Shown here: positions 1-32,000 of the stretch, one piece after another | How positions within the stretch are numbered: the stretch's first letter is position 1 | Layout of the letters: every line of letters starts with the position of its first letter | NCBI RefSeq assembly: GCF_023333585.1 | Contig: NZ_JAIQZN010000080.1 | Coordinates: 685 to 32,684, forward strand | Reading direction: 5' to 3' | DNA length: 32,000 nt | Source: Argonema antarcticum A004/B2 | GTDB lineage: Bacteria; Cyanobacteriota; Cyanobacteriia; Cyanobacteriales; Aerosakkonemataceae | The notes under the pieces: generated by a model | The model's database searches: none | What the model was told of the DNA's origin: nothing | The model's input: only the letters and a program-made list of their open reading frames with translations | Program-made: the position numbers and the translations under genes

Positions 1-1
1 G

Positions 2-1933
2 GAGTTATTATCACCACAGAACAAAATTTCTTTTGGATTTGGGGAAGCAGGTCAAGGTAACAAAGCGATTCAACTAGCGTTGTTTAAAATTGGAGTGGGA
101 TTTCTGATAATACGTACACAGCCAAAAAGTAATGATTTAAAAGATTGGCTGAATTTTCTGCACTATTTTCGTTTCTTAAAGGGACAGCAAGGAACTGGAG
201 TAGCAGCAAAACGAAAAACTGGATTAAACCCAGAGACTCAACAACCTGAATTTAGTCAGTTTTTTCCAGAACCAGCGGGGGGTGTTAGCCAATATAAAAA
301 TAGCGATCGCTGTTTATTTAATGAATTGATAATTGCTTTCCTGAAAACGGGAATCAGTGAAAAAAATCCCAAACAGTGGTGGCGAGAAGTATTTGTACCG
401 GGACAAATGCTGCCATTTTTCAGCCTCTTTATTAAGGAATTGCCAACAGAAAGTACCCCTTATTTACTTTACAAGTTACATAACTTTTTCCATACAGGTC
501 AAGGCAACCATCCTTGTTCCGAAGATTTGCAACCAGACAACCCAGCATTATTACCGTATATTACACAGCAATGGTTTGTCTTTGCCCTGGAAGGGGGTGG
601 TTTTCTGGCGGTTGATGCACCGCAGACTGACTTTTTTAAGCAAACTCTTCCCGCTCACTTGCGCGACCAATATTTTCTATTATTTTTGTTAGCGCTTCAT
701 CAGAAATTTGCCTTAATTAGACTATCAGAAATGGTGGCTGCTAATTGGAGAATTAGCGATGATGTGGAAACGGACGTACAGCATAATACGGAAGTATTTA
801 CTAACATTCGCAACCAATTGTTACTGTTTACAGCACGAGGTTATTTTACCCAAGTTATGCAGCGGGAACATCATCATCGCTGCTATCGCAAATGGCAAGA
901 AGTATTTCAATTAGAACGGCTGTATCGGGAACTGAACGACCAAGTGCGGGAGATGCACGAATACTCATTGATGCAGCTACTTCGACGACAGGATGAAGCG
1001 GCTAAAGAAAGCGATCGTCAGCGTCAAGAGGATATACGGCGACAAGATGAAGCGGCTAAAGAACGAGAACGTTTGTACTTGCAAGAACTACGAGCTAAGG
1101 ATGAGGCTGCCCAAAAGCGCGATCGCCAATTGCAAAATACAGTATACATTGTCACTGCGGGGTTAGGCGCTGGTGCGATCGTTGCTTCTAGTGCAGGCTT
1201 AATTACGCAAGGTAGCAGCGATGGTCAAGTAACAATCAAATTGCCGTTTACTTCTAGTGTACTGCATCCTTTTAGTGTTGCTGTCGCTTTGAGCTTAATT
1301 TCTGCATTAGGATTTGGAGGAGCAGTTTGGGGAGCAAGGAAACTGATTGCGTGGTATCGTAACAAAGTAGCCCAAGATAATCTGTTAAATTTTATCAAGC
1401 TCTTATCGGAGCGCTCAGGTTGGTTTTCCATTCAAGACCGAGAGAATTTGGGTAAGTTGATTGCTTCTCAACCAAATGATGCTGTGGAAATATGGGAAGC
1501 ACTGTTTAATTGGTGTCAAGATAATAGCCATAATTATCCTATCCTAGACGAATTAGGGAGATTGCCAAAAAGCCTAGCTAAAAATAATTTTTCTCAAACA
1601 GATAAGAATCATAAAAAAATGTTGCTAGACGCGATCGCTCCTCCGAATCTGGCTCACAAGAAGATAGAATCATTTATTAGGTTATTAACGACTCGGCAGG
1701 AGTTGTTTTCCGATGCCGAGCAGGAAAGCTTACGTCGAGAAGCCCCTCATTGGCCAGAAGACGTAGAACAGCTTGCAAATGCGATCGGCTTTTGGTGTAA
1801 AGTTGAGGGTCGTTCTCAAATTTATGCAGAGCTATTGCAATTGCAAAACAGCCTGCCCAGCAATCACCTGCTTTCAAATCAAGGTAAAACTAAAGATATG
1901 TTACTTAATTTACTAAATATGAAAGGAAAATAA
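2..1933 (+). CDS. Uncharacterised two-TM membrane protein with coiled-coil stalk; first gene of the type III operon and possibly 5'-truncated by the window edge
   Basis: The track ORF 80..1933 starts at a TTG, but the same frame has no stop back to nt 2, so the true start may lie upstream of the window. Three in-phase 54-bp (18-aa) tandem units, RRQDEAAKE-like, span 983-1144. They run into two hydrophobic helices (VYIVTAGLGAGAIVASSAGLI; FSVAVALSLISALGFGGAVWGA) followed by the basic stretch RKLIAWYRNK. Two copies of a ~60-aa module follow (FIKLLSERSGWFS..FNWC and FIRLLTTRQELFS..GFWC). The stop at 1931-1933 is 1 nt from the next ATG. No family was recognised by eye. Confidence 0.6.
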   Translation, partial: ELLSPQNKISFGFGEAGQGNKAIQLALFKIGVGFLIIRTQPKSNDLKDWLNFLHYFRFLKGQQGTGVAAKRKTGLNPETQQPEFSQFFPEPAGGVSQYKNSDRCLFNELIIAFLKTGISEKNPKQWWREVFVPGQMLPFFSLFIKELPTESTPYLLYKLHNFFHTGQGNHPCSEDLQPDNPALLPYITQQWFVFALEGGGFLAVDAPQTDFFKQTLPAHLRDQYFLLFLLALHQKFALIRLSEMVAANWRISDDVETDVQHNTEVFTNIRNQLLLFTARGYFTQVMQREHHHRCYRKWQEVFQLERLYRELNDQVREMHEYSLMQLLRRQDEAAKESDRQRQEDIRRQDEAAKERERLYLQELRAKDEAAQKRDRQLQNTVYIVTAGLGAGAIVASSAGLITQGSSDGQVTIKLPFTSSVLHPFSVAVALSLISALGFGGAVWGARKLIAWYRNKVAQDNLLNFIKLLSERSGWFSIQDRENLGKLIASQPNDAVEIWEALFNWCQDNSHNYPILDELGRLPKSLAKNNFSQTDKNHKKMLLDAIAPPNLAHKKIESFIRLLTTRQELFSDAEQESLRREAPHWPEDVEQLANAIGFWCKVEGRSQIYAELLQLQNSLPSNHLLSNQGKTKDMLLNLLNMKGK

Positions 1934-1934
1934 A

Positions 1935-3398
1935 ATGACTAATTTAATCGTGCAAGTTCTCGGTAATAGCGATGTTGAAGTTGATGGAGAAGATGGTTTA
2001 AAAAAGTTAGAACAACTCTATTCTCTAGAAGAGATCCAGGAACAGGCTCGGTGGAACGATCGAGATTTTATCGAACAACTAAACAGAGTTAGTTTTCCCT
2101 TAGTACAAAAGCTTTATGACAATTTATCTACTGATACGGATATTTTGTTTGCTTTTATCCTGACTGACCAAATTCGATGGACGCAAAATCATAATGGCAC
2201 GGCAGAATTGTGGAGCAGTGTCGTTACCTTAGATGGCATTTGGTGGAAAAATATTTTATTAGCGTGGTGTCGAAACAAAAATATAGGTTGTTATCCTATC
2301 CGGCTAAATGTTGAACCAAATGTACCTAATGGGGCGGCTGACTGGGAAGGAATGGCAGAAGCGATCGATCCTTTATTAGATAAATATATCGTATTTGAAA
2401 ATAACTCGATATATTTTACACCAGAAGAAGGAGACAAAATTCCCATAGAAAAAATTATCGTACAGCATAGCAGCGGTACACCTGCTTTAAGTGGTGCTTT
2501 ATATCTTTGGGGTATCGAACAAAAGCTAGCTGGTAAAAATATCGATTTTGTTTATATTTCCGAACAAGAAGCAGACTGTCCTATACATCCCGGTAAGCAT
2601 TGGCAGTGGCGGCTCAAAGTGCCTCAAATTCGCGAATTATTGGAAATTCAAGATTTTAGTGGCGCTTTAAAGTTATTAGATTCCCTTCATCCTAGATATC
2701 AAGAGTTAGTTGAGTCGCTCTCTTTTCTCGACCGATCGGTTTCTTTGAATTTAGAAGGGAGAAATCTAGAGGGAAAAGAAAGTATTATCGAACGGGTAAG
2801 TATTGCTTTGTGGAGTGAAAAAGCTTTTCGCGATCGCAGTCAGTGGATGCACTGGTATTTGAGAATGGCTGGTTCTTTTGAGTTAGCTTTATATTTGTTA
2901 TTGGAAAAGCAAGGAAATAACAATTATCAATGGGAAAATAAAAAATTGATTTTTAGGGGAGATAAAGACACAGGAGATATTGCTAAATCTGGGATTGCAA
3001 ATGTTGTAGCCAAACTCTTGACTACGGGTGAATTGATTTATTCATTTTACCATAAACCACCCACAACTTTTGACAGTCAGCCAATCAACGATTCAAATTG
3101 GGAGCAGTTTAACAGTTTTTATTTAAATAAATGGTTGCAAACCAAAAAAGAGTGTTATGGATTTAATTCTTTGAGAAATGAACTATTCCATAATTTAAGA
3201 GGTGACTTCATCGATAAACTATTGGATGAAAAAACCAAAAAAATTAATGGTAAAGTTGACCATAAAGAGCATCCATCTCAAGTAGCTGTTGATTGGTTGG
3301 AATATATCATAGGGCTAGCTGATTTAGCCGATGAAGTTAAAAATCGGTCTAATAAATATCGCGATCGCATCTCACAAATATTAACAATTTTGCAATGA
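1935..3398 (+). CDS. CARF-HEPN ancillary RNase (Csx1/Csm6-like)
   Basis: 487-aa ORF wedged between the membrane-protein gene and cas10, with an ATGA overlap at 3395-3398. The N-terminal half is Rossmann-like (LIVQVLGNSD; ILFAFILTDQ; IIVQHSSGTPALSGALYLWG, which resembles a CARF ligand loop). The C-terminal helical half carries the R-x4-H HEPN motif RNELFH (3174-3191). Assignment rests on motif and context only. Confidence 0.65.
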   Translation: MTNLIVQVLGNSDVEVDGEDGLKKLEQLYSLEEIQEQARWNDRDFIEQLNRVSFPLVQKLYDNLSTDTDILFAFILTDQIRWTQNHNGTAELWSSVVTLDGIWWKNILLAWCRNKNIGCYPIRLNVEPNVPNGAADWEGMAEAIDPLLDKYIVFENNSIYFTPEEGDKIPIEKIIVQHSSGTPALSGALYLWGIEQKLAGKNIDFVYISEQEADCPIHPGKHWQWRLKVPQIRELLEIQDFSGALKLLDSLHPRYQELVESLSFLDRSVSLNLEGRNLEGKESIIERVSIALWSEKAFRDRSQWMHWYLRMAGSFELALYLLLEKQGNNNYQWENKKLIFRGDKDTGDIAKSGIANVVAKLLTTGELIYSFYHKPPTTFDSQPINDSNWEQFNSFYLNKWLQTKKECYGFNSLRNELFHNLRGDFIDKLLDEKTKKINGKVDHKEHPSQVAVDWLEYIIGLADLADEVKNRSNKYRDRISQILTILQ

Positions 3399-5605
3399 AT
3401 ATACAAGACTGGTTATCCAAACAACAACAAATTTATCCCCAGCAACCGTTACCCGATGTAAGCCCTAATTTGTCTTGTCATCCAGTTAGCGGGGAATGGC
3501 AAGATTCGGCACATATAAAAAGTAAATTTTGGTGGGGTGGTGGCGCTTCGGAAGAGGCTTGTAACCAAATTGAGGGAGACAATTTTGACCATCTAAATCG
3601 AGTAGCGGTGCTATCATTTGGCCCAGTACAGACCTTTTTAGGTGGTGGACAAAGATTGAGAGATTGGGCGGTAGCTTCTTGGCTGTGTCACTATCTTTCA
3701 GCAGTTCTAATTTATCGCTGGGAAGAAGCAGGTGGTAAAGTTTTACTGCCTTTACATCAAAGTTCAAAATTAGTCAATTGGTTGAAAGGAAGTAATGCAG
3801 TTTCCGATCGATTTTGGCAGGCAGAATTACCAAACGTAATTACAGCATTATACCCCAATCGAGACAATTGGTTAGACCAAAGGAAAGAGGTTATTAAAAA
3901 CGAATGGAAACGTTTTCTAGAAGCTTTAGAAAAAGCTGCGATCGCTCAATATCCGCGCTTGCTTGATGGTCAAGGATGGCGCGTTATCCATTCTGATAAC
4001 CAATATCTTTGGTCAGTTTATACTGAAGAAACTGCCCTTAATATGGAAACTGTTAGCGAAGATATCGATAGTTTACATCAGCGAATTGAATCGCGAAAAA
4101 TTGGTCGAGAATGGTCGGGTACTTGGTGGGGAGGGCGTACCAGTCCCAGCGATGGTTGTCTGTCAATTTGGCATCCAGGTTTAAAATTAATTTATCAAGG
4201 TGGAATGTGGGGATTACCTGACAACCAGATCGACAGTTGGTGGGAAAGGGCTACTCAAGAAAGTAAATTACAAGGATTATTTTCTAGTACAGACCGTCTT
4301 AATAGTATCGAATTAGTTAAACGGTTAGCTTCTGTTCCCGAAATTATCGAACCAACTTTAAAAGATTTGTGGAAAAAAAATCCCCCCGAATGTCCTTGGG
4401 GTCGCTTTCCAGATCGAACTGCTGCTGCTGCTGCTTGGGTAACAACTTCTATCAAACCAGATCGATGGAATCAAGAAGTTGGAGTTTTGCATGAATACTA
4501 TCTTAACAAGAAACCAATCTATTTTTGGGGAATGCCCAAAGCAGACGAACAATCTCCTTCTTTTGCCCATCCGCGTGTATTGGAACGGCGAAATATTGAA
4601 GATGAAACGATGATTGAGGATTGGGAAAACAATGTACCGCAAGGTTGGGAAAGTACCATTGAATGGACGGTGGGATGGCGGGGTGATGGGGATAATATGG
4701 GTAAATGGTTATCAGGAGAACAATATGAAAAGCTAAGGTTGCTTTGGTCGCAATGGCATCCTAATTCTGCAATGATAACCCAACATAATTTAGGGATTAA
4801 TCCGGCGATCGATCCGGTTCAATGCAGGCAGATGGAATTACCCCATATCCTCGATCTATCGGTACTATTTGGATTGTGGAATGAACTGCTTTATCCTTTA
4901 ACAGAAGAAGTTCATCACGGGAAAGTCATTTTTGCTGGAGGTGATGATTTTCTGTTATTAGGGCCGTTAACTGAAGCGATTTCTCTTACCAGCGATTTGC
5001 ATTCGCTTTGGATGGGAGAAGCTTCGCCGTTAACACAACCTTTAGACCCGCCTGTAGATGGTTGGGTAGAGTACAATTCTCAAATTTACCCCATACCTGG
5101 AAAGAAGATGAATTTCAGTTTGGGGTTAGTAATTGCCCAGCGGAGGATTCCTCAGTCTTTGTGGCATCGAGGATTGAATCAGGCATATAAGGAAGCTAAA
5201 AATAAGGGGCGAAATCGAGTCTGTGTGAAAGTTTTGTTTAATAGCGGACAATCTTTAGATTGGATTTGTCCTTGGCCTTTGTGGAATTTGTTAATGCCTG
5301 TGGAACCGATCGCTACTAATCAAACTGAATTAAATCGCTGGGAAAAATTACTTTCTTACTTGGAAAGCAGTCGCTTGCGAGAGGTTTCTATTTTTACAGT
5401 ACGAGATTTGATTGAAACTCTGTGGGCTAGCGTGGGAATTCGTCTGACTTGGCAACAAGTTATGGATGTAGGACGCGCTGAATTTGAGGCAGAAATTAAA
5501 GATTGGCAGTGGTGGATTAATTGGATTAGTTTGAAAGCTTTTCTAGCAAGGCAAGCGCAACAACGGCAAAAGTGGGTGGAATTGATGACGGAGGGGAAAG
5601 CATGA
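3395..5605 (+). CDS. cas10: Cas10 (Cmr2) large subunit, HD domain absent, cyclase GGDD present
   Basis: 736 aa. The Palm-domain start VAVLSFGPVQTFLGGGQRLRDWAVASWLCHYLS lies about 70 aa from the N terminus. The cyclase motif is VIFAGGDDFLLLGP, with GGDD at 4937-4948. The gene is followed by cmr3-5-like genes. Confidence 0.9.
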   Translation: MNIQDWLSKQQQIYPQQPLPDVSPNLSCHPVSGEWQDSAHIKSKFWWGGGASEEACNQIEGDNFDHLNRVAVLSFGPVQTFLGGGQRLRDWAVASWLCHYLSAVLIYRWEEAGGKVLLPLHQSSKLVNWLKGSNAVSDRFWQAELPNVITALYPNRDNWLDQRKEVIKNEWKRFLEALEKAAIAQYPRLLDGQGWRVIHSDNQYLWSVYTEETALNMETVSEDIDSLHQRIESRKIGREWSGTWWGGRTSPSDGCLSIWHPGLKLIYQGGMWGLPDNQIDSWWERATQESKLQGLFSSTDRLNSIELVKRLASVPEIIEPTLKDLWKKNPPECPWGRFPDRTAAAAAWVTTSIKPDRWNQEVGVLHEYYLNKKPIYFWGMPKADEQSPSFAHPRVLERRNIEDETMIEDWENNVPQGWESTIEWTVGWRGDGDNMGKWLSGEQYEKLRLLWSQWHPNSAMITQHNLGINPAIDPVQCRQMELPHILDLSVLFGLWNELLYPLTEEVHHGKVIFAGGDDFLLLGPLTEAISLTSDLHSLWMGEASPLTQPLDPPVDGWVEYNSQIYPIPGKKMNFSLGLVIAQRRIPQSLWHRGLNQAYKEAKNKGRNRVCVKVLFNSGQSLDWICPWPLWNLLMPVEPIATNQTELNRWEKLLSYLESSRLREVSIFTVRDLIETLWASVGIRLTWQQVMDVGRAEFEAEIKDWQWWINWISLKAFLARQAQQRQKWVELMTEGKA

Positions 5606-6591
5606 GTAGATGGTATTCTATTACGCCAGCGGGAACGGTAGCGATCGGGAATCTGACTCCGGTCGGTCAAAATAGCGGACAAGTGGGCTGTCGTTGGCCA
5701 CCGAACGGTCATCATCTGGCAGCTTGTTTGAAATTACCATCAAATTGTCAAATTTGGGGGCCGTTTTGGTATAAGGGCGAAGGGAATATTTACGTTACAT
5801 TACCTCTGCCTGTTTATCGGTTGGAATCTAAAACAGAGGAACTACCCCAAGAAATTTTTCGCTTGCAATGGCGAGACGGACAATGGCAGAAACAATCGGA
5901 ACATCAAGAACAAGAAATTGAAATTATTGGCGGTAGATATTTAATTCGTGGCAATACTTTAAAGACATTTTGGCAGGCAGGAAAGTTGAAAAATCCGCAA
6001 CTGCAAAAATTTCCTTGGCAAACGCTTACTTTAAGTCACAATAGCCGGGAAGATTACCAAGTTAAAGATGAGGGAGGCTTTTTTGCGGAAATGACTACTT
6101 TAATGTCGCCTGGGTGGTCGATTTTGGTCAAGGTGATGGGAGATTGCAAGTTAGACGAGTGGGGTTTTTTGGGCGCAGGAGGTACGCCAGTTGCGATCGC
6201 GCCCGTAGAAATAAAGGAGGATTGGTTAACGGCAGATTGTCCCAACCCTACTGGTGCGGTTTTACTCACCGGGGCGTTGTGGCAACAGGGGTCATCCGGC
6301 ACACTCAGCAGCAAAGTATCTTGTCCCGTTCCACCATTGCCGATTAAAGCTTATGCTGCCGATACAGGCGTTCCCTGGCAATCTTGGAAAAAGGTCAAAC
6401 ACCGTGATGAAAAAGACAACCCCAATGCTGAAAAACGGGTAGAAGTTTTTACACCGGGAGAATGGATGACTCCCGCAGGCGCGGTGTATCTGTGGGAGGG
6501 AACTGCACCTTTGTTAAAATCCGAACCTTTGCCGGATGCTTACCATCGTCATGTTTTAGGTTACGGACATTTATGGTTATTTCAGGAGTGA
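5602..6591 (+). CDS. cmr3: Cmr3-like (Cas5-family) subunit
   Basis: The ATG at 5602 overlaps the cas10 stop (ATGA). The track's 5572 start is a GTG inside cas10. Size (~330 aa) and position fit Cmr3, and there are glycine-rich segments (FLGAGGTPVAIAP). No decisive motif was recognised. Confidence 0.55.
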   Translation: MSRWYSITPAGTVAIGNLTPVGQNSGQVGCRWPPNGHHLAACLKLPSNCQIWGPFWYKGEGNIYVTLPLPVYRLESKTEELPQEIFRLQWRDGQWQKQSEHQEQEIEIIGGRYLIRGNTLKTFWQAGKLKNPQLQKFPWQTLTLSHNSREDYQVKDEGGFFAEMTTLMSPGWSILVKVMGDCKLDEWGFLGAGGTPVAIAPVEIKEDWLTADCPNPTGAVLLTGALWQQGSSGTLSSKVSCPVPPLPIKAYAADTGVPWQSWKKVKHRDEKDNPNAEKRVEVFTPGEWMTPAGAVYLWEGTAPLLKSEPLPDAYHRHVLGYGHLWLFQE

Positions 6592-6596
6592 ATTAA

Positions 6597-7370
6597 ATGG
6601 CTATTGAATGGTTAATTTGTCGAGAACCTGTACATATTGGGGGTGCTGATAGTAGCAGTCGCGGTAATAATAATCCCATATTTCGATTGCCCGATCGCAG
6701 TCCGGCGATTCCTGGTAGTTCGTTGCGAGGGGCATTGCGAGAACACGCTAAAAGTGATGCTAACTATCAACCATTAGTAAAAAATTGGTTTGGTGGTGAG
6801 AATAATGATATTTCTCCGGGCAATATTTCTTTAGGTTGGGGTTGGCCTGTGTGGTGGCCTGTTCATGTGTTGGGATATGGTAATTGGTGGGTGAGTTGTC
6901 CCAGTTGGTTAAATCGATTTTGCCAATTATCTCAACGATCACCTTTGAACCTTGCTACAGATAAAGTTCATATTACGGAACCACAACTTCGTAATAAAAC
7001 GGTTTATTTGCGGTGGTTAAAGTTGACAAATGTACAGTATTATGCAAACGAATTGCCAGCGCCAGCGGAAGTACCAAAAGATAGGCGAATAGTGGTACCG
7101 GATACTAGCATTAATTTAATTGTGGATATGGGTTTGGTACGACAACCGCGAGTTAGTTTGAAAGATGAAGCGGATGAAAAAGGAAATTTAGTCAACAATT
7201 TATTTGCCGTTGAAGGTTTTCCACCAGGTTCGGTTTTTCTGCTCACTTGGACGACGCGGGAAAAAGTGGAAGAGTTAAACAAGTGGAATGATTTTTTAAT
7301 GGGAGAACATTATCTTGGGGGCTTGTGGAGTGTGGGTTATGGACGGGTGTTTATTTCTCATATTGTATAG
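6597..7370 (+). CDS. cmr4: Cmr4-like Cas7 backbone RAMP
   Basis: 257 aa. The RAMP signature is RGNNNPIFRLPDRSPAIPGSSLRGALREH. A Trp-rich segment (GWGWPVWWPVHVLGYGNWWVSCPSWLNRF) sits in the usual Cmr4 position, and the C terminus is glycine-rich (LGGLWSVGYGRV). Confidence 0.8.
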   Translation: MAIEWLICREPVHIGGADSSSRGNNNPIFRLPDRSPAIPGSSLRGALREHAKSDANYQPLVKNWFGGENNDISPGNISLGWGWPVWWPVHVLGYGNWWVSCPSWLNRFCQLSQRSPLNLATDKVHITEPQLRNKTVYLRWLKLTNVQYYANELPAPAEVPKDRRIVVPDTSINLIVDMGLVRQPRVSLKDEADEKGNLVNNLFAVEGFPPGSVFLLTWTTREKVEELNKWNDFLMGEHYLGGLWSVGYGRVFISHIV

Positions 7371-7383
7371 TTAGGAGTGGATT

Positions 7384-7821
7384 ATGAATCCCGTGAGTTC
7401 TTATGAGTTAGATAGAGAAGTTTTCCAACTGCTGAATCCTGGAGAAGGACAATTAGATAATTGGCAGGGGGCGGCAAGTGGCATTGCTGATTATGTAGCT
7501 AGTTGGGGTGTGGAACGCTTTTGGGCGATGTCGCGATCGCGAGTGTTATTAGGTGGCGAAATGCCCAATGCTGCAACGGGTTCCGATGAGGAAAAGCGTT
7601 ATTTTGCTTGGGGTGTAGCGCGGGTAGTTTTGTGCAAAATTGTCGGTACTGATTTGCGGATTGAAAAAACAATGACAACTGAAGCGTTTCAGAATCGCTT
7701 TCGAGAATTGGATTTTAATCAGCAGGTTTTGTTGACTGATTTGTTGATGGAAATTTCGGATACGATTCAGTTTTGGACAATGCGATTGAAGGATGCTAAG
7801 AAGTGTAATACGCAGGTTTGA
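7384..7821 (+). CDS. cmr5: Cmr5-like small subunit (Cas11)
   Basis: 145-aa ORF directly after cmr4 and the last gene of the operon. The call rests on size and position; no motif was seen. Confidence 0.5.
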   Translation: MNPVSSYELDREVFQLLNPGEGQLDNWQGAASGIADYVASWGVERFWAMSRSRVLLGGEMPNAATGSDEEKRYFAWGVARVVLCKIVGTDLRIEKTMTTEAFQNRFRELDFNQQVLLTDLLMEISDTIQFWTMRLKDAKKCNTQV

Positions 7822-7847
7822 TTGAGTGGTTTGGGTAATGAATTAAA

Positions 7848-7891
7848 AGAAACGAAGATGAAAACATTCTTCGCTTCTTTATTTTTAATTT
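7848..7891. terminator. Bidirectional intrinsic terminator between the cmr operon and the trailer end of array 1
   Basis: Stem AGAAACGAAGA (7848-7858) pairs with TCTTCGCTTCT (7868-7878) with one mismatch and a 9-nt loop. A T-run (TTATTTTTAATTT) follows on the + strand, and AAAA precedes it, which reads as a T-run on the minus strand. Confidence 0.7.
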
Positions 7892-7946
7892 ATAATGAAT
7901 ATTTTTACCTTCACCTATAGTCAGATATATCCTTTAACTGGACAGA

Positions 7947-8598
7947 GTTTTCACACCTTTTCCTTCTAATGAAGGTCGCTACTTTTTTATAATACCTTAT
8001 CCAACAATGGTTTTGTAAAGCTTCAACACCTTTACCTTCTAATGAAGGTCGCTACCTGATTCTATTACGGTGATTGCCAGCGCTACCACTTGTTTCAACA
8101 CCTTTACCTTCTAATGAAGGTCGCTACGTCTGGGATTTGTTACCGCCCAGCAAAGCGGCAATCAAATAGCGATGGTTTCAACACCTTTACCTTCTAATGA
8201 AGGTCGCTACCGCCCTAAAAGCATTAGGGCTAGGGGAGCGCCTGATAGTGGTTTCAACACCTTTACCTTCTAATGAAGGTCGCTACGTGACCGGCGCGAC
8301 CGGTTTTGTCGGCTCGGCGGTGGCGCGGGTGGTTTCAACACCTTTACCTTCTAATGAAGGTCGCTACTCGATCGCTAGCCCCTTGCATTTAGAGCTAGAG
8401 CAGTTGCCTCAGCTTTGTTTCAACACCTTTACCTTCTAATGAAGGTCGCTACCACCACTACAGCAGCAGCAGCAAAAACGGGACAAGACAGTTTCAACAC
8501 CTTTACCTTCTAATGAAGGTCGCTACGCCATCATGAAGGTGGGGATTTCTGCAAGTTCGCGCGTTTCAACACCTTTACCTTCTAATGAAGGTCGCTAC
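7947..8598 (-). CRISPR. CRISPR array 1: 9 repeats of 36 bp, 8 spacers of 36-49 bp
   Basis: Repeats start at 7947, 8020, 8092, 8175, 8251, 8332, 8417, 8491 and 8563. The + strand consensus is GTTTCAACACCTTTACCTTCTAATGAAGGTCGCTAC. The transcribed (minus) form is GTAGCGACCTTCATTAGAAGGTAAAGGTGTTGAAAC, which ends in the type III-like tag GTTGAAAC. The two lowest-coordinate repeats are degenerate (3 mismatches and 1 mismatch), marking the trailer. The conserved leader lies on the high-coordinate side. Confidence 0.97.
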
Positions 8599-8805
8599 CT
8601 ACCCCTATTCAACCCCTTATCCTGCCTGATTTCCAGCGGCAGTTTGCGAGGGATACCAATTTTCTTACCACAAACCTCCTTACTTGCACATCTTTAAACG
8701 TCTAAAACCCTTGCCCAGTAAGGCAGCGAGGCTCACAACGAAGTTGCGTTGTTTCAGCGATTTTTCATCACCCTCGCAATTTTAGGGAATTGGGGATAGC
8801 TGGGA
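8599..8805 (-). promoter_or_regulatory. Leader of array 1
   Basis: It flanks the non-degenerate end of the array. Its blocks are collinear with the array 2 leader: AAACCCTTGCCCAG (8705-8718), GTTTCAGCGAT (8751-8761), and the inverted pair TTGCGAGGG (8644-8652) / CCCTCGCAA (8771-8779). Confidence 0.7.
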
Positions 8806-8841
8806 GCGATCGCACTTTACTACACTACTAAGTGCGATCGC
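8806..8841. other. HIP1-based hairpin just downstream of the cmr6-like stop
   Basis: GCGATCGCAC (8806-8815) and GTGCGATCGC (8832-8841) form a perfect 10-bp inverted repeat with a 16-nt loop. The same design recurs at 27888-27921 and 29747-29784. Confidence 0.6.
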
Positions 8842-8849
8842 CTGATTCT

Positions 8850-10364
8850 TCAACATTGCCATACAACCTGGAAACCTTTACTTGTCAGCGTCGCTTCCAC
8901 AGCTTGATCAAATACAGTAATCAAACAATAATTCTCATATTGTCGCACCGCATAACCAGATGGTCGAGTCTCAGAATTTCCACACCATTGGGGGCGATTT
9001 GTGGCTGTGGTACTGCAAACTTTATGCACGATATCTCGCCATTTATCTCCTTTTCCCTGCCAAATACTAATCAGAGAACCAGAAACTATTGCTGGCTTTG
9101 ACATCGCACGCCAACCATAATTTTCACCTAATTTTGCGATTAGTTCCCGCAAACGCTTAATTAACTCATTCAAAGGTTCTTCCAAATTAACTGGCGTAAC
9201 AGTAAATTCACTACCCCGAAAACCATAAAAACGTTCTAAAACGTGGGGTGGTCTGCGCCAACCTGGGCCAAGTCCACCAAGGCGACTAGCTAAAGCAAGC
9301 AATCCACCAATTAAAGGTTTAAATTCTTCATTGCAATCAACACTAATTATCCAAGTTGCGTGTGCTTGACGAGCCGGAATATTAGTATAATCATTGGAAG
9401 TTTGACCGAGCATTCTGGGAATAGATTGCAAATAGCTAGTTAAAGTTAATTTAGCCGGACAACCCAAACCTCCAAATATTTTATCAGTCAGTTTTAAGGC
9501 AGTTTCCTGCGAAAACAAAGATAATGCCAATCTGGTAAAGTAACCGCGTAAATTAGCCCGCAATACTTGAGGCGTCCAGCGGTATTGTCCGGTTTGATTT
9601 TCCCCTGGTTTGTGACTTTGGACGCAAGGTTTCATTCCGGTGAGTTGAATCTCCCAATTTCCTGAAGGAATAAAGGGCGCTAATCGACCAAAACCCGATG
9701 CTTTTCCCCGTCCGATTCCTTGGAATTGCAGCATTTCTTTTAAGCGTGTTTCCAGCCAAGTTTTTTGTTCTTTGCTAGAAGTATCTTTCAGTAAAACTTG
9801 CAAGCAGAATTTATCGAAATTCGGACTGGGAGGTTTAGGAGATACTTGCCATTGAATGCCTAAATTCTTACTTTTTTCGTCAAATAACTGCCATTTTTGT
9901 TGAGCGTTTAATGGATAAGGTTTGAGGTTTTTTAGTAGAATGGTTTCAAAGCGAATTTTGCGGGGTAGCCAGTGAGTGCGATCGCTTGCCAGCAAACTTT
10001 GCCAAAAAGCTTGTTCTTCACTCGGTAAATCATTCCATTTTCCCTGAATCCAACTTAGCAAAGCGCCCCTAATGCTAGAACCGGGAATGCAGGGAACACC
10101 GCCAATTTGGGCGGGTAAAATACCTCCTTCTGGAAAACTACCCCCACCAACTTGAATCGGACTAATAATTTGCAATTTGTCCAAACGTACCGTGTAAGCA
10201 TCAGCATTTTTGGGCGAATAACTTCCTTTTGTATCCCAAGCATCAATAATTATGGCAGAATCTTCTTTACCTTCAATAATATCCTCAGTTTTCGGTGTCC
10301 AGCCTCTTTCTTTTGTCTCTTCAACTGTGTACCATTGGGGCATTTCTTCAGGTAATAGCGCCAT
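8850..10364 (-). CDS. Two-RAMP-domain protein: Cmr6-like N-terminal half, Cmr1-like C-terminal half
   Basis: 504 aa. The first RAMP has GGVPCIPGSSIRGALLSW and the glycine loop QGIGRGKASGFGRL. The second RAMP has LRANLRGYFTRLAL, IFGGLGCPAKLTL and LGGLGPGWRRP. No separate cmr1 or cmr6 occurs elsewhere in the window. Confidence 0.6.
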   Translation of the reverse strand: MALLPEEMPQWYTVEETKERGWTPKTEDIIEGKEDSAIIIDAWDTKGSYSPKNADAYTVRLDKLQIISPIQVGGGSFPEGGILPAQIGGVPCIPGSSIRGALLSWIQGKWNDLPSEEQAFWQSLLASDRTHWLPRKIRFETILLKNLKPYPLNAQQKWQLFDEKSKNLGIQWQVSPKPPSPNFDKFCLQVLLKDTSSKEQKTWLETRLKEMLQFQGIGRGKASGFGRLAPFIPSGNWEIQLTGMKPCVQSHKPGENQTGQYRWTPQVLRANLRGYFTRLALSLFSQETALKLTDKIFGGLGCPAKLTLTSYLQSIPRMLGQTSNDYTNIPARQAHATWIISVDCNEEFKPLIGGLLALASRLGGLGPGWRRPPHVLERFYGFRGSEFTVTPVNLEEPLNELIKRLRELIAKLGENYGWRAMSKPAIVSGSLISIWQGKGDKWRDIVHKVCSTTATNRPQWCGNSETRPSGYAVRQYENYCLITVFDQAVEATLTSKGFQVVWQC

Positions 10365-10437
10365 GATTTTTTCCTTCCTGCTAACTTAAATATTGAATAG
10401 TGTTTCTTTCAACCTCATTTAGATTTCTCCAACAAGA

Positions 10438-10474
10438 AATCTGAGGACTTAGAACTATTCTAAATCCTCAGATT
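10438..10474. promoter_or_regulatory. Long near-perfect palindrome upstream of the cmr6-like gene
   Basis: AATCTGAGGA (10438-10447) pairs with TCCTCAGATT (10465-10474). An inner pair TTAGAA/TTCTAA surrounds a 3-nt loop. It lies about 75 bp upstream of the start at 10364. It could be an operator or a 5'-UTR structure. Confidence 0.4.
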
Positions 10475-10475
10475 C

Positions 10476-10530
10476 AAAAAAAGCGGATATTTTAACTAAA
10501 GTTTTCTTTCTTTAAGAAAGGTTTATCCGC
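10476..10530 (-). terminator. Intrinsic terminator (minus strand) downstream of the solitary repeat
   Basis: Outer stem GCGGATA (10483-10489) pairs with TATCCGC (10524-10530). It encloses an inner hairpin CTTTCT/AGAAAG (10506-10520). On the minus strand it is followed by T7 (A7 at 10476-10482 on the + strand). Confidence 0.6.
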
Positions 10531-10560
10531 TAGGTAATCGCGCACTTTCGAGAGACGACT

Positions 10561-10594
10561 GTTTCAACACCTTTTCCCTATCTAAAGGGTCTTC
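10561..10594 (-). repeat. Solitary CRISPR-repeat-like element (third repeat variant)
   Basis: The + strand reads GTTTCAACACCTTTTCCCTATCTAAAGGGTCTTC. The first 16 nt are identical to the array 2 repeat, and it has its own small stem (CCCT..AGGG) at the position of the array hairpins. No second repeat lies nearby. Confidence 0.75.
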
Positions 10595-10671
10595 TTTACT
10601 TTAATAGGAGAAAGCCTGGAAAATAAGGTCATAATGGCATTGACATTTGTTCGCTTCAGTGATATATACAC

Positions 10672-10968
10672 TTAATCAAGCGGACAAAGTAACCTCCAAA
10701 GCGGTGTGGGAATGTCCTCAAAATGTTCTAGCAGAAAGTCCATAATTGCCAGATGGCGCAAATCGTTAGGATGGGGATTTCTGCCTAAATCTCCTTGTTT
10801 AAACCACCCGCGCACGGTAGACTCGGAACGAGAACAAATTAAAGCTATTTGTTCGTAAGTTACTGCCCATTTATTGTAAAATTGTCTGGGTGTCATCCCT
10901 AATTGGCAATGGCTGTACAATTGAATCAAAGTTAATTCTCGTTCCTGTAAAATTCGAGGTTTATTCAT
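10672..10968 (-). CDS. Small helix-turn-helix protein
   Basis: 98 aa with an HTH-like segment VTYEQIALICSRSESTVRGWF. It sits inside the cas block, downstream of a toxin-like ORF. Confidence 0.5.
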   Translation of the reverse strand: MNKPRILQERELTLIQLYSHCQLGMTPRQFYNKWAVTYEQIALICSRSESTVRGWFKQGDLGRNPHPNDLRHLAIMDFLLEHFEDIPTPLWRLLCPLD

Positions 10969-11121
10969 ATTTTTCGATAGGTAATTGATGGAATTTATCT
11001 GTCATCTTCCAACCAATGACTAATGACTATAGGACTTACGCAAAGCCCCTATCTGTAGGGTGCGTTAGCGCTAGCGTAACGCACCATCTACCATATTTAG
11101 TGTAGCTGCGTAACTCCTGGA

Positions 11122-11391
11122 CTAATGACTATCAATAGCCATCACCCAAATGGTTTTACCCTCTTTGTATTTCCAGTAAAAACGCAAAGCCATCGAAGCA
11201 GAAGAACCCCAAATTTCGCCTTTTTTCTGTTTATATCGATGAGTCCTCAAACTTCTGTAATTTGGCCCTTCTGCTGCTAAAAGTTGGAAAGCTTTATGGT
11301 ATTGTTTTTGCGTTTTTACTGAAAATACCGCCAATTGCTTTTTTACTTTGGGAGTGACAATCACCTCAAATTGGATGGCTTGATAGTCCAT
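11122..11391 (-). CDS. RelE/HigB-like toxin-fold protein (putative)
   Basis: 89 aa. The C-terminal pattern SLRTHRYKQKKGEIWGSSASMALRFYWKYKEGKTIWVMAIDSH resembles the RelE/ParE/HigB consensus: L-x-x-H-x-L-K-G, W-S, R-(I/F)-x-(F/Y), and a terminal H. Confidence 0.4.
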   Translation of the reverse strand: MDYQAIQFEVIVTPKVKKQLAVFSVKTQKQYHKAFQLLAAEGPNYRSLRTHRYKQKKGEIWGSSASMALRFYWKYKEGKTIWVMAIDSH

Positions 11392-11407
11392 GAGATTTGA
11401 TTTTTAG

Positions 11408-11447
11408 GTACGTTGTTGCGTTTTAGCGCTAAAGCGCAACAACGTAC
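11408..11447. other. 40-nt near-perfect palindrome between cas2 and the toxin-like ORF
   Basis: GTACGTTGTTGCGTTTTAGCGCTAAAGCGCAACAACGTAC has one T/G position. A T-run follows on the + strand. A related palindrome with an AGCGCT core lies at 11060-11084. Confidence 0.6.
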
Positions 11448-11460
11448 TTTTAATTAATGA

Positions 11461-11739
11461 CTAAACGATGAAAGCCGCATCATCTACTGCAAAGTCTGGC
11501 TTTATTCCTAAGACCGCTACTTTGCAACGACAGGGGTCGGATAGGGGATAAAATCTGAGTTGGTCTTCTTTGGAATTGAGTATTTTGAACAACCGTTTTT
11601 GAATGTTCTCGTACTGCTTTTCATCCAGTACCGCCTCGAATACCGACTTCTGCACTCGCAATCCGTAAGTTTCTAATAATTTAGAAACTTTATAGCGGCG
11701 ACTATCATCTACGATGTCATAGCAAATGAGGTAAAACAT
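11461..11739 (-). CDS. cas2: Cas2
   Basis: The sequence MFYLICYDIVDDSRRYKVSKLLETYGLRVQKSVFE.. is typical of the Cas2 ferredoxin fold. The ATG at 11739-11737 overlaps the cas1 stop (TAATG). The longer track ORF to 11880 runs inside cas1. Confidence 0.9.
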   Translation of the reverse strand: MFYLICYDIVDDSRRYKVSKLLETYGLRVQKSVFEAVLDEKQYENIQKRLFKILNSKEDQLRFYPLSDPCRCKVAVLGIKPDFAVDDAAFIV

Positions 11740-12803
11740 TACACTTTTACCAGTATTCGCTGTTCTGTTGGCTGATTGCTGACAGGAGAGATAGCAGTAT
11801 CGGTATCCCATTTCAGCAGCATGGGGCGGTAGAATTCTACATCGCCTAACAAGTAAGCAATGTATTCTTGTACTTGCCATGCTAAACAGCGACGGTAGCT
11901 GAGTTTTCCTGCATATAAATGAGTCACTTCAGTTTGCAGCTTTTCTTCCCAATGCTTGATAAACTTTTTCAACGTAGCAGGATATAGAGATATTGCGTCC
12001 TGTTGGGAAGGTCGGGTAAAATCGTCAGGTGTCAGAATTTGCGAAATTGCCAAATTTGCCACTAATTCGTCTACCAAGAAAGGACGAAATTCGACGGCGA
12101 AATCTTCAATCAAAGATAGTTCATCTTGGCAATAAAAATGCAGGTTGCCGAAGTTGGGATTGAGTCCGGCTGATTGTACAAATCCGTAAATGGTATGATT
12201 TAGCAGGGCATTACCCAGGCGTAACACGCTGTTAATGGAGTGGGAGTGAGGGCGACAAGTACACTGGAAGTTGAAAGCTTTTGCGAGTAACTCGGTGATG
12301 GCTTGATAGTACAAAGAAGCGGCTGTAGTTGAGTATTCCCGCAGTGCGTGGATAGAATCTGCCATCGGCAAATCATCGATTAAAAGGTCTAGCATTTCCA
12401 TCGCTATTTCTGCTTTGGGAGTGGAATGATTTGCACTCAAGCGCAACAGAACGATGCCACAGTTATGCAGGTAAGCGCGGACGATGCTTTCAGCTATGGT
12501 TTTGGGAAAGTTGGGGTTTTGGGCGCGTTTGATTTGCTGGGGAAAGTATTTGGCAGGATGTAGCGATTCTAGTTGTAAGCGTCCTAAATAGTTTCCTTGG
12601 TTGTCGAGGAATAGGACGGGAATTGCCAGAGATTGAGCTAAAGATGCGGCGTTCGGTTGTAAGTGGCAATTACCGAATAGAGTAATTTTGCTTACTTGGG
12701 AAGAATGCACTTGCAGGCACAGTTTGTTTTGGTGGAATACTTGGAAGTAATGATGTTTTACTTTTAAGCAAGTGCCTGGTTCGGTCATGTAGATTGCTGT
12801 CAT
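11739..12803 (-). CDS. cas1: Cas1 without RT, a paralogue of the Cas1 domain of the RT-Cas1 fusion
   Basis: 354 aa. Along its length it parallels RT-Cas1 residues 332-665, for example MTAIYMTEPGTCLKV vs MTTLYVTDQGAYLSI, FGNLH in both, and FIKHWEEKLQTEVTH vs FLKHWEEKLQSELTH. Acidic and His active-site positions are retained (REYS, GNLH, IEDFAVEFR). Confidence 0.9.
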   Translation of the reverse strand: MTAIYMTEPGTCLKVKHHYFQVFHQNKLCLQVHSSQVSKITLFGNCHLQPNAASLAQSLAIPVLFLDNQGNYLGRLQLESLHPAKYFPQQIKRAQNPNFPKTIAESIVRAYLHNCGIVLLRLSANHSTPKAEIAMEMLDLLIDDLPMADSIHALREYSTTAASLYYQAITELLAKAFNFQCTCRPHSHSINSVLRLGNALLNHTIYGFVQSAGLNPNFGNLHFYCQDELSLIEDFAVEFRPFLVDELVANLAISQILTPDDFTRPSQQDAISLYPATLKKFIKHWEEKLQTEVTHLYAGKLSYRRCLAWQVQEYIAYLLGDVEFYRPMLLKWDTDTAISPVSNQPTEQRILVKV

Positions 12804-12842
12804 AATTTGCTTTTAAACTCTACATTCCTATCTTCTCAACCG

Positions 12843-12900
12843 GGTATTTGAGTTGGTATTTGAGTACGCATATTAGTATATGAGTTGGTATATGAGTTGG
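12843..12900 (-). promoter_or_regulatory. 2+2 set of 12-bp direct repeats upstream of cas1
   Basis: Units are GGTATTTGAGTT (12843), GGTATTTGAGTA (12855), a 9-bp gap, GTATATGAGTT (12876) and GGTATATGAGTT (12887). A candidate -10 (TAGAGT on the minus strand, 12817-12822) lies about 20 bp downstream. The block is paralogous to 16386-16444. Confidence 0.6.
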
Positions 12901-12978
12901 CGATTTGGTCAAAAATGGTTTTTTAGTTTTTATTTTGTAGGTAGAGAAAGAGAATCGCTTTTACTCCGCAACATTAAA

Positions 12979-13206
12979 TATAGCTAGTGACTAGGGAAGA
13001 GGAAAAAGGGTTAAGGAGTAAGAGATGGAAAGACCAAAGGTAAGAGTTGGAGTTGTCCTAATCGCCAAGGTGGTTGCTATAGCTAGGGACTAGGGGCTTT
13101 CTTGCTAGGGGCGAGCGTTGAGGGAGAGGGAAGAGGTTACTCCGTAAGGGATTATGGACTTCATGTAACAGTTGGAGTTGGCTTAATCGCCCTGGCGGTT
13201 GCTATA
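12979..13206. repeat. Degenerate tandem duplication (units of ~99 and ~125 bp)
   Basis: TATAGCTAG(T/G)GACTAGGG occurs at 12979 and 13078. AGTTGGAGTTG.C.TAATCGCC..GG.GGTTGCTATA occurs at 13045-13082 and 13169-13206, matching at 33 of 38 positions. Confidence 0.7.
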
Positions 13207-13213
13207 TATTACA

Positions 13214-13244
13214 GTCCCCAGGATAAGCAGATTATCCTGGGGAC
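13214..13244 (-). terminator. Strong hairpin at the trailer end of array 2
   Basis: GTCCCCAGGATAA (13214-13226) pairs with TTATCCTGGGGAC (13232-13244), a perfect 13-bp stem with a 5-nt loop. It lies 6 nt beyond the last repeat in the transcription direction. There is no clear U-tract. Confidence 0.5.
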
Positions 13245-13250
13245 AATTGG

Positions 13251-14102
13251 GTTTCAACACCTTTTCTCTTCAGTAAGAGTCAATCGTGAGTACAAATGGT
13301 ACATGGACGATAGCCCTTGGGTAGAGGTTTCAACACCTTTTCTCTTCAGTAAGAGTCAATCCAGCATTTGCTGGTAACGACCCGTATGAAAAACTGATGG
13401 GTTTCAACACCTTTTCTCTTCAGTAAGAGTCAATCTCTTTTTAACAGACCAAAAAGTTGGTGGAGCTTTATAAAGTTTCAACACCTTTTCTCTTCAGTAA
13501 GAGTCAATCATGGAGACACTGTAATTTGCGCAGGTTCCGCGGACGAACAGTTTCAACACCTTTTCTCTTCAGTAAGAGTCAATCTTTGCAATGGTAATTT
13601 CTATGATTGCCAGTGGAACAGTTTCAACACCTTTTCTCTTCAGTAAGAGTCAATCAAGAGCTACCAGGGTGGGCGGTAACCGTCTGCCCTGAAAGTTTCA
13701 ACACCTTTTCTCTTCAGTAAGAGTCAATCCGGGAGCAAATCCAGGAGCGGCGGCAACAGCAAAACAATCGCGTTTCAACACCTTTTCTCTTCAGTAAGAG
13801 TCAATCCAGCAATAGGGTTGGTCGGCACTGGTGTCGCTTGGGGAATGTTTCAACACCTTTTCTCTTCAGTAAGAGTCAATCAATCTTGATAAAATTGAGA
13901 AAAAAGCAGAGGAAGCAAGTTTCAACACCTTTTCTCTTCAGTAAGAGTCAATCTTGTCTGGTTTTGATAGTCTTAGCTGGGCCCGCCGGCCTAGTTTCAA
14001 CACCTTTTCTCTTCAGTAAGAGTCAATCAGTGGCAAACCGACTCGACGCACGAGTCAGAAGCAGCTTGTTTCAACACCTTTTCTCTTCAGTAAGAGTCAA
14101 TC
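13251..14102 (-). CRISPR. CRISPR array 2: 12 repeats of 35 bp, 11 spacers of 36-42 bp
   Basis: Repeats start at 13251, 13327, 13401, 13475, 13550, 13621, 13695, 13772, 13847, 13919, 13994 and 14068, and all are identical. The + strand reads GTTTCAACACCTTTTCTCTTCAGTAAGAGTCAATC. The transcribed form is GATTGACTCTTACTGAAGAGAAAAGGTGTTGAAAC. Confidence 0.97.
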
Positions 14103-14340
14103 CCTTAGCTTCTAGAAGCCAAGCGTTGAGCTAATTCTACACCGCCAGATCTGAGGGGGTCAAGTTGGACGATCGAAAACGAGACAATTCTTCTCAATAA
14201 CCCAGAATAACACCCACCTTAAACCCTTACCCAGAGAGCTATCCGAGGGGGTCAACGAAAGAATGAGGGTTTCAGCGATCGACTGACCCTCTCAGATGCT
14301 TATTATTAGGACGAATATTGATAAGCTTTGCTAATCAAGT
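14103..14340 (-). promoter_or_regulatory. Leader of array 2
   Basis: It lies between the RT-cas1 stop and the first repeat. Conserved blocks are AAACCCTTACCCAG (14221-14234), GTTTCAGCGAT (14269-14279), and the inverted pair ATCTGAGGGGGTC (14149-14161) / GACCCTCTCAGAT (14285-14297). Confidence 0.7.
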
Positions 14341-16338
14341 TCACAGAGTCCAAATCATCGGACGGTAAGTATCAACTTCCCCCATCAAACAAGCAACATA
14401 TTCCCGCACCTGCAACTCCAAACAGCGGCGAAAACTGACTTTGTATCCAGTATGCGGGTGCGTCAATTCCGACTGCAATTTTTCTTCCCAATGCTTCAAA
14501 AACTTTTTTAGCGCATGAGGTTGCAGAAACACGCCACCACGTTCATCTGGCAACGTAAAATCCTCCGATGTGAAAATTTTAGAATTAACCAAATAAGACA
14601 CCAAAGAATCTACCAACTGCGCCCGAAACTCTTCCATCAAATCCGAAACCAATGCCGGATGATTATCGCGAGGAACGTGCAAATTACCGAAATGAGTATG
14701 CAGTCCAATCAATTCGATAAAAGAGCAAACATTTTGACTCAGCAGCGTATATCCCAAACTCATCAAACTGTTAATTGGGTCGGTAGGAGGGCGCTTTGTT
14801 CGCTTTTCAAATGCAAAAGTTCCAGTAAACAGAGAACCCAATGCTTGAAAATACAAAGTGGCTGCTTTTCCTTCATATCCCCGTAACGCATCCATCGATT
14901 CAGCATCAGGTAATTTCTCCATCAATTCAGCAATTGATTCCAGGGATTGCAAGGCAATTTTGCTGGGACGACGACGATTTAATTTGAGCAATAAAGCGCG
15001 GGAATTATGTAATTTAGCCCAAACAATGGCTTCTGCTTGCCGTCGCGTGAATTCAGGATTTAGAGAACATTCAACCTGCCGTGCCAAGTATTCCACCTTC
15101 GCGTGTCCGTCCGTTTGCAAACGCCCGAAATAGCGGCCTTTCTGGGAAAGATACATGACCGGAATTCGCCGCCGCAAAGCACAAGATACCGCTCCGTGCG
15201 ATAAATTGCAACAACCGAATAAGACAATATGGCTGACCCGATTGGCTGGCACTTTAATCCGCAACTCCCGCTGATAGAAAACTTCAAATTGCTGGTTATG
15301 AATGCTCAAGTAAGCACCTTGGTCAGTTACGTACAAAGTAGTCATGGGTTCCTTCCAAAAATGTTCGGTATTGGCAATGGGAAAGTTAATAGGTTTGAGT
15401 AAGCTACAAGCTTTGGGAGGTTGGGAAAAAACGGGAGTTTTTCGAGCTTTTTGTTGATAAGGCATCCCGGAATCCCGGAGTGCGAGTCCTCCTAGTTGAG
15501 GAGGTGGCGGCGGAATTAATTCTCCTTTAGAAAAGCGATAACCTAGAAAAGTAAACTCTTCATCGGGAGTGAAAATATGGGTTTTTCCCGGTTGAAGCTT
15601 CAGATAGATATCGCCCAACCATTGGTTAATTTGTGACAAAGCGCGATTAGCTTGTATCCAATCGCCAGATGCAATGACAAAATCATCGCCATAGCGCACC
15701 AAATTAAATCCCTTACTCAAACAAAATCGATCGAATTCGGTGAGGTACAAGTTAGCTAAAGCACCGGAAAGAATGGCACCTTGCAATACTCCCTGACCGA
15801 AATTTCGGCGAACAGCACCAATTACGATGTCGGATTTTAGTTGCTGTTCGATTAATTGCAGTAAAATAGGTTCTAGCTGCAATTGCTCTAAGTCGGTTAG
15901 CAGTAACGCCCAGCAGAGGTTGTCGAAAAATTTCTCAATATCTGCCTTGACAATCCAAGTGGGTTGGAACTGATAATAGGAATACAGATGTTTGACTGCC
16001 ATCTGAATTCCCCGACCGGGACGGTAAGCGTAGCTGCAATCGAGAAATCGTTCTTCAAGGGGGAAGTAAAGTTCGTTCAGCAGCAGGCGAGAGACAATTC
16101 TATCCCGCACTGTCTGAATGCCAACCAACCGCTTACCACCACTCGATTTGGATAGATAAAATCCTTTGGCGGGACTAACCGTGTAGGTTTCGTTTTGCAG
16201 TCGATGGTGTAAAATTTGTAACTGCTGACGAGCAATTGGGGCAAATAAATCGGTGGTAATACCATCAATACCAGCACTTTTACTTCCCTTGCGAACTTGT
16301 TCCCAAGCAATCTGGAGAAGTTCTGGGGTTAATTCCAT
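14341..16338 (-). CDS. Reverse transcriptase-Cas1 fusion
   Basis: 665 aa. The N-terminal half has group II intron-like RT motifs: YAYRPGRG, KADIEKFFDNL, GVLQGAILSGALANLYL, the YxDD box RYGDDFVI (Tyr codon at 15693-15691), LKLQPGKTHI and FTFLGYRF. A proline linker PPPPPQ follows. The Cas1 domain starts at residue 332 (ATG at 15345). There is no N-terminal Cas6-like domain. Confidence 0.93.
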   Translation of the reverse strand: MELTPELLQIAWEQVRKGSKSAGIDGITTDLFAPIARQQLQILHHRLQNETYTVSPAKGFYLSKSSGGKRLVGIQTVRDRIVSRLLLNELYFPLEERFLDCSYAYRPGRGIQMAVKHLYSYYQFQPTWIVKADIEKFFDNLCWALLLTDLEQLQLEPILLQLIEQQLKSDIVIGAVRRNFGQGVLQGAILSGALANLYLTEFDRFCLSKGFNLVRYGDDFVIASGDWIQANRALSQINQWLGDIYLKLQPGKTHIFTPDEEFTFLGYRFSKGELIPPPPPQLGGLALRDSGMPYQQKARKTPVFSQPPKACSLLKPINFPIANTEHFWKEPMTTLYVTDQGAYLSIHNQQFEVFYQRELRIKVPANRVSHIVLFGCCNLSHGAVSCALRRRIPVMYLSQKGRYFGRLQTDGHAKVEYLARQVECSLNPEFTRRQAEAIVWAKLHNSRALLLKLNRRRPSKIALQSLESIAELMEKLPDAESMDALRGYEGKAATLYFQALGSLFTGTFAFEKRTKRPPTDPINSLMSLGYTLLSQNVCSFIELIGLHTHFGNLHVPRDNHPALVSDLMEEFRAQLVDSLVSYLVNSKIFTSEDFTLPDERGGVFLQPHALKKFLKHWEEKLQSELTHPHTGYKVSFRRCLELQVREYVACLMGEVDTYRPMIWTL

Positions 16339-16385
16339 TTACCTCCTGGGACTGTTGAAACTCTATATTTCCATCGTTGCAGCCC

Positions 16386-16444
16386 GGTATATGAGTTCGT
16401 GTATGAGTATTTGACTTATGTATATGAGTTGGTGTATGACTTGG
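16386..16444. promoter_or_regulatory. 2+2 set of 12-bp direct repeats in the RT-cas1 / HTH-NACHT divergent intergenic region
   Basis: Units are GGTATATGAGTT (16386), CGTGTATGAGTA (16398), a 10-bp gap, GTATATGAGTT (16420) and GGTGTATGACTT (16431). A candidate -10 TAGAGT (minus strand, 16360-16365) and an AGGAGG Shine-Dalgarno sequence precede the ATG at 16338. Confidence 0.6.
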
Positions 16445-16463
16445 ATAGAGTTTTGAAGAATTG

Positions 16464-19400
16464 ATGGCAAAGCGATCGCTGCAAGCATCAGAGTCAGGTA
16501 TCCAGCAAGTTAAACTTGCCTTGGAACGTCGTCAGTTGACTCAAAAAGCTTTTGGCGAAGAATTAGGCATTGCTTGGTCAACCATCAGCAAGTTTTTTAA
16601 CGGGAAACGGATTTATAGGACAATTTTTCTGGAAATTTGCCACAAACTGAGCTTAGATTGGCAAGAAATAGCAGGGGTAGAAATCGCAGGTGGTGATGAA
16701 ACCCCATCTCAGCTGCTAGGAGATGTCCGCCGCTACGCCGCTATTGCTAGAGATGCGCTTAATCCTCGCATTTTAGAAAGAATCGAGCGTAAAATTGTCG
16801 GTGAAAAATATATAACTGCGATTCAACGCGGTGTCAGCAACGTGCAACAAAGAGTTGTACCGATTATTGCACCTGCGGGATACGGGAAAAGTACAATTTT
16901 AGGAAATATATACGACGAACTGATTAAAGCAGAAGTAAGCTGGGTAGCACTTGTTTTGTGCAACTCTTTGAGTATCGAATCGACACCAACGGCGGAAAAG
17001 TTAGCGTTAGCTTTGGGTGAGACAGCTAGCGGTAAACAAATATCGATCGCGCAATTAGTTACCGATTTAACGGTTGAATGCGGTAGGGGTGTGCTGTTAA
17101 TCGATACTTTGGATTTAGTTTTAAATCGCCATTTGGCAACAGCTTTTACCACCGTACTCCGACAACTAATGGATGCAGGTGCAACGGTGGTTTTTACTTG
17201 TCGCGATCACGAATATAATGATTTTTTAGAACCCCCCCGCGAAAAGATGGCAGCGATTAGCGATACGATCGATCGCTATAACGTTCCTACATTCGATCGG
17301 GCCGAAATCAGAGAAGCTGCTGCGACATTTTTCCACAAGTCTCAAACTACTACGCCAGAAATAGGGTATACTTTTGCCGATCGCATTTTAAGTTTATCTG
17401 CCGATAACCGTCCGCTACAAGAAATCACTTGCAATCCCTTATTGTTAGCTTTACTTTGCGACTTGTTCGCCAAAGATGGTAATGTTCCAGCCGATTTAAC
17501 CGTTAGCAAACTCTATCAAAGATATTGGCACGAAAAAATTGCTTACAGTCGCATTGATGATAGTCATACTTCCCTGTTAGCGATCGAAAAAGAAAATTTT
17601 TGTCTCGCCTTCGCCAAATCCCTATTTCAAATGTCGGCTGAAAAACTTTGCGAATCAGCTTACCGAGACGAACTGGGAATTAATTTTACCGAAATAGTTG
17701 CTACGGCTTACGATAATTTATTAAGTGAAGGGGTAATCGAACGTTTACTTTCTACGAAAATCCACTTTTTTCACCAAACTTTATTAGAATATACCATAGC
17801 TTACTGGCTAACTAGACATAGCGCCAAAGAATATCGTTATCAACTATTGCAAATTAGTCAATCAGATGATAGTACTCGCACTTATTGGTTTCCAATTATC
17901 CGCCAGCTTTTGACGATCGTAGATGAATCGGACTTTGAAGAAATTGTTAATAAATTAGATATCAATCGAATAGCAGCCTTTCGCGCGATCGCTTTTGCTG
18001 CTACTTCTCGTAGTGAAGAACAACCACTTTTAAAGTTATTACCAACTGCGCTAGCGCGAGGTAGCGCTTATCAAAGAATATTGTATCGCGCTTTAGCTTC
18101 AGCTTCCGTACCTTTGCAAGAAACAGCATGGAATTGTTTATTGACTATTCTACGAGAAGGCGATCGGGCCACTGCTTCTAGCGCCGCCCAAACTATTGGT
18201 GCTATGCTAAATCCCTGGGGGACATCTCTAAGCGATCGTCTCGAACAAGCTATTAATGCTATATCCCAGCGTACTGCAAGTAATGATAACATTAATGAGC
18301 GATCGCAGCTTTATGGTTGGTTAGTTGATGCAGTTAACCCAATAATTACTGAAAATATTGATAACGAAGCATTAACTATCTTAGGCAAACATTATTTCAA
18401 GTTTTCGGAAGGAACTCGGACGACAGTTATTTGTTTTCACTTAATACCAGGAGTGACTCTGACCGCGCAAGTAGAATTATTCAATATGATCAAAACTGAG
18501 CCTTTACCCAAACGCACCGAGTTTAAATTCAAACAAGAGTTAGCTAAATTTTTAGCCGTTACCTTACCAACCCAAATCGAAAAATCTCCCTTACCGCCAA
18601 CAGATGCTTGGCTGGATAGCCTGCACCATCCCATTCAGTCTGGTTTCGATTTAATTCAAGCTAAAGCGATCGGTCAGTATGCTACTACTAATTCTAACTT
18701 ATTAACTGCTATTCTGCAAGACTTTATTACTGGAGATAAAAAAAATACAAATAATAACTTATTTGCTTTAATAGAAGCCATAAGTTATGGTGCTAGCCAT
18801 CAAATAGCATCGGCATTAATTAAAATTGACCATCTCCCTTCAGAGCGGGTTAAATCGGTAATTACACTTTTGAAAGAGATGAATAATACCCTCGATTTAA
18901 GTCAGCGTGAATCTTTGGCGAACTGGATAAAACCGATCGCGATTGAGCATCCCGAACAATGGTTGCCTACTCTGGCTGACTTAGCCTCAGATTCTTTAAA
19001 GGTACAACAGTTAGTTATAGAACTTTTCTCCACTTTACCTGAAGAAAAGCAAAGTTTAATCCTTAATAAAAACTTGCTAATATTGATTCCAGAGTTATGG
19101 CAAACCCTATCACATAAAGACGCTAATAGCCAAGTTAATTTAGTATTGGTTAAAGTTTATCGAGAAACTGCTCAAACCAATGATTCGGATATTAGCAAAT
19201 TAATTGAATTAGCAATCAAATCTGGCAAAAAGGCAGCAATCTCAGCGGCAGAAGCTATTTTTAGCTTATCTAAAGAGCGAAAGTTACCCAATTTTAAAGA
19301 CTTATGGGATTTAAGTAATTCTACCTTTCCAGGGGTTAGACTAAATTATTTATCAAGTATCAAAAGCCAGATAATCCAATGGAATGTAGCACTCCAAGAA

Positions 19401-19934
19401 TCCGAACTTACAGAAATCTGTTCCCAGTTTGGTAATGAAACAGAACCACAAGTAATCCAACAGTTATGTGAATTAGTCGCTATTTGGGTGGATCTAAATA
19501 AATACGTTCCTTTAAAAGTAGCAGAAATTATTGGTAATATTCCCACTCGCTTATCTGCACTCGGAATATTAGAGGGAGGAGTTGCAGGTGCAACGATCGA
19601 TACTCTAAACGTGATGGCACAACTTCCAAATACCTCTTTAACTCCTCTAGTTGTAAATTGGACGCGACAGCTTTTACATCAAATAGATATGAAAAGAGTT
19701 CAAGAGTCAAAAGTGGTCGATTTATTAGGTTCGGTGGCAAGAATTGATTCTAGCTTTTTGCCTGACGCAGTTAATGAATATTGTCCATCATTACCAACTA
19801 GAAACCAACGCATTGTAGCTTTAGCTGTTAGAAGAGTCGAAGGTGTTGACTCGCCTTTACTGGATTGTTTATTGACGAGGGAGTGGACTGACGCCGAAGT
19901 CAAGAATTTGATTTTAGAATGGAGAGGGGTATGA
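16464..19934 (+). CDS. HTH (XRE-like) - NACHT/STAND NTPase - helical-repeat protein
   Basis: About 1156 aa counted from the ATG at 16464; the track starts one codon earlier at a TTG. The N-terminal HTH is LTQKAFGEELGIAWSTISKFFNGKR. Walker A is IIAPAGYGKST, Walker B-like is GVLLIDTLDLV, and the sensor-like motif is VVFTCRDHEY. The C-terminal ~600 aa appear helical with HEAT/ARM-like periodicity. Confidence 0.75.
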   Translation: MAKRSLQASESGIQQVKLALERRQLTQKAFGEELGIAWSTISKFFNGKRIYRTIFLEICHKLSLDWQEIAGVEIAGGDETPSQLLGDVRRYAAIARDALNPRILERIERKIVGEKYITAIQRGVSNVQQRVVPIIAPAGYGKSTILGNIYDELIKAEVSWVALVLCNSLSIESTPTAEKLALALGETASGKQISIAQLVTDLTVECGRGVLLIDTLDLVLNRHLATAFTTVLRQLMDAGATVVFTCRDHEYNDFLEPPREKMAAISDTIDRYNVPTFDRAEIREAAATFFHKSQTTTPEIGYTFADRILSLSADNRPLQEITCNPLLLALLCDLFAKDGNVPADLTVSKLYQRYWHEKIAYSRIDDSHTSLLAIEKENFCLAFAKSLFQMSAEKLCESAYRDELGINFTEIVATAYDNLLSEGVIERLLSTKIHFFHQTLLEYTIAYWLTRHSAKEYRYQLLQISQSDDSTRTYWFPIIRQLLTIVDESDFEEIVNKLDINRIAAFRAIAFAATSRSEEQPLLKLLPTALARGSAYQRILYRALASASVPLQETAWNCLLTILREGDRATASSAAQTIGAMLNPWGTSLSDRLEQAINAISQRTASNDNINERSQLYGWLVDAVNPIITENIDNEALTILGKHYFKFSEGTRTTVICFHLIPGVTLTAQVELFNMIKTEPLPKRTEFKFKQELAKFLAVTLPTQIEKSPLPPTDAWLDSLHHPIQSGFDLIQAKAIGQYATTNSNLLTAILQDFITGDKKNTNNNLFALIEAISYGASHQIASALIKIDHLPSERVKSVITLLKEMNNTLDLSQRESLANWIKPIAIEHPEQWLPTLADLASDSLKVQQLVIELFSTLPEEKQSLILNKNLLILIPELWQTLSHKDANSQVNLVLVKVYRETAQTNDSDISKLIELAIKSGKKAAISAAEAIFSLSKERKLPNFKDLWDLSNSTFPGVRLNYLSSIKSQIIQWNVALQESELTEICSQFGNETEPQVIQQLCELVAIWVDLNKYVPLKVAEIIGNIPTRLSALGILEGGVAGATIDTLNVMAQLPNTSLTPLVVNWTRQLLHQIDMKRVQESKVVDLLGSVARIDSSFLPDAVNEYCPSLPTRNQRIVALAVRRVEGVDSPLLDCLLTREWTDAEVKNLILEWRGV

Positions 19935-20180
19935 TATAAATATTAACTTTTATAAGCAAAAATTTAATATTTGCGATCAAAATCTTTTCAAAAAGTGTTA
20001 ATTTAATTGTATGTAAGTAAAAACACTGTTTGTAAAAAAGGCATATATCCCTCTTCTGTCACTTTCCGGCAAGGCAATCTCCAGAAGCCTTACCAGTCAA
20101 TCAAGGGTTTTCTCCAACCAAAAAGAAATCGAAAGTTTAACTTTTTTGGTCATCAATCTTGATTCAATCAATTTTTTTTG

Positions 20181-20206
20181 ACTCAGCTATAAGCTGAGTT
20201 ATTTTG
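20181..20206 (+). terminator. Candidate intrinsic terminator
   Basis: ACTCAGCT ATA AGCTGAGT is a perfect 8-bp stem followed by TTATTTT. It lies about 250 bp downstream of the NACHT gene stop. Confidence 0.4.
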
Positions 20207-20211
20207 GCTTG

Positions 20212-20333
20212 CTAGGAGTTTAGACTAGATTTCGGTGCAAAACTCCAAAGCTTTACCAGCCTTAACTTTTGAGCTACCACTAGCTTAACAGTAACAATAA
20301 TCATTCTCGTCGTCATCTAGTCTAAACTCCTAG
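20212..20333. repeat. 19-bp perfect inverted repeat enclosing 84 bp
   Basis: CTAGGAGTTTAGACTAGAT (20212-20230) is the exact reverse complement of ATCTAGTCTAAACTCCTAG (20315-20333). Confidence 0.8.
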
Positions 20334-20955
20334 TTAATATAAAGATTCGTAACAAGATCGGGAGGTTCTGCATAAAACGGCAAGCTCTGAACAGAGAGAG
20401 ATATAGAGGGCTGCACACAGTCCCACGACTTTAGTACCGATCGGGTAAAGGAGTAGATCTGACTTGGGTTTTTAGGAAAAGGCGATCGCATGGCGGGCCA
20501 TTCGGTAGATCGCTTTTCCCAGATGTTTGAACCTGGGACATCAAAGAAAGAGCGATTGGTGTTGGGAATAATTATCATCTACTTCTAGTGGAAATAATCA
20601 ATTTCCTAACCAGTTACTCAATTTTTATCTTTTGAAGAATTGGCAATATTTGCCAATCAATTTTTCATGCTTAAAAACTGAGCCTAAACTAACTAATTTA
20701 AACGCTTATTATGTCCAAAATAAAAAGCTTTTGACTATTCAGCTTCATCAAAAATTTATATTTTATTCTAGTTTTTTAAAGTTTATTTAAAGTTATTATT
20801 TCCTACGTATAATTACGGTTGTGTCTTATTGATAAAAATGCAATATTTTATTTGCTGATATTCATTTAGCGCTAACTCTAGGAATAAAAAAGCGAATTTA
20901 AGCAAGAGTTTTACTGTCAGAATTAATACAAATATCGAGTTTTGGGTGCTAACAG

Positions 20956-23900
20956 ATGTCCACTTTTGAGATCGGGTTACTAAATAACTCCTACAACACA
21001 GCAGATGCCCTTGGAGTTGCCTATCCATCTGACAAGTATAGCTTTACACTTGGAGATACTCAAAATTTAAAGTTATCCTTAACGGGTATCAGTACGATTG
21101 TAGACTGGCAACTCAAAAACAGCGATGGAGCAACTCTGCACAGTGGCTCAGTTAGTCCCACCAACTTAGAAGGAATTAATATTGGTAATTTGTCAGCAGG
21201 GGAATACTCTCTTGAGCTTTCCCAAACAAATAGCGATACCAACTATGCTCTCAACATTGACCCCCTGACTAAGTTGAATGTAGAATCGGGATTTTTTACT
21301 GTCGGACAAACGGGACAAATAGGGGTTGATTACTTAACTGACGGCGGTTGGTATCAGAGCGAGTTGGCCATTTTCAGTTTGACGGGAATGGAGGCATTTT
21401 CTCCAGGCTCGCAAGCTTTTATTAAAGAAGCTGCGAGAAGGTCACTGACCAATTCAACAGAAGGTTACGTTGTTATTGCAGACGCTACAGAAGGAGCCAA
21501 GTTCAGTCCCACTTTTCCTTGGGGAGATAATTATAACAATGGCGAATACAAAAATATAAAGACATTTGCCATGAAACCTGGGGATAATTTTGGCTTTATG
21601 CTTGTTCCCAATGGCACCGCACAACAGGTATTTAATAATCCCAATATAGGTGGAGCAAAGCGTCCTTTATTCTCTTTGGTAACAGCTAACCCGAATGAGG
21701 CGTTTCACGTCGGTCAAATTGCGGATGTAATCGGCGATGGCAAAACTTTTGTTATGGAGGATAAGAGAGTTGATGAAGGTTCGGATAAGGATTATAACGA
21801 TATAGTTTTTCGAGTAACTGATGCTACAGGAAAAGCAGTTAAGTTAGATGATGTAATTGCTCCCGATAAAGATTGGCGCAAAACTAAGGTAGTGGATGAT
21901 TTAATTGCTTACATCAATACGCCTCCTCAGTTTTTGCAATTCACCACCAAGACACTCTATAAAGCAGGTGAAGCGATCGATCTTACTGATGCTAAAGTTT
22001 ATGACGAAAATCGAGACTTGACCAAAGTAAATTTCTGGTTAAAGAGAAAGGAAGAGGTAGACTGGGTTGATATCAAAGATGCGACTAAAGATGCTTTCAA
22101 AGTGAATGAAGACTGGACAAGCTTCAATTACTCTTTCAGAGATTTAGTAGGGGGTAGTTACGAACTGAAGGCGATCGCATTCGACGAGCGGCAACAAAGC
22201 AACGAGGTAATTAAGGAGTTTCGGGTCAATGCCGCTCCGAAAGAACTGCAATTTATTATTCCACAAGATACTTACGATATCGGAGAAACGGTAAGTATCA
22301 CTGGAGGTAAAGTGTATGATGCTGACGGGGTGGATGACTTAGTTAAAGTAGGTTTCTTTTTAAAGAAAGGCAATAATAGTTGGCAAGATATTACTGCCGA
22401 TGTCACCAGTTTTACGGCTGGTAGTGGAGATAATAATTTAGCAAACTTCACCTACTCCTTATCACCAAATTTATTAAAAGAGGCTGGCACTTACGAGATC
22501 AAAGGCGTAGCTTACGATCTAGCAGGTGATTCCAGTAATGAGGTAATTAAGAACTTTACCATCCGCAGCAAAACTGTCGAACCATCACCCAACTCGCCGC
22601 CCGAACAATTGCAGTTTAACTTATTACCATCTTACACGATCGGTCAACCAGTCAGCATTACGGGTGGAAAAGTATACGACAAAAATGGTGAGAGCGACCT
22701 GAAATCAGTAGATTTAGAGCTATACAAAGATAACGTTTTTTTGAACAAATATACTGTAGCGATCGCGGATGATAATCAAAGTGGAGACGGCTGGGGAACT
22801 TTCAACTATTTGTGGAGCGATTTATCAGAAGGGAATTATCGCTTAGAGGCGAAAGCTTTCGATGGAGTGGAATACTCTGCTAAAGTAAGCCAAAGCTTTT
22901 CCGTCATTAGCGAACCTGTCGCCGAGCCAGTACCCAATTCGCCACCTGAATTCTTGCAGTTTAACTTATTGCCATCCTACAAAATTGGTCAGCCAATCAC
23001 CATTATGGATGGAAAAGTATACGACAAAAATGGTGAGAGTGACCTAAAATCAGTAGATTTAGAGCTATACAAAGATAACGTTTTTTTGAACAAATATACT
23101 GTAGCGATCGCGGATGATAATCAAAGTGGAGACGGCTGGGGAACTTTCAACTATTTGTGGAGCGATTTACCAGAAGGGAATTATCGCTTAGAGGCGAAAG
23201 CTTTCGATGGAGTGGAATACTCTGCTAAAGTAAGCCAAAGCTTTTCCGTCATTAGCGAACCTGTCGCCGAGCCAGTACCCAATTCGCCACCTGAATTCTT
23301 GCAATTGAATTTATTGCCATCCTATACAACAGGTCAAGCAATCACTTTCACAAACGCGAAAGTATACGATAAAAATGGAGAGGGCGACCTAAAAGAGGTA
23401 ACTTTAGAGTTATATAAAGATAACAATTTTTTGGGCAATTATACAGTCGGTATTGTGGATGATAGTCAAAGTGGAGATGGCTGGGGAACTTTTAACATTT
23501 CTTTTAATCAGCTAGCAGAGGGAAATTATCAGATTAAAGCATCCGCTTACGATAAAGCGAATACCGAAAGTAATAAAGCAGTTCAAAACTTTACCGTAGA
23601 GGCAGACAAACCGCCACAGCCTAACAGAGCGCCTGGATCTTTAGATTTTAGCATTCTGCCTCTCTACGTTAATGGTGAGACACTAAGCTTTAGTGATGGG
23701 AAAGTTTATGATCCAGATGGAGCTAGAGACGTAGATAGAGTATATTTTTGGTTGGGTACAATTGGTGGCGAACAAGTTGACGCGATCGAAGTTTCTGAAT
23801 TTACTCCTGATAACAAGGGTAACGCTAGATTTGATTTCAATTACGACTTGAGTAAATTAGCACCAGGACGCTACCAATTGTGGGCGATCGCAACTGACAA

Positions 23901-26900
23901 ATCGGGAGATTATAGCGAACCAACAATCCAAACTTTCTCTATTACCACTGATGCGGGAATCAAGGGATTATCGGATGAAGAAAGATTAGCTATGCTAGAT
24001 GCGGCTAAGCTGGAAAACTATACTCCCGAACAATTAGCTGCAACTCGCGAATGGGTAGTTTGGGTAACGCCGGGTCAATCTTCAGCAGAGTTAGCAACAG
24101 CAGTAGAAGCGCAAGATAAGGGTGCTACTGGATATATTCCAAATACATACATTTGGGAATTTCCCGATACTATTCCTCCCGAAGAAGTTATTCAAAGATT
24201 AAGTTCACTTCCTGGTTTGGAATTATCTTACCCGCTTGTTCCCGTACCGACAACTTTATCATCGACTCCAAACGACGAACCTTTAGTACAAAAACCAGGA
24301 ACTTTAAACCCAAGTTACCCAGTTCCCGATCCGAACGATACCAAACTTCGCGATTTTCTTAATAGTTACCAGTGGCATTTACGTAGTGGAGTGAACCCAA
24401 GTGCTGATGCTAATATCAGCAACGCTTGGAATTTAGCTCAAGGTAGGGGAGTAGTTATTGGTATTGTTGATGATGGGTTAGACTTTAACAACCCAGATTT
24501 GAAAGATAGGTATCGAGGAGATTTAAGCTGGGATTTTAATGAAAACAATAGCACTCCTTCGCCAACTTATAATAAAACCATTAGTTTGAAGAATACACCG
24601 AAATTAATCAGAGATTATGGGCAGACTAATATTTATTTAGATGTGCCTTTAACTGGGGTATTAAGTGATGTAAACGTGCGTTTAAATGCGACGCACGCCA
24701 AACTAAGCGATTTAGAGATTTCGCTGGATAGTCCCAACGAACCAATATTTAACCCTACTATTGGGATGGCATCTTCATCGTTTAGGAGAATACAAGGAGG
24801 AAATGGTTCCGGTAAAAACCCCGTTAAATTGTTTGATAATTTCATCGGTAATGGTGCTAATTTAACCAATACTATTTTCGATGACCAAGCAAGTTTATCA
24901 ATTTTGCAGGGAACAGCACCTTTTAATGGCAAATTTAGACCGTTAGGAACTTTAAGTGATTTTAACGATCAGTGGGCTGGGGGTACTTGGAATTTAAGAA
25001 TTACCGACAAAGCTTGGGTAGCTGCTGGTTTGTTAAGTAATTGGACATTGGATTTACAAACTTATAATCCTCATGGAACGGCTGTGGCTGGGATAGCAGC
25101 TGCTAGCGGTAACAATAGTATTAACGGAAGTGGAGTAGCGCCGTTAGCTTCTTTAGCTGGATTGCGGTTAGTTGCTGATGCGGTAACAGATGAACAAATA
25201 GCGATGGCATTAACTCATAAAAACCAAGATATCGACATTTATAACAACAGTCGGAAGCTGCAAGATTGGTTAGTTAAGCCAGCGCTAACTATGGCAGCAA
25301 TGAAAGAAGGAACTAATATTGGCAGAAGAGGATTGGGTAATAATTACGTATTTGGTGCTGGTAACGATGAGTGGACTGGCGGTAATGTTAATTACAATGG
25401 GTTGGCGAATTCTAGATATGCGATCGCAGTAGCAGCGATCGACCATACAGGCGAACAAACAATCTACAGCGAACCGGGCGCACCGTTGTTAGTTTCTGCT
25501 TACTCTAGCGGCAGTGGAGTTGGTATTACTACAACTGATTTAATGGGTAATAACGGTTACTCAACCGGAGATTATACTAATAGATTTGGCGGTACTTCCG
25601 CAGCTGCACCTTTAGTTTCTGGTGCGATCGCTTTGATGTTAGAAGCTAATCCAAATTTAAGTTGGCGCGACGTGCAACATATTCTAGTACGGACTACCAA
25701 GCAAAACGATCCGACTGACTTAGATTGGACTACCAATGGTGCGGGATATCACATCAATCATAAGTATGGTTTTGGGGCAATAGATGCGGATGCTGCTGTA
25801 CGTTTAGCTAAGAATTGGATATCAGCAGGGGATGAAGTAATGATTAGTTCCAATCTCCAAAACGTGCTAGAAAATATTCCCGATGGAGACGAACAGACGG
25901 GTGTAAATTCAACAATTAGCATTAATGACGATATTTCTATTGAAAAAGTAGAGGTGTTATTTGATGCTAATCATAATGATTGGAAAGACTTGCAAATAAT
26001 GCTAATTTCTCCTGATGGTACGCAGTCAATTTTAGCTGATTATATACCCGCTAACCCAAGTGCAACTACTACCAACAGGTTAACGCCTTTATCTAACATT
26101 TGGACTTTTACTTCTGCGCGTCACTGGAGCGAGTCTTCTAAGGGAGAATGGAAATTGCAGGTTTTCGATCGGGAGGGGAACCAAGTTGAGGGCAAGTGGA
26201 ATTCTTGGAAATTGAATATTTATGGAACTAAACCAATAGTAACAGTGAGTGCTACTGATGCCAATGCTTCAGAAGATGGCGATCCGGGTGAGTTTACGAT
26301 TACCCGTACTGGTAATAACAAACATCCCCTGACCGTGAATTATTCTTTGCCGGGAAGTGCTAAGAATGGTTCAGATTATACTGCGCTTGGCAATATTGTT
26401 ATCCCGGAAGGACAGTCTACGGTAAAAATTAAGATCGATCCGATTGACGATTTGCTGTTTGAAGGAAATGAGGATGCGGTTATCAGTTTAGCTGCTAGCA
26501 GTGCGTACAATATAGGAACACAGGGAAGTGGAGCAGTGACGATCGCAGATAATGATATTCCAACTGAACCCTGGATACGTCAGATAGGGACTGTAACTGA
26601 CTGGGATATGTCTCGCGGTACAGCTATTGACAGCACTGGTAATGTCTATATGGCTGGAATCACATTTGGATCTCTAGATGGCAACGTTAACGCTAGTGGA
26701 ATTAATACCAGCTGGGCAGATCCTTTTATCACCAAATACGATGCCAATGGCAACAAACTTTGGACTCGTCAGTTAGGTTCTTCTGGCTATGACTACTACA
26801 ACGGTGTCACTGCTGACAATACAGGCAATGTCTATACAGTGGGATACGATGATGGTCTTGGTACTGTGTTGGGTGGTGTCACGCTCATCAAGTGGGATAC

Positions 26901-27786
26901 TAGCGGGAATAAAGTCTGGAGCAAATTCTTTGACACACAAGCTCACGATTGGGCAAGTGGTGTGACTACAGATAGTGGGGGAAATATATATATTGCTGGA
27001 ATGACTGACTACTCCTTCATAGATTCAAGCCGCGATGCAGAAGCTTTTGTTGTCAAATACGATAGTAACGGCAATGAACTATGGAGTCGAGAATGGGGAA
27101 CTACAGGACAAGATATGGCTCGCTCAGTCGCTACTGACACAAATGGCAATATTTACGTAGCTGGAGTCACAGAAGGCTCTCTGGATGGTAATGTTAGCGC
27201 TGGTAGTACAGATGTATTTTTAACTAAATACGATCCTAACGGTACAAAACTTTGGACTCGTCAGTTAGGAACTGCTGCTTCAGACAGCTACGTTTACAAA
27301 AATGGGATTGGTGGTGAATATGGGCGTAATGTAATTGTTGCAGTTGATAGTGGTGGCGATGCTTATATCTCAGGAACTACAGAAGGTTCTCTCGATGGAA
27401 ACACCAGTGCTGGATCTCAAGATGCCTTCATAACTAAATACGATAGTAATGGCAATAAACTGTGGACGCACCAGTTGGGTACAAGGGGTGATGACCGCGC
27501 TTGGGGAGTCACAGTAGATAACGCTGGTAAAGTTTATATGGCAGGCAATACCAGCGGTTCTCTTGATAACAAGATTAACTCAGGCAGTATTGATGCTTTT
27601 GTTACCCAATACGACAGTAATGGTAACCAACTCTGGACTCGATTATTAGGGACGGCAACTGAGGATCGGCTGCAAGATGTGGCTGTTGACCAGGTGGGCA
27701 ATATATACATGACAGGATATACCTTTGGTTCTTTAGGAAATACTAATGCTGGACATGCTGATGCCTGGGTGTCTAAGAATAGTTAG
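20956..27786 (+). CDS. Giant multidomain secreted or surface subtilisin/kexin-like (S8) protein
   Basis: 2276 aa. In order it has an N-terminal pre-peptidase-like beta domain and a DUF4114-like region (..DKDYNDIVFRV). Six ~115-aa Ig-like repeats follow. The S8 catalytic triad is VIGIVDDGLD (Asp ~24468), HGTAVAGIAAA (His 25072) and GGTSAAAPLVSG (Ser 25596). There are two P-domain-like modules, a Calx-beta-like module (EFTITRTG..GSDYTAL..DDLLFEGNE) and about 8 SBBP-type beta-propeller repeats (..DAFITKYDSNGNKLWT.QLGT). Confidence 0.85.
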   Translation: MSTFEIGLLNNSYNTADALGVAYPSDKYSFTLGDTQNLKLSLTGISTIVDWQLKNSDGATLHSGSVSPTNLEGINIGNLSAGEYSLELSQTNSDTNYALNIDPLTKLNVESGFFTVGQTGQIGVDYLTDGGWYQSELAIFSLTGMEAFSPGSQAFIKEAARRSLTNSTEGYVVIADATEGAKFSPTFPWGDNYNNGEYKNIKTFAMKPGDNFGFMLVPNGTAQQVFNNPNIGGAKRPLFSLVTANPNEAFHVGQIADVIGDGKTFVMEDKRVDEGSDKDYNDIVFRVTDATGKAVKLDDVIAPDKDWRKTKVVDDLIAYINTPPQFLQFTTKTLYKAGEAIDLTDAKVYDENRDLTKVNFWLKRKEEVDWVDIKDATKDAFKVNEDWTSFNYSFRDLVGGSYELKAIAFDERQQSNEVIKEFRVNAAPKELQFIIPQDTYDIGETVSITGGKVYDADGVDDLVKVGFFLKKGNNSWQDITADVTSFTAGSGDNNLANFTYSLSPNLLKEAGTYEIKGVAYDLAGDSSNEVIKNFTIRSKTVEPSPNSPPEQLQFNLLPSYTIGQPVSITGGKVYDKNGESDLKSVDLELYKDNVFLNKYTVAIADDNQSGDGWGTFNYLWSDLSEGNYRLEAKAFDGVEYSAKVSQSFSVISEPVAEPVPNSPPEFLQFNLLPSYKIGQPITIMDGKVYDKNGESDLKSVDLELYKDNVFLNKYTVAIADDNQSGDGWGTFNYLWSDLPEGNYRLEAKAFDGVEYSAKVSQSFSVISEPVAEPVPNSPPEFLQLNLLPSYTTGQAITFTNAKVYDKNGEGDLKEVTLELYKDNNFLGNYTVGIVDDSQSGDGWGTFNISFNQLAEGNYQIKASAYDKANTESNKAVQNFTVEADKPPQPNRAPGSLDFSILPLYVNGETLSFSDGKVYDPDGARDVDRVYFWLGTIGGEQVDAIEVSEFTPDNKGNARFDFNYDLSKLAPGRYQLWAIATDKSGDYSEPTIQTFSITTDAGIKGLSDEERLAMLDAAKLENYTPEQLAATREWVVWVTPGQSSAELATAVEAQDKGATGYIPNTYIWEFPDTIPPEEVIQRLSSLPGLELSYPLVPVPTTLSSTPNDEPLVQKPGTLNPSYPVPDPNDTKLRDFLNSYQWHLRSGVNPSADANISNAWNLAQGRGVVIGIVDDGLDFNNPDLKDRYRGDLSWDFNENNSTPSPTYNKTISLKNTPKLIRDYGQTNIYLDVPLTGVLSDVNVRLNATHAKLSDLEISLDSPNEPIFNPTIGMASSSFRRIQGGNGSGKNPVKLFDNFIGNGANLTNTIFDDQASLSILQGTAPFNGKFRPLGTLSDFNDQWAGGTWNLRITDKAWVAAGLLSNWTLDLQTYNPHGTAVAGIAAASGNNSINGSGVAPLASLAGLRLVADAVTDEQIAMALTHKNQDIDIYNNSRKLQDWLVKPALTMAAMKEGTNIGRRGLGNNYVFGAGNDEWTGGNVNYNGLANSRYAIAVAAIDHTGEQTIYSEPGAPLLVSAYSSGSGVGITTTDLMGNNGYSTGDYTNRFGGTSAAAPLVSGAIALMLEANPNLSWRDVQHILVRTTKQNDPTDLDWTTNGAGYHINHKYGFGAIDADAAVRLAKNWISAGDEVMISSNLQNVLENIPDGDEQTGVNSTISINDDISIEKVEVLFDANHNDWKDLQIMLISPDGTQSILADYIPANPSATTTNRLTPLSNIWTFTSARHWSESSKGEWKLQVFDREGNQVEGKWNSWKLNIYGTKPIVTVSATDANASEDGDPGEFTITRTGNNKHPLTVNYSLPGSAKNGSDYTALGNIVIPEGQSTVKIKIDPIDDLLFEGNEDAVISLAASSAYNIGTQGSGAVTIADNDIPTEPWIRQIGTVTDWDMSRGTAIDSTGNVYMAGITFGSLDGNVNASGINTSWADPFITKYDANGNKLWTRQLGSSGYDYYNGVTADNTGNVYTVGYDDGLGTVLGGVTLIKWDTSGNKVWSKFFDTQAHDWASGVTTDSGGNIYIAGMTDYSFIDSSRDAEAFVVKYDSNGNELWSREWGTTGQDMARSVATDTNGNIYVAGVTEGSLDGNVSAGSTDVFLTKYDPNGTKLWTRQLGTAASDSYVYKNGIGGEYGRNVIVAVDSGGDAYISGTTEGSLDGNTSAGSQDAFITKYDSNGNKLWTHQLGTRGDDRAWGVTVDNAGKVYMAGNTSGSLDNKINSGSIDAFVTQYDSNGNQLWTRLLGTATEDRLQDVAVDQVGNIYMTGYTFGSLGNTNAGHADAWVSKNS
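22588..23622 (+). repeat. Three tandem 345-bp (115-aa) units inside the giant gene
   Basis: Unit starts at 22588, 22933 and 23278 are marked by CCCAA(C/T)TCGCC. Units 1 and 2 are almost identical from about 22670-22932 vs 23015-23277. Unit 3 has diverged. Confidence 0.9.
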
Positions 27787-27790
27787 CCCG

Positions 27791-27840
27791 CCTGGGGTTC
27801 AAACCCCAGGCTAATAGCGAAAGTCCATTTTAATGGACTG
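27791..27840 (+). terminator. Two hairpins after the giant gene
   Basis: CCTGGGG..CCCCAGG lies at 27791-27810 and AGTCCATT TT AATGGACT at 27823-27840. There is no strong T-tract, so a terminator function is uncertain. Confidence 0.35.
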
Positions 27841-27867
27841 AAAATTCACAGGAACTCTGGAGGATCG

Positions 27868-27994
27868 GTAGATCGCATTTATGAGAACGATCGCACCTCC
27901 CCCCATCTCTAGGTGCGATCGCCTTAATGACGTATGGATGGGAAAATTTGGGCTAACAGAGGTGCGATCGCGCAGCGTGCCGTAGGCATATCGC
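27868..27994. repeat. Left copy of a ~79-bp direct repeat, interrupted by a ~40-bp insertion
   Basis: GTAGATCGCATTTATGAGA.CGATCGCACC..CCCCATCTCTA.GTGCGATCGC (27868-27922) plus GTGCGATCGCGCAGCGTG.CG.AGGCATATCGC (27962-27994) matches the contiguous copy at 29728-29806. Confidence 0.8.
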
Positions 27995-28058
27995 ATTTTC
28001 CGCGACTCTTCAGGAGTGAGATGAGGTAAACTTGTGATAAGAGCAAGGAGATTTCGTT

Positions 28059-28640
28059 ATGACAGTAACGCTAGACAAAACAAAAGACCAACGCCTAGTT
28101 CATTTTGGAATGAGTTGGCAACAGTTCAAGTTACTTCAGGAAAGCTTTGCCGACTCACGAGGAATCCGACTCGCTTATTACAAAGGAGAAATTGAAATTG
28201 TGACACTTTCCCCTGACCACGAATCAATCAGCCGCATGATTACAGGGTTGCTAATTGTGTATTTTTTGAACAAAAACATTGAATTCAACCCATTAGGCAG
28301 CTTTACCCAAGAAAAGGAAGAGGAAGTTTCAGCGCAAGCAGACGAATCATTTGCTATTGGTAGGTCAACCGCAACTAAACCTGACTTGGTTGTAGAAGTA
28401 ATCTTTACCAGTGGTAGCGATCGCAAATTGAAACGCTATAAAGTTTTAGGTGTTCCTGAAGTTTGGTTTTGGGAAGATGGTTTATTCAGGCTGTATCATT
28501 TGCGGGAATCAGGATACGAGCGGATAGAGCGTTCTGAAGTTTTGCCAGATTTGGATATCAACCTGTTAACTCGTTGTGTGATGATGGCTTCTAAACTTGA
28601 AGCTCTTAAAGTGTTTCAACAGGCAATTGCTCAAGCTTAA
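28059..28640 (+). CDS. Uma2 (DUF820) family restriction-endonuclease-like protein
   Basis: 193 aa with the family-typical layout: ..YYKGEIEIVTLSPDHE.., PDLVVEVIFTSGS, YKVLGVPEVWFWE. Confidence 0.8.
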   Translation: MTVTLDKTKDQRLVHFGMSWQQFKLLQESFADSRGIRLAYYKGEIEIVTLSPDHESISRMITGLLIVYFLNKNIEFNPLGSFTQEKEEEVSAQADESFAIGRSTATKPDLVVEVIFTSGSDRKLKRYKVLGVPEVWFWEDGLFRLYHLRESGYERIERSEVLPDLDINLLTRCVMMASKLEALKVFQQAIAQA

Positions 28641-28645
28641 TCTAA

Positions 28646-29666
28646 TACAGCGCTTTGCGCTGTTATGAGGTACAATAAGATATCATTTTGTAGCCAAAGA
28701 TAATGAAAGCATATTCAGTTGAGTTCCGCAAAAGAATAGTGGTAGCACATTTGGTAGAAAAGATGTCAATCAGGAAAGTGGCCACCAGATTTGCTGTCAG
28801 TAAAAGTTTAGTCCAAAAACTGGTAAACCAACAACGAACAGAGGGAAACTTACAGCCCAAACAGACGGGAAAGCCACAATTTAGTTATCTGACTTCTGCG
28901 GAACCAGAAATCAAAGCATTAGTAGCAGAGCATCCAGATGCTACTTTAGCGGAGTTATGTGAATTATTTGCAGTTAAAACAGGAAATTGGGTGAGTCAGT
29001 CGGCCTTATGTCGCTATTTGCAAAAATTAGGGTTAAATCGGAAAAAAAAACTTGGTACAGTAGCCAAGCGGCAACAGAAAGAGTTCAAATTTTAAGAGTG
29101 GAATATTGGCAGAAAATCAAAGATATCGAGCCAGAAAACCTCGTATTTCTGGATGAAACTGGCATTTTACTAGGTTTGACCAGAACTCATGCTCGCTCTT
29201 ATCCCGGCACAAGATTAACTGAACTAAAACCTTTTTATCGAGCCGCTAAAGTGACAGCTATTGGCGCAATTAGTATTAGCAAAGTGCTGGCCTTAATGAC
29301 CATGAATGATTCAATGGATGGCCAAGCATTCGCCGTATTTATTGAGAAGTTTTTATGCCCTCAATTATGGCCGGGAGCGGTAGTAGTTATGGATAACTTA
29401 CCCGCCCATAAACTAGCATCTATTGAACCCATGATTCACGCTGTAGGCGCGAGTATTATTTGTTTATCTCCCTACTCTCCAGATTTTAATCCCATTGAAC
29501 TCTGGTGGTCACAACTCAAATCTTTTTTGAGAATGTTTGCTCCAACTACCACGTCCATGATTGATAAAATAATTGCTGTTGCTCTCCATTTAATCAATCC
29601 TCAACATTTAAGAAATTGGTTTGCTCATTGCTGCTACTGTACTTTATAACAGCGCAAAGCGCTGTA
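28646..29666 (+). mobile_element. IS630/Tc1-mariner family insertion sequence
   Basis: Perfect 21-bp terminal inverted repeats TACAGCGCTTTGCGCTGTTAT (28646-28666) and ATAACAGCGCAAAGCGCTGTA (29646-29666). The outermost TA on each side is consistent with a TA target duplication flanking CAG..CTG ends. The element encodes an HTH plus DDE transposase. Confidence 0.9.
28703..29649 (+). CDS. IS630-family transposase in two frames joined by a -1 shift at an A9 run
   Basis: Frame A (28703-29095) holds the HTH region. Frame B (to 29649) holds the DDE region: LVFLDETG, VVMDNLPAHK, YSPDFNPIELWWSQLK. The frames overlap at AAAAAAAAA (29042-29050). A fused reading gives ..LNRKKK/TWYSSQ.., which is typical of the family. 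Confidence 0.8.
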
Positions 29667-29727
29667 ACTAACGCAAGTTGCTAATTACAAATATTTTGGT
29701 TAGATCTTCCCTAACCCTGAAGACTCA

Positions 29728-29806
29728 GTAGATCGCATTTATGAGAGCGATCGCACCTTCCGCCCCATCTCTAAGTGCGATCGCGCAGCGTGGCGGAGGC
29801 ATATCG
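29728..29806. repeat. Right, contiguous copy of the ~79-bp direct repeat
   Basis: See 27868-27994. It contains the HIP1 hairpin GCGATCGCAC-N18-GTGCGATCGC (29747-29784). Confidence 0.8.
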
Positions 29807-29987
29807 CTCTTTTTTGCTCAATCGCCTTAAATAACATCTTTTGTTCAATTTTGCAAGGGCTATATAAAATTTGTAACTAAAGTTAAAATAATAATTTGAA
29901 CTAACCCTTAAATAAGAGCCATTATCTTGTAATATTATCTCAGCCAAAGCAATTTAACTTAAAACACCAACTATCGGGCGCTTTACC

Positions 29988-32000
29988 GTGACAGAGAGAA
30001 ACCAAAAGAAAAAAAGTAAAATTTTCTGTATCCTAACTTACATCTTCGGGTTCCCTTCTCTGGTAACAGCGCAAATCGTTCCAGATAATACCCTACCTGT
30101 TAATTCAACTCTCACATTTTCTAACAACTCCTTTACTATCGAAGGTGGAACTGAAGTAGGCAGCAACCTATTCCATAGCTTTGAGCAGTTTTCTATCCCC
30201 ACTAACGGGACTGCATACTTTAACAATACTCTAACAATTCAAAATATTTTTAGTCGCGTAACAGGTAATTCAACATCAAACATAGATGGTTTAATTAGAG
30301 TTAACGGTGTTGCTAACTTATTTTTAATTAATCCGAATGGAATTATTTTTGGGCCTAATGCCTCCCTTAATATTGGAGGTTCATTTTTAGCCAGTACAGC
30401 TAATACTCTGCTTTTTAAAGATGGCGCTCAGTTTAGTGCCACCAATCCCCAAGTCCCACCGCTACTAACAGTAAATATACCTGTTGGGTTGCAATTCACA
30501 GGTACGCCGGGAGCAATTTCAGTACAAGGGTCAGGTCATAATTTTAGTGTAGATCCAGAAACGGGAAAAGTTACTAGAAATGGTAGCGCGATCGGTTTAA
30601 CCGTAAATCCAGGTAATACCTTAGCATTGATAGGCGGAGATGTTACCTTAACAGGTGGAAATTTAACGGCAAACGGGGGAAGAGTTGAACTTGGGTCAGT
30701 TGTCAACGGTCAGTTATCAATTGTTGATAGCAATGGAAAAATAACGATTGACCAAGCCGAAAATGCTAATAATTATGGAGATATTCAGTTATTAGGTGCA
30801 TCTGCCATAGATGTTAGCGGAAACGGTGGTACAGTTCAAGTACAAGGCCGGAATATTTCTCTTTATGATGGCTCAACAATACTAACTATCACCAAAGCAG
30901 AAGAACGAGGAGAAAATCTAACTGTAAAAGCTTCCGATACTGTAGAATTGGTTGGTACTACAGCCGACGATCGCCTGTTTCGCAGTAGCTTGCTAAGTCA
31001 GGCTCAAGGTGAAGGAAAAGCTGCCGATTTGACAATAGAAACTGGTAAGTTGATTATTCAAGGAGGAGAAGCAGCAGCTTCTACTTTTGGGGCAGGAGAT
31101 GCCGGAAATATTATCGTTCGCGCTAGAGATGCGGTGCAATTAACTGGCATAGAAACGGATGGTCAATTGACTAGCGGATTATTTTCTTTAGTCAATCCAG
31201 ATGCAACTGGAAACGGAGGGAATTTAACCGTAGAAACTAGACAATTAACTGTTAAAAATGGCGCACAGATAGCAACTACTACGTTTAGCGATGGGCAAGG
31301 TGGAAATCTCACCATCCGCGCCTCAGATTCAGTAGAATTAACCGGAGGAACGATTGCCATTGACCCGTTTGCTGAACTTCCCTATCCTAGCGGCTTATTC
31401 TCTTTAGCCGTAGGTTTTGGTCAAGGTGGTAATTTGACAGTAGAAACAGGGCGATTGATTGTCAGCGATGCAGCAGAAATATCCAATACTACTTTTTCTG
31501 CTGGGAATGCAGGAAATTTATTAATTCGTGCTTCCGATTCAGTAAAAGTTAGTACAAATGGCGGTATATCAACTCAAGTTAATCAGGAAGAAGCGACCGG
31601 AAATGGAGCAAATCTAACGATTGAAACTAAGCAGTTAATAGTACAAGATGGAGGACAGATAACAGCTTCTACTTTCGGGGTGGGTGCGGGAGGAACTTTG
31701 ATTGTTCGTGGTATCGAAGAAGAAGGGATTTCGACTGCTAATGAAGCTGAATCTGTGGAATTAATAGGAATATCGCCAGATGGTTTTCCTAGTGGGTTGT
31801 TTGCTATCACTGGAGGAACTGGTGCAGGTGGAAATTTAATTATTAATACCAGAAGATTAATTGCCGAAAATGGCGCACAAGCAGCAGCTTCTACTATAGG
31901 CGAAGGATTAGGAGGAACTGTGACAGTAAATGCTTCTGAATCAGTACAATTGAGAGGAATAGGAATCAAACCAGACGGTGAAATTCCACGTACAGAAGAA
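29988..32000 (+). CDS. Filamentous-haemagglutinin-type protein with N-terminal TPS secretion domain; 3' end lies outside the window
   Basis: It is absent from the ORF track because no stop is reached. My translation from the GTG at 29988 gives the signal-like VTERNQKKKSKIFCILTYIFGFPSLVTAQ. The TPS domain follows: IVPDNTLPVNS..GSNLFHSFEQFSI..NIFSRVTG..IDGLIRVNGVANLFLINPNGIIFGPNA. Repeated GGNLT.ET..L units then continue to nt 32000. Confidence 0.85.
   Translation, partial: MTERNQKKKSKIFCILTYIFGFPSLVTAQIVPDNTLPVNSTLTFSNNSFTIEGGTEVGSNLFHSFEQFSIPTNGTAYFNNTLTIQNIFSRVTGNSTSNIDGLIRVNGVANLFLINPNGIIFGPNASLNIGGSFLASTANTLLFKDGAQFSATNPQVPPLLTVNIPVGLQFTGTPGAISVQGSGHNFSVDPETGKVTRNGSAIGLTVNPGNTLALIGGDVTLTGGNLTANGGRVELGSVVNGQLSIVDSNGKITIDQAENANNYGDIQLLGASAIDVSGNGGTVQVQGRNISLYDGSTILTITKAEERGENLTVKASDTVELVGTTADDRLFRSSLLSQAQGEGKAADLTIETGKLIIQGGEAAASTFGAGDAGNIIVRARDAVQLTGIETDGQLTSGLFSLVNPDATGNGGNLTVETRQLTVKNGAQIATTTFSDGQGGNLTIRASDSVELTGGTIAIDPFAELPYPSGLFSLAVGFGQGGNLTVETGRLIVSDAAEISNTTFSAGNAGNLLIRASDSVKVSTNGGISTQVNQEEATGNGANLTIETKQLIVQDGGQITASTFGVGAGGTLIVRGIEEEGISTANEAESVELIGISPDGFPSGLFAITGGTGAGGNLIINTRRLIAENGAQAAASTIGEGLGGTVTVNASESVQLRGIGIKPDGEIPRTEE

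Follow-up and report, generated by a model that had tools for sequence, protein, structure and literature searches.

Both CorA effectors of type III CRISPR that have been studied experimentally use messengers of the SAM-AMP type (PMC10600005, PMC13294483). One, from a type III-B system of B. fragilis, binds SAM-AMP in vitro (Chi et al. 2023, PMC10600005), and the other, of type III-D2, has been implicated genetically, with SAM-AMP or SAM-AMP2 as its messenger (PMC13294483). To these must be added an Actinomyces clade in which CorA is linked to, or fused with, the CARF effector Csm6-2; enzymes that degrade SAM-AMP are absent from it, and from the combination of a CorA protein with a CARF ribonuclease and no such enzyme it was proposed that cyclic oligoadenylate (cOA) is the ligand of some CorA proteins (Hoikkala et al. 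2024, PMC11229360). How CRISPR-CorA proteins sense their ligand, how they act on the membrane and whether SAM-AMP is universal among them are not settled in the field (PMC11229360, PMC12669027).

How does the locus considered here compare? The window, a stretch of 32,000 nucleotides from Argonema antarcticum A004/B2, opens within a gene whose product is, judged from its sequence, a membrane effector of type III-B (Cmr) CRISPR, of the CRISPR 'CorA' family, with a rebuilt output half. The kind of effector is known; what is new is a long-form variant with repeats, an altered hairpin and a doubled module. With the B. fragilis protein it shares a cytoplasmic domain homologous by profile, the layout of a long stalk helix and a hairpin of two transmembrane (TM) helices, and a gene likewise encoded with an HD-less cmr cluster; for both, cell arrest via the membrane after Cas10 signalling is expected (PMC10600005). 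However, the long form lacks the G-x-N motif of TM1 that other CorA-family homologues carry, and has in addition 18-aa stalk repeats and a two-module tail of ~190 aa. With the Actinomyces clade it shares a similar pairing with a ribonuclease of CARF-HEPN type and the absence of SAM-AMP-degrading enzymes, but the phylum here is the cyanobacteria and the C-terminal addition is a non-catalytic pair of helical modules instead of a CARF nuclease (PMC11229360).

The corA gene and its cmr cluster

The reading frame is open from nucleotide 2 to a TAA at 1931-1933, with its 5' end beyond the window edge. It corresponds with 100% identity to residues 103-745 (643 aa) of an A. antarcticum protein of 745 aa, P0001. 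The start codon lies ~306 nt before the window begins, and the contig extends a further ~690 nt on that side. The genes concerned are as follows.

2-1933, plus strand: corA-family gene, long form, 3' part (open reading frame, translation, 100% match to P0001)
1931-1937, plus strand: corA TAA and csx1 ATG, 1 nt apart, a close spacing compatible with translational coupling
1935-3398, plus strand: csx1, CARF-HEPN ribonuclease (PADLOC CARF_HEPN E 8e-16, Csx1 E 2e-13)
3395-5605, plus strand: cas10/cmr2 (cas10b), HD-less, with GGDD spanning residues 515-518 (profile and motif search)
5602-7821, plus strand: cmr3 (5602-6591), cmr4 (6597-7370) and cmr5 (7384-7821) (profile matches)
7947-8598, plus strand: CRISPR array 1, 9 repeats of 36 nt (array search)
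8850-10364, minus strand: cmr6-like large RAMP gene (profile match)

The csx1 ATG at 1935 follows the corA stop after 1 nt, with AAGGA 7-11 nt upstream of it, and its product carries the HEPN motif RNELFH at residues 414-419. ATGA overlaps join csx1 to cas10 (3395-3398) and cas10 to cmr3 (5602-5605). An earlier sequence-only reading had pointed to just this 1-nt junction and these overlaps, and had counted the gene as a member of the type III effector cluster; the junctions are as it described, and membership is supported by the common orientation with csx1, cas10 and cmr3-cmr5 and by an order kept across loci. A scan for promoters and terminators stayed at chance level and detected no terminator between corA and csx1. 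The order corA-csx1-cas10-cmr3-cmr4-cmr5 is complete in six loci (the window, L001/L010, L002/L013, L011, L012 and L014), and at a seventh, L015, the contig ends within the gene at the csx1 position. As the window opens inside corA, the place at the head of the operon that the sequence-only reading had given it is presumptive here; in at least two other loci (L002/L013 and L015) the cluster does begin with corA. At L001 and L014, the nearest loci for which sequence upstream is available, a gene of ~975 aa lies 41 nt upstream of corA on the same strand; the other five loci all lack it, and so it is not a core part. That it might be a CHAT protease or belong to a recognised family was considered and rejected.

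To what family does the protein belong? The sequence-only reading had taken it for unrecognised, outside any described ancillary family, and that description does not survive: full-length P0001 matches PADLOC CRISPR CorA-like profiles at E 4.4e-61 (PDLC01175), 3.9e-20 (PDLC01043) and 2.8e-14 (PDLC01174), and even the window fragment has a CorA-like match at E 6e-37. The matching region is the N-terminal ~400 aa, modelled with a pLDDT above 90 across most of residues 103-405 (AF2), and is the presumed nucleotide sensor. The comparison with CorA, Csx23 and Cam1 that had been suggested thus bears out CorA, by way of the PADLOC profiles, and neither of the others, the PADLOC matches at E < 0.01 being to CorA models only, with no Cam1, Csx23 or CARF-TM. 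P0001 has 256 homologues, mostly of CorA type and 480-530 aa long; the long form has 14 members, from filamentous cyanobacteria. Searches of PDB by sequence and profile, whether started from the protein, its family alignment or the tail, returned chance-level matches only and no solved CRISPR-CorA structure. The top Foldseek matches are chains of CorA, ZntB and CmaX, but they are weak (E 0.5-3, TM-scores of 0.23 or below).

Might this then be a housekeeping Mg2+/Co2+ CorA transporter that lies by chance beside cas genes? The topology is indeed like that of the CorA/MIT channels such as Thermotoga maritima CorA (PF01544), being N-in/C-in: from the cytoplasmic domain a stalk helix of great length runs into TM1, and beyond a short outside loop TM2 leads to a basic tail. 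Transporters are also among the top, though non-significant, fold matches just given. However, the cytoplasmic domain is of a different sequence family, the C-terminus is longer by ~190 aa, and the GMN motif is missing. Some shorter homologues match the Pfam CorA family PF01544; P0001 itself has no match to it at E <= 0.1. The strongest profile matches are to CRISPR-specific CorA models, and the order with cmr genes is kept at seven loci in several genera, where the sequence-only reading had seen a threat to its proposal in homology to a housekeeping protein free of CRISPR linkage. With motif, Pfam match, linkage and profiles all against it, the transporter reading is effectively refuted and its probability very low indeed. 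The CorA-like topology and the missing GMN motif had both been noted beforehand, and both were verified.

Stalk, hairpin and tail modules

The product of this CRISPR corA gene, as encoded in the window, is built as follows.

2-910, plus strand: CRISPR-CorA cytoplasmic domain, partial, alpha/beta plus helical (residues 103-405; PADLOC CorA-like profiles)
911-1141, plus strand: stalk, the cytoplasmic part of a ~100-residue helix, rich in E, R, K and Q (AF2)
983-1144, plus strand: three in-frame 18-aa (54-nt) repeats, RRQDEAAKESDRQRQEDI / RRQDEAAKERERLYLQEL / RAKDEAAQKRDRQLQNTV (repeat search, translation)
1142-1204, plus strand: TM1, glycine/alanine/serine-rich, VYIVTAGLGAGAIVASSAGLI (hydropathy, motif survey)
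1205-1270, plus strand: 22-aa loop, outward-facing, with a conserved H-P at its end (hydropathy, alignment, motif survey)
1271-1336, plus strand: TM2, FSVAVALSLISALGFGGAVWGA (hydropathy)
1337-1366, plus strand: basic juxtamembrane tail RKLIAWYRNK (read from sequence)
1370-1636, plus strand: C-terminal module 1, with five helices in ~90 aa and a conserved core F..LL ... P ... W-C (HMM i-E 1.8e-17)
1646-1930, plus strand: C-terminal module 2, paralogue of module 1 (HMM i-E 1.5e-19; blastp against module 1)

This layout, of a soluble N-terminal region, helical stalk, TM1, loop, TM2 and RKLIAWYRNK, had been read from the sequence, and hydropathy together with an AlphaFold monomer model (mean pLDDT 86.8) finds it present, with 22 aa between the two TM helices. 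A single unbroken helix spans residues 406-505, the stalk running into TM1, with a pLDDT of 87-97 as far as residue ~470, and another, 525-572, extends from TM2 into module 1. For TM1 and the loop the monomer pLDDT is ~42-47, and for TM2 it is 59-76. The loop would face outward by the positive-inside rule. A motif survey found neither G-M-N nor G-I-N in the protein, TM1 ending in ...ASSAGLI. Among 53 anchor-matched sequences surveyed by regular expression, 21 relatives have a G/S/A-x-N motif; the hairpin of 'H-P' type occurs in 23, namely the short forms of cyanobacteria and the majority of the long forms.

The repeats in the stalk were also rightly seen at the outset: there are three, in frame, their DNA copies starting at 983, 1037 and 1091 at a spacing of exactly 54 nt, with copies 2 and 3 being 86% and 67% identical in DNA to the first. 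The further suggestion that copy number alters stalk length without rotating the helix has been strengthened, as copy number differs among homologues in 18-aa steps and 13 of the 14 long-form stalks are exactly 65+18n residues long (short-form stalks have 18 or 36 residues). The repeats would add whole multiples of five helical turns, giving a longer stalk with the same angular register between sensor and pore. Some CorA relatives that lack modules have charged stalk insertions too, and the association of stalk length with module presence is not strict.

The C-terminal duplication that had been reported is real, but at ~60 aa it was drawn too small: each module has ~90 aa, and the segments first proposed, 1378-1565 and 1660-1845, lie inside the module ranges and off codon boundaries. 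Aligned over 89 aa, the two modules show 29% identity (two-sequence blastp, E 2e-10), and the AF2 model has them as two five-helix units that together form a cytoplasmic tail of ~190 aa. A profile of the module, searched against 1.84 billion representative proteins, found 66 matches, mostly stand-alone proteins of ~115 aa. A genome scan with tail patterns found four loci only, all of them long-form corA; a word-indexed search with the tail alone returned 0 matches, the parent protein included, which reflects a limit of the index and is not evidence of absence. Pfam, NCBIfam and PADLOC have no family for the module, conserved catalytic residues were sought in it and none found, and as it has no detectable fold or family match its role can only be inferred. 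Most likely the pair is regulatory, or serves in docking (autoinhibitory).

It could instead be that modules and repeats are passive, the former a scaffold for oligomerisation or spacing and the latter neutral tandem duplications. The repeats are after all DNA-level tandem duplications, the modules have no catalytic signature or known fold, and stalk insertions occur in module-less relatives as well; but modules are kept down to ~35% identity across genera and also survive as genes of their own within a conserved triad (see below), and 13 of 14 stalks stay in helical register. Passive structure is accordingly considered quite unlikely, and a regulatory or docking pair is the reading carried forward.

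A cassette shared with proteins linked to TPR-CHAT genes

The output half of the long form has relatives outside CRISPR-CorA. Residues 442-647 of P0001 match 420-624 of a protein designated P0123 with 44.7% identity over 208 aa (E 1.6e-47, blastp), and the same cassette matches P0131 (E 5e-30) and P0125 (E 9e-18). These three, with the 2TM genes of L004, L006, L008 and L016, constitute a cyanobacterial set here termed Family B, and what it has in common with P0001 is the end of the stalk, the glycine-rich hairpin of TM1, H-P loop and TM2, and module 1. The N-terminal domains are unrelated; that of Family B was considered as a diverged CorA domain and this was rejected, hhalign giving a probability of 0.2% between the two N-domain alignments. 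In Family B the module is either fused, as a single copy, or encoded by a gene of its own, whereas the corA protein has two fused copies; Family B is linked to a protease, whereas long-form corA is linked to cas genes.

The protease is of the TPR-CHAT type. In five of the six stand-alone-module loci examined a TPR-CHAT gene adjoins the module gene, four of these five having the order TPR-CHAT, module, 2TM protein; at L009 the CHAT gene lies on the other strand, downstream of the 2TM gene. The CHAT protein of the triad matches the model of type III-E Csx29 at E 7e-15, which is below the curated cut-off. The module might have been an adaptor shared by protease and effector, but by the module HMM the TPR-CHAT proteins do not contain it, and the idea was rejected. 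A variable linker with an R-x-P-G motif in the stand-alone module proteins is a candidate site for action of the protease. No published description of a triad of TPR-CHAT, small module protein and 2TM protein was found. Burroughs and Aravind are reported to have described, in 2020 (cited in PMC8195603), caspase-dependent CATRA ternary systems, including a small protein CATASP, and the triads resemble these. Family B proteins, like the module, have no match in Pfam, NCBIfam or PADLOC, libraries from which CATRA and CATASP models may be missing.

Does a protease also gate the long-form CorA? The tail modules would then be handles or substrates for a TPR-CHAT protease encoded elsewhere, their cleavage or capture would unleash or tune the pore, and CRISPR signalling would be combined with a protease conflict system. 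There is precedent, in that protease-unleashed pore formers, e.g., EACC1 and Pepco, are an established theme (PMC12642450), and in type III-E Craspase, where TPR-CHAT Csx29 cleaves Csx30, a CHAT protease releases toxicity via a small partner. The neighbours of the module outside CorA and the likeness to Csx29 point the same way, as does L002/L013, the only long-form corA locus with a TPR-CHAT gene, 1.9 kb upstream of corA and with no other module-bearing gene nearby. However, those systems have their protease, while no protease gene is present in the corA window and no CHAT gene in it or in what is sequenced of L001, L011, L012, L014 and L015. The CHAT proteins are themselves without the module, no cleavage site was identified, the all-helical module is unlike EACC1 or Pepco, and the adjacency of CHAT and corA in Laspinema is a single case. 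Protease gating is thus regarded as rather unlikely. The same doubt attaches to its fuller version, by which long-form CorA would be a chimera, a CRISPR messenger sensor set on the cassette of a CHAT system, with a CHAT protease or module partner that licenses or vetoes killing. A weaker version, a portable death cassette of stalk, two TM helices and module that could be plugged onto unrelated sensors, would be new, as would the undescribed triad.

The messenger and a proposed mechanism

Which messenger would the sensor domain bind? Asn147 of the Cas10 encoded here is invariant in 5 orthologues and aligns with N300 of P. furiosus Cmr2 (score 56, against 26.9 +/- 4.9 for shuffled sequence), with a numbering offset of +194, which we take to be that of the construct boundaries and which lands exactly on the Asn. 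At this position SAM-AMP synthases such as that of B. fragilis have Asp70 (PMC10600005). Two specificity positions are known; the one compared is Bfr D70/Pfu N300, the second being Bfr E151/Pfu R436, so Cas10 has the cOA-type residue at one of the two. The partner gene sets the locus apart from that of B. fragilis as well, being CARF-HEPN and neither NrN, DEDD nor lyase (PMC10600005). In every locus seen the CARF-HEPN gene follows corA, also in a Microcoleus short form, in whose sequence the CARF and HEPN features were recognised by eye. Neither NrN, DEDD, DHH nor SAM-lyase was found in the reading frames of the window or the gene lists of L001, L002, L014 and L015. The lack of a linked degrading enzyme, the adjacent CARF-HEPN gene and the Asn of Cas10 together suggest that the messenger is most likely a cOA that also activates Csx1, and not SAM-AMP.

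A conventional SAM-AMP-gated CorA, as in B. fragilis, has nevertheless to be weighed, with a Cas10 that perhaps makes cOA as well, for Csx1, and with the degrading enzyme encoded elsewhere or replaced by the tail modules. Such messengers are those of the two experimentally studied effectors, the cytoplasmic domain is homologous to CRISPR-CorA profiles, and type III-D loci with CorA also exist without known SAM-AMP-degrading enzymes (PMC12669027), one III-D2 system with CorA making SAM-AMP (PMC13294483). Against this are the Asn where Asp would be expected, the constant CARF-HEPN neighbour and the missing degrading enzymes, and all-helical modules with no conserved catalytic residues do not look like substitutes for them. 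SAM-AMP gating deserves to be kept in mind, though we consider it unlikely.

The reading that we regard as probable overall is that of a type III-B CorA effector with a rebuilt output half, gated by cOA via its stalk and regulated by its modules. On binding of target RNA by Cmr, the cyclase of Cas10 would be switched on, and its messenger, most likely cOA, would also activate the adjacent Csx1. The messenger would bind the cytoplasmic domains of a CorA oligomer (in B. fragilis the homologue is modelled as a pentamer), and the stalk helices, being rigid, would pass the resulting change on to the glycine-rich hairpin, which may open or disrupt the membrane so that the infected cell is arrested, while Csx1 degrades RNA. 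The repeats would lengthen the stalk by five-turn multiples with sensor and pore unchanged in angular register; the longer stalk probably accommodates the two tail modules, which share the cytoplasmic side of the membrane with it and most likely act as a regulatory or docking (autoinhibitory) pair.

With a CARF nuclease partner, no linked degrading enzyme and a cOA-type Cas10 residue, the clade is a clean test case for the messenger of CRISPR-CorA proteins, and its natural series of stalks, in exact five-turn steps, is material for testing mechanical coupling between sensor and pore. The shared cassette indicates that membrane output is exchangeable between a CRISPR effector and a protease-linked system, and it points to a cyanobacterial triad of TPR-CHAT, small protein and 2TM protein not found described.

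The corA gene and its type III-B locus

What kind of protein does this gene encode? A sequence-only reading had taken it for an unrecognised membrane protein, a label that does not hold as it belongs to the described CRISPR CorA family: three PADLOC CRISPR 'CorA-like' profiles hit the full-length protein, P0001, over its N-terminal two thirds (E 4.4e-61, 3.9e-20 and 2.8e-14), and the gene is in a cmr locus. A database search gave 256 homologues of P0001, most being 480–530 aa and covering only the first ~50–70% of the query; several of them match Pfam CorA (PF01544) or are CorA by source name, while the window protein itself has no Pfam CorA match. The reading frame is open from nt 2 to the TAA at 1931–1933 and continues past the window 5′ end. 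Since the 643 residues encoded in the window are a 100% match to residues 103–745 of the 745-aa P0001, a 'hypothetical protein' from Argonema antarcticum, which is a filamentous cyanobacterium, the real start is ~306 nt before the window.

The gene junctions match the earlier description, a 1-nt gap after corA and then ATGA overlaps. The csx1 start, at 1935, is 1 nt past the corA stop and is preceded by AAGGA, and ATGA is common to csx1 and cas10 (3395–3398) and to cas10 and cmr3 (5602–5605); a consensus scan gave no signal above chance, and no terminator between corA and csx1. Floridaenema, Phormidium CCY1219 and two Laspinema species also have the order corA-csx1-cas10-cmr3-cmr4-cmr5, as does one metagenome contig; another such contig stops inside the gene following corA. 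Given the CorA-like profiles and this recurring order, the gene is the CorA-family ancillary effector of a type III-B system. In Bacteroides fragilis an effector of this kind binds the SAM-AMP that Cas10 synthesises (PMC10600005). The earlier observations stand and their interpretation was partly right, but this is not a new kind of effector; what is new is the architecture, i.e., the long form considered below.

Features of the window (strand where assigned)
2–1933, +: corA
from 1935, downstream of corA: csx1, CARF-HEPN, HEPN motif RNELFH
downstream of csx1: cas10/cmr2, GGDD present, no HD motif
after cas10: cmr3, cmr4 and cmr5
7947–8611: CRISPR array 1, 9 copies, after cmr5
downstream of that array, on the other strand: large Cmr6-like RAMP
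10561–10609: solitary degenerate repeat-like copy
11461–12803, −: stand-alone cas2/cas1, further downstream of the Cmr6-like RAMP
13250–14102: CRISPR array 2, 12 copies, between cas1 and RT-cas1
14341–16338, −: reverse-transcriptase-Cas1 fusion (RT-cas1)
16461–19934, +: 1157-aa protein, N-terminal HTH plus STAND/AAA NTPase, beside RT-cas1 and divergent from it
20956–27786, +: 2276-aa protein with S8 subtilase, P-domain, Calx-beta and beta-propeller repeats
28059–28640, +: Uma2-family endonuclease gene, near the window 3′ end
28703–29649, +: IS630-family transposase, two overlapping frames (HTH plus DDE_3), near the window 3′ end

The 35–36-nt repeats of the two arrays have their first 14 nt in common (GTTTCAACACCTTT) and the remainder different, and each of the two adaptation modules adjoins one array. 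The HTH-STAND/AAA protein may be a separate defence gene or regulator. The subtilase-type protein, whose gene has a 345-nt unit 2.7 times in tandem (22587–23500, 88% identity), appears unrelated to the CRISPR locus. Elsewhere, 41 nt upstream of the long-form corA of Floridaenema (L001, 451–3387) and of a related metagenome contig (L014, 7035–9959), there is a gene for a ~975-aa protein that has helical repeats of ~120 aa in its interior, a single predicted TM segment and, at its C-terminus, four copies of W..AQ..W.EAI.LLE..P. The proteins from the two loci are 92% identical and matched no known family, and none of the five other long-form loci has the gene; in Argonema the window begins inside corA.

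Stalk, hairpin and tail of the long form

By hydropathy and an AlphaFold model (95-sequence alignment, mean pLDDT 86.8), P0001 has an alpha/beta plus helical cytoplasmic domain up to about residue 405, one continuous helix (406–505) that is stalk and then TM1, a 22-residue loop, a second helix (525–572) that is TM2 and extends into the tail, and a tail of two five-helix modules. As basic residues border both TM helices on their N- and C-terminal sides, both termini and the tail modules would, by the positive-inside rule, be cytoplasmic. The three 18-aa stalk repeats seen from the sequence alone are genuine in-frame tandem copies, their DNA units being exactly 54 nt apart and the later copies 86% and 67% identical to the first. 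The duplication in the tail is also real, though its unit is ~90 aa (29% identity across 89 aa, E 2e-10, unit versus unit) and not ~60 aa as had been thought.

The long form comprises 14 proteins (P0001–P0013 and Kamptonema P0186) of 713–860 aa, those with source names all being from filamentous cyanobacteria (Argonema, Floridaenema, Phormidium, Laspinema, Kamptonema). In alignment A1 all 14 have both a charged stalk insertion and a ~190–230-aa tail after TM2, and both are absent from the closest short forms, including Microcoleus P0014 and P0017 (52% identical). Measured from a conserved anchor to TM1, the stalk is 18 residues in short forms (36 in one) and 65, 83, 101, 119, 155 or 173 in long forms, i.e., 65+18n in 13 of the 14, the exception being 99. 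Eighteen residues are five alpha-helix turns, and the offset between the short and long series is 47 residues, about 13 turns. With such steps and such an offset, helix geometry would keep the angular register between cytoplasmic domain and TM1 while length changes by up to ~160 Å, and this constancy of register points to a stalk that works as a rigid transmission element; the size of the repeat unit is attributable to the tandem-duplication mechanism. The link between long stalk and tail is not absolute, as charged 30–50-residue insertions are also present in some module-less relatives. In Kamptonema sp. PCC 6506 the long-form corA is seemingly split into at least two ORFs (fragments of 244 and 425 aa; P0122, P0185, P0187, P0188), which suggests a frameshifted or decaying copy; that of K. 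formosum, P0186, is intact at 813 aa.

Is the hairpin that of CorA? In a motif survey by regular expression of 53 anchor-matched homologues, TM1 ends G/S/A-x-N (mostly G/S-I-N), the counterpart of the CorA GMN, in 21, and 23 others, cyanobacterial short forms and most long forms, are without it; their TM1 is rich in Gly, Ala and Ser, and their loop is longer and ends H-P. Judged by these motifs, the hairpin is not of the canonical CorA type. Foldseek ranked CorA, CmaX and ZntB structures top, with E values of only 0.5–3.

The cassette common to TPR-CHAT-linked proteins

A profile of the tail, compared with 1.84 billion representative proteins, gave 66 relatives. Most are stand-alone single-module proteins of ~110–130 aa, a few are fusions with DUF2887-type proteins, and three (P0123, P0125, P0131) are ~600-aa proteins of heterocystous filamentous cyanobacteria, two of them named Scytonema / Kalymmatonema. 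Residues 442–647 of P0001, which take in the last stalk repeat, the whole hairpin (TM1, loop, TM2) and module 1, are 44.7% identical to P0123 420–624 (E 1.6e-47), whereas the N-terminal ~400 residues of the three have no relation to the CorA domain (hhalign probability 0.2%). The cassette being homologous and the N-domains unrelated, long-form CorA is a chimera of a CRISPR-CorA sensor and a stalk-hairpin-module cassette common to a protease-linked system. Intermediates exist: P0021 is tail-less, yet its hairpin is of the long-form type and its stalk has one additional repeat.

Those three and their relatives are Family B, 2TM proteins of which some are without the fused module and have a separate module gene directly upstream. 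A TPR-CHAT gene adjoins the module gene in five of six independent stand-alone-module loci (L004, L006/L007, L008, L009, L016), only 900 nt of upstream sequence being visible in the sixth, L017. The order is TPR-CHAT, ~115-aa module, Family B 2TM protein in four of the five, three of which have the module gene start 11 nt past the CHAT gene end; L009 has its CHAT gene on the opposite strand, downstream of that for the 2TM protein.

Loci with TPR-CHAT, module and 2TM genes
L004: 6369–13628, with an additional NB-ARC/TPR gene upstream and a second 2TM paralogue
L006: 3090–8341
L008: 1332–7812
L009: 7661–12532
L016: 1–5247

The 2TM protein of this triad, which recurs in cyanobacteria, is ~480–630 aa long and has its own N-domain and a two-TM hairpin, and the ~115-aa module protein is helical. 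Besides CHAT/TPR no triad component matched a known family, module and Family B having no counterpart in Pfam, NCBIfam, PADLOC or any solved structure. The module was not found in the CHAT proteins, one of which weakly matches the model of the type III-E protease Csx29 (E 7e-15). The triad is apparently undescribed, yet it may relate to something already named; caspase-dependent 'CATRA' ternary systems were reportedly described by Burroughs and Aravind in 2020. In stand-alone modules (P0126–P0184, alignment A5) a conserved three-to-four-helix core ending W-C is followed by a variable linker, often with R-x-P-G or G-P-G, then a conserved ...Y/K..L.NAI helix and a Pro/Ser/Gln-rich disordered tail; that the linker is a candidate protease site is speculation.

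What would two such modules do in long-form CorA? Placed alongside the longer stalk on the cytoplasmic side, they would form a regulatory or docking pair, possibly autoinhibitory. Instead, or in addition, they may link long-form CorA with a TPR-CHAT protease: in Laspinema palackyanum (L002) a TPR-CHAT gene (5731–8244, −) lies 1.9 kb upstream of the long-form corA (10001) and divergent from it, and no stand-alone module, Family B or other module-bearing partner gene was found beside it. However, this adjacency is a single case, there being no CHAT gene in the window nor, in the sister species L. olomoucense (L012), within 8 kb upstream of corA.

Messenger and proposed mechanism

Non-SAM-AMP signalling is likely, as three observations speak against SAM-AMP and in favour of cyclic oligoadenylate. 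In every locus the gene after corA is of the CARF-HEPN type (for the short Microcoleus form, its CARF start and HEPN R-x4-H were read by eye from the sequence). No NrN, DEDD or SAM-lyase gene was found in the window or neighbour loci. Lastly, Cas10 Asn147 is invariant across five orthologues. A comparison with P. furiosus Cmr2, which covered one of the two specificity positions, pairs it with the Asn of the L-P-N motif (local alignment score 56 versus 26.9 ± 4.9 for shuffled sequence). By construct offsets we take that Asn to be N300, an assumption supported by the offset landing exactly on an Asn. Where this Asn lies, SAM-AMP synthases have Asp70, which matters for function (PMC10600005). Sensing of cA6 has already been suggested for a CorA clade that has a CARF partner and is without a SAM-AMP-degrading enzyme (PMC11229360), and the cyanobacterial clade would be a second, independent case. 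A caveat is that type III-D loci with CorA are likewise without the SAM-AMP-degrading enzymes now known (PMC12669027), and yet a III-D2 system among them makes SAM-AMP (PMC13294483).

Family membership, locus, architecture and cassette homology are established results. In the sequence of events we infer, Cas10 would be switched on by target RNA and its messenger bound by the cytoplasmic domains of a CorA oligomer, whose rigid stalks would carry the change to the glycine-rich hairpins and so breach the membrane, with Csx1 degrading RNA in parallel and the paired modules in their regulatory or docking role. The interest of long-form CorA lies in its exchangeable output cassette, its quantised stalk, and its likely non-SAM-AMP signalling together with the link to the TPR-CHAT triad.

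Follow-up and report, generated by a model that had tools for sequence, protein, structure and literature searches.

A conserved cyanobacterial type III-B variant Cmr4 with asparagine at the slicer-aspartate position

The window, i.e., the whole stretch of 32,000 nucleotides that was analysed, codes for a type III-B variant effector whose Cas7-family backbone subunit, Cmr4, has an asparagine in the column of the catalytic aspartate. Judging from its sequence and that of its relatives, this is a genuine, selected variant that lacks the slicer Asp and would probably serve as a non-slicing RNA sensor acting through Cas10 signaling, with the shut-off provided elsewhere. To our knowledge, target slicing by Cas7 proteins (Csm3/Cmr4) is regarded as universal among type III effectors and also as what times the shut-off of Cas10. 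Loss of Cas7 slicing by mutation leads to hyperactivity. The gene and the codons of interest are:

6597–7370, plus strand: cmr4 (257 aa), Cas7-family backbone subunit of the type III-B variant effector
6648–6650, plus strand: D18 (GAT), a near-invariant acid (96 D and 3 E among 99 orthologues) in a flexible loop; candidate relocated acid
6666–6674, plus strand: codons N24-N25-N26 (AAT AAT AAT), of which N25 (6669–6671) is in the catalytic-Asp column
6693–6695, plus strand: D33 (GAT), invariant, in the column of a near-invariant Thr of the canonical 'RE-HT' motif
6837–6839, plus strand: W81, invariant, aligned with P. furiosus D86
7338–7340, plus strand: Y248, invariant, aligned with P. furiosus K279, in the G-rich loop

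The ATG at 6597 is preceded by AGGAG and opens a 257-residue frame whose product begins MAIEWLICREPVHIGGADSSSRGNNNPIFRLPDRSPAIPGSSLRG. This product is matched by the Pfam RAMPs family (E 2e-23) and by the PADLOC Cmr4 profile (E 2e-21); NCBIfam Cmr4 TIGR02580 is still its best-scoring family there, at 52.6 bits (E 6e-14), which is under the 87-bit cutoff. In hhalign, its family matches 44 canonical Cmr4 representatives with a probability of 99.87% (E 1e-31), and together these comparisons identify a divergent Cmr4 rather than a TIGR02580 equivalog. An AF2 model (pLDDT 88, pTM 0.85) compared with the PDB by Foldseek recovers Cmr4 chains as all of its top 26 matches (TM 0.65–0.78), the best being 6s91_G (E 3e-17, TM 0.77). 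An exact-sequence look-up of the window Cmr4 returned no match. Cmr4 relatives number roughly 650. The gene sits between cmr3 and cmr5, 3' of cas10, an order kept in 38 related loci. By its sequence features, namely the RAMP fold, PGSSLRG...R48, the thumb hairpin and the G-rich loop, the protein keeps what is needed for crRNA polymerisation and for holding the target RNA.

The segment in question reads R22-G-N24-N25-N26-P-I-F-R30 ... I38-PGSSLRG, with N25 opposite P. furiosus Cmr4 D26 and S. thermophilus Csm3 D33, and is without the Asp of the catalytic-loop motif G-x-(I/V)-D-x-P-(I/V)-x-R. The preliminary description had proposed an Asn at the active-site Asp position, encoded at 6669–6671, and both points hold: the codon reads AAT (N25), and the column assignment is borne out by phmmer, hmmsearch, hhalign and MAFFT. 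The first of these aligns N25 with the Asp of S. thermophilus Csm3 (AIDSPV) and M. jannaschii Csm3 (GTDNPV), while an hmmsearch with a 53-sequence family profile sets it against the Asp of the DtCmr Cmr4 9arw (GNvDLPIQRE), the alignment of the same profile to P. furiosus Cmr4 beginning at Q27, right after D26. In hhalign, N25 faces an invariant D in the 44 canonical representatives; in a MAFFT alignment of 120 representatives, drawn from a library of 1.84 billion proteins, it falls again in the Asp column, where 100 sequences have D, with 96 of those also having D/E at the second site. The interval given for the segment in the preliminary description, 6660–6683, picks out the right place but encodes R22-G23-N24-N25-N26-P27-I28-F29, i.e., it begins one codon 5' of the quoted G-N-N-N-P-I-F-R, a trivial discrepancy.

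Among 99 orthologues surveyed for Asp or Asn at this site, Asp is missing from all, in keeping with the original reading: all have N at position 24, position 25 varies among N, S, R, Q and T without a single D or E, and position 26 is N/S. As an acidic residue occurs at positions 24–29 in none of the 99, a shift of the alignment by one or two residues makes no difference. Sequencing error and a strain-specific mutation are ruled out by the presence of the same trait in these orthologues together with synonymous AAT/AAC turnover in codons 24–26. The dN/dS of cmr4 among orthologues is 0.08–0.21; this purifying selection indicates that the loss of Asp is a fixed trait rather than error or decay. 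The preliminary description had considered the loss in a single gene; the trait is instead clade-wide, and extends to CRISPR3 of Synechocystis PCC 6803, which was reportedly assigned to subtype III-Bv by Behler and colleagues in 2018. A sister clade reads 'GNLNLIFRD', which is likewise without Asp, and the Cmr4 encoded by pSYSA of Synechocystis PCC 6803 has a gap in the Asp column. A neighbour-joining tree, constructed without bootstrap, groups the three Asp-less Cmr4 clades together, and the loss probably dates back to the ancestor of a broader clade to which the Synechocystis CRISPR3 (III-Bv) protein also belongs. In the literature searched, no paper noting loss of the Cas7 Asp in III-B was found.

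In studied systems, the residue is described as coordinating metal, and its replacement has marked effects: P. furiosus Cmr4 D26A abolishes cleavage (PMC4333402), and S. islandicus Cmr4-alpha D27A results in lethal autoimmunity that depends on the CRISPR array (PMC9368842). S. thermophilus Csm3 has Asn at D33 in the target-bound Csm entries of the PDB and Asp in 6ifn; the Asn in those chains is presumably an engineered dead mutant, and a literature search on 'D33N' gave no matches. For the window protein, we infer non-cleavage from this one residue class. A further site deserves mention here, as W81 might be taken for a second lost catalytic acid: P. furiosus Cmr4 D86A lowers cleavage (PMC4333402). 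This reading was rejected, since D86 is described as salt-bridged to K279 of another subunit, and K279 is itself replaced by Y248 in the window protein. W81 and Y248 are an aromatic pair in place of the Asp-Lys pair, and the pair may be better seen as a remodelled filament interface than as a matter of catalysis.

The remainder of the locus, which was compared with 38 related loci (35 of them genome loci), comprises the following features:

80–1933, plus strand: CorA-like type III accessory membrane protein (617 aa; PADLOC CorA E 1e-27)
1935–3398, plus strand: predicted csx1-like CARF-HEPN ancillary RNase (487 aa; PADLOC CARF1--CARF_HEPN E 8e-16, Csx1 E 2e-13)
3395–5605, plus strand: HD-less cas10/cmr2 (736 aa; Pfam Cmr2_N at residues 71–175, palm2)
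5572–6591, plus strand: cmr3 (339 aa; PADLOC Cmr3 E 2e-11), kept in related loci
7384–7821, plus strand: cmr5 (145 aa; PADLOC 'Cmr5gr11, new subfamily' E 1e-69)
7944–8605, minus strand: CRISPR array A, 9 repeats; the reverse complement of the repeat ends GTTGAAAC
8850–10364, minus strand: two-RAMP protein (504 aa) homologous to the Synechocystis Cmr1-Cmr6 fusion (Pfam RAMPs; PADLOC Cmr6 E 4e-18)
13246–14102, minus strand: CRISPR array B, 12 repeats, with a related repeat

Cas10 is matched over its full length by PADLOC Cas10b PDLC02053 (1179 bits; model of 717 positions), and its GDGD (aa 430–433, nt 4682–4693) and GGDD (aa 515–518, nt 4937–4948) are kept in all related loci wherever the region is covered. 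The cyclase motifs are thus intact and conserved, and predict an active cyclase. The HD domain, in contrast, was already said in the preliminary description to be missing, and this is upheld: there is no Pfam HD match in Cas10, and only 70 residues precede Cmr2_N, which begins at residue 71, as against residue 222 in the 979-residue Synechocystis Cas10 with its roughly 150 extra N-terminal residues bearing 'LLHDP'. None of the six module genes is disrupted, and in most of the 38 loci each has one match along its whole length; a few relatives (Microseira and Kamptonema PCC 6407) have Cas10 divided between two ORFs, and the copy in Synechocystis sp. B12 is fragmented.

The CARF-HEPN Csx1 is found upstream in 35 of the 38 related loci, and its HEPN motif R414-N-E-L-F-H419 (nt 3174–3191) is seen as RNxL[YF]H in 32 of 33 aligned orthologues; a PDB profile search with this protein gave no match. 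The CorA-like protein heads the operon and is present in about 9 of the 38 loci. The 504-residue two-RAMP protein shows weak homology to the pSYSA fusion by BLASTP (about 430 aa, E 2e-7, 23% identity) and has no Asp at the Cas7 catalytic-loop position. The repeat of array A ends on the minus strand in ...GGTGTTGAAAC, and similar arrays lie 3' of cmr5 in related loci. Two adaptation modules are present in the window. The RT-Cas1 has no N-terminal Cas6 domain, and no Cas6 was found among the ORFs of at least 100 aa in a scan confined to the 32-kb window. Two small ORFs (10672–10968 and 11122–11391) are not homologues of Csx18 and have no significant family match; hence, they receive no ring-nuclease assignment.

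The most probable scheme to combine these features is one in which the crRNP would bind a complementary transcript without making the usual Mg-dependent cuts at 6-nt spacing, and this binding would activate the cyclase/palm site of the HD-less Cas10. The resulting nucleotide signal, which may be cOA or SAM-AMP, would then act on the CARF-HEPN Csx1 RNase and, at the window locus and some others, on the CorA-like membrane protein as well. As a Cmr4 of this kind would be unable to free its target by cutting, shut-off would have to come from another source; candidates are a ring nuclease, whether CARF or another, RNases of the host, and dissociation of the target. The off-switch may have been replaced by one of these rather than removed outright.

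An alternative is that the active site has migrated and that slicing at 6-nt intervals is retained, with the metal or acid-base role taken over by D18, D33 or Asn24/Asn26, a reading that we consider unlikely. The catalytic loop offers several points of departure for it: D18, acidic in all 99 orthologues, is a one-residue insertion relative to canonical Cmr4 (hhalign) within the very loop that holds the catalytic Asp; D18 and D33 lie 7–8 residues on either side of N25, within or beside the flexible loop; R22, N24, R30 and D33 are invariant in the 99 orthologues; and N24 and the nearly invariant N26 might conceivably be metal ligands through their carbonyl oxygens, metal coordination being a role that ligands other than Asp could fill. 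The loop that bears the catalytic Asp is disordered in apo Cmr4 (PMC4333402), and in the AF2 model residues 17–24 have pLDDT <50, too low for the geometry of the catalytic loop to be read. The equivalent mutation need not be fully dead either, as B. fragilis Cmr4 D27A is slowed rather than abolished in cleavage (PMC10600005). Every Asp-less clade carries acids in the loop, as GEE(T)GN or (Q)EGN. However, such loop acids are also present in 47 of 100 canonical Cmr4 representatives and are therefore no specific sign of compensation, their positions differ among the three Asp-less clades, position 25 itself is variable, and no precedent was found in the literature searched. The D of 'LPDRSP' (D33), which the preliminary description had named as an alternative catalytic residue, is rejected as such by alignment, as hhalign pairs it with the Thr of 'RE-HT', which is not an active-site position, and N25 with the Asp; it is kept only as a possible relocated acid.

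Another possibility, which we regard as rather improbable, agrees that Cmr4 does not slice but has host RNase E, RNase J and PNPase destroy the exposed parts of the bound transcript and thereby end the signal, the same enzymes maturing the crRNA in a Cas6-less III-Bv system. The want of a Cas6 among the scanned ORFs, the resemblance to III-Bv through the Cmr1-Cmr6-like fusion, and the maturation of III-Bv crRNA by RNase E and RNase J in Synechocystis (PMC12464536, PMC6546367) point in this direction. Nevertheless, the reading is purely inferential, the crRNA-paired segment would be shielded inside the complex, and the window Cmr4 is just 25% identical to that of Synechocystis. That the locus survives as a relic, decaying or domesticated, with Asp and HD lost under relaxed selection and immunity gone, is suggested by the split and fragmented copies in the few relatives mentioned above but is scarcely credible given the dN/dS of cmr4, the intact module genes, the conserved Cas10 and Csx1 catalytic motifs, and the presence of two adaptation modules along with two arrays, one of 9 and one of 12 repeats.

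Returning to a Cmr4 that senses RNA without slicing it, a wider version of this proposal may be framed, the case for which we see as evenly balanced: an entire III-B lineage of cyanobacteria, including Synechocystis 6803 CRISPR3, would comprise natural 'dead-Cas7' effectors, and the crRNP of its HD-less branch would be nuclease-free, serving only to generate a signal in response to RNA, for Csx1 and at some loci for CorA as well, and achieving termination and avoiding autoimmunity without slicing. A strongly conserved Cmr4 clade without the Asp, next to an intact cyclase and a CARF-HEPN RNase, would mean that nature can do without the slicing timer or substitute for it and that another off-switch or a higher activation threshold is still to be discovered. 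As Synechocystis 6803 CRISPR3 falls in the same Asp-less group, the question is directly testable in an established and tractable genetic system; it is just such a non-cleaving, signal-amplifying type III complex that RNA-detection assays aim to engineer. Interference by Synechocystis CRISPR3 has been demonstrated (PMC6546367). It could rest on that system's own HD domain, and hence is no proof that the HD-less branch works by signaling alone.

[quoted passage not shown] It differs from them in having Asn for P. furiosus D26, W81-Y248 for D86-K279 and 'RLPDR' for 'RE-HT', and in the D18 insertion. Its likeness to the Synechocystis III-Bv system lies in the cyanobacterial host, the fused Cmr1-Cmr6-like two-RAMP subunit, the lack of a Cas6 at the locus, a repeat ending in ...GAAAC, and a Cmr4 without the slicer Asp in the same neighbour-joining group. 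Maturation of the crRNA by RNase E, leaving a 5' handle of 13–14 nt, is a further mark of subtype III-Bv. Yet identity is only 25% for Cmr4 and 24% over 417 aa for Cas10; the Synechocystis Cmr4 retains an Asp equivalent to D86 and an Arg at the K279 position, both absent from the window protein; its Cas10 has the N-terminal HD region; and its accessory genes are csx18, a peptidase and csx3-AAA as opposed to CARF-HEPN Csx1 and CorA-like. Given this Cmr4 divergence and the other Cas10 architecture, direct membership in the Synechocystis III-Bv group was rejected in favor of a related but distinct branch.

In III-G, III-H and type VII, the cyclase is inactive, and type VII uses the Cas14 nuclease. 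The window locus follows the reverse logic, with the HD gone and the cyclase motifs intact, while in those systems too the Cas7 catalytic aspartates are not conserved (Makarova et al. 2025, PMC12669027). The Cas10 of the V. metoecus Cmr (NucC) is likewise without HD, and there, as in the B. fragilis Cmr (CorA, SAM-AMP), which the CorA association of the window locus matches, immunity is via signal-activated effectors; however, the Cmr4 proteins of both keep the active Asp and cleave their target, the B. fragilis complex rapidly and that of V. metoecus slowly (PMC10600005). Engineered dead-Cas7 proteins (Csm3 D33N/A and Cmr4 D26A/D27A) are hit at the same residue but are laboratory mutants, whereas the Asp-less state of the window clade, as read from its orthologues, is natural, ancient and maintained by selection.

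The Cmr4 gene of the window stands among the following genes and arrays:

80-1933, plus: CorA-like membrane protein gene, first ORF of the operon (PADLOC E 1e-27)
1935-3398: CARF-HEPN csx1, 487 aa, upstream of cas10 (PADLOC E 8e-16)
3395-5605: cas10, 736 aa
5572-6591: cmr3
6597-7370, plus: cmr4, 257 aa, ATG start behind AGGAG
7384-7821: cmr5, after cmr4
7944-8605: CRISPR array A, 9 repeats
8850-10364, minus: gene for a two-RAMP Cmr1-Cmr6-like protein
between the Cmr1-Cmr6-like gene and array B: cas2 and cas1
13246-14102: CRISPR array B, 12 repeats
14341-16338: RT-Cas1

Pfam places the window Cmr4 in the RAMP superfamily (E 2e-23), PADLOC assigns it to Cmr4 (E 2e-21) and its best NCBIfam family is Cmr4 TIGR02580 (E 6e-14), at 52.6 bits against an equivalog cutoff of 87 bits, i.e., below it. 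The best PDB matches by Foldseek of an AlphaFold2 model (53 orthologues as input; pLDDT 88, pTM 0.85) are all Cmr4 chains from solved Cmr complexes, with 6s91_G at the top (E 3e-17, TM 0.77) and the A. fulgidus, P. furiosus and DtCmr chains among the others. In translation, residues 22-30 read R-G-N-N-N-P-I-F-R and are followed by L-P-D33-R-S-P-A-I38-P-G-S-S-L-R-G45; the interval 6660-6683 spans R22 to F29. The preliminary description had placed an Asn at the slicer-Asp position in codon 6669-6671, and this is literally correct (AAT, N25), its quoted peptide being one codon off.

Four methods (phmmer, family profile, hhalign and MAFFT) agree on N25 as the residue at the slicer-Asp position. 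In phmmer, G-N-N25-N-P falls on A-I-D33-S-P in the Csm3 of S. thermophilus and on G-T-D-N-P in that of M. jannaschii. The profile of the family, i.e., the window Cmr4 and its orthologues, lays G-N-(ins)-N25-N-P over G-N-v-D-L-P of DtCmr Cmr4 and N26-P-I-F-R over Q27-P-I-Q-R of P. furiosus Cmr4, so that P. furiosus D26 equates to N25. When the family is compared by hhalign with 44 canonical Cmr4 representatives (prob 99.87%, E 1e-31), their invariant Asp falls opposite N25, and a MAFFT alignment of 120 sequences puts N25 in the same column. Positions 24 to 29 hold, in this order, N, N/S/R/Q/T, N/S, P, I/V and F/Y across 99/99 orthologues, and hence no register shift can bring an acid there. Alternatively, the catalytic group might have been relocated to D18, D33 or a conserved Asn. 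Hhalign sets D33, the acid of LPDRSP that the preliminary description had named as a possible catalytic residue, on the near-invariant Thr of 'HT', with a gap opposite D18 and the conserved Glu of 'RE' opposite L31; moreover, 47/100 canonical Cmr4 representatives have acids in the catalytic loop as well, and such a relocation appears less likely.

In P. furiosus Cmr4, target cleavage is abolished by D26A and reduced by D86A, while H15, E32, E151, E152, E227 and E228 are dispensable for it (PMC4333402); in S. islandicus, Cmr4-alpha D27A causes lethality dependent on the CRISPR array (PMC9368842). For S. thermophilus Csm, the slicer residue is Asn in the target-bound entries of the 6ifk series and Asp in 6ifn; the Asn form can be inferred to be an engineered inactive variant, and a literature search for 'D33N' gave no matches. 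In B. fragilis, D27A merely slows Cmr4 cleavage (PMC10600005), and therefore loss of the Asp need not equal zero activity. On balance, the window Cmr4 complex is probably non-slicing, and the earlier non-cleavage interpretation is plausible.

Opposite P. furiosus D86 and K279, the family profile (hhalign) has the invariant W81 (codon 6837-6839) and Y248 (codon 7338-7340). A second catalytic loss at these sites was set aside: D86-K279 (S. islandicus D83-K251) is described in the literature as a salt bridge between neighbouring Cmr4 subunits, and the pair is hence read as a putatively remodelled filament interface. The Synechocystis-type clade retains Asp and Arg at the two positions. The strand around W81 and Y248 is unusually rich in Trp (SLGWGWPVWWPVHVLGYGNWW).

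The family comprises about 100 clusters (45-92% identity) and occurs in 35 genome loci, almost all cyanobacterial, in Microseira, Tolypothrix, Scytonema, Planktothrix, Laspinema, Limnoraphis, Lyngbya, Hyella and other genera. Against nine orthologues, cmr4 has a dN/dS of 0.08-0.21, and its three Asn codons interchange AAT and AAC among orthologues. Of the three Asn positions, 25 varies most, as expected if its catalytic role is gone; Asp, although one transition away, is never seen there in 99 orthologues. Judged from these comparisons, the Asp-less Cmr4 is a fixed trait; the evidence of selection and synteny makes decay of the locus unlikely.

Searched with the profile, a library of 1.84 billion representative proteins yielded 657 Cmr4 relatives. 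Among 120 aligned sequences (118 full-length top matches, the query and Synechocystis Cmr4), 100 have Asp in the slicer column, and 96 of these keep an Asp or Glu at the second site (that of P. furiosus D86). The Asp-less exceptions fall into three groups. One is the window family (GN[N]NPIFR); the second, its sister clade with GNLNLIFRD, contains the Cmr4 annotated in Gloeothece verrucosa PCC 7822; the third, with GNLxGIARE, contains the Cmr4 that Synechocystis PCC 6803 carries on plasmid pSYSA. In the last protein, the Asp column is a gap against the canonical profile (hhalign, prob 100%, E 1e-39). The three groups are joined in an unbootstrapped neighbour-joining tree, suggesting a single ancestral loss. 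Asn also stands for the slicer Asp in two representatives that are canonical in other respects and keep the second-site Asp, P0227 (SINLPLARE) and P0248 (AINAPTMRE); these would be independent natural D-to-N changes outside the cyanobacterial clade.

The window Cas10 matches the 717-position PADLOC Cas10b model over its full length (1179 bits). Its Cmr2_N starts at residue 71 (Pfam), as against 222 in the 979-aa Synechocystis homologue with its N-terminal 'LLHDP'; it therefore has no HD domain, as previously proposed. GDGD (430-433) and GGDD (515-518) are kept in every related locus covering the region. Gene calling divides cas10 into two ORFs in Microseira and in Kamptonema PCC 6407 (loci L003/L010 7120-9010; L005 7386-8908), and cmr4 itself is split in Synechocystis sp. 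B12 (L002 9001-9830), either by frameshifts that come with decay or by assembly errors. Csx1 is detected in 35/38 related loci, its R-N-x-L-[YF]-H motif being kept in 32/33 aligned orthologues, whereas CorA-like homologues occur in only about 9/38. The CorA-like gene bears a 54-nt tandem repeat (983-1126) encoding a coiled-coil-like 'RRQDEAAKE' segment; it hints at SAM-AMP-type signalling beside the CARF-HEPN route. In the literature, CorA is the sensor of the B. fragilis SAM-AMP pathway.

Thus, the sequences establish that Cmr4 lacks the Asp but is under selection, that Cas10 has no HD domain but keeps its palm motifs intact, and that the CARF-HEPN partner is conserved. The crRNP would bind complementary transcripts without canonical slicing and thereby switch on Cas10 nucleotide signalling; defence would be executed by Csx1, joined in some loci, including that of the window, by the CorA-like protein, and shut-off would depend on something besides Cmr4.

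The translated Cmr1-Cmr6-like protein has no Asp at its Cas7-loop position, and family scans of the ORFs of at least 100 aa in the window found no Cas6. The repeats of arrays A and B are related yet distinct; as their reverse complements both end in GTTGAAAC, the crRNAs are probably transcribed from the minus strand. There are two adaptation modules, cas1-cas2 and the RT-Cas1 fusion. The latter adjoins a 1157-aa HTH and STAND/AAA NTPase (16461-19934, plus), an arrangement repeated in both Kamptonema loci (L005 16907-20500, L006 14506-18099; 1197 aa, 36% identity), which suggests a conserved association. Further along, the locus is flanked by a protein of 2276 aa (20956-27786, plus) that combines S8 peptidase and P-domain with Calx-beta and beta-propeller repeats; a giant Calx-beta protein likewise stands beside the sister-clade III-B locus of Gloeothece PCC 7822 (L044 12281-18735), possibly by coincidence. 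A Uma2-family putative endonuclease gene and an IS630-type transposase, split over two overlapping frames (HTH and DDE_3 parts), follow at 28059-28640 and 28703-29649; Uma2 genes are reported in Microcystis III-B cassettes (PMC11855584).

These results confirm the Asp-less Cmr4 and broaden it from one gene to clades, running counter to what has been stated in general of the active sites of type III systems. The 2025 classification records non-conserved Cas7 aspartates in III-G, III-H and type VII and ties their loss to DNA targeting via an active HD, or to the Cas14 nuclease (PMC12669027); in the literature searched no statement of such loss in III-B or III-Bv was found, and an earlier mention is possible. 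The window locus, known from sequence, would work like the HD-less signalling III-B systems of V. metoecus and B. fragilis, which retain the slicer Asp that its Cmr4 has lost. With III-Bv, the variant modelled on Synechocystis, it shares a fused RAMP subunit and the absence of Cas6 from the locus, but the proteins are only about 25% identical and the Cas10 architecture differs. On pSYSA (L001 4272-4940, cas10) the Asp-less Cmr4 is paired with a Cas10 keeping its N-terminal 'LLHDP' HD region, and so the published plasmid interference of that system may be HD-dependent, a setting in which the question raised by the Asp-less Cmr4 is directly testable.

Follow-up and report, generated by a model that had tools for sequence, protein, structure and literature searches.

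The CRISPR locus analysed here is, by its gene content, a type III-B immune locus without a cas6 gene and a specific relative of the subtype III-Bv system of Synechocystis. Maturation of its pre-crRNA by host ribonucleases is the best explanation, to which we give about an even chance, because the loci of this lineage are without detectable cas6 and because the locus is akin to III-Bv, where RNase E matures the crRNA. To our knowledge, III-Bv is the only type III-B system in which RNase E has been shown to do so.

Gene content and search for Cas6

The window, a stretch of 32,000 nucleotides, is nearly the whole of a contig of Argonema antarcticum, a filamentous cyanobacterium. The effector module would be formed by Cas10, Cmr3, Cmr4, Cmr5 and one fused Cmr1/Cmr6-type double RAMP, with Csx1 and CorA as candidate signalling effectors and with adaptation presumably by RT-Cas1 and Cas1-Cas2 (Table 1). 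The 736-aa Cas10 has no N-terminal HD region, matches the PADLOC Cas10b model over its full length (1179 bits) and has an intact cyclase motif, GGDD, which is invariant across 23 homologues. Cmr3 has no match in Pfam and is 26% identical to Synechocystis Cmr3. Almost every related locus that extends far enough has the Csx1 gene directly 5' of cas10, and the CorA-like homologues in loci L018, L025, L033 and L037 are ~780-860 aa long and in the equivalent position. Locus L033 also has, in the equivalent position, a homologue 88% identical to the small HTH protein. The 89-aa ORF has no family match in Pfam, NCBIfam or PADLOC.

Table 1. Features of the locus, in coordinates of the window
Feature	Position	Strand	Basis or remark
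CorA-like membrane protein, accessory effector	2..1933	+	PADLOC CorA models, E 1e-27; truncated at left edge of window
Csx1-type CARF-HEPN accessory protein	1935..3398	+	PADLOC CARF_HEPN/Csx1, E 8e-16
Cas10/Cmr2, short form	3395..5605	+	Pfam Cmr2_N and palm2; PADLOC Cas10b PDLC02053
Cmr3 (Cas5-group), divergent	5572..6591	+	PADLOC Cmr3, E 2e-11
Cmr4 (Cas7 backbone subunit)	6597..7370	+	Pfam RAMPs, E 2e-23; NCBIfam Cmr4; PADLOC Cmr4
Cmr5 (small subunit)	7384..7821	+	PADLOC 'Cmr5gr11', E 1e-69
CRISPR array 1	7947..8598	-	9 repeats of 36 nt, GTAGCGACCTTCATTAGAAGGTAAAGGTGTTGAAAC; trailer end at 7947
Predicted leader of array 1	8599..8849	-	motifs in common with leader 2 and leaders of related loci
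Large double-RAMP subunit, Cmr1/Cmr6-type fusion, 504 aa	8850..10364	-	PADLOC Cmr6, E 4e-18
Guide-like stretch (~30 nt), possible degenerate second repeat and two hairpins	10436..10560	-	fold z -3.96
Second long hairpin	10436-10475	-	
Hairpin GCGGATA...TATCCGC + T7	10476-10530	-	kept in locus L033
Possible degenerate second repeat	~10490-10532	-	alignment to repeats z ~2-4 above shuffles
Third repeat variant, 'solitary' unit	10561..10594	-	GAAGACCCTTTAGATAGGGAAAAGGTGTTGAAAC: invariant GA, 4-bp stem, common tail
Small HTH protein, 98 aa, linked to third repeat variant	10672..10968	-	weak Pfam HTH_23 match
89-aa ORF, no assigned function	11122..11391	-	79% identical homologue in locus L033
Cas2	11461..11880	-	Pfam CRISPR_Cas2, E 2e-23
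Cas1 (stand-alone)	11739..12803	-	Pfam Cas_Cas1, E 4e-55
CRISPR array 2	13251..14102	-	12 identical repeats of 35 nt, GATTGACTCTTACTGAAGAGAAAAGGTGTTGAAAC
Predicted leader of array 2	14103..14340	-	promoter-like TTGACC-18-TAGAAT at 14163-14134
RT-Cas1 fusion without Cas6 domain	14341..16338	-	Pfam RVT_1 residues 64-269, Cas1 335-619; NCBIfam cas1, E 1e-96

The preliminary description had seen no Cas6 among the ORFs and no Cas6 domain in RT-Cas1, and both observations hold. Pfam, NCBIfam and PADLOC detect no Cas6 among the window ORFs, and RT-Cas1 has only 63 residues N-terminal to its RT domain, too few to hold a Cas6 domain. The module Csx1-Cas10-Cmr3-Cmr4-Cmr5-large RAMP is common to 34 related loci, and no Cas6 was detectable in these loci and their flanks (~650 kb in all), loci with full adaptation modules included, whether by clustering of neighbours, by Pfam on 20 candidate neighbours, by PADLOC on 133 unlabelled ORFs or by phmmer with Synechocystis Cas6-1 and Cas6-2a. 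An HMM built from 120 cyanobacterial Cas6 sequences, which found two positive controls at 4e-49 and 3e-156, reached E 0.33 at best on any locus ORF.

The large RAMP is the sole large unassigned RAMP protein in the window and was rejected as a Cas6 candidate. The top Foldseek matches of its AF2 model (pLDDT 80) are Cas7-2x (8s9u_D), Cmr1 (4l6u/4w8x), Cas7-11 and Csm3, with a probability of only 0.25-0.54 for Cas6 chains; it is predicted to be a Cmr1/Cas7-type double RAMP.

Repeats and their orientation

The three repeat variants, described earlier as sharing a stem-loop and a 14-nt tail, match that description exactly: their 5' parts and stems differ with pairing kept, and their final 14 nt, AAAGGTGTTGAAAC, are identical. 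This invariance is a property within the genome; across the clade, positions -7, -8, -9, -13 and -15 vary. Each variant folds into the hairpin proposed before, but since single-sequence energies are weak (z -2.1, -0.15 and -0.9), the real support for the predicted stem is covariation across related loci. Among 28 distinct repeats from these loci, five of the six stem pairs have compensatory changes (in 35 cells), the covariation score is reached by none of 500 shuffles, and the register is 83% paired as against 35-56% in slid registers. The nucleotides flanking the stem, G-32, A-31, A-14 and G-11, are invariant across genera.

The minus-strand orientation of the arrays is confirmed, with transcription predicted from conserved leaders. 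Of the two flanks, the one next to GTAGCG is kept between loci, with 63 inter-locus similar pairs versus 12 on the opposite side; the degenerate repeats of array 1 (copies at 7947 and 8020) lie at the end away from the leader; the most promoter-like site in the region falls within leader 2, on the minus strand; and in loci whose cmr genes all lie on a single strand, the arrays read ...GAAAC in the direction of these genes. All of this stands against a plus-strand reading, GTTTCAACACCTTT-hairpin-(G)TCGCTAC, to which we give next to no credence. Such a reading would give the canonical Cas6 geometry, a hairpin abutting a 7-8-nt tag, and would resemble Synechocystis CRISPR2 (GTTCAACACCC...hairpin-ACTGAAAC) in this geometry and in the 5' end, but one effector in one genome would then face three tags (CGCUAC, UCAAUC and UCUUC).

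The 'solitary' unit probably represents a mini-array with a single spacer and a putative degenerate second repeat ~30 nt downstream, which aligns only z ~2-4 above shuffles. The third repeat variant is kept with one substitution in the Floridaenema locus L033 (18415-18452), where the hairpin GCGGATA...TATCCGC is kept and the guide-like part is only ~60% conserved. As a stand-alone unit within a cas locus, it resembles CreR-type mini-arrays and crRNA-like regulatory RNAs (bioRxiv 10.1101/2023.03.10.532045) and repeat-like elements (PMC10120712), and its layout is also similar, with a variant repeat, one guide-like stretch and then a degenerate repeat or terminator. Type III mini-arrays have been judged decayed, positional conservation and targets not having been found (PMC10120712). 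In contrast, the unit here is kept in position and sequence in another genus; as with those mini-arrays, no target was found for it.

Kinship with subtype III-Bv

The defining features of subtype III-Bv are a Cmr1-Cmr6 fusion and the absence of Cas6 (PMC6546367). The comparison with the cas6-less Synechocystis system that was drawn in the preliminary description is borne out by gene order, the single large RAMP and profile scores. In both systems, each with a cyanobacterial host, cas6 is absent, a single large fused Cmr1/Cmr6-type RAMP replaces Cmr1 and Cmr6, the gene order is cas10-cmr3-cmr4-small subunit-large RAMP, and in the repeat a stem-loop precedes a long single-stranded tail with GAAAC at its end. 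Homology to the III-Bv proteins (Synechocystis/Nostoc) is detectable along most of Cas10 and of the large RAMP: with the clade Cas10 profile, III-Bv Cas10 scores 102-127 bits and no solved canonical Cmr2 exceeds 31 bits, and with the clade large-RAMP profile, the III-Bv fusion scores 58 bits (E 4e-15) and solved Cmr6 no more than 21 bits.

Protein identities with III-Bv are, however, only 23-26%, and the two systems differ in several respects. Cas10 here is ~240 aa shorter and without the N-terminal region, the alignment of the clade profile to III-Bv Cas10 beginning at ~residue 213, and Cmr3 is missed by Pfam Cas_Cmr3, on which III-Bv Cmr3 scores E 8e-100. The accessories are Csx1 and CorA, csx18 being absent, and adaptation is assigned to RT-Cas1 and Cas1-Cas2. 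The hairpin starts at nt 8 instead of nt 2 and has a loop of 4-6 nt instead of 7 nt, and the tail is 14-15 nt and A/G-rich instead of 18 nt and AU-rich. The Arthrospira platensis 'III-B-RT' locus is likewise a cyanobacterial type III-B locus with an RT-Cas1 without Cas6 domain (branch 5) and a separate Cas1 (Silas et al. 2017, PMC5513706); the likeness is one of gene arrangement, and PMC5513706 does not treat crRNA maturation.

Tail, handle and cut site

For CRISPR3 of Synechocystis sp. PCC 6803, a III-Bv system, RNase E/RNase J-dependent crRNA maturation was described by Behler et al. 2018, as related in PMC12464536, PMC6546367 and PMC10989914. Its repeat has a hairpin at nt 2-18 and an 18-nt single-stranded AU-rich tail, in which RNase E cleaves at a distance of 4-5 nt from the stem, on its 3' side (PMC12464536). 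The geometry of the repeats here had been taken to fit host-RNase maturation with a 14-nt handle. The host RNase stands as the best explanation, but the 14-nt handle and the matching geometry are not supported: the tail, which is A/G-rich and reads AAAGG, is only 14-15 nt long; a 14-nt handle would need the cut to fall right at the base of the stem; within the clade, positions -9 to -7 and -13 are variable; and the hairpin-to-end geometry is unlike that of III-Bv. The signature described for cyanobacterial RNase E, A at -3 and U at +2 (PMC8682795), is matched on these repeats only for a handle of 10 nt, and since it fails on the validated Synechocystis substrate, it predicts nothing here. Handles of 8 to ~15 nt would be compatible with the sequence, 14 nt being one option only.

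Positions -9 to -7 vary between genomes and are uniform in all arrays and mini-arrays of one genome, which points to one shared reader per genome. What the tail identity among one genome's arrays shows is a putative shared reader, not a cut site. Cas6-dependent arrays (Synechocystis CRISPR1/2; Anabaena Alr1482/Alr1566, bioRxiv 10.1101/2020.04.14.041012) have a similar 3' end, (C/U)UGAAAC, and hairpin-containing repeats of 35-37 nt. In Cas6-processed Synechocystis repeats the hairpin directly abuts the 8-nt tag, whereas here it lies 14-15 nt from the end, 6-7 conserved nt, (A/U)AAAGG(U/A), intervene, and no cas6 is linked.

Discussion

Host-RNase maturation is favoured by the failure to detect Cas6 in the 34 related loci or in the window, whose sole unexplained RAMP is a predicted Cmr1/Cas7-type double RAMP, by the specific kinship with III-Bv and its identical gene order, by the covarying stem, by the displaced hairpin, unlike that of Cas6-dependent Synechocystis repeats, and by tail positions -9 to -7, which follow the genome. 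Against it stand the A/G-rich tail (AAAGGUG), the validated RNase E substrate being AU-rich, and the shorter distance from stem to repeat end. In addition, the invariant bases flanking the stem suggest a sequence-specific protein over a low-specificity RNase, and the final 7-8 nt (G/A-C/U-UGAAAC) are similar to ACUGAAAC, the canonical tag that Cas6 generates in cyanobacterial I-D and III-D systems, the last 8 nt in locus L016 being exactly this tag.

These last two features would also suit a Cas6 supplied in trans by another CRISPR-Cas locus of the genome (I-D, III-D or III-A), cutting 8 nt from the repeat end to leave a canonical G(U/C)UGAAAC tag. This rival remains live, though we consider it unlikely. 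Several CRISPR-Cas systems are usual in cyanobacteria; Anabaena 7120 has two Cas6 enzymes, which show cross-recognition and act on remote and orphan arrays (bioRxiv 10.1101/2020.04.14.041012); and Arthrospira, with an equivalent RT-Cas1 and Cas1 arrangement, also carries III-A and III-D (PMC5513706). Yet the related III-Bv works independently of two Cas6 in the same cell (PMC6546367, PMC12464536), and the hairpin is set apart from the 8-nt tag, unlike that of the Synechocystis Cas6 substrates. No cas6 lies nearby in any of the 35 loci, even those with full adaptation modules, and conservation within the tail is lowest at positions -8 and -7, beside the would-be cut. Self-processing, in which a Cmr subunit (the fused double RAMP, Cmr4 or Cmr3) would cleave the pre-crRNA, has precedents in Cas5d of type I-C and in the Cas7.1 domain of the type III-E Cas7-11, which leaves a long repeat-derived tag. 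Among the matches of the large-RAMP model are Cas7-2x and Cas7-11, the array adjoins the large-RAMP gene in most loci, usually in shared orientation, and the sequence-specific conservation near the stem and AAAGG and the genome-tracking tail variation would fit a locus-encoded reader co-evolving with the repeat. We nevertheless regard self-processing as improbable: the Foldseek matches reflect a likeness general among RAMP proteins (TM 0.3-0.5), no catalytic site was identified, and the homologous III-Bv complex does not self-process and needs RNase E (PMC12464536).

For maturation by the host, the reading that we prefer, we argue that the pre-crRNA would most likely be cut by housekeeping ribonucleases, with RNase E as the prime candidate by analogy with III-Bv and with RNase J and 3' trimming possibly involved. 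The covarying 5-bp stem-loop would guide the enzyme, which would cleave the single-stranded tail beyond it. The tail A-N-A-G-G-N-N-N-U-G-A-A-A-C, common to the arrays of one genome, would then be read as the 5' handle by a shared Cmr complex.

Gene content of the locus and its kinship with subtype III-Bv

The genes of the window, mapped by profile searches with Pfam, NCBIfam and PADLOC, form a type III-B module. Cmr3, Cmr4, Cmr5 and Cmr6 were all matched by the three collections taken together, and Cas10 carries the palm domains and an invariant GGDD motif. A genome scan returned 34 related loci, in all of which the module Csx1-Cas10-Cmr3-Cmr4-Cmr5-large RAMP recurs, CorA and the adaptation genes (Cas1-Cas2 or RT-Cas1) being optional; neither the window nor these loci hold a separate Cmr1 gene, which together with a linked cas6 marks the canonical III-B architecture. 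Carriers include Scytonema, Lyngbya, Planktothrix, Laspinema, Coleofasciculus and others, with RT-Cas1 frequent. Individual carriers are Scytonema sp. HK-05, Lyngbya sp. PCC 8106, Planktothrix paucivesiculata PCC 9631, Oxynema aestuarii and the MAG CAVUSO01. Almost all of the 95 cluster representatives close to the window Cas10 are cyanobacterial, and the lineage counts 95 or more Cas10 clusters (90% identity). A plasmid search with the repeat matched Synechocystis sp. B12 only, and nothing relevant was found for the repeat strings in the literature.

Features of the Argonema antarcticum window, with strand and assignment
Feature	Position	Strand	Assignment and remarks
CorA-like protein	2-1933	+	truncated at window edge
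Csx1	1935-3398	+	CARF-HEPN
Cas10/Cmr2	3395-5605	+	Pfam Cmr2_N and palm2; PADLOC Cas10b, 1179 bits
Cmr3	5572-6591	+	
Cmr4	6597-7370	+	
Cmr5	7384-7821	+	
Array 1	7947-8598	-	
Leader 1	8599-8849	-	
Large RAMP protein	8850-10364	-	504 aa
Single repeat-like unit	10561-10594	-	
HTH protein	10672-10968	-	98 aa
ORF	11122-11391	-	89 aa
Cas2	11461-11880	-	
Cas1	11739-12803	-	stand-alone
Stretch common to both Cas1 genes	11920-11988; 14459-14527		3' coding ends; 69 bp, 75% identity
Array 2	13251-14102	-	
Leader 2	14103-14340	-	
RT-Cas1	14341-16338	-	
1157-aa protein	16461-19934		N-terminal HTH and STAND/AAA NTPase domain; divergent from RT-Cas1
2276-aa ORF	20956-27786		345-bp tandem repeats and further internal repeats
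Uma2-family endonuclease gene and IS630-type transposase	28059-29649		transposase broken into overlapping HTH and DDE ORFs, two in all
Second repeat-rich ORF	29988-32000		continues past right window end

The large RAMP protein was the sole candidate for a hidden Cas6. Its AlphaFold model, built from 35 homologues (pLDDT 80, pTM 0.81), found its best Foldseek matches in Cas7-2x, the double-Cas7 subunit of the Synechocystis III-Dv complex, in Cmr1 of A. fulgidus and P. furiosus, in Cas7-11 and in Csm3, while Cas6 chains reached a probability of only 0.25-0.54 and a TM of ~0.24. In agreement with Foldseek, its sequence profile matches Cmr6 and Cas7-2x. On these grounds the candidate was rejected as a Cas6, and the predicted fold and the profile identify the protein as a fused Cmr1/Cmr6-type subunit, so that a single RAMP protein replaces two genes. 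The large RAMP gene lies opposite to the cas10-cmr5 strand in 17 loci and on the same strand in 14, about half; where it is inverted, as in the window (8850-10364 with array 1), the array is inverted jointly with it, and the two behave as if they formed a module that can invert or is transcribed on its own.

Subtype III-Bv is a form of III-B in which Cmr1 and Cmr6 are fused and Cas6 is lacking (PMC6546367). On pSYSA and on a Nostoc PCC 7524 plasmid, its loci read cas10 (~980 aa)-cmr3-cmr4-131-aa protein-large RAMP (~640 aa), with csx18-cas1-cas2 nearby. Pairwise identity between the window proteins and III-Bv is just 23-26%. When clade profiles were compared at equal database size, the Cas10 profile scored 102-127 bits on III-Bv over profile positions 54-641, but at best 31 bits on solved canonical proteins, and there on the GGDD stretch only; likewise, the large-RAMP profile scored 58 bits on the III-Bv fusion (E 4e-15, positions 54-429) and at best 21 bits, with Cmr6, on the canonical ones. 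As the scores are far higher on III-Bv, these profiles identify the window system as specifically, if distantly, related to III-Bv, and no Cas6 homologue is associated with either. The two systems nevertheless differ in several respects. Pfam misses the window Cmr3 but matches that of III-Bv at E 8e-100; Csx1 and CorA stand in place of the III-Bv accessories; and adaptation relies on RT-Cas1 and Cas1-Cas2 rather than on csx18-cas1-cas2, no match to Csx18 being found in the window. The window Cas10 (~736 aa) also lacks the N-terminal 150-210 residues, its first residue aligning with about residue 150-210 of the III-Bv protein. The HD-nuclease region thus appears to be missing from the Cas10 of the lineage while GGDD is invariant, which suggests that immunity in this lineage may act through signalling only. 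Two distinct signalling effectors, a CorA-like membrane protein and a CARF-HEPN Csx1, are encoded 5' of cas10 (2-3398); almost every related locus has Csx1, whereas roughly one in four has CorA.

Some further features of these loci were recorded. Besides its stand-alone Cas1 gene, the window has a Cas1 fused to RT; the two genes share a short stretch at their 3' coding ends, and the same two-integrase arrangement occurs in the III-B-RT locus of Arthrospira (PMC5513706). The module of one related locus (L014) is likewise flanked by a 1157-aa ORF. Both repeat-rich ORFs of the window are probably surface or secreted proteins with no relation to the CRISPR locus. Arrays or cas operons are interrupted by transposase or TnpB insertions in several related loci, namely L003 (15727-17013), L019 (12524-13615) and L033, from Floridaenema (16442-18232), in agreement with reports that arrays of filamentous cyanobacteria are fragmented. 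In the plasmid copy of Synechocystis sp. B12 (L002, CP101711.1, 13578-21060) every cas gene is broken into several ORFs, probably by assembly indels rather than decay, and the repeat tail is GTTGTGAC, not GTTGAAAC.

Search for Cas6

The preliminary description had seen no Cas6-like ORF in the window and no Cas6 domain in RT-Cas1. Both points are confirmed: Pfam, NCBIfam and PADLOC gave no Cas6 match among the window ORFs, and just 63 residues precede the RT domain. The window takes up nearly all of its 32,686-bp contig. The conserved neighbour families of the 34 related loci contain no Cas6, ten more array-adjacent ORFs of Cas6-like size in these loci are unrelated proteins, and PADLOC on 133 unlabelled neighbour ORFs gave no Cas6 among the best 25 of 72 families. 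Phmmer searches of the related loci with Synechocystis Cas6-1 and Cas6-2a reached at best E 0.024. To back up the PADLOC search, a local HMM was built on 120 cyanobacterial Cas6 sequences; it recovered both Synechocystis enzymes as positive controls (E 4e-49 and 3e-156) and gave E 0.33 or worse for all ORFs of at least 70 aa in the related loci and the window. A concatenated Cas6-1 and Cas6-2a query had 732 matches; the 120 listed are all of the Cas6-2a type, and neither Argonema nor the 7.63-Mb relative is among them.

Arrays, repeat hairpin and tail

The arrays are transcribed from the minus strand. That they are read on the plus strand is hardly credible, even though the plus-strand repeat, GTTTCAACACCTTT-hairpin-TCGCTAC, looks like a canonical Cas6 substrate close to that of Synechocystis CRISPR2. 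Flank conservation between loci is found on the GTAGCG side (63 inter-locus similar pairs, compared with 12 on the opposite side), degenerate repeats lie at the 7947 end, and leader 2 has the best promoter-like site of the region, TTGACC-18-TAGAAT, on its minus strand; the plus-strand reading was rejected on these three observations. Moreover, in related loci with all cmr genes on one strand the arrays follow in the ...GAAAC orientation. The two leaders have the motifs CGCTGAAAC, which resembles the 3' end of the repeat, and CTGGG(C/T)AAGGGTTT in common.

The window contains three repeat variants whose last 14 nt are identical, exactly as first described. Each also folds into the hairpin proposed for it, but, taken one at a time, two of the three fold no better than shuffled sequences. 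From the lineage we recovered 28 distinct repeats, built as (G/C)U-N-N-(C/U)-G-A, a 5-bp stem, a 4-6-nt loop and a tail, (A/U)-A-(A/U/C)-A-G-G-N-N-N-U-G-A-A-A-C, that is single-stranded in the folds. Compensatory changes occur in 5 of 6 stem pairs (35 cells), a covariation score reached by none of 500 shuffles, and stem pairing is 83%, falling to 35-56% once the partner is slid. The repeat stem is real.

Counted back from the 3' end, the invariant positions are G-32 and A-31, directly 5' of the stem, and A-14, G-11, U-6, G-5, A-2 and C-1; within the tail, conservation is lowest at -7, -9, -8, -13 and -15. Since the tail varies across the clade, the 14-nt identity is a within-genome feature. 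Positions -9 to -7 are uniform among the variants inside each genome with at least two of them (the window and the related loci L007, L008, L016, L018, L025, L033, L036 and L040) and differ between genomes (UGU, UGC, AAC, AGU, UUC). Such uniformity points to one shared reader of the tail per genome, suggestively rather than strongly because a single informative U/C switch sets the window apart from the other two-family genomes. The most economical candidate for this reader would be the Cmr complex, taking the tail as 5' handle. A second, 35-nt repeat family (GTTTGA-CTCTT...), resembling array 2 of the window, forms an array directly upstream of the large-RAMP gene, the position of the window's single unit, in L007 (17261-17722), L008 (17324-18145) and L028 (16449-17132); in these loci, therefore, two repeat families have a single tail in common.

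How the crRNAs may be matured

The locus is a Cas6-less, III-Bv-related type III-B system whose arrays lie on the minus strand, whose repeat hairpin covaries and whose tail is uniform within a genome. The first description had read this geometry as fitting maturation by a host RNase with a 14-nt handle; the Cas6-less, III-Bv-like character of the locus is well supported, but RNase E and the 14-nt handle are not established. In III-Bv, the RNase E cuts fall 13 and 14 nt before the repeat end, 4-5 nt past the stem (PMC12464536). The III-Bv repeat has its hairpin at nt 2-18 and an AU-rich tail of 18 nt, whereas the lineage tail is shorter, A/G-rich and starts AAAGG. In the lineage repeat, a cut at the stem base would leave a handle of 14 nt, a cut 4-5 nt past the stem one of 9-10 nt, and the canonical cut one of 8 nt. 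The cyanobacterial RNase E signature, A(-3) with U(+2) (PMC8682795), agrees with a 10-nt handle for 18 of the 28 variants but with neither validated site of the Synechocystis III-Bv repeat, and was rejected as a guide to the cut site for missing those sites. An alternative hairpin (ACCUU with AAGGU), whose base would lie 8 nt from the end, was also rejected, since it exists in array 1 only and is absent from array 2 and the single unit. If AAAGG were part of an extended handle, its conservation would be explained; the likeness of the clade and III-Bv 14-nt tails at 9 of 14 positions (AA..G..U.GAAAC) is a hint in that direction.

We give an even chance to the view that host ribonucleases, with RNase E as the foremost candidate, cut the pre-crRNA under guidance of the hairpin, and that the crRNA keeps the common tail as its 5' handle. 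It is conceivable, though on balance unlikely, that a Cas6 is supplied in trans: Cas6 cross-talk has been reported in Anabaena (bioRxiv 10.1101/2020.04.14.041012) and the last 8 nt of the repeats look canonical. In the two Cas6-dependent Synechocystis systems, CRISPR1 and CRISPR2, however, the hairpin abuts the 8-nt tag ACUGAAAC, whereas 14-15 nt separate hairpin and 3' end in the window lineage; neither such a repeat nor a cas6 is found in the locus. Self-processing by a Cmr subunit we regard as quite improbable.

The single unit and mini-arrays

The single unit (10436-10594, minus strand) consists of the variant repeat followed by ~30 nt of guide-like sequence, whose best target match, 22/40 in both the window and the Floridaenema locus, is at chance level. 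A possible degenerate repeat 3' of the guide-like stretch aligns weakly (z ~2-4) and sits inside a terminator-like hairpin, GCGGATA...TATCCGC, followed by seven T and then by a second long hairpin (fold z -3.96). In Floridaenema evergladense (L033, 18233-18452) a single unit occupies the matching place, just downstream of the HTH gene, with one substitution in the repeat-like unit, a well conserved hairpin and ~60% conservation in the guide-like part. Type III mini-arrays have been viewed as decayed remnants (PMC10120712); unlike those, the single unit is conserved in position and sequence, with the small HTH gene beside it in both genomes. Two other related loci (L040, 8206-8320; L036, 6860-6977) also have one-spacer mini-arrays, in which a stem variant of their own is combined with the tail of their genome; these lie a few hundred bases 5' of the main-array leader or beside a WYL regulator gene.

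A broader reading, which we consider doubtful, is that of a widespread III-B lineage that has given up Cas6 entirely, with an extended, bipartite 5' handle, AAAGG-NNN-UGAAAC, a non-Cas nuclease acting at the hairpin base, and regulatory mini-arrays. The same machinery would then serve conserved one-guide mini-arrays with their own terminators, yielding crRNA-like regulatory RNAs, a role so far denied to type III systems.

Implications

If host ribonucleases do mature the crRNAs of this lineage, the 28 covarying repeats would amount to a natural mutagenesis series for separating nuclease from Cmr recognition. In practice, the choice of nuclease would decide whether these RT-linked systems can be rebuilt in another host for RNA recording. 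To our knowledge, Synechocystis III-Bv is the single experimental case of Cas6-independent crRNA maturation in type III systems. Should this much larger sister lineage also use host RNases, maturation by host enzymes would be regular in cyanobacterial type III-B.

Follow-up and report, generated by a model that had tools for sequence, protein, structure and literature searches.

A solitary CRISPR repeat unit at the 3′ end of a cyanobacterial adaptation cassette: a candidate crRNA-like gene in a cas6-less type III-B locus

Does a single CRISPR repeat that stands outside the arrays of a cas locus encode an RNA of its own, or is it what an array has left behind? This question is raised by a stretch of 32,000 nucleotides from Argonema antarcticum (the whole stretch analysed, called the window below), in which such a repeat lies between adaptation and effector genes of a type III CRISPR locus. 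An earlier note on this DNA had pointed to a lone repeat on the minus strand between an HTH gene and a cmr6-like gene, followed by about 30 nt and by a hairpin with a run of seven Ts, and had proposed a crRNA-like regulatory RNA comparable to the CreTA/CreR-type elements. The repeat is present at 10596-10561, where the note had placed it at 10594-10561; the segment behind it is exactly 30 nt long (10560-10531), and the hairpin and T run occupy 10530-10476 as described. With regard to the proposed function, position, co-variation of the handle and purifying selection support a selected crRNA-like element, whereas the CreTA/CreR-type mechanism found no support, since neither complementarity nor a creT gene was detected. 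The features of the locus, in the order of their coordinates, are as follows.

80-1933, plus strand: CorA-like gene
1935-3398, plus strand: Csx1/CARF-HEPN gene
3395-5605, plus strand: cas10/cmr2
5572-6591, plus strand: cmr3
6597-7370, plus strand: cmr4
7384-7821, plus strand: cmr5
7947-8611, minus strand: CRISPR array 1, repeat GTAGCGACCTTCATTAGAAGGTAAAGGTGTTGAAAC, with degenerate repeats at the 7947 end and preceded by a leader
8850-10364, minus strand: cmr6-like RAMP gene (504 aa), directly downstream of the unit
10438-10474: 37-bp palindrome between the unit and the cmr6-like gene
10476-10530, minus strand: terminator of the unit, a hairpin GCGGATA...TATCCGC (10530-10483) followed by seven Ts (10482-10476)
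10560 to 10531, minus strand: spacer-like segment (psi-spacer or guide) AGTCGTCTCTCGAAAGTGCGCGATTACCTA, 30 nt
10561-10596, minus strand (reads from 10596 to 10561): solitary CRISPR repeat AAGAAGACCCTTTAGATAGGGAAAAGGTGTTGAAAC
10589-10586 and 10579-10576, minus strand: repeat stem CCCT/AGGG, 4 bp
10574-10561, minus strand: single-stranded 14-nt tail AAAGGTGTTGAAAC of the solitary repeat, the predicted 13/14-nt 5′ handle
10627-10644, minus strand: inverted repeat GTCAATGCCATTATGACC of the GTCAA-N8-TGACC type, 5′ of the repeat, a candidate operator or promoter element
10672-10968, minus strand: HTH98, a 98-aa homeodomain-like HTH protein, the last protein gene of the adaptation cassette
11122-11391, minus strand: 89-aa toxin-like protein with a RelE/YafQ/YoeB fold (AlphaFold and Foldseek)
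cas2 of the adaptation cassette, minus strand: end at 11461, start codon within 11742-11880
11739-12803, minus strand: cas1 of the adaptation cassette
13250-14102, minus strand: CRISPR array 2, repeat GATTGACTCTTACTGAAGAGAAAAGGTGTTGAAAC
14163-14134, minus strand: promoter-like site of array 2
16338-14341, minus strand: RT-cas1

Judged from its sequence, the locus is a III-Bv-like variant of type III-B without cas6: it contains cas10/cmr2 and cmr3 to cmr6, its repeats consist of a stem and a long tail, and searches with PADLOC, Pfam and NCBIfam among the ORFs of at least 80 aa at 80-19934, and at 28059-28640, found no Cas6. Both arrays are considered to be read on the minus strand, because the repeats then end in GTTGAAAC, the promoter-like site of array 2 lies on that strand, and the degenerate repeats of array 1 come to lie at its distal end. 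The order of transcription on the minus strand is RT-cas1, array 2, cas1, cas2, the 89-aa gene, HTH98, the unit, the cmr6-like gene, the leader and array 1. The spacers of the arrays are 36-49 nt long. A search of Rfam with 7800-14400 gave no match, and neither did a DNA search of PLSDB using the unit. The maturation of crRNAs without Cas6 has been described for CRISPR3 of Synechocystis sp. PCC 6803, a III-Bv system, in which it is carried out by RNase E and RNase J; RNase E cuts past the repeat stem to leave a 13/14-nt handle, and the mature crRNAs are 42 and 48 nt in length (PMC12464536). The system in the window resembles it in having cmr genes without cas6 and repeats with a stem and a long single-stranded tail, and it probably belongs to III-Bv, an assignment made from gene content and repeat shape, although no solitary repeat unit has been described in Synechocystis as far as found in the literature.

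The solitary repeat is tied to the arrays by its tail. Its 14 nt are identical (14/14) to the 3′ tail of the repeats in both arrays, in agreement with the earlier claim that an RNA processed here would carry the same handle as genuine crRNAs. This tail pattern occurs 21 times in the window, namely 8 times in array 1, 12 times in array 2 and once in the solitary repeat, while 0.01 would be expected from shuffled sequences. The stems lie in the same register, CCCT/AGGG in the solitary repeat and CCTTC/GAAGG and CTCTT/AAGAG in the array repeats; with equal positions and different bases, pairing has been kept through different bases across the three variants, each of which has a short stem and then an unpaired tail of 14-15 nt. 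The stem of the solitary repeat, at -5.3 kcal/mol, is no better than those of shuffled sequences.

The unit begins 75 nt past the stop codon of HTH98 and ends in an intrinsic terminator, that is, a stable hairpin (-12.7 kcal/mol, z = -2.8 against shuffles) directly before a U run, with conserved structure. A scan for consensus terminators missed it because its loop is long and branched. The 37-bp palindrome next to it was also found as described; its RNA folds into a hairpin of 18 bp (-23.8 kcal/mol, z = -7.5) with a U-rich run behind it, and it may serve as an operator or as a further hairpin of the terminator type. In our reading, the terminator region CTAGCGGATAAACCTTTCTTAAAGAAAGAAAACTTTAGTTAAAAT resembles a degenerate second repeat (compare the repeat of array 1), and MAFFT also aligned the window's terminator to repeats. 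The unit may thus be a repeat-spacer-psi-repeat mini-array, the distal repeat of which has been turned into a terminator.

For the evolution of the unit, 32 genome loci were fetched via the cmr6-like protein and about 95 were gathered via the HTH98 protein (loci with L numbers below). In Floridaenema evergladense (L025), the unit is 81% identical over 151 nt and again lies directly 3′ of the HTH gene; the palindrome of this locus is split by an IS200/IS605 element. In a metagenomic relative (L033), the whole arrangement is intact and the palindrome is identical. The solitary repeats of both loci are identical to that of the window at 34/36 positions and at 14/14 in the tail. Between the window and L025, the identity at 4-fold sites is 0.62 in cas1, 0.81 in cas2, 0.54 in the 89-aa gene and 0.68 in the HTH gene, whereas the repeat is 0.94 identical, its tail 1.0, and the terminator well conserved. 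The spacer-like segment, which is homologous, is identical at 17/30 positions (0.55-0.60). The repeat and the terminator are thus conserved above 4-fold sites and the guide is not, which indicates that repeat and terminator are under selection while the body of the spacer drifts almost neutrally. The same values, together with the retention of the unit in relatives, speak against a decayed remnant without conservation, an outcome for which the earlier note had allowed. L001, the closest locus by Cmr6 (82% identical), has MITE-like repeats in place of the unit, and the HTH gene is absent from the 6 kb examined upstream.

The order of genes in the cas-bearing loci is cas1, cas2, the 89-aa gene, HTH98, sometimes an orfX of 57-68 aa, and then the solitary repeat. 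Most of these loci, from many genera, carry a second repeat family (stem GACTTC...GAAGTC, tail GAAyTAATGGAAAC), and the anatomy is shared: a repeat hairpin, a 14-nt tail, about 30-35 nt, and then a terminator hairpin with a T run. In most units the distance from the repeat to the terminator is 29-39 nt. The RNAalifold consensus of 11 second-family units contains only the repeat hairpin and the terminator helices, leaving the guide unpaired, and compensatory changes are found in 12 of the 17 pairs predicted for the two hairpins together. A single covariance model for both repeat families was dropped, because MAFFT put the window's terminator on the repeat of the other family.

The presence of the unit depends on the cas genes. 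An intact unit was found in about 25 of the 28 loci that have cas2 or the 89-aa gene upstream and enough downstream sequence, complete plasmids included, although many loci are close relatives and such counts therefore overstate the independent cases; of the exceptions, one lacks the unit, one has a convergent array, and in one the site is taken by a true array. Among the loci without cas genes upstream, the number of intact units is zero. Eight related loci of this kind have kept the guide start and the terminator but have lost the repeat stem, and their tail now reads GAATTAATCGAGAT. This decay of the repeat in loci where the terminator persists shows that the repeat serves a separate, cas-dependent role.

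The tail of the unit also follows the arrays. It equals the tail of the resident array in 9/9 loci holding both, with four tail variants and with stems that differ; for example, the variant GAATAAAAATGGAAAC is common to unit and array in L057. One tail position is different in L052 and L054. In pairs of loci with saturated synonymous sites (0.12-0.41 identical), the repeat is still 0.69-0.92 and the tail 0.71-1.0 identical. Such co-variation of the handle with the resident arrays argues that the RNA is recognised by the machinery acting on array crRNAs. Taken as a whole, the comparisons support a selected crRNA-like element, and no array debris, as the likely nature of the unit.

The unit has two toxin- and regulator-like protein genes directly upstream. 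Searches by sequence in Pfam, NCBIfam, PADLOC and PDB did not identify the 89-aa protein, and comparison of folds was needed. Its AlphaFold model (pLDDT 88) was matched by Foldseek to RelE, YafQ and YoeB at TM 0.7-0.8; R49, H51 and R52 are invariant, the C-terminus is S88-H89, and the names given to the protein at the source agree with this assignment. By its modelled fold the protein is toxin-like, as the earlier note had described the nearby ORF. HTH98 is weakly homeodomain-like and is 88% identical between the window and L025. Its family, whose members have about 100 aa, is found widely among filamentous cyanobacteria (155 matches) and is also encoded on conjugative Nostoc plasmids, where it is accompanied by orfX but not by the toxin or cas genes. 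The gene order is HigBA-like, and HTH98 could be the antitoxin to the RelE-like toxin, or a regulator.

With regard to a promoter of the unit, a TATATA box, to which a function as -10 element on either strand had been ascribed, really lies at 10663-10668 instead of 10666-10671 and is paired with a perfect TTGACA (10640-10645, 17-nt spacing) on the plus strand only. This site points away from the unit, so that it provides no -10 box for the unit's strand, and it is not conserved in relatives according to our reading of the alignments. A scan of the minus strand near the unit gave no convincing promoter. In 29/80 loci, an inverted repeat of the GTCAA-N8-TGACC type follows the HTH gene and precedes either the unit or orfX; it might act as an operator or as a promoter element for the unit, and the motif is also present on Nostoc plasmids without cas genes.

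The guide is conserved at its start. Within subfamilies, its first 10-17 nt are conserved and are the sole conserved part: ACCTGCGTTnAGTTnAAT is present in at least seven loci and ATTGGCATTT in five, and nt 1-10 are 0.8-0.9 identical in one subgroup of pairs with saturated synonymous sites. On the other hand, nt 11-30 change at or above the neutral rate, with 0.60 identity between L089 and L116 as compared with 0.83 at 4-fold sites, and 0.55-0.60 between the window and L025 as compared with 0.68.

Targets were searched for in the locus, in related loci and beyond. In the 32-kb window, the best ungapped match of the guide is 22/41, no more than that of shuffles, and RNAduplex gave matches of -27 to -31 kcal/mol, all of them within noise. 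In 14 related loci, the complementarity of the guides to six neighbouring segments (toxin region, HTH region, cas1-cas2, downstream genes and antisense strands were scored) equals that of shuffled guides, the mean z being 0.1-0.5. The complete plasmid pANACY.01 (220 kb) of Anabaena cylindrica PCC 7122 has a unit of its own near position 157,800, and a search of the whole plasmid again did no better than shuffles, with 20/32 as the top match. Thus the check proposed earlier, complementarity to cas promoters, 5′ UTRs and the toxin gene, gave no excess over shuffled guides in the window, the 14 loci or the plasmid. Ungapped matching, longest exact runs and fuzzy 16-17-mers yielded isolated matches in the related loci, none of which is repeated in relatives; a 13-mer match of the L057 guide in orfX and a 20/30 match in L060 were set aside as they were not reproduced there. 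A scan of the viral contigs of IMG/VR with the complement of the conserved guide start gave 59 matches with unrelated flanks, at chance level. The reading of the guide start as an anti-repeat, as in tracrRNA, was rejected because the pairing (12/20) is found in one locus only (L176). Since the guide has no excess complementarity in the locus, a circuit acting on the locus itself is unsupported; a target of the guide was found neither in the locus nor adjoining it, and may lie elsewhere in the genome.

This result weighs on a circuit of the CreTA/CreR type, in which the RNA would guide the effector to a partial match in a cas promoter, a 5′ UTR or the RelE-like gene, and the toxin or the cas genes would be set free from repression once the effector is lost. 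Type I and type V systems have circuits of this kind (PMC10120712), a RelE-fold toxin-like gene and an HTH gene are found directly upstream, and intact units are confined to loci with the toxin-like gene or cas2 upstream. Even so we consider this reading very improbable, as complementarity is no better than that of shuffled guides wherever it was scored, no creT-like RNA gene is adjacent, and type III effectors bind RNA rather than promoter DNA. The one suggestive match, 18/20 between the L025 guide and the 3′ end of the cmr6-like gene, was discarded, for it includes the HIP1 palindrome, which is abundant, and neither the window nor L033 shows an equivalent match. Haloarchaeal type I-B CreTA, composed of the antitoxin RNA creA and the toxin RNA creT, is similar in that a degenerate mini-CRISPR lies by a toxin gene in a cas locus. 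However, the toxin here is a RelE-fold protein and not a small RNA, and the effector binds RNA and not a promoter; because the RNA toxin and the matching promoter are both absent, the unit is no CreTA.

Two other explanations dispense with a guide. The unit might be a cis-acting end module, whose terminator stops the cas1-cas2-relE-like-HTH transcript and insulates it from the cmr6-like gene and whose repeat is a processing site leaving a protective 3′ hairpin, the released fragment being a by-product that at most titrates Cmr or RNase E. It is always at the 3′ end of the cassette, in the second family it abuts the stop codon of orfX without room for a promoter, a second strong hairpin precedes cmr6 in the window, and the body of the guide is unconserved and targetless in the searches. 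Nevertheless, a terminator alone needs no tail tracking the handle of the resident array in 9/9 loci, the 29-39-nt spacing would be needless, the conserved guide nt 1-10 or 1-17 of the subfamilies would be left unexplained, and without cas genes upstream it is the repeat that decays and the terminator that persists; we regard a purely cis-acting module as unlikely. The unit might instead be a vestigial or empty array, collapsed after the cassette to one repeat, trailer and terminator and now functionless. Allocoleopsis has a true array after its orfX-like gene, a degenerate second repeat is still visible in the units of the window, L035 and L013, and array ends of the family look alike: that of pANACY.01 consists of a degenerate repeat, about 33 nt and a terminator, so that the anatomy alone could be that of an array end and is no proof of design. 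In a systematic survey, mini-arrays were found near 10-14% of type III loci and, showing neither positional conservation nor targets, were judged degraded or non-functional (Shmakov et al., 2023; PMC10120712). The cassette studied here shares with them the lack of targets but differs in keeping its position, in being under selection and in having a handle that co-varies with the arrays. Across genera, repeat and tail are far better conserved than synonymous sites, the stem of the unit differs from those of the resident arrays while its tail tracks them, the repeat is decayed in exactly those loci in which no cas genes were found upstream, and in L052-L054 a true array, whose repeats have another stem, lies 350 nt beyond the unit. 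A functionless remnant therefore appears highly unlikely. Nonetheless, the unit may once have been the founder or the terminal part of an array at this position, an origin that is compatible with its present conservation.

The explanation that we prefer, with a confidence of about one half, takes the unit for a gene in its own right that encodes one crRNA-like RNA; it would be a solitary repeat unit, or a mini-array with a single spacer, closing the adaptation cassette at its 3′ end. This explanation is the most likely one because the position is conserved, the tail co-varies with the arrays, repeat and tail are selected, and the repeat decays without cas genes. The spacing of 29-39 nt, set against the Synechocystis III-Bv crRNAs of 42 and 48 nt including the handle, counts in its favour, as do the independence from the local array that is apparent in L052-L054 and the precedent of the type I-C units described below. 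Against it count a guide that is targetless in all searches, the lack of conservation of guide nt 11-30, a stem of 4 bp, the failure to find a promoter, the similar array end on pANACY.01 and the want of a functional precedent among RNA-targeting type III effectors in the literature read.

According to this stand-alone gene model, transcription of the unit would either run through from the cassette or start in the conserved inverted-repeat region that immediately precedes it. The transcript would be cut in the single-stranded stretch past the stem, presumably by RNase E by analogy with Synechocystis III-Bv, to produce the 13/14-nt handle; the absence of cas6 makes a host RNase the likelier processing enzyme. 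The terminator hairpin would set the 3′ end and give the length of a mature crRNA, 14 + ~30 nt, and the product would be loaded into the Cmr complex as a normal crRNA. Its most likely role would be to recognise an RNA elsewhere in the genome via limited pairing of the handle-proximal 10-17 nt of the guide. We put forward tentatively, and with more doubt than belief, the further idea that a dedicated, vertically maintained crRNA-like gene programs Cmr against a cellular RNA through these 10-17 nt, as an RNA-level control or a safeguard circuit that is possibly tied to the RelE-like/HTH pair or to spacer acquisition.

Several kinds of crRNA-like regulators have been reported, namely the type I-C crlRNAs, CreR/CreA of type I-B, mini-arrays of types I-F1 and V-A, and the scaRNA and long tracrRNA of type II. 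The type I-C solitary repeat units produce crRNA-like RNAs of 48-50 nt that carry a handle at the 5′ end and finish in a hairpin at the 3′ end (bioRxiv 10.1101/2024.12.27.630466), and the anatomy of the present unit matches theirs. As in units of the crlRNA kind, its repeat-like element bears the resident handle and is followed by a spacer-like segment and a 3′ hairpin, it keeps its position inside the cas locus among relatives, and it is devoid of a recognisable leader. Unlike them, it belongs to a type III-B variant, which targets RNA; no target with partial complementarity turned up within or close to its locus, and it is attached to the adaptation cassette rather than to an effector promoter and is probably processed by a host RNase. 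Racr RNA anti-CRISPRs (PMC10651486) are similar in that a solitary repeat mimics the resident repeat, and in both cases the product is probably a small RNA. Racrs, however, reside on phages and plasmids away from cas genes (PMC10651486), whereas the unit is integral to the cas locus and syntenic in it; being part of this locus, between adaptation and effector genes, it is no Racr.

crRNA-like regulators are established for the DNA-binding effectors of types I, II and V, and we found in the literature (including PMC10120712 and bioRxiv 10.1101/2024.12.27.630466) no functional one for an RNA-targeting type III effector. A conserved, cas-dependent unit with a co-varying handle in type III-B argues against the verdict of the survey that such elements are non-functional (PMC10120712). 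If Cmr is in fact programmed by it against a cellular RNA, type III systems would have their first functional crRNA-like regulator, and, given Csx1 and CorA in the locus, the question arises of how a constitutive self-guide avoids triggering Cas10 signalling. The comparison defines a recurrent cassette, cas1-cas2-relE-like-HTH98-(orfX)-solitary repeat unit, one of which is carried by Anabaena cylindrica PCC 7122, a strain with a complete genome. If the RNA of the unit is a guide, RNA-targeting effectors would also have been recruited for cellular tasks.

The noncoding DNA around the solitary repeat unit (a CRISPR repeat followed by a spacer-like segment, or guide, and a terminator) contains a long palindrome, which has counterparts in a metagenomic relative (L033) and in Floridaenema evergladense (L025).

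Window 10438-10474: palindrome of 37 bp, with the unit on one side and the cmr6-like gene on the other
L033, about 935-972: counterpart of the palindrome
L025, about 4012-4031 and 5912-5930: counterpart in two parts

The L033 copy matches that of the window at every base, synonymous sites being about 30% different between the two, and the L025 copy is interrupted by an IS200/IS605 element carrying tnpA and tnpB. The palindrome may serve as a second terminator, or as an operator for the cmr6-like gene.

In one related locus (L057), 13 nt in the 3' half of the guide are exactly complementary to the mRNA of orfX, the small gene that follows the HTH gene in some loci (4527-4539 versus 4677-4689). 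The match covers the conserved AYLQVL-coding part of orfX, just upstream of the unit; this complementarity does not recur in the other loci. Guides with HIP1-like sequence give spurious partial matches to recurrent hairpin elements, one of which lies directly 3' of the cmr6-like stop codon.

Window 8801-8843, 27882-27924 and 29763-29784: hairpin elements containing HIP1 (GCGATCGC), recurrent at gene ends

The unit is found in altered form, or is replaced, in several relatives.

L013 (Planktothrix paucivesiculata PCC 9631), 5780-5990: mini-array with one spacer, made up of a repeat, 39 nt and a degenerate repeat
L050, L051, L055, L061, L066, L068, L072 and L085: decayed units, about 400-550 nt past the HTH gene

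The mini-array lies immediately 5' of the cmr6-like gene and has its own promoter (TTGACA-17-TATTCT), and the end of its degenerate repeat now forms a TTGACA box facing cmr6; neither HTH nor cas1-cas2 was found in the 6 kb upstream of this site. All eight loci with decayed units have no cas genes upstream. Their units have lost the repeat stem, the tail now being GAATTAATCGAGAT, and still carry the terminator and the beginning (ACCTGCGTTAG) of the spacer-like segment. In the closest locus by Cmr6 (L001), the place of the unit 5' of the cmr6-like gene (5340-5900) is occupied by two copies of a MITE-like element of about 300 nt with internal inverted repeats.

The locus encodes cOA effectors (80-3398), namely a CorA-like membrane protein and the CARF-HEPN protein Csx1, together with two adaptation modules, an RT-Cas1 (14341-16338) beside array 2 and a separate Cas1-Cas2. 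The 89-aa protein encoded at 11122-11391 (minus strand) has a RelE/YafQ/YoeB toxin fold. Its gene precedes the HTH gene, an order like that of HigBA-type pairs, and in this family was seen only where the cassette is linked to cas genes. A 2276-aa ORF (20956-27786), in which a 345-nt sequence is repeated three times in tandem and several families of shorter repeats occur, is unrelated to the solitary repeat unit.

Other repeated motifs lie near cas1, RT-cas1 and the HTH gene.

Window 12844-12900 (upstream of cas1) and 16387-16444: tandem copies of short GTATATGAGTTGG-type motifs
L177, about 7985-8035, and Anabaena cylindrica plasmid pANACY.01, about 154140-154200: similar ACTCATATAC repeats upstream of cas1
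Window 10640-10668, plus strand: near-consensus promoter-like site, TTGACA-17 nt-TATATA, with TG before it
Window 10627-10644 and many other loci, for example L041, 4470-4490, and L178, 9469-9489: inverted repeat GTCAA-N8-TGACC, then TGTCTTT

Besides the cas1 upstream region, the GTATATGAGTTGG-type motifs recur between RT-cas1 and the adjoining gene for a 1157-aa protein, and they are resembled by the ACTCATATAC repeats that precede cas1 in loci of Scytonema and Anabaena. These tandem motifs may be regulator binding sites. The promoter-like site faces into the 3' end of the HTH gene, antisense to it; its TTGACA belongs to the conserved inverted repeat, but relatives show no conservation of its -10 box. 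Together with TGTCTTT, the inverted repeat follows the HTH gene in 29 of 80 loci, including conjugative Nostoc plasmids that carry HTH and orfX without cas genes, and is a candidate site for binding by the HTH protein.

Follow-up and report, generated by a model that had tools for sequence, protein, structure and literature searches.

In the RT-Cas1-Cas2 systems of Marinomonas mediterranea and Vibrio vulnificus and in the Cas6-RT-Cas1-Cas2 system of Thiomicrospira (PDB 7KFT/7KFU; PMC8102632), the context is type III, an intact Cas1 carries a fused reverse transcriptase (RT), and Cas2 is required. These integrases are hexamers with catalytic and non-catalytic Cas1 protomers; the four RT-Cas1 chains are identical, and cas2 adjoins the fusion gene. 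In Cas1-Cas2 hexamers, the chemistry is left to just two of the four Cas1 chains, the Cas1a protomers; the other protomers, Cas1b, are non-catalytic and are contacted by the C-terminal segment of Cas2 (PMC8102632). In the Thiomicrospira structure, ordered RT lobes are located on the non-catalytic protomers, from which they reach the catalytic site in trans (PMC8102632). Acquisition of spacers from RNA by RT-Cas1 has been demonstrated in other species only.

An extra, RT-less cas1 beside RT-Cas1 has already been noted in cyanobacterial type III loci (Toro 2017, PMC5541045; Silas 2017, PMC5513706), and the two cas1 genes were described as having no common ancestor (Toro 2017, PMC5541045). The locus analyzed here has the same architecture as cyanobacterial RT-CRISPR clade 3 (PMC5541045) and the Arthrospira platensis III-B-RT locus (PMC5513706) and is a member of this group; the dual-gene arrangement is a conserved, previously published cyanobacterial architecture that is not peculiar to this DNA. 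Whereas those two reports note the extra cas1 only, the genes emerge below as sister paralogs, the extra copy of which lacks two catalytic residues. Active-site loss in the extra cas1 was not found in either report, and a non-exhaustive literature search returned no account of RT-Cas1 loci with an inactive Cas1 paralog.

The window (the whole stretch of DNA that was analyzed, 32,000 nt) derives from Argonema antarcticum, and RT-cas1, CRISPR array 2, the RT-less cas1 (termed cas1' here), and cas2 are all found on its minus strand. The RT-cas1 fusion gene (14341..16338, minus strand) encodes 665 amino acids. The RT portion matches RVT_1 at residues 64-269 and TIGR04416 at 218 bits; the match to Cas_Cas1 spans residues 335-619. 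Its RT domain is group-II-intron-like, carries YGDD as its YxDD-type motif, and is N-terminal to the Cas1 domain; no Cas6 domain is fused, unlike in the Thiomicrospira protein. The cas1' gene (11739..12803, minus strand; 354 aa) matches Pfam PF01867 across all positions of the profile (1-283/283) at 187 bits, compared to 299 bits for the Cas1 portion of RT-Cas1, and TIGR00287 at 193 bits. The Cas2 profile (PF09827/TIGR01573) is matched by the product of cas2 (11461..11739, minus strand; 92 aa; Pfam score 84.5 bits), the start codon of which shares its A with the cas1' stop codon (TAATG). The preliminary description of this DNA had likewise reported that RT-cas1 is without an adjacent cas2, that the RT-less cas1 overlaps cas2, and that this is the sole cas2; these points stand, and no second Cas2 homolog was found elsewhere in the window. 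The context is that of a type III system. A type III-B-like effector region (3395..7370, plus strand) contains a Cas10/Cmr2 homolog (3395-5605, plus strand) and a Cmr4-like RAMP (6597-7370, plus strand); a RAMP gene and two CRISPR arrays are also present.

Array 2 (13251..14102, probably transcribed from the minus strand) lies between RT-cas1 and cas1' and features 11 spacers among 12 identical repeats of 35 nt; read on the minus strand, its repeat ends in GTTGAAAC. Array 1 (7947..8598, minus strand) has nine repeats of 36 nt, with degenerate repeats at its low-coordinate end. A 14-nt repeat end, GTTTCAACACCTTT, is common to both arrays. The 238-nt segment between array 2 and RT-cas1 (14103..14340, minus strand) is probably the leader of array 2: conserved blocks are common to the high-coordinate flanks of both arrays and occur nowhere else in the flanks, a promoter-like TTGACC-18-TAGAAT is located at 14163-14134 (ca. 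30 nt ahead of the first array 2 repeat), and the degenerate repeats of array 1 are at the opposite end. RT-cas1 had previously been assigned to the leader side of array 2; its position beside the array is evident, and these sequence features make the leader assignment probable.

An operator-like element was located upstream of each gene. The one ahead of RT-cas1 (16387..16444, minus strand) is composed of 2+2 tandem 12-13-mers resembling CCAACTCATATAC and sits in a 125-bp divergent region shared with a gene for an HTH-STAND protein; the one ahead of cas1' (12844..12900, minus strand) has the same 2+2 tandem arrangement of CCAACTCATATAC. The repeats may also be written ACTCATATAC, and the stretch between the tandem motif and the ATG is similar in both cases, which agrees with the duplicated upstream region that had been described earlier. 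The tandem motif is retained ahead of both genes in distant genera. When 1.2 Mb of DNA was scanned, 66 strict matches were obtained, 45 of which fell within 260 nt upstream of RT-cas1 or cas1'. It is thus supported at the level of sequence that the two genes have a regulatory region in common.

The active-site positions of Cas1' were fixed using pairwise and PDB-anchored alignments; the four positions are presumed to correspond to E141, H208, D218, and D221 of E. coli Cas1. Over 331 residues, the identity between Cas1' and the Cas1 domain of RT-Cas1 is 43% and the similarity 64%, which bears out the resemblance first reported for them. It had also been stated that the stand-alone protein keeps the catalytic positions, and this proved wrong. 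RGYE489GKAA of RT-Cas1 is opposite REYS158TTAA of Cas1', and D566-L-M-E569-EFR is opposite D234-F-A-V237-EFR. The Cas1' residues at the four E. coli positions are accordingly S158, H222, D234, and V237, i.e. S-H-D-V with two of the four lost, while the site of RT-Cas1 is intact (E489, H554, D566, E569). By these alignments, RT-Cas1 is the only protein of the locus with both an intact integrase site and an RT. Canonical Cas1 proteins (e.g. of types I-C, I-D, and I-E; PDB 8D3L, 7CR6) resemble Cas1' in fold, in length, and in the coupling of cas1 to cas2, but they have E-H-D-E.

The loss is a property of the family. The four columns read E-H-D-E in all 109 Cas1 sequences outside the stand-alone family, and all four residues are present in 53 of 54 cyanobacterial RT-fused Cas1 domains; by contrast, the site is degenerate in the window copy and in every one of the 22 stand-alone family representatives in a library clustered at 50% identity. 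Among 31 cyanobacterial two-gene loci, the stand-alone Cas1 is without the D221-equivalent acid in 30, and in the remaining one it is without the E141-equivalent. Within the family, the lost Glu is replaced variously by S, D, A, I, V, T, N, M, G, Q, K, L, and others. Loss of constraint in Cas1' is found mainly near the active-site motifs (G-x-E-G, RPPxDPxN..S, DLME), and the C-terminal region is conserved in both paralogs. His222, Asp234, and Glu238 are kept in the family, and in most members a Glu is found at position -2 relative to the lost one; because of these residues, some residual or rewired activity of Cas1' is conceivable. A Microcoleus subgroup within the stand-alone clade has all four residues, E-H-D-E. 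Judged from these comparisons, cas1' very likely encodes a conserved, catalytically impaired paralog. Such genes are labelled "CRISPR-associated endonuclease Cas1", although their products probably cannot cut, and the annotation needs to be corrected.

Across Nostocales and Oscillatoriales, the same-strand succession RT-cas1, array, cas1', cas2 is found repeatedly; the window matches ca. 25 loci in this respect, and the layout is kept even where a single array is present. Coupling of cas1' to cas2 is conserved across dozens of genera. In the two-gene loci, cas2 adjoins cas1' in 31/31 cases and RT-cas1 in 0/31; where cas1' is absent (six loci), cas2 comes immediately after RT-cas1 or overlaps it. 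Some cas1'-cas2 loci were without RT-cas1 within the DNA examined (e.g. L055, L058, and L063). Trees of Cas1 were calculated by neighbor joining on simple distances, not by maximum likelihood. They make the stand-alone clade the sister group of the RT-Cas1 integrase domain from cyanobacteria (94-100% neighbor-joining bootstrap): the degenerate clade has a bootstrap value of 94%, its grouping with cyanobacterial RT-Cas1 one of 96%, and all cas2-linked stand-alone copies fall in one clan at 100%. The stand-alone Cas1 thus groups with an RT-associated clade, not with an unrelated one. The earlier suggestion of duplication followed by loss or gain of the RT agrees with these trees, which support the view that the two genes are paralogs produced by a duplication within the RT-Cas1 lineage of cyanobacteria; in the simplest scenario, one of them lost its RT. 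The independent origin proposed by Toro (2017) was rejected on the basis of similarity ranking and the trees.

The Cas1' chain was modeled with AlphaFold2 (pLDDT 83.7, pTM 0.85). The predicted structure has the two-domain Cas1 fold (N-terminal beta and C-terminal helical), and Foldseek matched it over its full length to solved Cas1 structures (TM 0.83 to 8d3p_B; the top hits were all Cas1). The two Cas1 conformers are matched unequally well by the model (TM 0.83 vs. 0.63), a difference that is not taken to separate catalytic from non-catalytic chains, since AlphaFold gives a single state. For cas1', dN/dS was 0.10 between the window and Floridaenema, and the median over 135 pairs was 0.16, compared to 0.09 for the RT-linked Cas1 domain; cas1' is under purifying selection (dN/dS 0.10-0.16). 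It evolves faster, with a mean identity of 46% vs. 66% for the RT-linked domain. In some Nostoc pairs, cas1' is far more alike than RT-cas1 (dS 0.18 vs. 1.1), which indicates that either gene can be exchanged without the other and counts against strict co-evolution. Cas1 homologs with degenerate sites have been described before (2014 work cited in PMC9755687); they are without linkage to CRISPR or Cas2 and were regarded as probably vestigial. The Argonema-type family shares the degenerate site with the homologs as they are presented there, but it is coupled to cas2, adjacent to arrays, and under purifying selection.

The locus probably encodes one composite adaptation module, not two, in which RT-Cas1 would carry out catalysis and Cas1' and Cas2 would form a non-catalytic scaffold; a single machine is probable because two of the four active-site residues are missing from the RT-less Cas1. 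According to this proposal, the integrase of an ancestral cyanobacterial RT-cas1-cas2 operon would have been duplicated, and the downstream copy would have lost its RT and then its acidic active-site residues, with the Cas1 fold and purifying selection kept and cas2 remaining attached to it. We infer that Cas1' would occupy the Cas1b position of the Cas1 dimer and contact the Cas2 tail, giving a working integrase of the composition (RT-Cas1:Cas1')2:Cas2(2). Acting on the array between the genes, such an enzyme would add spacers derived from RNA or DNA at the leader end, and the two halves would be kept co-expressed through the operator-like motif that precedes both genes. The geometry of this heteromer would have to differ from that of the Thiomicrospira complex, since Cas1', having no RT, cannot supply one that reaches the catalytic site in trans. 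A mixed RT-Cas1/Cas1/Cas2 integrase had been raised as a question in the preliminary description; now with an inactive Cas1 subunit, it is the leading hypothesis, and the full mechanism is slightly favored on the available analyses. As for the broader proposition that the paralogs across cyanobacteria have split the roles of the Cas1 homodimer into an obligate heteromer, with RT-Cas1 as the sole catalytic, RT-bearing protomer and Cas1' as the structural, Cas2-binding one, the chances appear to be even.

Other arrangements were considered. Cas1'-Cas2 could have a role of its own outside the RT-Cas1 integrase (prespacer capture and hand-over, leader binding, or regulation), leaving an RT-Cas1 homomer to integrate with or without Cas2. 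The retention of His222, Asp234, and the conserved fold would suit such a role, as would the promoter element that cas1' possesses, the cas1'-cas2 loci without RT-cas1 in the DNA examined, and a cassette history that is sometimes unlike that of RT-cas1. Yet all characterized RT-Cas1 integrases work with Cas2, the only cas2 is coupled to cas1', the upstream motif is common to both genes, and the array is located between them; a separate role is therefore considered rather unlikely. Activity of Cas1' through a rewired site (His222, Asp234, and Glu238 and/or Glu156), which would yield two functional integrases, draws on the conservation of H222, D234, and E238, the frequent Glu at position -2, and the Microcoleus subgroup with the full E-H-D-E. 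The high variability of the lost-Glu column resembles lost constraint and not a new ligand, and the D221-equivalent acid is invariant in 109/109 other Cas1 sequences; this reading is improbable. The residue D221 is reportedly essential in E. coli Cas1 (Babu 2011; Nunez 2014).

The preliminary description had seen two adaptation modules and had raised the possibility that RT-Cas1 acquires RNA-derived and Cas1-Cas2 DNA-derived spacers or that each serves one array. Two cas1 genes with separate promoter regions and two arrays with different repeats would fit this division, but it needs a catalytically competent Cas1', and the E141- and D221-equivalents are lost nearly family-wide. It also leaves RT-Cas1 without a Cas2 partner, as the fusion never has its own cas2 where the stand-alone copy is present. 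Further, the arrays have a repeat end and similar leaders in common, and the same layout is conserved with one array only; the idea of two working integrases thus fares poorly, and the division into modules is judged quite improbable. Decay of cas1' into a pseudogene after duplication would account for its lost catalytic residues, lower Pfam score, and lower mean identity. The frame is intact, however, and the dN/dS values, the coupling to cas2 in dozens of genera, and the confidently predicted fold effectively refute this explanation, for which there is hardly any room left.

If confirmed, the composite integrase would represent a naturally heteromeric Cas1 integrase, the first of its kind, and an RT on the catalytic protomer alone would suffice. 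The asymmetry of the two genes offers a natural handle on the contribution of the non-catalytic protomer and on which copy of the RT matters. For any reconstitution or engineering of RT-Cas1 recorders from cyanobacteria, cas1' should be supplied in addition to cas2.

Several neighboring genes recur with the module. The divergent HTH and STAND-NTPase gene (16461..19934, plus strand; 1157 aa) is a candidate regulator. A homolog, either long or an HTH-only form of ca. 250 aa, is present in 48/76 loci, usually divergent and upstream of RT-cas1, and the shared upstream motif together with this gene points to a dedicated regulator of adaptation. In 46/76 loci, cas2 is followed by a conserved small gene (11122..11391, minus strand; 89 aa) and then by a small HTH gene (10672..10968, minus strand; 98 aa). 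Searches of Pfam and NCBIfam with these two gave only a weak HTH match, the 89-aa product matching no family, and the source annotations are "hypothetical" or "HTH". Both are candidates for a link to Csx18 or to cluster 216 of Shah et al.

On the minus strand, the adaptation genes lie in the order RT-cas1 (14341-16338; 665 aa, with RVT_1 at residues 64-269, Cas_Cas1 at 335-619 and the RT motif YGDD), a 238-nt region that is probably the leader side, array 2 (13251-14102; 12 perfect 35-nt repeats), a stand-alone cas1 without an RT (cas1', 11739-12803; 354 aa) and cas2 (11461-11739; 92 aa). As the preliminary description had it, the last two genes overlap (TAATG, one A being common to the cas1' stop and cas2 start codons) and cas2 is the sole copy; a homolog search of the window found no second Cas2. 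The context was classified as type III-B-like because genes for Cas10/Cmr2 and a Cmr4-like RAMP are present among the convergent plus-strand genes.

The Cas1 domain of the window's RT-Cas1 and Cas1' are alike along their whole length, as had been noted (331 aligned residues and only 2 gaps, with 43% identity and 64% similarity). The four active-site columns, which we take to be E141, H208, D218 and D221 of E. coli Cas1, are E-H-D-E in 109 of 109 aligned Cas1 sequences outside the cas1' family, and this holds regardless of the E. coli numbering. The earlier statement that Cas1' keeps these catalytic positions was found to be wrong. In the pairwise alignment, REYS158TTAA of Cas1' was paired with RGYE489GKAA of RT-Cas1, and D234-F-A-V237-E-F-R with D566-L-M-E569-E-F-R; alignments of Cas1' with two Cas1 proteins of solved structure, 8D3L and 7CR6, showed the same losses (S158 for E489, V237 for E569).

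A scan with one genome per species yielded 75 cyanobacterial loci, which were analyzed using ORF calls and phmmer. Of these, 31 hold RT-cas1 together with a stand-alone cas1 of the cas1' family; cas2 adjoined cas1' in all 31 and RT-cas1 in none, which matches the lack of a cas2 next to RT-cas1 already remarked on for the window. In six surveyed loci without a stand-alone cas1, cas2 directly follows or overlaps RT-cas1. The last acidic residue was absent from 30/31 stand-alone copies (replaced by A, V, L, T, S, G or I), and the remaining copy was without the first active-site residue, a column that is highly variable in this family (S, D, A, I, V, T, N, M and others). E-H-D-E was kept in 53/54 RT-fused Cas1 domains. 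When 1.84 billion cluster representatives were searched exhaustively with HMMER, 22 further members of the cas1' family came up, all degenerate. Active-site loss in Cas1' is thus a family trait and no accident of the window genome. The one-strand order RT-cas1, array, cas1', cas2 was seen again in Nostoc, Tolypothrix, Richelia, Rivularia, Microcoleus, Aerosakkonema, Floridaenema and others.

Selection maintains cas1'. When the window was compared with Floridaenema, cas1' had a dN/dS of 0.10, cas2 of 0.06 and the Cas1 domain of RT-cas1 of 0.05; over 135 pairs, the median was 0.16 for cas1' versus 0.09 for the RT-linked domain. The cas1' family evolves faster (mean identity 46% vs. 66%) and has fewer columns that are at least 95% conserved (42 vs. 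93). The columns in which constraint was lost cluster in the active-site motifs G-x-E-G, RPPxDPxN..S and DLME; the C-terminal part is still conserved in both paralogs. The AlphaFold2 model of Cas1' was confident (pLDDT 83.7, pTM 0.85) and overlaid solved Cas1 chains along its whole length (TM 0.83 to 8d3p_B). That cas1' is a pseudogene was rejected given its dN/dS of 0.10-0.16, the conserved family and the confident predicted fold.

Beyond its own family, Cas1' was most similar to cyanobacterial RT-Cas1 proteins (43-48% identity), with other RT-Cas1 proteins next (~30%). Distance-based neighbor-joining trees of Cas1 gave bootstrap values of 94% for the degenerate Cas1' clade, 96% when the cyanobacterial RT-Cas1 domains were joined to it, 100% for a group of all cas2-linked stand-alone copies and 88% for all cyanobacterial sequences versus outgroups. 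The match ranking and these groupings support the origin by duplication first proposed, here as a single event within the RT-Cas1 lineage of cyanobacteria, after which one copy lost its RT. Toro et al. 2017 (PMC5541045) stated that the two cas1 genes have no common ancestor; our trees disagree.

In four Microcoleus loci (L039, L042, L071 and L073), the stand-alone cas1-cas2 pair is divergent from RT-cas1, and all four catalytic residues are kept. This subgroup nests inside the stand-alone clade (100% bootstrap) and is possibly a still-active intermediate. Because it remains E-H-D-E and a few stand-alone members are without the first Glu alone, catalytic residues were probably lost repeatedly, as expected were catalysis dispensable early. 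In four Nostoc loci (L006, L010, L017 and L052), cas1' can be nearly identical between genomes in which RT-cas1 is much more diverged (dS 0.18 vs. 1.1). This suggests that the two genes were exchanged independently among Nostoc, which argues against their strict co-evolution.

Extra RT-less cas1 genes in cyanobacterial RT-Cas1 loci have already been published (Silas 2017, PMC5513706; Toro 2017, PMC5541045), as has an isolated cas1-cas2-csx18 cassette in Anabaena 7120. In an incomplete literature search, no report was found of an extra Cas1 without catalytic residues or of a conserved, cas2-coupled pseudo-integrase Cas1 family.

Structures of Cas1-Cas2 integrases, that of Cas6-RT-Cas1/Cas2 among them, show hexamers in which every Cas1 dimer pairs one catalytic protomer (Cas1a) with a structural one (Cas1b) that touches the C-terminal segment of Cas2 (PMC8102632; PMC7969031). 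The simplest reading of the present data is that cyanobacteria assign these roles to two genes: RT-Cas1 would act as Cas1a, and Cas1', produced together with Cas2, as Cas1b in an RT-Cas1:Cas1' heteromer. In the Thiomicrospira structure (PMC8102632), the ordered RT lobes come from the non-catalytic protomers, from which they extend in trans to the catalytic site. The proposed non-catalytic Cas1', in contrast, carries no RT; such a reach would be impossible, and the cyanobacterial complex would therefore have to work differently.

A separate, non-integrase role for Cas1'-Cas2 was considered unlikely. A rewired, still active site in Cas1', judged improbable, would fit the conservation of its His222, Asp234 and Glu238 and the Glu often found two residues ahead of the lost one. 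The two independent, working adaptation modules originally envisaged are very unlikely, given that the Cas1' site is degenerate and cas2 adjoins RT-cas1 in none of the 31 two-gene loci.

The high-coordinate flanks of array 1 (7947-8598, minus strand) and array 2, both exactly 238 nt in length, have conserved blocks in common, e.g. CTGGG(T/C)AAGGGTTT(A/T)AG; a comparison of the low-coordinate flanks found nothing in common. On the minus strand, each array starts about 240-250 nt past the stop codon of the preceding gene (8599-8849 and 14103-14340). The shared blocks, a promoter-like TTGACC-18-TAGAAT site ~30 nt ahead of the first array 2 repeat on that strand, and the degenerate repeats of array 1 at the end opposite to its shared-block flank indicate that the array 2 leader is probably on the RT-cas1 side, as initially placed. 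The repeats of the two arrays differ but end in the same 14 nt, so that crRNAs from both would carry an identical 5' tag. A hairpin with a perfect 13-bp stem (GTCCCCAGGATAA...TTATCCTGGGGAC, 13214-13244) lies directly past the last array 2 repeat on the transcribed strand, where no T-run follows it. A lone repeat-like copy, GTTTCAACACCTTTTCCCTATCTAAAGGGTCTTC (10561-10596), lies between a small HTH gene (10672-10968) and a 504-aa RAMP gene (8850-10364), upstream of the latter on the minus strand. It represents either what is left of an array or a site for processing or regulation.

The duplicated promoter region reported for the two cas1 genes was recovered: upstream of each are two tandem CCAACTCATATAC copies, ~8 nt, two more copies and a similar stretch up to the ATG. 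Tandem ACTCATATAC-type motifs precede RT-cas1 and cas1' in distant genera as well, and a strict search for the tandem motif across 1.2 Mb of loci gave 66 matches, 45 of which fall within 260 nt upstream of either gene. Divergent from RT-cas1 in the window is an HTH and STAND-NTPase gene (16461-19934, plus strand). Homologs, in a long form of ~1150-1200 aa or an HTH-only form of ~250 aa, occur in 48/76 loci (e.g. L001:3344-6814), most of them divergent upstream of RT-cas1; the protein is a candidate regulator acting on the ACTCATATAC repeats that lie in the 125-bp region between the divergent genes. Downstream of cas2 on the minus strand are genes for an 89-aa protein without a family match (11122-11391) and for the 98-aa protein with a weak HTH (10672-10968). 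Each comes after cas2 in 46/76 loci, and both are present also at loci without cas1', where cas2 directly follows RT-cas1. Their products may be the adaptation-associated small proteins (Csx18/cluster 216) of Shah et al. 2019.

Two large plus-strand ORFs (617 and 487 aa; 80-3398) upstream of cas10/cmr2 encode proteins that matched no Pfam or NCBIfam family; homologs of the 617-aa protein were present in only two other loci of the comparison set (L031 and L032). A giant 2276-aa protein (20956-27786, plus strand) has a subtilase/mycosin-like protease region and SBBP beta-propeller repeats, and its gene, which is unrelated to the CRISPR locus, contains internal 345-nt tandem repeats (22578-23567). 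A Uma2-family gene (28059-28640) is followed by an IS630-family transposase gene (28703-29649, plus strand) split into two overlapping ORFs (130 and 220 aa); a frameshift, or programmed frameshifting, is the probable cause.

Follow-up and report, generated by a model that had tools for sequence, protein, structure and literature searches.

Results

Two collinear modules precede the adaptation genes

Both spacer-acquisition genes in the window (the whole stretch of 32,000 nucleotides of Argonema antarcticum DNA that was analysed) are preceded by the same kind of module, in which four short direct repeats are followed by a conserved 16-nt box. This module is a specific, directional and strongly conserved element tied to both cas1 genes. 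We consider it probable (roughly 0.65), from sequence comparison, that it is a shared operator/promoter cassette bound by HTH-X, the N-terminal domain of a divergently encoded protein, which would thereby regulate both its own gene and the adaptation genes.

The locus is a bacterial type III-B system with RT-Cas1. Csx1 (1935-3398) is the window's sole CARF protein. The genes and elements that concern the modules are the following:

16464-19934, + strand: HTH-X-STAND protein, 1156 aa; residues 1-70 are the XRE-fold HTH (16464-16673)
14341-16338, - strand: RT-cas1 fusion gene, 665 aa
14103-14340, - strand: CRISPR leader, with a promoter-like TTGACC-18-TAGAAT at 14163->14134
13251-14102, - strand: CRISPR array, 12 identical 35-nt repeats, probably transcribed on this strand
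11739-12803, - strand: cas1, 354 aa
11461-11880, - strand: cas2
11122-11391, - strand: p89, a conserved small protein, found after cas2 in at least 10 related loci
10672-10968, - strand: p98, a conserved helical HTH-like protein of 98 aa, last of cas1-cas2-p89-p98 and found in cyanobacteria only

The two modules are collinear segments of about 90 nt (74-77% identical), one directly 5' of RT-cas1 (module A), the other of cas1-cas2 (module B). Their identity was 76% over 55 nt and 74% over the 86-nt core, and the mean column identity in the MAFFT alignment was 77%. Each contains four 11-bp direct repeats, which read AACTCATATAC on the gene strand, in a 2+2 arrangement before the box:

16387-16442, - strand: unit array of module A, upstream of RT-cas1
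16442-16432, - strand: module A U1, GTGTATGACTT at 16432-16442
16430-16420, - strand: module A U2, GTATATGAGTT at 16420-16430
16417-16407, - strand: extra fifth unit of module A, overlapping and degenerate, GTATTTGACTT at 16407-16417
16409-16399, - strand: module A U3, GTGTATGAGTA at 16399-16409
16397-16387, - strand: module A U4, GTATATGAGTT at 16387-16397
16367-16382, - strand: module A conserved box, CTGCAACGATGGAAAT, beginning 4 nt downstream of U4
12844-12898, - strand: unit array of module B, upstream of cas1
12898-12888, - strand: module B U1, GTATATGAGTT at 12888-12898
12886-12876, - strand: module B U2, GTATATGAGTT at 12876-12886
12866-12856, - strand: module B U3, GTATTTGAGTA at 12856-12866
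12854-12844, - strand: module B U4, GTATTTGAGTT at 12844-12854
12824-12839, - strand: module B conserved box, TTGAGAAGATAGGAAT

The degenerate fifth unit of module A has its counterpart in a '..AGTCAAT' that is conserved in the gap of RT-cas1-type modules. Of 11 matches to GTATWTGAGT in the window (up to one mismatch), 8 fell inside the two unit stretches of about 60 nt, while 3.8 would be expected by chance in the whole 32 kb.

The initial annotation had described duplicated segments with 2+2 units before both cas1 genes, and the alignment confirmed this; the copy at 16.4 kb does lie in the divergent region shared with the HTH gene, the intergenic distance between RT-cas1 and the HTH-X gene being 125 nt. 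The half-turn offset claimed for the four sites was wrong. The units start at 0/12/33/45 in general and at 0/12/32/44 in module B, which corresponds to helical phases of about 0, 51, 51 and 103 degrees (at 10.5 bp per turn), thus all four lie on roughly one face of the helix. The earlier description was right about the units, while the better conserved 16-nt box between the proximal unit and the hexamer TAGAGT had been overlooked.

The module is confined to filamentous cyanobacteria and precedes cas1-family genes

The motif was searched in 185,579 genomes and, in addition, in metagenomes. The dimer pattern was present at 52 loci of the genomes, about 29 of which were from filamentous cyanobacteria, and in 28 of the 29 cyanobacterial loci it lay upstream of cas1 or RT-cas1 and was collinear with it. 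No cas genes were found at the non-cyanobacterial matches and the full 2+2 layout was absent there too, on which grounds a dispersed repeat or a chance pattern was rejected. The possibility, raised at the outset, that the motif is a common dispersed repeat is not borne out, since the full modules are tied to cas1-family genes. A strict search of all the DNA fetched gave 37 distinct full 2+2 modules, all of them in filamentous cyanobacteria. In all 36 modules with visible context the module was oriented towards its cas1-family gene, which started 29-384 nt after U4 (480 nt in the disrupted locus L024). Wherever RT-cas1 and cas1 occur in the same locus, each has a separate module.

Thirty-six modules could be aligned without gaps across about 80 nt. 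The information per position was 1.38-1.67 bits in the units and 1.09 bits in the box, as against 0.14-0.19 bits in the flanks. The modules of the window were 84-86% identical to their orthologues in locus L002 and only 74% identical to their partner in the window, thus the duplication is ancient. A 12-mer satellite of roughly 0.9 kb in L048 (Okeania) was discarded as a coding low-complexity repeat unrelated to the module; it lies inside an ORF of >1181 aa with a CHAT-like C-terminus. Literature searches returned no published account of the motif, or of a link of HTH-DUF4384 or HTH-STAND proteins to cas1.

Promoter signals in and around the module

The following signals surround the units and the boxes:

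16360-16365 (ACTCTA on the forward strand), - strand: TAGAGT, candidate -10 for RT-cas1, ending 21 nt before the ATG at 16338
16347-16342, - strand: Shine-Dalgarno sequence AGGAGG of RT-cas1
12817-12822 (ACTCTA on the forward strand), - strand: TAGAGT before cas1, ending 13 nt before the ATG at 12803
16446-16451, + strand: outward-facing TAGAGT, candidate -10 for the HTH-STAND gene, 3 nt beyond U1 and 12 nt before the ATG

The assignment of TAGAGT as the -10 element of the cas1-family genes, made in the initial annotation, was not supported by the comparison. Beyond the window and its closest relative the hexamer is not conserved, its zone has an information content of about 0.5 bit per position, and only 8 of the 26 non-redundant modules have the final T. 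The initial annotation also placed the proximal unit where a -35 element would be; this was not supported either, and whether the unit would take the place of a -35 depends on the position of the transcription start. The box located between the proximal unit and TAGAGT has the consensus CTGnRAMnATnRARWT, with A10 and A13 invariant and T14 present in 25 of the 26 non-redundant modules. No canonical -35/-10 pair could be placed on the cas1 side in the three registers tried, none of which combines a conserved A at -11 with a conserved T at -7. The consensus promoter scan gave no TTGACA-like/TATAAT-like pair 16-18 bp apart for RT-cas1, and for cas1 only a weak 9/12 match inside U1 and U2 (12903->12875). 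The CTGnnA of the box resembles a -35 element and no TAnnnT follows 16-18 bp further on; the T at +14 is near-invariant and the next base is not A. Inspection by eye found neither an NtcA-like GTA-N8-TAC nor sigma-54-type spacing in the modules.

On the other side, the ATG of the HTH-X gene is located 21 nt beyond the distal unit of module A. Since the intergenic region measures 125 nt, the promoter of this gene must overlap U1/U2, and binding there would autoregulate HTH-X. TA-starting hexamers are present at the same outward offset in L002, L010, L018, L021 and L043.

The divergently encoded protein carries an XRE-type domain

The AlphaFold model of HTH-X (pLDDT 86.5) is a five-helix bundle with helices at residues 10-22, 27-34, 38-45, 52-61 and 66-70 and the helix-turn-helix at helices 2-3, which is the XRE-type arrangement. 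Its best PDB matches were all Cro/C1-XRE proteins (HipB, VanUg, C.BclI, CylR2, ImmR, ClgR; probability 1.0), the top 50 Foldseek matches in the PDB were mostly XRE-type (probability 0.97-1.0), and the target-normalised TM was 0.6-0.75 for the stand-alone HTH proteins matched. By sequence the domain stayed below the Pfam cut-offs (HTH_3 21.1/23, HTH_19 17.9/30.2, HTH_26 16.7/22 bits), and a PDB sequence search gave weak XRE matches only (E 0.007-1.4). An exhaustive HMMER search showed that HTH-X is a divergent subfamily of 790 representative clusters, some members of which have 2-7 tandem copies of the domain; such copies would suit direct-repeat targets.

The remainder of the protein contains the Walker A motif APAGYGKST and matches AAA_22 weakly (28.1 bits, cut-off 27) and nSTAND_NTPase5 below its cut-off (26.7, cut-off 34), while its orthologues are annotated as NACHT (weak) or nSTAND5 (faint). 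No Pfam match was obtained for the C-terminal approx. 700 aa, and no PADLOC or NCBIfam match for the protein.

In 14 of the 21 RT-cas1 modules a divergent HTH-X gene starts 10-83 nt from U1; in three others the distance is 280-542 nt, and in two the gene is elsewhere in the locus. The divergent proteins have only the N-terminal HTH of about 70 aa in common, and their C-terminal bodies are swapped among DUF4384 (E 2e-16), TPR-CHAT (E 2e-52), nSTAND5/AAA_22 STAND, NACHT and NB-ARC-TPR. The helix-3 sequence [WY][ST]T[IV][NS]xFF is present in every unit-associated HTH-X, and paralogues with TRQS[IV]WKFF have no units. Paralogues in L058/L059 (inside a csx3 operon), L064/L065 and L066 are also without units, and upstream of the non-cas paralogue of L063 a single perfect unit lies 66 nt from the ATG. 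The link is thus limited to the [WY][ST]T[IV][NS]xFF subgroup and does not extend to the whole superfamily; within this limit, the sequence comparison supports the view that the presence of units tracks the predicted recognition helix of HTH-X.

The locus L057, part of a 45-kb contig, also has units, flanked by an HTH-X-NACHT gene on one side and a small ORF on the other; the 12.6-kb stretch fetched contained no cas1, cas2, p89 or p98, and no cas gene lay within 5 kb. Since the intergenic DNA of L056 is identical to that of L057, as are the first approx. 100 codons, the cas-free units are effectively a single independent case, and the metagenome scan gave no further cas-free module. The HTH-X gene was absent from the DNA fetched for L013, L016, L051, L032, L055 (20 kb) and the Microcoleus cas1-type loci; at such modules the factor would have to act in trans.

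Other candidates for the factor and for the function of the module

The initial annotation had offered two candidate regulators, the divergent HTH-NACHT protein (HTH-STAND here) and a 98-aa HTH protein. The first is the best candidate, on the 14/21 linkage, and the second is weaker. The 98-aa protein is real at 10672-10968, whereas the ORF of the same length at 13838-14134, like the one at 13102-13377, is spurious, being located inside the 12-repeat CRISPR array. It is improbable that the units are the operator of p98, possibly together with p89, in a feedback on the adaptation promoters like that of an antitoxin, Aca or controller protein. The protein belongs to a tight family restricted to cyanobacteria (about 155 clusters at 56-86% identity), and it is encoded within the cas1 operon in at least 12 loci and found together with cas1-type modules. 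In L055, p98 accompanies two modules, with no HTH-X within 20 kb. Its model (pLDDT 91.2) gave HTH-type matches to C.Kpn2I, HigA2, Aca1 and the CapH N-terminal domain, which are, however, weak and below significance (E 0.5-3), and p98 is unrelated to HTH-X (BLASTP E = 2.1). Moreover, the p98 gene never adjoins the units, L056 and L057 have units without p98 or p89, and the cas2-p89 and p89-p98 spacers, of 69 nt and 153 nt, contain hairpins, so p89 and p98 may be separate transcription units. p89 had no Pfam, NCBIfam, PADLOC or PDB sequence match; a HigBA-like type II toxin-antitoxin pair formed by p89 and p98 was also rejected, since no toxin family was found and a hairpin lies in the 153 nt that separate the genes.

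We regard as similarly unlikely an unlinked host factor, for example a response regulator of the OmpR/PhoB family, which would tie adaptation to a global signal. Boxes of this type are direct repeats with a period of about one helical turn, as the layout of the units is, and the HTH-X gene is not near some of the modules. A cyanobacterial precedent is RpaB, which governs a type III cas operon at HLR1 (bioRxiv 10.1101/2023.12.07.570523). However, the units differ in sequence from HLR1: when up to 3 mismatches were allowed, the HLR1 pattern had 15 matches in the window against 22 expected, none of them in 12804-12910 or 16339-16463, and an RpaB site was rejected. The restriction of the cyanobacterial dimers to cas1/RT-cas1 (28/29 loci) is not the signature of a global regulon, and an unlinked factor would leave unexplained the position of HTH-X beside the units despite the swapped C-terminal bodies.

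There is little to recommend a function at the level of DNA, as a docking site of Cas1-Cas2 or RT-Cas1, a leader-like remnant, or the arm-type sites of a recombinase in a mobile cassette. The module is invariably accompanied by a cas1-family gene, nine nucleotides adjoining module A match the start of the CRISPR repeat (GTTTCAACA, - strand, 16361-16353), and the gap sequence 'AAGAGTCAAT' of some modules resembles the end of the repeat. The 9-nt match is, however, absent from the orthologous modules, and the true leader (14103-14340), which occupies the other flank of the array and is conserved in related loci, contains no units. Since the modules lie on one side of the genes only, there is no second cassette end, and L057 has units without a cas gene. 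The fixed distance to the promoter-like box, together with the variable distance to the ATG, fits a promoter.

That the block, which is conserved and lies upstream of coding regions, acts as RNA (a structured 5' leader or a small RNA) is highly improbable and was rejected on the lack of an Rfam match at E <= 1 in 12000-17000 and on folding energies no better than shuffled for both strands of both modules (z = +1.0, -1.5, -1.2, +0.4); direct repeats are also unable to pair with each other, and in module A the block has no space for a promoter ahead of it, whichever the direction.

Discussion

A model for the control of spacer acquisition

We propose that the modules serve spacer-acquisition transcription units as directional cassettes of operator plus promoter, each with the four same-face 11-bp repeats (2+2) as the operator and the 16-nt box at a fixed 4-nt distance. 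Transcription would probably begin in the box or just after it. The units are most likely bound by the N-terminal XRE-fold domain HTH-X of the divergent protein (here 16464-19934), which would probably repress its own gene at module A and would co-regulate cas1-cas2-p89-p98 in trans through module B. The anatomy of the modules, their conservation, the gene linkage and the protein fold are results of the analysis; that the domain binds, in which direction it regulates, what signal it answers to and where transcription starts are what we infer here from comparative genomics. In the version that we prefer, a signal-dependent oligomerisation of the STAND body would align several HTH domains head-to-tail on the four repeats, and these would activate the adjacent promoters, which lack a -35 element, thereby gating spacer acquisition. 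A repressor version, with release by a signal or by proteolysis, is nearly as likely.

Several points count against this explanation. HTH proteins of the XRE type are usually dimeric on inverted repeats and not on direct ones. The missing canonical -35/-10 pair on the cas1 side, the modules without HTH-X nearby, the single cas-free case and the co-occurrence of p98 also speak against it.

A broader interpretation, which we put forward only tentatively, is that a sensor family of the innate-immunity type, with one XRE-type head and interchangeable bodies, transcriptionally gates CRISPR memory in multicellular cyanobacteria. Oligomerisation of the STAND bodies, or proteolysis in the DUF4384/CHAT forms, would sense the invader and turn the HTH on or off at its operator of four repeats, and RT-Cas1/Cas1-Cas2 would be made only during infection.

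Comparison with known systems

Csa3a of Sulfolobus islandicus binds the csa1 and cas1 adaptation promoters and triggers spacer acquisition (Liu et al. 2015, PMC4333418). As there, a divergent regulator gene would stand beside adaptation genes and two promoters would share one site. Csa3a consists of a CARF and a MarR-like winged-HTH domain, recognises an imperfect palindrome and belongs to an archaeal type I-A system, whereas the candidate here is an XRE-fold HTH on STAND, CHAT or DUF4384 bodies, with four direct repeats in a type III-B locus. No CARF or wHTH domain, as in Csa3-type regulators, was found in HTH-X-STAND or p98.

MalT and the AfsR/SARP-type regulators combine a DNA-binding domain, a STAND NTPase and a repeat-rich sensor region; driven by ligand and ATP, they oligomerise and bind cooperatively to repeated boxes at promoters without a good -35. 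HTH-X-STAND would similarly join a predicted DNA-binding domain to a putative STAND NTPase, with putative oligomerisation and activation. It differs from MalT, with its C-terminal LuxR-type HTH, and from AfsR, with its N-terminal OmpR-type winged helix, in having an N-terminal XRE-type HTH on an nSTAND5/AAA_22-like NTPase and CRISPR adaptation genes as candidate targets.

In the type III-Dv system of Synechocystis 6803, paired short direct repeats 5' of the cas promoter are the activator site of RpaB, a global OmpR-type regulator with >150 targets, which controls the effector operon; HLR1 is (G/T)TTACA(T/A)(T/A) x2 with a 10-bp period and 2-nt separation (bioRxiv 10.1101/2023.12.07.570523). 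Both cases concern short direct repeats upstream of type III-associated cas genes in a cyanobacterium, whereas our unit is AACTCATATAC, repeated with a 12-bp period in a 2+2 order and essentially restricted to adaptation genes.

The C-proteins of restriction-modification systems, Aca and CapH/CapP are small stand-alone XRE-HTH autoregulators that bind inverted repeats as dimers. They share with HTH-X the XRE-fold HTH encoded beside the presumed target genes, tandem sites overlapping the own promoter and, as proposed for HTH-X, autoregulation coupled to the control of an immune function; HTH-X, in contrast, is carried on large sensor/effector bodies, and its presumed sites are direct repeats. 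Finally, Csx29 (TPR-CHAT), Csx30 and RpoE provide a transcriptional output of type III-E, and DUF4384 is one type of Csx30 C-terminal domain (bioRxiv 10.1101/2022.08.17.504292). HTH-TPR-CHAT and HTH-DUF4384 proteins in a type III setting recall this system, while the sequence homology is limited to the shared domain types and the locus here is type III-B.

Implications for CRISPR adaptation

The control of the timing of spacer acquisition is among the less understood parts of CRISPR biology, and the activity of Cas1-Cas2 is hazardous to the host genome. To our knowledge few dedicated adaptation regulators have been described, Csa3a of Sulfolobus being the main example, and we know of nothing on the regulation of RT-Cas1 systems, which can record RNA. 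With the module, both adaptation promoters have a defined and highly conserved cis-element, and there is a specific candidate regulator, with a sensor body that is an immune-type STAND, CHAT or DUF4384 module. Some 30 strains, culturable or sequenced, lend themselves to a direct test, among them Fischerella muscicola PCC 7414, Dulcicalothrix desertica PCC 7102 and Nostoc punctiforme NIES-2108. Most likely, the four-repeat set before both adaptation genes is the docking site of a neighbouring immune-sensor protein that would switch memory acquisition. If this is true, innate-type sensing would be wired directly to adaptive spacer acquisition from RNA and DNA in bacteria, and the module would offer a handle for on-demand spacer acquisition by RT-Cas1, useful in RNA-recording tools.

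Organization of the locus

The cyanobacterial character of the window is reflected in the presence of HIP1 sites (GCGATCGC), and Floridaenema evergladense (L002), with a 90% identical RT-Cas1 and the same CRISPR repeat, is its closest relative. The type III-B system is found on the + strand. The features are listed together with the two four-repeat segments, module A before RT-cas1 and module B before cas1; "box" denotes a conserved 16-nt stretch following the repeats.

Features of the window
80-1933, +, CorA-like, type III-B operon
1935-3398, +, Csx1 (CARF-HEPN), from PADLOC
3395-5605, +, Cas10/Cmr2
5572-6591, +, Cmr3
6597-7370, +, RAMP protein
7384-7821, +, Cmr5
8850-10364, -, Cmr6
10672-10968, -, p98, small conserved gene
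11122-11391, -, p89, small conserved gene
11461-11880, -, cas2
11739-12803, -, cas1
12844-12898, -, module B units (box 12824-12839, TAGAGT 12817-12822)
13251-14102, -, CRISPR array, 12 repeats
14103-14340, -, conserved CRISPR leader
14341-16338, -, RT-cas1
16387-16442, -, module A units (box 16367-16382, TAGAGT 16360-16365)
16464-19934, divergent from RT-cas1, 1156-aa protein with N-terminal HTH and STAND-type P-loop NTPase

The CorA-like and CARF-HEPN Csx1 genes opening the type III-B operon (80-3398) code for signalling-type accessory effectors. The p89 and p98 genes, which in the window are set off from cas2 and from each other by spacers (69 and 153 nt) that contain hairpins, regularly follow cas1-cas2 (window 10672-11391, L002, L017, L027, L028, L035, L041, L049, L050, L053-L055, L072, L075 and L076, the L numbers denoting related loci from the genome and metagenome scans); neither protein fits a described family, and p89 gave no matches at all. 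The ORFs 13102-13377 (91 aa) and 13838-14134 (98 aa) were rejected as spurious repeat artefacts wholly inside the CRISPR array. A secreted-type protein of 2276 aa (20956-27786) contains S8 peptidase, P-domain, Calx-beta, DUF4114 and beta-propeller repeats, and its gene carries a 345-nt tandem repeat in 2.7 copies (22587-23500). The IS630-family transposase at 28703-29649 is split, probably by a frameshift, into two overlapping ORFs, HTH (130 aa) and DDE_3 (220 aa).

The sequence separating the array from the RT-cas1 stop codon (14103-14340) is conserved (88% over 201 nt compared with L002), and almost every related locus has its 60-90 nt core (about 14215-14297) again just 3' of RT-cas1 or of a solo cas1; this flank is therefore the CRISPR leader, which sets the array on the - strand. 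GAGGGGGTCAA occurs in it twice (14149-14163 and 14241-14255), and related loci often have a second, inverted core copy past an HTH-DUF4384 gene. No counterpart of the trailer-side flank (12899-13250) could be found among the related loci. It is internally duplicated (13040-13081 resembles 13165-13206, and 12979-12996 resembles 13078-13095), and a perfect 13-bp hairpin (13214-13244) abuts the last CRISPR repeat.

Anatomy and conservation of the modules

The collinear paralogy of the two segments, proposed in the initial annotation, was confirmed at 74-77% identity (76% over 55 nt, 77% mean column identity, 74% over the 86-nt core). On the gene strand (-) each module reads U1-n-U2, a 9-10-nt gap, U3-n-U4, 4 nt, the box and TAGAGT, where U1 to U4 are direct repeat units with the consensus AACTCATATAC, U4 being proximal to the cas1-family gene. 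Eight of the 11 near-matches to the unit in the window are inside the modules, with 3.8 expected over the whole window, and a degenerate fifth unit overlaps the others in module A (16407-16417). The unit starts (0/12/33/45) place the units on roughly one helical face, in contrast to the half-turn offsets suggested earlier. GTTTCAACA, the first 9 nt of the CRISPR repeat in + strand writing, is present at 16353-16361 (- strand) between TAGAGT and the RT-cas1 Shine-Dalgarno sequence; since it is absent from orthologous modules, the match is probably due to chance. The module duplication is old: the L002 orthologues are 84-86% identical to the modules of the window, and the partners A and B share only 74%.

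Thirty-six modules could be aligned free of gaps over about 80 nt, with unalignable flanks.

Information content of 26 non-redundant modules, bits per position
U1, 1.65
U2, 1.67
Gap between U2 and U3, 0.45
U3, 1.38
U4, 1.57
Box, +5 to +14 (CTGnRAMnAT), 1.09
+15 to +20, 0.70
TAGAGT zone, 0.50
Flanks of the module, 0.14-0.19

Two positions of the box, A10 and A13, never vary, and T14 is kept in 25 of the 26 modules. The assignment of TAGAGT as a -10 element and of the proximal unit as a -35 element was not borne out: the TAGAGT zone is poorly conserved, and neither a consensus promoter scan nor the module alignment revealed a canonical -35 on the cas1 side. Conservation stops 25-33 nt beyond the last unit, and a purine is found at +26 in 24/26 modules; the units stand where an activator substituting for the -35 element would be expected. 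The block-to-ATG spacing differs about ten-fold among the modules, as expected for a promoter with a free 5' UTR behind it. On the opposite side a TA-starting hexamer (TAGAGT in the window) stands 3 nt after U1 in most loci with a close ATG. Both divergent promoters must fit in the 125-nt region 16339-16463, which module A nearly fills.

In Nostocales RT-cas1 loci (L010, L018, L022, L026, L028, L040, L043) the module-to-ATG spacer is expanded to 150-380 nt, and T-rich short tandem repeats of the 'CTTTTTA' type immediately precede the start codon; in L013, L016 and L051 TTCTGAA heptamer runs occupy this place. A short RT-coding remnant precedes a cas1 of the RT-Cas1 clade in L055 (5273-6353), which suggests that the solo cas1 genes of this clade (also in L013, L016, L051 and L083) lost the RT domain and retained the module.

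Distribution of the modules

Scanning one genome per species (185,579 species) with the exact two-unit pattern gave 52 loci, about 29 of them in filamentous cyanobacteria (Microcoleus, Nostoc, Scytonema, Fischerella, Tolypothrix, Coleofasciculus and Dulcicalothrix among them). In 28 of these ~29 the motif closely preceded a cas1 or RT-cas1 homologue (31-90% aa identity) and was collinear with it; the motif is not a dispersed repeat. The ~23 non-cyanobacterial matches correspond to about the calculated chance number, and none had cas genes. A PWM scan detected additional modules missed by the exact pattern, and a metagenome scan seven further full ones. A strict search for the 2+2 layout in all DNA retrieved gave 37 distinct modules, and in all 36 with visible context the box side faced a cas1-family gene, which started 29-384 nt past U4 (in the disrupted L024, 480 nt). 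Every locus with both RT-cas1 and cas1 had a separate module for each. A 12-mer AACTCAAATACC satellite of roughly 0.9 kb in Okeania (L048, ~5937-6812) lies in an ORF of >1181 aa with an N/T/S-rich low-complexity stretch and a CHAT-like C-terminus; its likeness to the units appears coincidental.

The HTH-X proteins

A divergent gene almost always adjoins the distal unit of RT-cas1-type modules, and its product always starts with a ~70-aa HTH domain, HTH-X (M-x-x-RSL-x-AS-x-x-G-..-LTQ-..-[WY][ST]T[IV][NS]xFFNGK-..-EIC-x-x-L-x-LDW). Among 21 RT-cas1 modules this gene starts within 10-83 nt of U1 in 14 and within 280-542 nt in three; it is elsewhere in the locus in two, and in two none was found within the DNA examined. 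The model of the domain is a five-helix bundle (pLDDT 86.5), whose top PDB neighbours are all Cro/C1-XRE DNA-binding domains. Conservation is limited to the HTH, the body being variable: DUF4384 (~250 aa; PF14326, E 2e-16), TPR-CHAT (1138 aa; PF12770, E 2e-52), a STAND NTPase with a long C-terminal region lacking a Pfam match (~1150-1230 aa; window, L036, L060), and NACHT or NB-ARC-TPR. HTH-X is a promiscuous N-terminal module (790 representative clusters), with 2-7 tandem copies in some proteins. In one lineage (L060 4595-4942, L061 3635-3982) a bAvd/23S-rRNA-intervening-sequence-like four-helix gene lies between the module and the HTH-X-NACHT gene.

The discriminating question as to the binding protein was whether the repeats accompany HTH-X where cas genes are absent. 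In L057 (45-kb contig) an HTH-X-NACHT gene and a small ORF are 73 nt apart, and the units GTATTTGAGAT...GTATATGACTTcGTATATGACTT take up this interval; dnaN, a DUF433/DUF5615 pair and ArsA adjoin them, and no cas1, cas2, p89 or p98 was present within the 12.6-kb stretch examined. L056 carries the same unit cassette on an NB-ARC-TPR body; since it has its intergenic DNA and first ~100 codons unchanged in common with L057, the pair amounts to roughly a single observation. The small ORF, the array and these codons are common to L056 1-700 and L057 4650-5300, while the bodies differ (NB-ARC-TPR, 786 aa, versus NACHT, 864 aa), which points to recent recombination at the linker, a cassette-like shuffling of the regulator head. 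In L063 a single perfect unit is located 66 nt upstream of an HTH-X gene. Every unit-associated HTH-X protein has the [WY][ST]T[IV][NS]xFF helix, and no units were found at paralogues with the other recognition helix (TRQS[IV]WKFF).

Proposed regulation of the adaptation genes

Strong comparative evidence argues for the core interpretation of the initial annotation, and we predict, with a probability of roughly 0.65, that the module is an operator/promoter module of HTH-X. Given the TA hexamer 3 nt after U1, the stretch from about -16 to -38 in the HTH-X promoter coincides with U1 and U2, whose occupancy should therefore repress the HTH-X gene, resulting in autoregulation. In the model we favour, the oligomerised HTH-X-STAND protein would bind the four same-face repeats and activate RT-cas1 and, in trans via module B, cas1-cas2-p89-p98. 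It is nearly as likely that HTH-X acts as a repressor, released by a signal or proteolysis.

Both the divergent HTH protein and the 98-aa p98 had been named as candidate regulators. The former is supported as a candidate by its position next to most RT-cas1 modules; p98 as the binder of the units is less favoured. It is conserved, HTH-like and restricted to cyanobacteria (~155 clusters), but nowhere does its gene adjoin units, and L056 and L057 have units and no p98. The units at cas-free HTH-X genes and the helix correlation thus favour HTH-X. An RpaB/HLR1 site was rejected by a pattern scan for HLR1.

The arrangement resembles that of Csa3a in Sulfolobus, a divergent regulator which triggers spacer acquisition by binding to the promoters of csa1 and cas1 (PMC4333418); however, the HTH-X protein has neither a CARF domain nor a winged HTH and is not a member of this family. 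In design it is like the STAND activators MalT and AfsR, although the HTH type and its place in the protein differ. In the DUF4384 and TPR-CHAT variants there is a parallel to the protease-to-transcription route of type III-E (Csx29/Csx30), which we regard as a lead only. HTH domains have been listed generically among the effector modules of NTPase conflict systems and were not tied to cas1 or any operator (Kaur et al. 2020, PMC7159879); the cyanobacteria-specific RT-Cas1 branch has been defined, its regulation not being discussed (Silas et al. 2017, PMC5513706). Our literature searches found no published description of the unit motif or of an HTH-X/cas1 link. As judged from sequence comparison, HTH-X and its module would represent a dedicated regulator-operator pair for CRISPR adaptation genes.

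Follow-up and report, generated by a model that had tools for sequence, protein, structure and literature searches.

The timing of CRISPR spacer acquisition is poorly understood, and the problem is acute for type III systems with RT-Cas1, where the capture of host RNA risks autoimmunity. We analyzed a 32,000-nucleotide stretch of the Argonema antarcticum A004/B2 genome (referred to as the window) that carries a type III locus of Toro's RT-CRISPR clade 3. Directly beside its RT-cas1 gene lies a gene for a large protein, referred to as HTH-STAND, that combines a predicted DNA-binding domain with a STAND NTPase, which places it in one class with innate immune receptors of animals and plants. Does this protein belong to the CRISPR locus, and what might it do there? 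We consider it reasonably probable that HTH-STAND is a signal-dependent, oligomerizing transcription factor that specifically serves the adaptation genes of type III loci with RT-Cas1 in cyanobacteria, and as such it probably decides when these genes are switched on. No prior report of this regulator was found in the searchable literature.

Adaptation genes and CRISPR array in the window

14341..16338, minus strand: RT-cas1 fusion gene, proposed primary target (665 aa; RVT_1, E 3e-28; Cas_Cas1, E 3e-89)
14103..14340, minus strand: putative CRISPR leader, directly downstream of RT-cas1, in its inferred orientation
13251..14102, minus strand: CRISPR array with 12 identical 35-nt repeats (GTTTCAACACCTTTTCTCTTCAGTAAGAGTCAATC on the plus strand) and 11 spacers
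11739..12803, minus strand: stand-alone cas1, proposed second target (354 aa; Cas_Cas1, E 4e-55)
11461..11880, minus strand: cas2 (CRISPR_Cas2, E 1.6e-23, match at aa 48-118)

The RT-cas1 product also matches TIGR00287 and group II RT, and it is 57-74% identical to the RT-Cas1 proteins of partner loci. The true start of cas2 is probably internal to the listed open reading frame. Because GTTGAAAC is at the end of the repeat's reverse complement, the array is predicted to be read on the minus strand, codirectionally with RT-cas1. No Rfam families were found within the window. The sequence GTTTCAAC in the 5' region of RT-cas1 matches the start of the CRISPR repeat, which we dismiss as a chance 8-mer.

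Domain architecture of HTH-STAND

16464..19934, plus strand: HTH-STAND gene, proposed CRISPR-adaptation regulator (1,156 aa plus stop)
16464..16679, plus strand: predicted XRE/Cro-C1-type HTH domain at the N terminus (aa 1-72; aa 38-45, WSTISKFF, as predicted recognition helix)
16710..17243, plus strand: STAND P-loop NTPase domain (aa 83-260; Walker A 136-144, Walker B D214/D217, R247)
17244..17813, plus strand: helical arm and winged-helix region of the STAND module (aa 261-450; low confidence at aa 318-345)
17814..19931, plus strand: C-terminal HEAT-like alpha-solenoid, presumed sensor (aa 451-1156, about 700 aa; pLDDT mostly >85)

The open reading frame is uninterrupted on the plus strand, starting at 16461 (TTG) or 16464 (ATG) and ending at 19934, and the protein translated from the ATG is a 100% match to an NCBI Argonema antarcticum entry named "helix-turn-helix transcriptional regulator." With RT-cas1 on the minus strand and a 125-bp spacer between the two genes, the pair is divergent, as initially annotated. 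The AlphaFold model (mean pLDDT, 83.4) consists of the HTH (aa 1-70), a disordered linker (73-80), an alpha/beta NTPase (about 125-260), an arm and winged helix (about 280-450), and an all-alpha solenoid (452-1156), for which we presume a sensor role. Within the HTH domain, helices at 10-22, 27-34, 38-45, 52-61, and 66-69 form a five-helix bundle. Its Pfam match to HTH_3 (aa 17-49; E 3e-4) scores 21.1 bits against a cutoff of 23 bits, and other HTH scores also fall just under their curated cutoffs, with weak matches to HTH_19 and HTH_26; HipB is a weak PDB sequence match of the HTH profile (E 0.009).

The P-loop features of the STAND superfamily are present in the NTPase domain, including the hallmark arginine after strand 4 (R247). 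Walker A (A136-PAGY-G141-K142-S143-T144), Walker B (LLID214-TL-D217), and the FTCR247D motif are invariant in a 33-member alignment. Among Pfam families, AAA_22 is above its cutoff (28.1 versus 27 bits), and nSTAND_NTPase5 (PF25199), the most frequent precomputed family among the homologues, covers profile positions 21-138 of 145 at 26.7 bits against a cutoff of 34 (E 5.6e-6). The NACHT model (PF05729) reaches only 13.9 bits against 26.7, NB-ARC is likewise faint, and Walker B reads DTLDL, without the terminal Glu of the NACHT D[GAS]hDE signature. We classify the protein as a STAND NTPase, with nSTAND5-like as the best-fitting named family, and not as NACHT-type. Precomputed NACHT matches, weak or faint, exist for some homologues.

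Foldseek matched the NTPase part to NLRP2, NLRP3, Avs4 (8dgf), and the STAND-TPR protein 6mfv (E 1e-7 to 1e-5), with TM-scores that are low because of the multidomain layout, and the solenoid to the HEAT proteins transportin, importin-beta, and CAND1. NCBIfam and PDB sequence searches returned no informative family for the STAND protein. The NLR-like layout read earlier from the sequence alone is therefore upheld for the HTH, the P-loop and its motifs, and the helical repeats, and the structural comparison suggested at that time agrees with it. The NACHT-type label is replaced by nSTAND5-like STAND, and the repeats extend over about 700 aa rather than 600.

HTH-bearing homologues are linked to RT-cas1

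Loci sampled by similarity yielded 38 HTH-bearing homologues (32-81% identity) from many cyanobacterial genera. RT-cas1 lies within 10 kb upstream in 33 of the 38, divergently in 26 (108-817 bp) and codirectionally behind the array in 7, and 2 further loci have a divergent cas1 without the RT. The closest homologues have a divergent RT-cas1 in 5/5 cases, and the genes beyond the STAND gene vary by locus. The linkage survives rearrangement, as in L043 and L053, where the STAND gene is found at the array trailer and the order of RT-cas1, leader, and array is the same as in the window. In L064, the HTH gene has been lost and an integrase/IS adjoins RT-cas1. HTH-STAND distances covary with RT-Cas1 distances (Mantel r, 0.52; 0/2,000 permutations). 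No cas neighbors were found for ten HTH-less relatives (seven genome loci plus TIR, CHAT, and caspase-like variants). The HTH-bearing subfamily is a CRISPR-associated gene with a conserved cas neighborhood across distant genomes; the linkage on which the initial annotation had staked its regulatory reading holds down to 32% identity.

The same annotation had allowed for an independent defense gene in the same island. Under this reading, an Avs/bNACHT-like antiphage gene merely shares the island, its HTH acts as a global effector or in autoregulation only, and the 12-bp units described below belong to another regulator. RT-cas1 adjacency kept across genera next to variable far-side genes, CRISPR linkage confined to the HTH-bearing forms, and an operator found together with the HTH gene but in none of the control cas1/RT-cas1 loci all argue against it, as do a small HTH-DUF4384 protein at the same position in four loci and the PADLOC antiphage models, of which 0 families match HTH-STAND at E ≤ 1. 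We rate it the least probable account, even with the fold likeness to Avs4 and NLRs, the close relatives with TIR, CHAT, caspase-like, or PNP effectors that sit among other conflict genes, and the generic listing of HTH in the literature as an N-terminal "adaptor" domain of bacterial NACHT proteins. Avs and bNACHT proteins resemble HTH-STAND in having an N-terminal output, a STAND NTPase, and a large, fast-evolving C-terminal sensor. They differ in that they carry an enzymatic death effector and stand alone, whereas HTH-STAND has a predicted DNA-binding domain with a conserved operator and is genetically tied to cas1 genes.

STAND NTPases have been linked to CRISPR loci before. Shmakov et al. 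2018 (10.1101/270033) described those of minimal type I-E loci as monophyletic, with long-term CRISPR-cas linkage. These are TPR-STAND proteins without an HTH, in loci without the adaptation genes (no cas1, cas2, or cas3), whereas HTH-STAND is linked specifically to adaptation genes, and these belong to type III loci.

A four-unit operator upstream of RT-cas1 and cas1

16387..16443, plus strand: operator 1, between RT-cas1 and the STAND gene (four 12-bp direct-repeat units)
12844..12899, plus strand: operator 2, upstream of stand-alone cas1 (units at 12844, 12856, 12876, and 12888)
16411..16416, plus strand: candidate -35 of the STAND gene promoter, TTGACT, in the spacer between unit pairs
16367..16382, minus strand: promoter-proximal block, conserved, at a distance of 4 bp from unit 1 (reads CTGCAACGATGGAAAT on the sense strand of RT-cas1)

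Operator 1 consists of units at 16387 (GTATATGAGTTC), 16399 (GTGTATGAGTAT), 16420 (GTATATGAGTTG), and 16432 (GTGTATGACTTG), spaced 0/12/33/45, with a composite score of 68.7 and a position 49 bp upstream of the RT-cas1 start. Operator 2 scores 64.7, is spaced 0/12/32/44, and lies 41 bp upstream of the cas1 start. The units form two tandem pairs with the consensus GTATATGAGTT, in whose position weight matrix T4, T6, and T10 are invariant. Across 3.3 Mb of scanned loci, the composite operator occurs at 34 sites, versus 0 in shuffles, 28 of them with 33/45 spacing and 6 with 32/44. Each of the 34 keeps a fixed orientation, with 21 upstream of RT-cas1 and 13 upstream of cas1 at distances of 38-293 bp, and the footprint is seen in nearly all intergenic regions compared. 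What had first been noticed as operator-like repeats are conserved four-unit sites confined to these upstream regions. Control loci (distant RT-Cas1 or Cas1-only loci among 80 metagenome loci) have neither the operator nor the HTH gene. In Microcoleus, the unit sequence has diverged jointly at both promoters, and a search for covariation between recognition-helix residues and these diverged units gave no clean residue-base correlation. To our knowledge, the units fit none of the cyanobacterial motifs of NtcA (GTA-N8-TAC), RpaB (HLR1), or LexA. A role as an element of the STAND gene only was ruled out, as the distant cas1 is preceded by the units as well, and they are present in loci whose STAND gene lies kilobases off.

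The promoter-proximal block is kept across intergenic regions, including those of Microcoleus, has a paralogous block upstream of cas1 at 12824-12837, and may be the -10/TSS region of the RT-cas1 promoter. In the 125-bp spacer, a consensus scan recovered no canonical sigma-70 promoter, and within operator 2 it recovered just a weak candidate, so the predicted geometry, with unit 1 over the -35, follows from this noncanonical conserved block. For the STAND gene itself, a candidate -10 (TATGAC, 16435-16440) lies at an 18-nt spacing from TTGACT. TTGAC recurs in the unit-pair spacer of L001, L003, L013, L018, L030, and L034 and is absent from the cas1 operator copy.

The position of these sites also bears on whether HTH-STAND might act in spacer integration itself, as a DNA-bound cofactor that recruits or scaffolds RT-Cas1-Cas2 (in leader recognition or substrate capture) with the NTPase driving assembly. 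Strict coinheritance with RT-Cas1 would suit such a cofactor, the STAND gene adjoins the array in some loci, and accessory DNA-binding factors guide Cas1 integration in other systems (PMC9456107). The conserved sites are nonetheless at the 5' ends of RT-cas1 and cas1 and not at the leader-repeat junction, and no 12-bp units occur in the putative leader (14103-14340). Given also that the second operator serves a different Cas1 and that a 250-aa HTH-DUF4384 protein can fill the same position, we find a cofactor role quite improbable.

A proposed switch for spacer acquisition

As a transcription factor, HTH-STAND would use its XRE-type HTH to recognize the 12-bp units, four upstream of RT-cas1 and four upstream of cas1-cas2. 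A lone HTH on an asymmetric unit should bind weakly, and stable occupancy would come from several HTHs held head to tail. Ligand binding by the solenoid would lead the STAND NTPase to oligomerize in a nucleotide-dependent manner and hold the HTHs together, and the bound oligomer, overlapping the -35 of the RT-cas1 and cas1 promoters, would switch them, most likely on. XRE-type HTH proteins are usually dimers on palindromes, and the direct repeats found here count against this proposal, as do the HTH scores under the Pfam cutoffs, the scan without a canonical promoter in the spacer, and a related HTH on a non-CRISPR NACHT gene in Nostoc. In the divergent arrangement, the oligomer would also cover the regulator's own promoter, which would give autoregulation; codirectional loci lack an operator at the regulator gene itself, which means that autoregulation would not be universal.

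The same regulator could act with the opposite sign, silencing RT-cas1 and cas1 until a STAND-mediated signal releases the promoter. Repressors are common in the XRE family, a type III system is endangered by taking up self RNA as spacers, and the operator overlaps the presumed -35 of the targets, plus the regulator's putative promoter in divergent loci. The HTH-DUF4384 variant that occupies this site is small and likewise resembles a simple repressor-type protein. We nevertheless judge repression unlikely: the spacer without a canonical promoter fits an activator-dependent promoter, and the characterized STAND transcription factors, MalT, GutR, and AfsR (cited in PMC13581612), are all known as activators in which oligomerization promotes rather than relieves binding, and thus precedents for activation by HTH-STAND.

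Two families of STAND regulators offer a closer comparison for such an activator, and a third regulator shares the proposed targets. MalT, the STAND/LAL regulator of the E. coli maltose regulon, occupies asymmetric direct-repeat boxes at or near the -35 as a ligand- and ATP-dependent oligomer. HTH-STAND likewise pairs a STAND NTPase with helical repeats as the presumed sensor and has repeated asymmetric sites near the presumed -35; it differs in its N-terminal XRE-type HTH (C-terminal and LuxR-type in MalT), its nSTAND5-like NTPase, and its cas1-type targets, and family scans detected no sequence relationship between the two. AfsR and the large SARP regulators of Streptomyces bind direct repeats overlapping the -35 and have the same domain order (N-terminal DNA binding, STAND NTPase, and C-terminal helical repeats), but with an OmpR-type winged helix plus BTAD, an NB-ARC NTPase, TPR repeats, and antibiotic-cluster targets. 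In Sulfolobus islandicus, activation of the adaptation genes by Csa3a triggers spacer acquisition de novo (PMC4333418). The analogy is functional only: Csa3a is a CRISPR-locus transcription factor aimed at adaptation genes, as proposed for HTH-STAND. Csa3a is a small, dimeric CARF and wHTH protein without an NTPase, with cyclic oligoadenylate-type ligands, from an archaeal type I-A system, and Pfam and NCBIfam gave no CARF or Csa3 match in HTH-STAND.

A regulator-operator pair on two adaptation operons would provide a concrete switch with a defined DNA site (GTATATGAGTT four times at 0/12/33/45). Tools for transcriptional recording, for instance, might employ operator and regulator together as a means of inducing spacer acquisition by RT-Cas1.

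Sensor exchange and the nature of the signal

The sensor attached to this HTH is exchangeable. L059, L061, L062, and L063 each encode a version of this HTH (54-59% identity) joined to DUF4384. The gene keeps its divergent placement beside RT-cas1, and the four-unit operator is the same; the L059 paralogue exceeds the HTH_26 cutoff (23.0 versus 22). These proteins differ from HTH-STAND in their size of about 250 aa and in the beta-rich DUF4384 that replaces the NTPase and solenoid, and their input is presumably different or simpler. Nature thus supplies two sensor versions, STAND and DUF4384, for one operator. Among orthologues, mean pairwise identity is 32% for the solenoid, the fastest-evolving part, and 53-57% for the other domains (57% for the HTH and 53% for the arm/winged helix).

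Proteins with TIR, caspase-like, and other N termini are nested inside the HTH clade, in keeping with the earlier suggestion that a DNA-binding domain holds the effector position. Close relatives join the same NTPase-solenoid chassis to death effectors (TIR, caspase-like, CHAT, and PNP). The cue is therefore most likely infection or stress, and it would license spacer acquisition from RNA only when needed. As loci with the DUF4384 variant have the operator without a STAND module, infection sensing is proposed by analogy with the effector-swapped relatives. We hold only tentatively the fuller version, in which an NLR-like receptor senses a phage or infection ligand, oligomerizes on the operator, and turns on RT-Cas1 and Cas1-Cas2, possibly with the array by read-through, such that RNA spacers are acquired only in infected cells.

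If the sensor does recognize an infection cue, HTH-STAND would be the first NLR-like receptor controlling CRISPR memory formation and a bacterial counterpart of innate-to-adaptive immune coupling. One sensor chassis would then be wired to either suicide effectors or memory formation, with the TIR, caspase-like, and CHAT proteins as "rewired" relatives, and HTH-headed bacterial NLRs, hitherto merely listed as a curiosity, would gain a defined target.

When the HTH domain was searched by itself as a profile, only 14 short proteins were returned, and the range of architectures did not emerge from them. A fragment found by this HTH profile search in Nostoc carries a related HTH at the head of a different, non-CRISPR NACHT gene.

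The STAND gene and its CRISPR locus

The HTH-STAND gene (hereafter the STAND gene) sits in a type III CRISPR locus, divergent from a fused reverse transcriptase-cas1 gene (RT-cas1) with 125 bp between the two. An NCBI protein whose sole annotation is [quoted passage not shown] is identical to the 1156-aa product read from the ATG.

Features of the locus in the window
80-3398, 5572-6591, and 7384-7821: ORFs without Pfam matches within the type III effector operon
3395-7370 (+) and 8850-10364 (-): Cas10/Cmr2 and RAMP genes
11461-11880 (-): cas2
11739-12803 (-): stand-alone cas1
13251-14102: CRISPR array, 12 repeats
14341-16338 (-): RT-cas1 fusion gene
16461 (TTG) or 16464 (ATG) to 19934 (+): STAND gene, intact ORF

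A putative leader and the array lie directly downstream of RT-cas1. This layout matches RT-CRISPR clade 3 of Toro et al. (PMC5541045), a cyanobacteria-only group in which RT-Cas1 is accompanied by a second, more distant cas1. Four ORFs of the effector operon (617, 487, 339, and 145 aa) had no Pfam match at E <= 0.01; divergent Cmr subunits or accessory proteins are their probable products.

Domain architecture

The initial annotation described an N-terminal HTH, a NACHT-type P-loop, and a long run of helical repeats. Pfam, alignment, AlphaFold, and Foldseek results all bear out this description apart from the label "NACHT-type": the domain belongs to the STAND NTPases, with nSTAND5 as its closest family, and is not a strict NACHT. 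HTH_3 matched at aa 17-49 (E 3e-4, just under the cut-off of 23 bits), AAA_22 reached 28.1 bits against a cut-off of 27, nSTAND_NTPase5 reached 26.7 bits against 34, and the faint NACHT and NB-ARC matches stayed below their cut-offs. No PADLOC model matched the protein. Walker A (A136-x4-G-K-S-T), Walker B (D214, D217), and R247 are invariant across a 33-sequence alignment. The query and its closest relatives begin Walker A (window 16869-16895, aa 136-144) with Ala (APAGYGKST); most family members have Gly there (G[PAGS]AGYGKS), and the Ala still fits [AG]x4GK[ST].

An AlphaFold model built from the same alignment (mean pLDDT, 83.4) consists of a five-helix HTH (residues 1-70), a disordered linker, an alpha/beta NTPase, a helical arm carrying a winged helix, and an all-helical solenoid of ~700 aa. 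Foldseek matched the NTPase part to NLRP2, Avs4 bound to phage portal (8dgf), NLRP3, and a STAND-TPR protein, and the solenoid to transportin, importin-beta, and CAND1. Mean pairwise identity is 57% for the HTH, 53% for the NTPase, 53% for the arm and winged helix, and 32% for the solenoid, with RT-Cas1 at 65%. A fast-evolving C-terminal repeat region, as in this solenoid, is typical of NLR and Avs sensors.

Linkage to RT-cas1 across cyanobacteria

All five of the closest homologues looked up (81%, 45 to 47%, and 43% identity), which come from different genera and metagenomes, have RT-cas1 directly upstream and divergent, and their neighbors on the far side vary. We scanned one genome per species with the family alignment (52 loci) and used tblastn with the Cas proteins of the window; with the window and the previously looked-up loci included, 38 loci had matches that include the HTH. 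These loci were chosen by similarity and are not a census. The initial annotation had asked whether the divergent pairing is conserved, and it is kept in other cyanobacteria: RT-cas1 is divergent at 108 to 817 bp in 26 of the 38 loci and co-directional, 1.8 to 9.7 kb upstream, in another 7, with a CRISPR array lying between the two genes in four loci (L026, L036, L043, and L053). The remainder comprise two loci with a divergent cas1 lacking the RT, one degraded remnant, one with too little upstream DNA, and one with nothing within 10 kb. HTH-bearing homologues reach identities to the query as low as 32% and occur in genera including Floridaenema, Laspinema, Stenomitos, Iningainema, Scytonema, Tolypothrix, Rhizonema, Leptolyngbya, Thainema, Allocoleopsis, Elainella, Microcoleus, Oscillatoria, Phormidium, Geitlerinema, and Coleofasciculus. 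Distance matrices of the STAND and RT-Cas1 proteins are correlated (Mantel r, 0.52; 0/2000 permutations; 16 complete pairs). Comparative genomics supports the initially preferred reading, a STAND regulator of CRISPR adaptation, and disfavors an unrelated gene of the same island.

RT-cas1 of locus L005 is broken into two ORFs (522 and 144 aa), and stray fragments of RT-Cas1 and the STAND C terminus lie downstream beside a group II intron RT (7864-9863, 13663-13869, and 17889-18296), all signs of rearrangement. In Laspinema sp. D1 (L002, 16670-18382), the STAND gene is followed by anti-defense-type genes (AcrVA2-like, ArdA) and small mobile-element genes, showing that a mobile element abuts the CRISPR locus.

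A predicted four-unit operator

Direct repeats of 12 bp (units) form two tandem pairs in the RT-cas1/STAND spacer, and the layout recurs upstream of the stand-alone cas1.

Predicted operator elements in the window
Starts 12844, 12856, 12876, and 12888: units upstream of stand-alone cas1, same 2+2 layout
16367-16382 (RT-cas1 strand): conserved block CTGCAACGATGGAAAT, 4 bp promoter-proximal of unit 1
Starts 16387, 16399, 16420, and 16432: units in the RT-cas1/STAND spacer

Nearly all divergent loci have the same arrangement in the orthologous intergenic region. A weight matrix of 79 units gave the consensus GTATATGAGTT, with T4, T6, and T10 near-invariant. We scored composites of four units at offsets 0/12/33/45 (+/-1) on both strands of all 3.3 Mb of fetched DNA, finding 34 sites compared with none in shuffled sequence; the last two offsets are exactly 33/45 in 28 sites and 32/44 in 6. 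Every site lies 38 to 293 bp upstream of the start of RT-cas1 (21 sites) or cas1 (13 sites), with its units oriented away from that gene. This exclusive position marks the units as a feature of adaptation-gene promoters, with two sets per locus. Their position at the adaptation genes is kept in L015, L043, and L053 despite a STAND gene kilobases away, and Microcoleus has a diverged unit sequence at both the RT-cas1 and cas1 promoters.

The conserved block also has a paralogous copy upstream of cas1. If the block is the -10/transcription start region, unit 1 would cover the -35 position; this placement stays conditional because a consensus scan calls no canonical promoter at the block or in the RT-cas1 spacer.

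Between the cas1 operator and the trailer end of the array, a stretch of ~350 bp contains a 42-nt direct repeat (13040-13081 and 13165-13206; copies 86% identical, 125 nt apart). Upstream of RT-cas1 and of the STAND gene in three Microcoleus loci (L023, L026, and L036), GC-rich hairpin elements (GGGGCGGGTT...GGTGAACCCGCCCC) recur across several intergenic regions, and a conserved AT-rich block (AAAATTAC[TC]ATTAATTT) sits right before the STAND start codon.

Exchange of sensor and effector modules

We also searched in reverse, running an RT-Cas1 alignment against metagenome contigs, and obtained 80 loci. Units are confined to the close RT-Cas1 clade (55 to 74% identity, L059 to L064); the distant clades (26 to 39%) and Cas1-only loci among the 80 have neither units nor the HTH gene. 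In four close loci (L059, L061, L062, and L063), the divergent neighbor matches the query over residues 1-70/80 only: it is a protein of ~250 aa with an HTH 54 to 59% identical and a DUF4384 domain (E 1e-13 to 1e-16) but no STAND module, and these loci have the same four-unit operator. In L064, the single close locus that lacks the HTH gene, an insertion of an integrase and an IS element reaches to the edge of RT-cas1. Together with Microcoleus, these results identify the HTH as what stays with the operator and the sensor module as what can be exchanged.

Some family members carry TIR/SEFIR, CHAT, caspase-like, PNP, or further domains in place of the first ~85 residues. A distance tree built on the NTPase-plus-solenoid core puts the CHAT and PNP forms at its base and nests the TIR form, the caspase-like forms, and one other variant within the HTH clade (core identity to an HTH form, 53% for TIR; 64% for the caspase-like forms), indicating that the N terminus was swapped repeatedly. 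No cas neighbors were found for HTH-less members at seven genome loci or for individually checked TIR, CHAT, and caspase-like proteins; TIR and CHAT forms adjoin a ThsB-like TIR gene and other CHAT/NB-ARC genes. CRISPR linkage is thus limited to the HTH version of the family.

In two Nostoc loci (L143, 6840-9306; L145, 6840-7276), a related HTH (48% identical to that of the query) heads a non-CRISPR NACHT+NCH2 gene. This gene is called as a pair of overlapping ORFs, and upstream of it lies a small divergent ORF of 63 to 65 aa. Unit-like sequences (GATATGAGTGA, TGTGTATGTGA) upstream of this gene hint that the HTH family may recognize TATGAGT-like sites more generally. In L059, the HTH-DUF4384 regulator is followed first by a 122-aa ORF and then by the gene for a 1324-aa TPR-CHAT protein (2137-6111). 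Such closeness of a CHAT protease to a type III locus is reminiscent of Csx29-type arrangements.

Proposed mechanism and relation to known systems

The evidence fits best with a STAND-type transcription factor whose dedicated targets are the adaptation genes. Its XRE-type HTH would read the asymmetric units; ligand binding by the solenoid and nucleotide-dependent, head-to-tail oligomerization of the NTPase would gather several HTHs for cooperative occupancy of the four-unit site. The bound complex would control the promoters of cas1-cas2 and of RT-cas1, the latter gene being directly followed by the putative leader and the array. Where RT-cas1 and the STAND gene diverge, units 3 and 4 overlap TTGACT-18-TATGAC, a candidate promoter of the regulator itself. 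To our knowledge, all characterized STAND regulators (MalT, GutR, AfsR) are activators; for this reason, and because the target promoters look non-canonical, we favor activation of the adaptation genes, with a repressor relieved by the signal as a serious alternative. The effector-swapped relatives and the Avs4 fold match suggest that the signal may be infection-related.

Like MalT and AfsR, the protein joins a STAND module to a DNA-binding domain and would act on direct repeats near -35, but it falls outside both families and differs in HTH type, HTH position, and NTPase clade. Csa3a of Sulfolobus is a functional parallel, in that it switches on adaptation genes and sets off spacer acquisition (PMC4333418), although it has a CARF sensor and no NTPase. 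For bacterial NACHT/STAND proteins, effector-position HTH domains appear in generic lists as "adaptors" that might turn on a transcriptional response, with no target named (Kibby et al. preprint; Kaur et al. 2020). The CRISPR-linked STANDs that our literature search found described are the TPR-STANDs of minimal type I-E loci without adaptation genes (Shmakov et al.; cited again in PMC13581612), and no others. RT-Cas1 surveys, a type III accessory-gene survey, and targeted searches mention neither the STAND gene nor the operator, and their association with RT-cas1 appears unreported in the open-access literature searched. The gene would be a variant of two known kinds, STAND transcription factors on the one hand and CRISPR-associated regulators on the other. 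Its predicted operator is unusually well defined, and it comes with a natural series of sensor and effector swaps.

Downstream neighbors in the window

Directly downstream of the STAND gene is a giant 2276-aa ORF (20956-27786) that is not kept beside the STAND gene in other loci. It has subtilase-type motifs (HGTAVAGIAAA, GGTSAAAPLVSG), a 345-bp tandem repeat of 2.7 copies (22587-23500), and, in its C-terminal part, many beta-propeller-like GNxLWTRQLGT repeats. Next come a gene for a Uma2-family endonuclease (28059-28640) and an IS630-type transposase (28059-29649 in all). The transposase occupies two overlapping ORFs (HTH_Tnp_IS630, 28703-29095; DDE_3, 28987-29649) and is either frameshifted or subject to programmed frameshifting.
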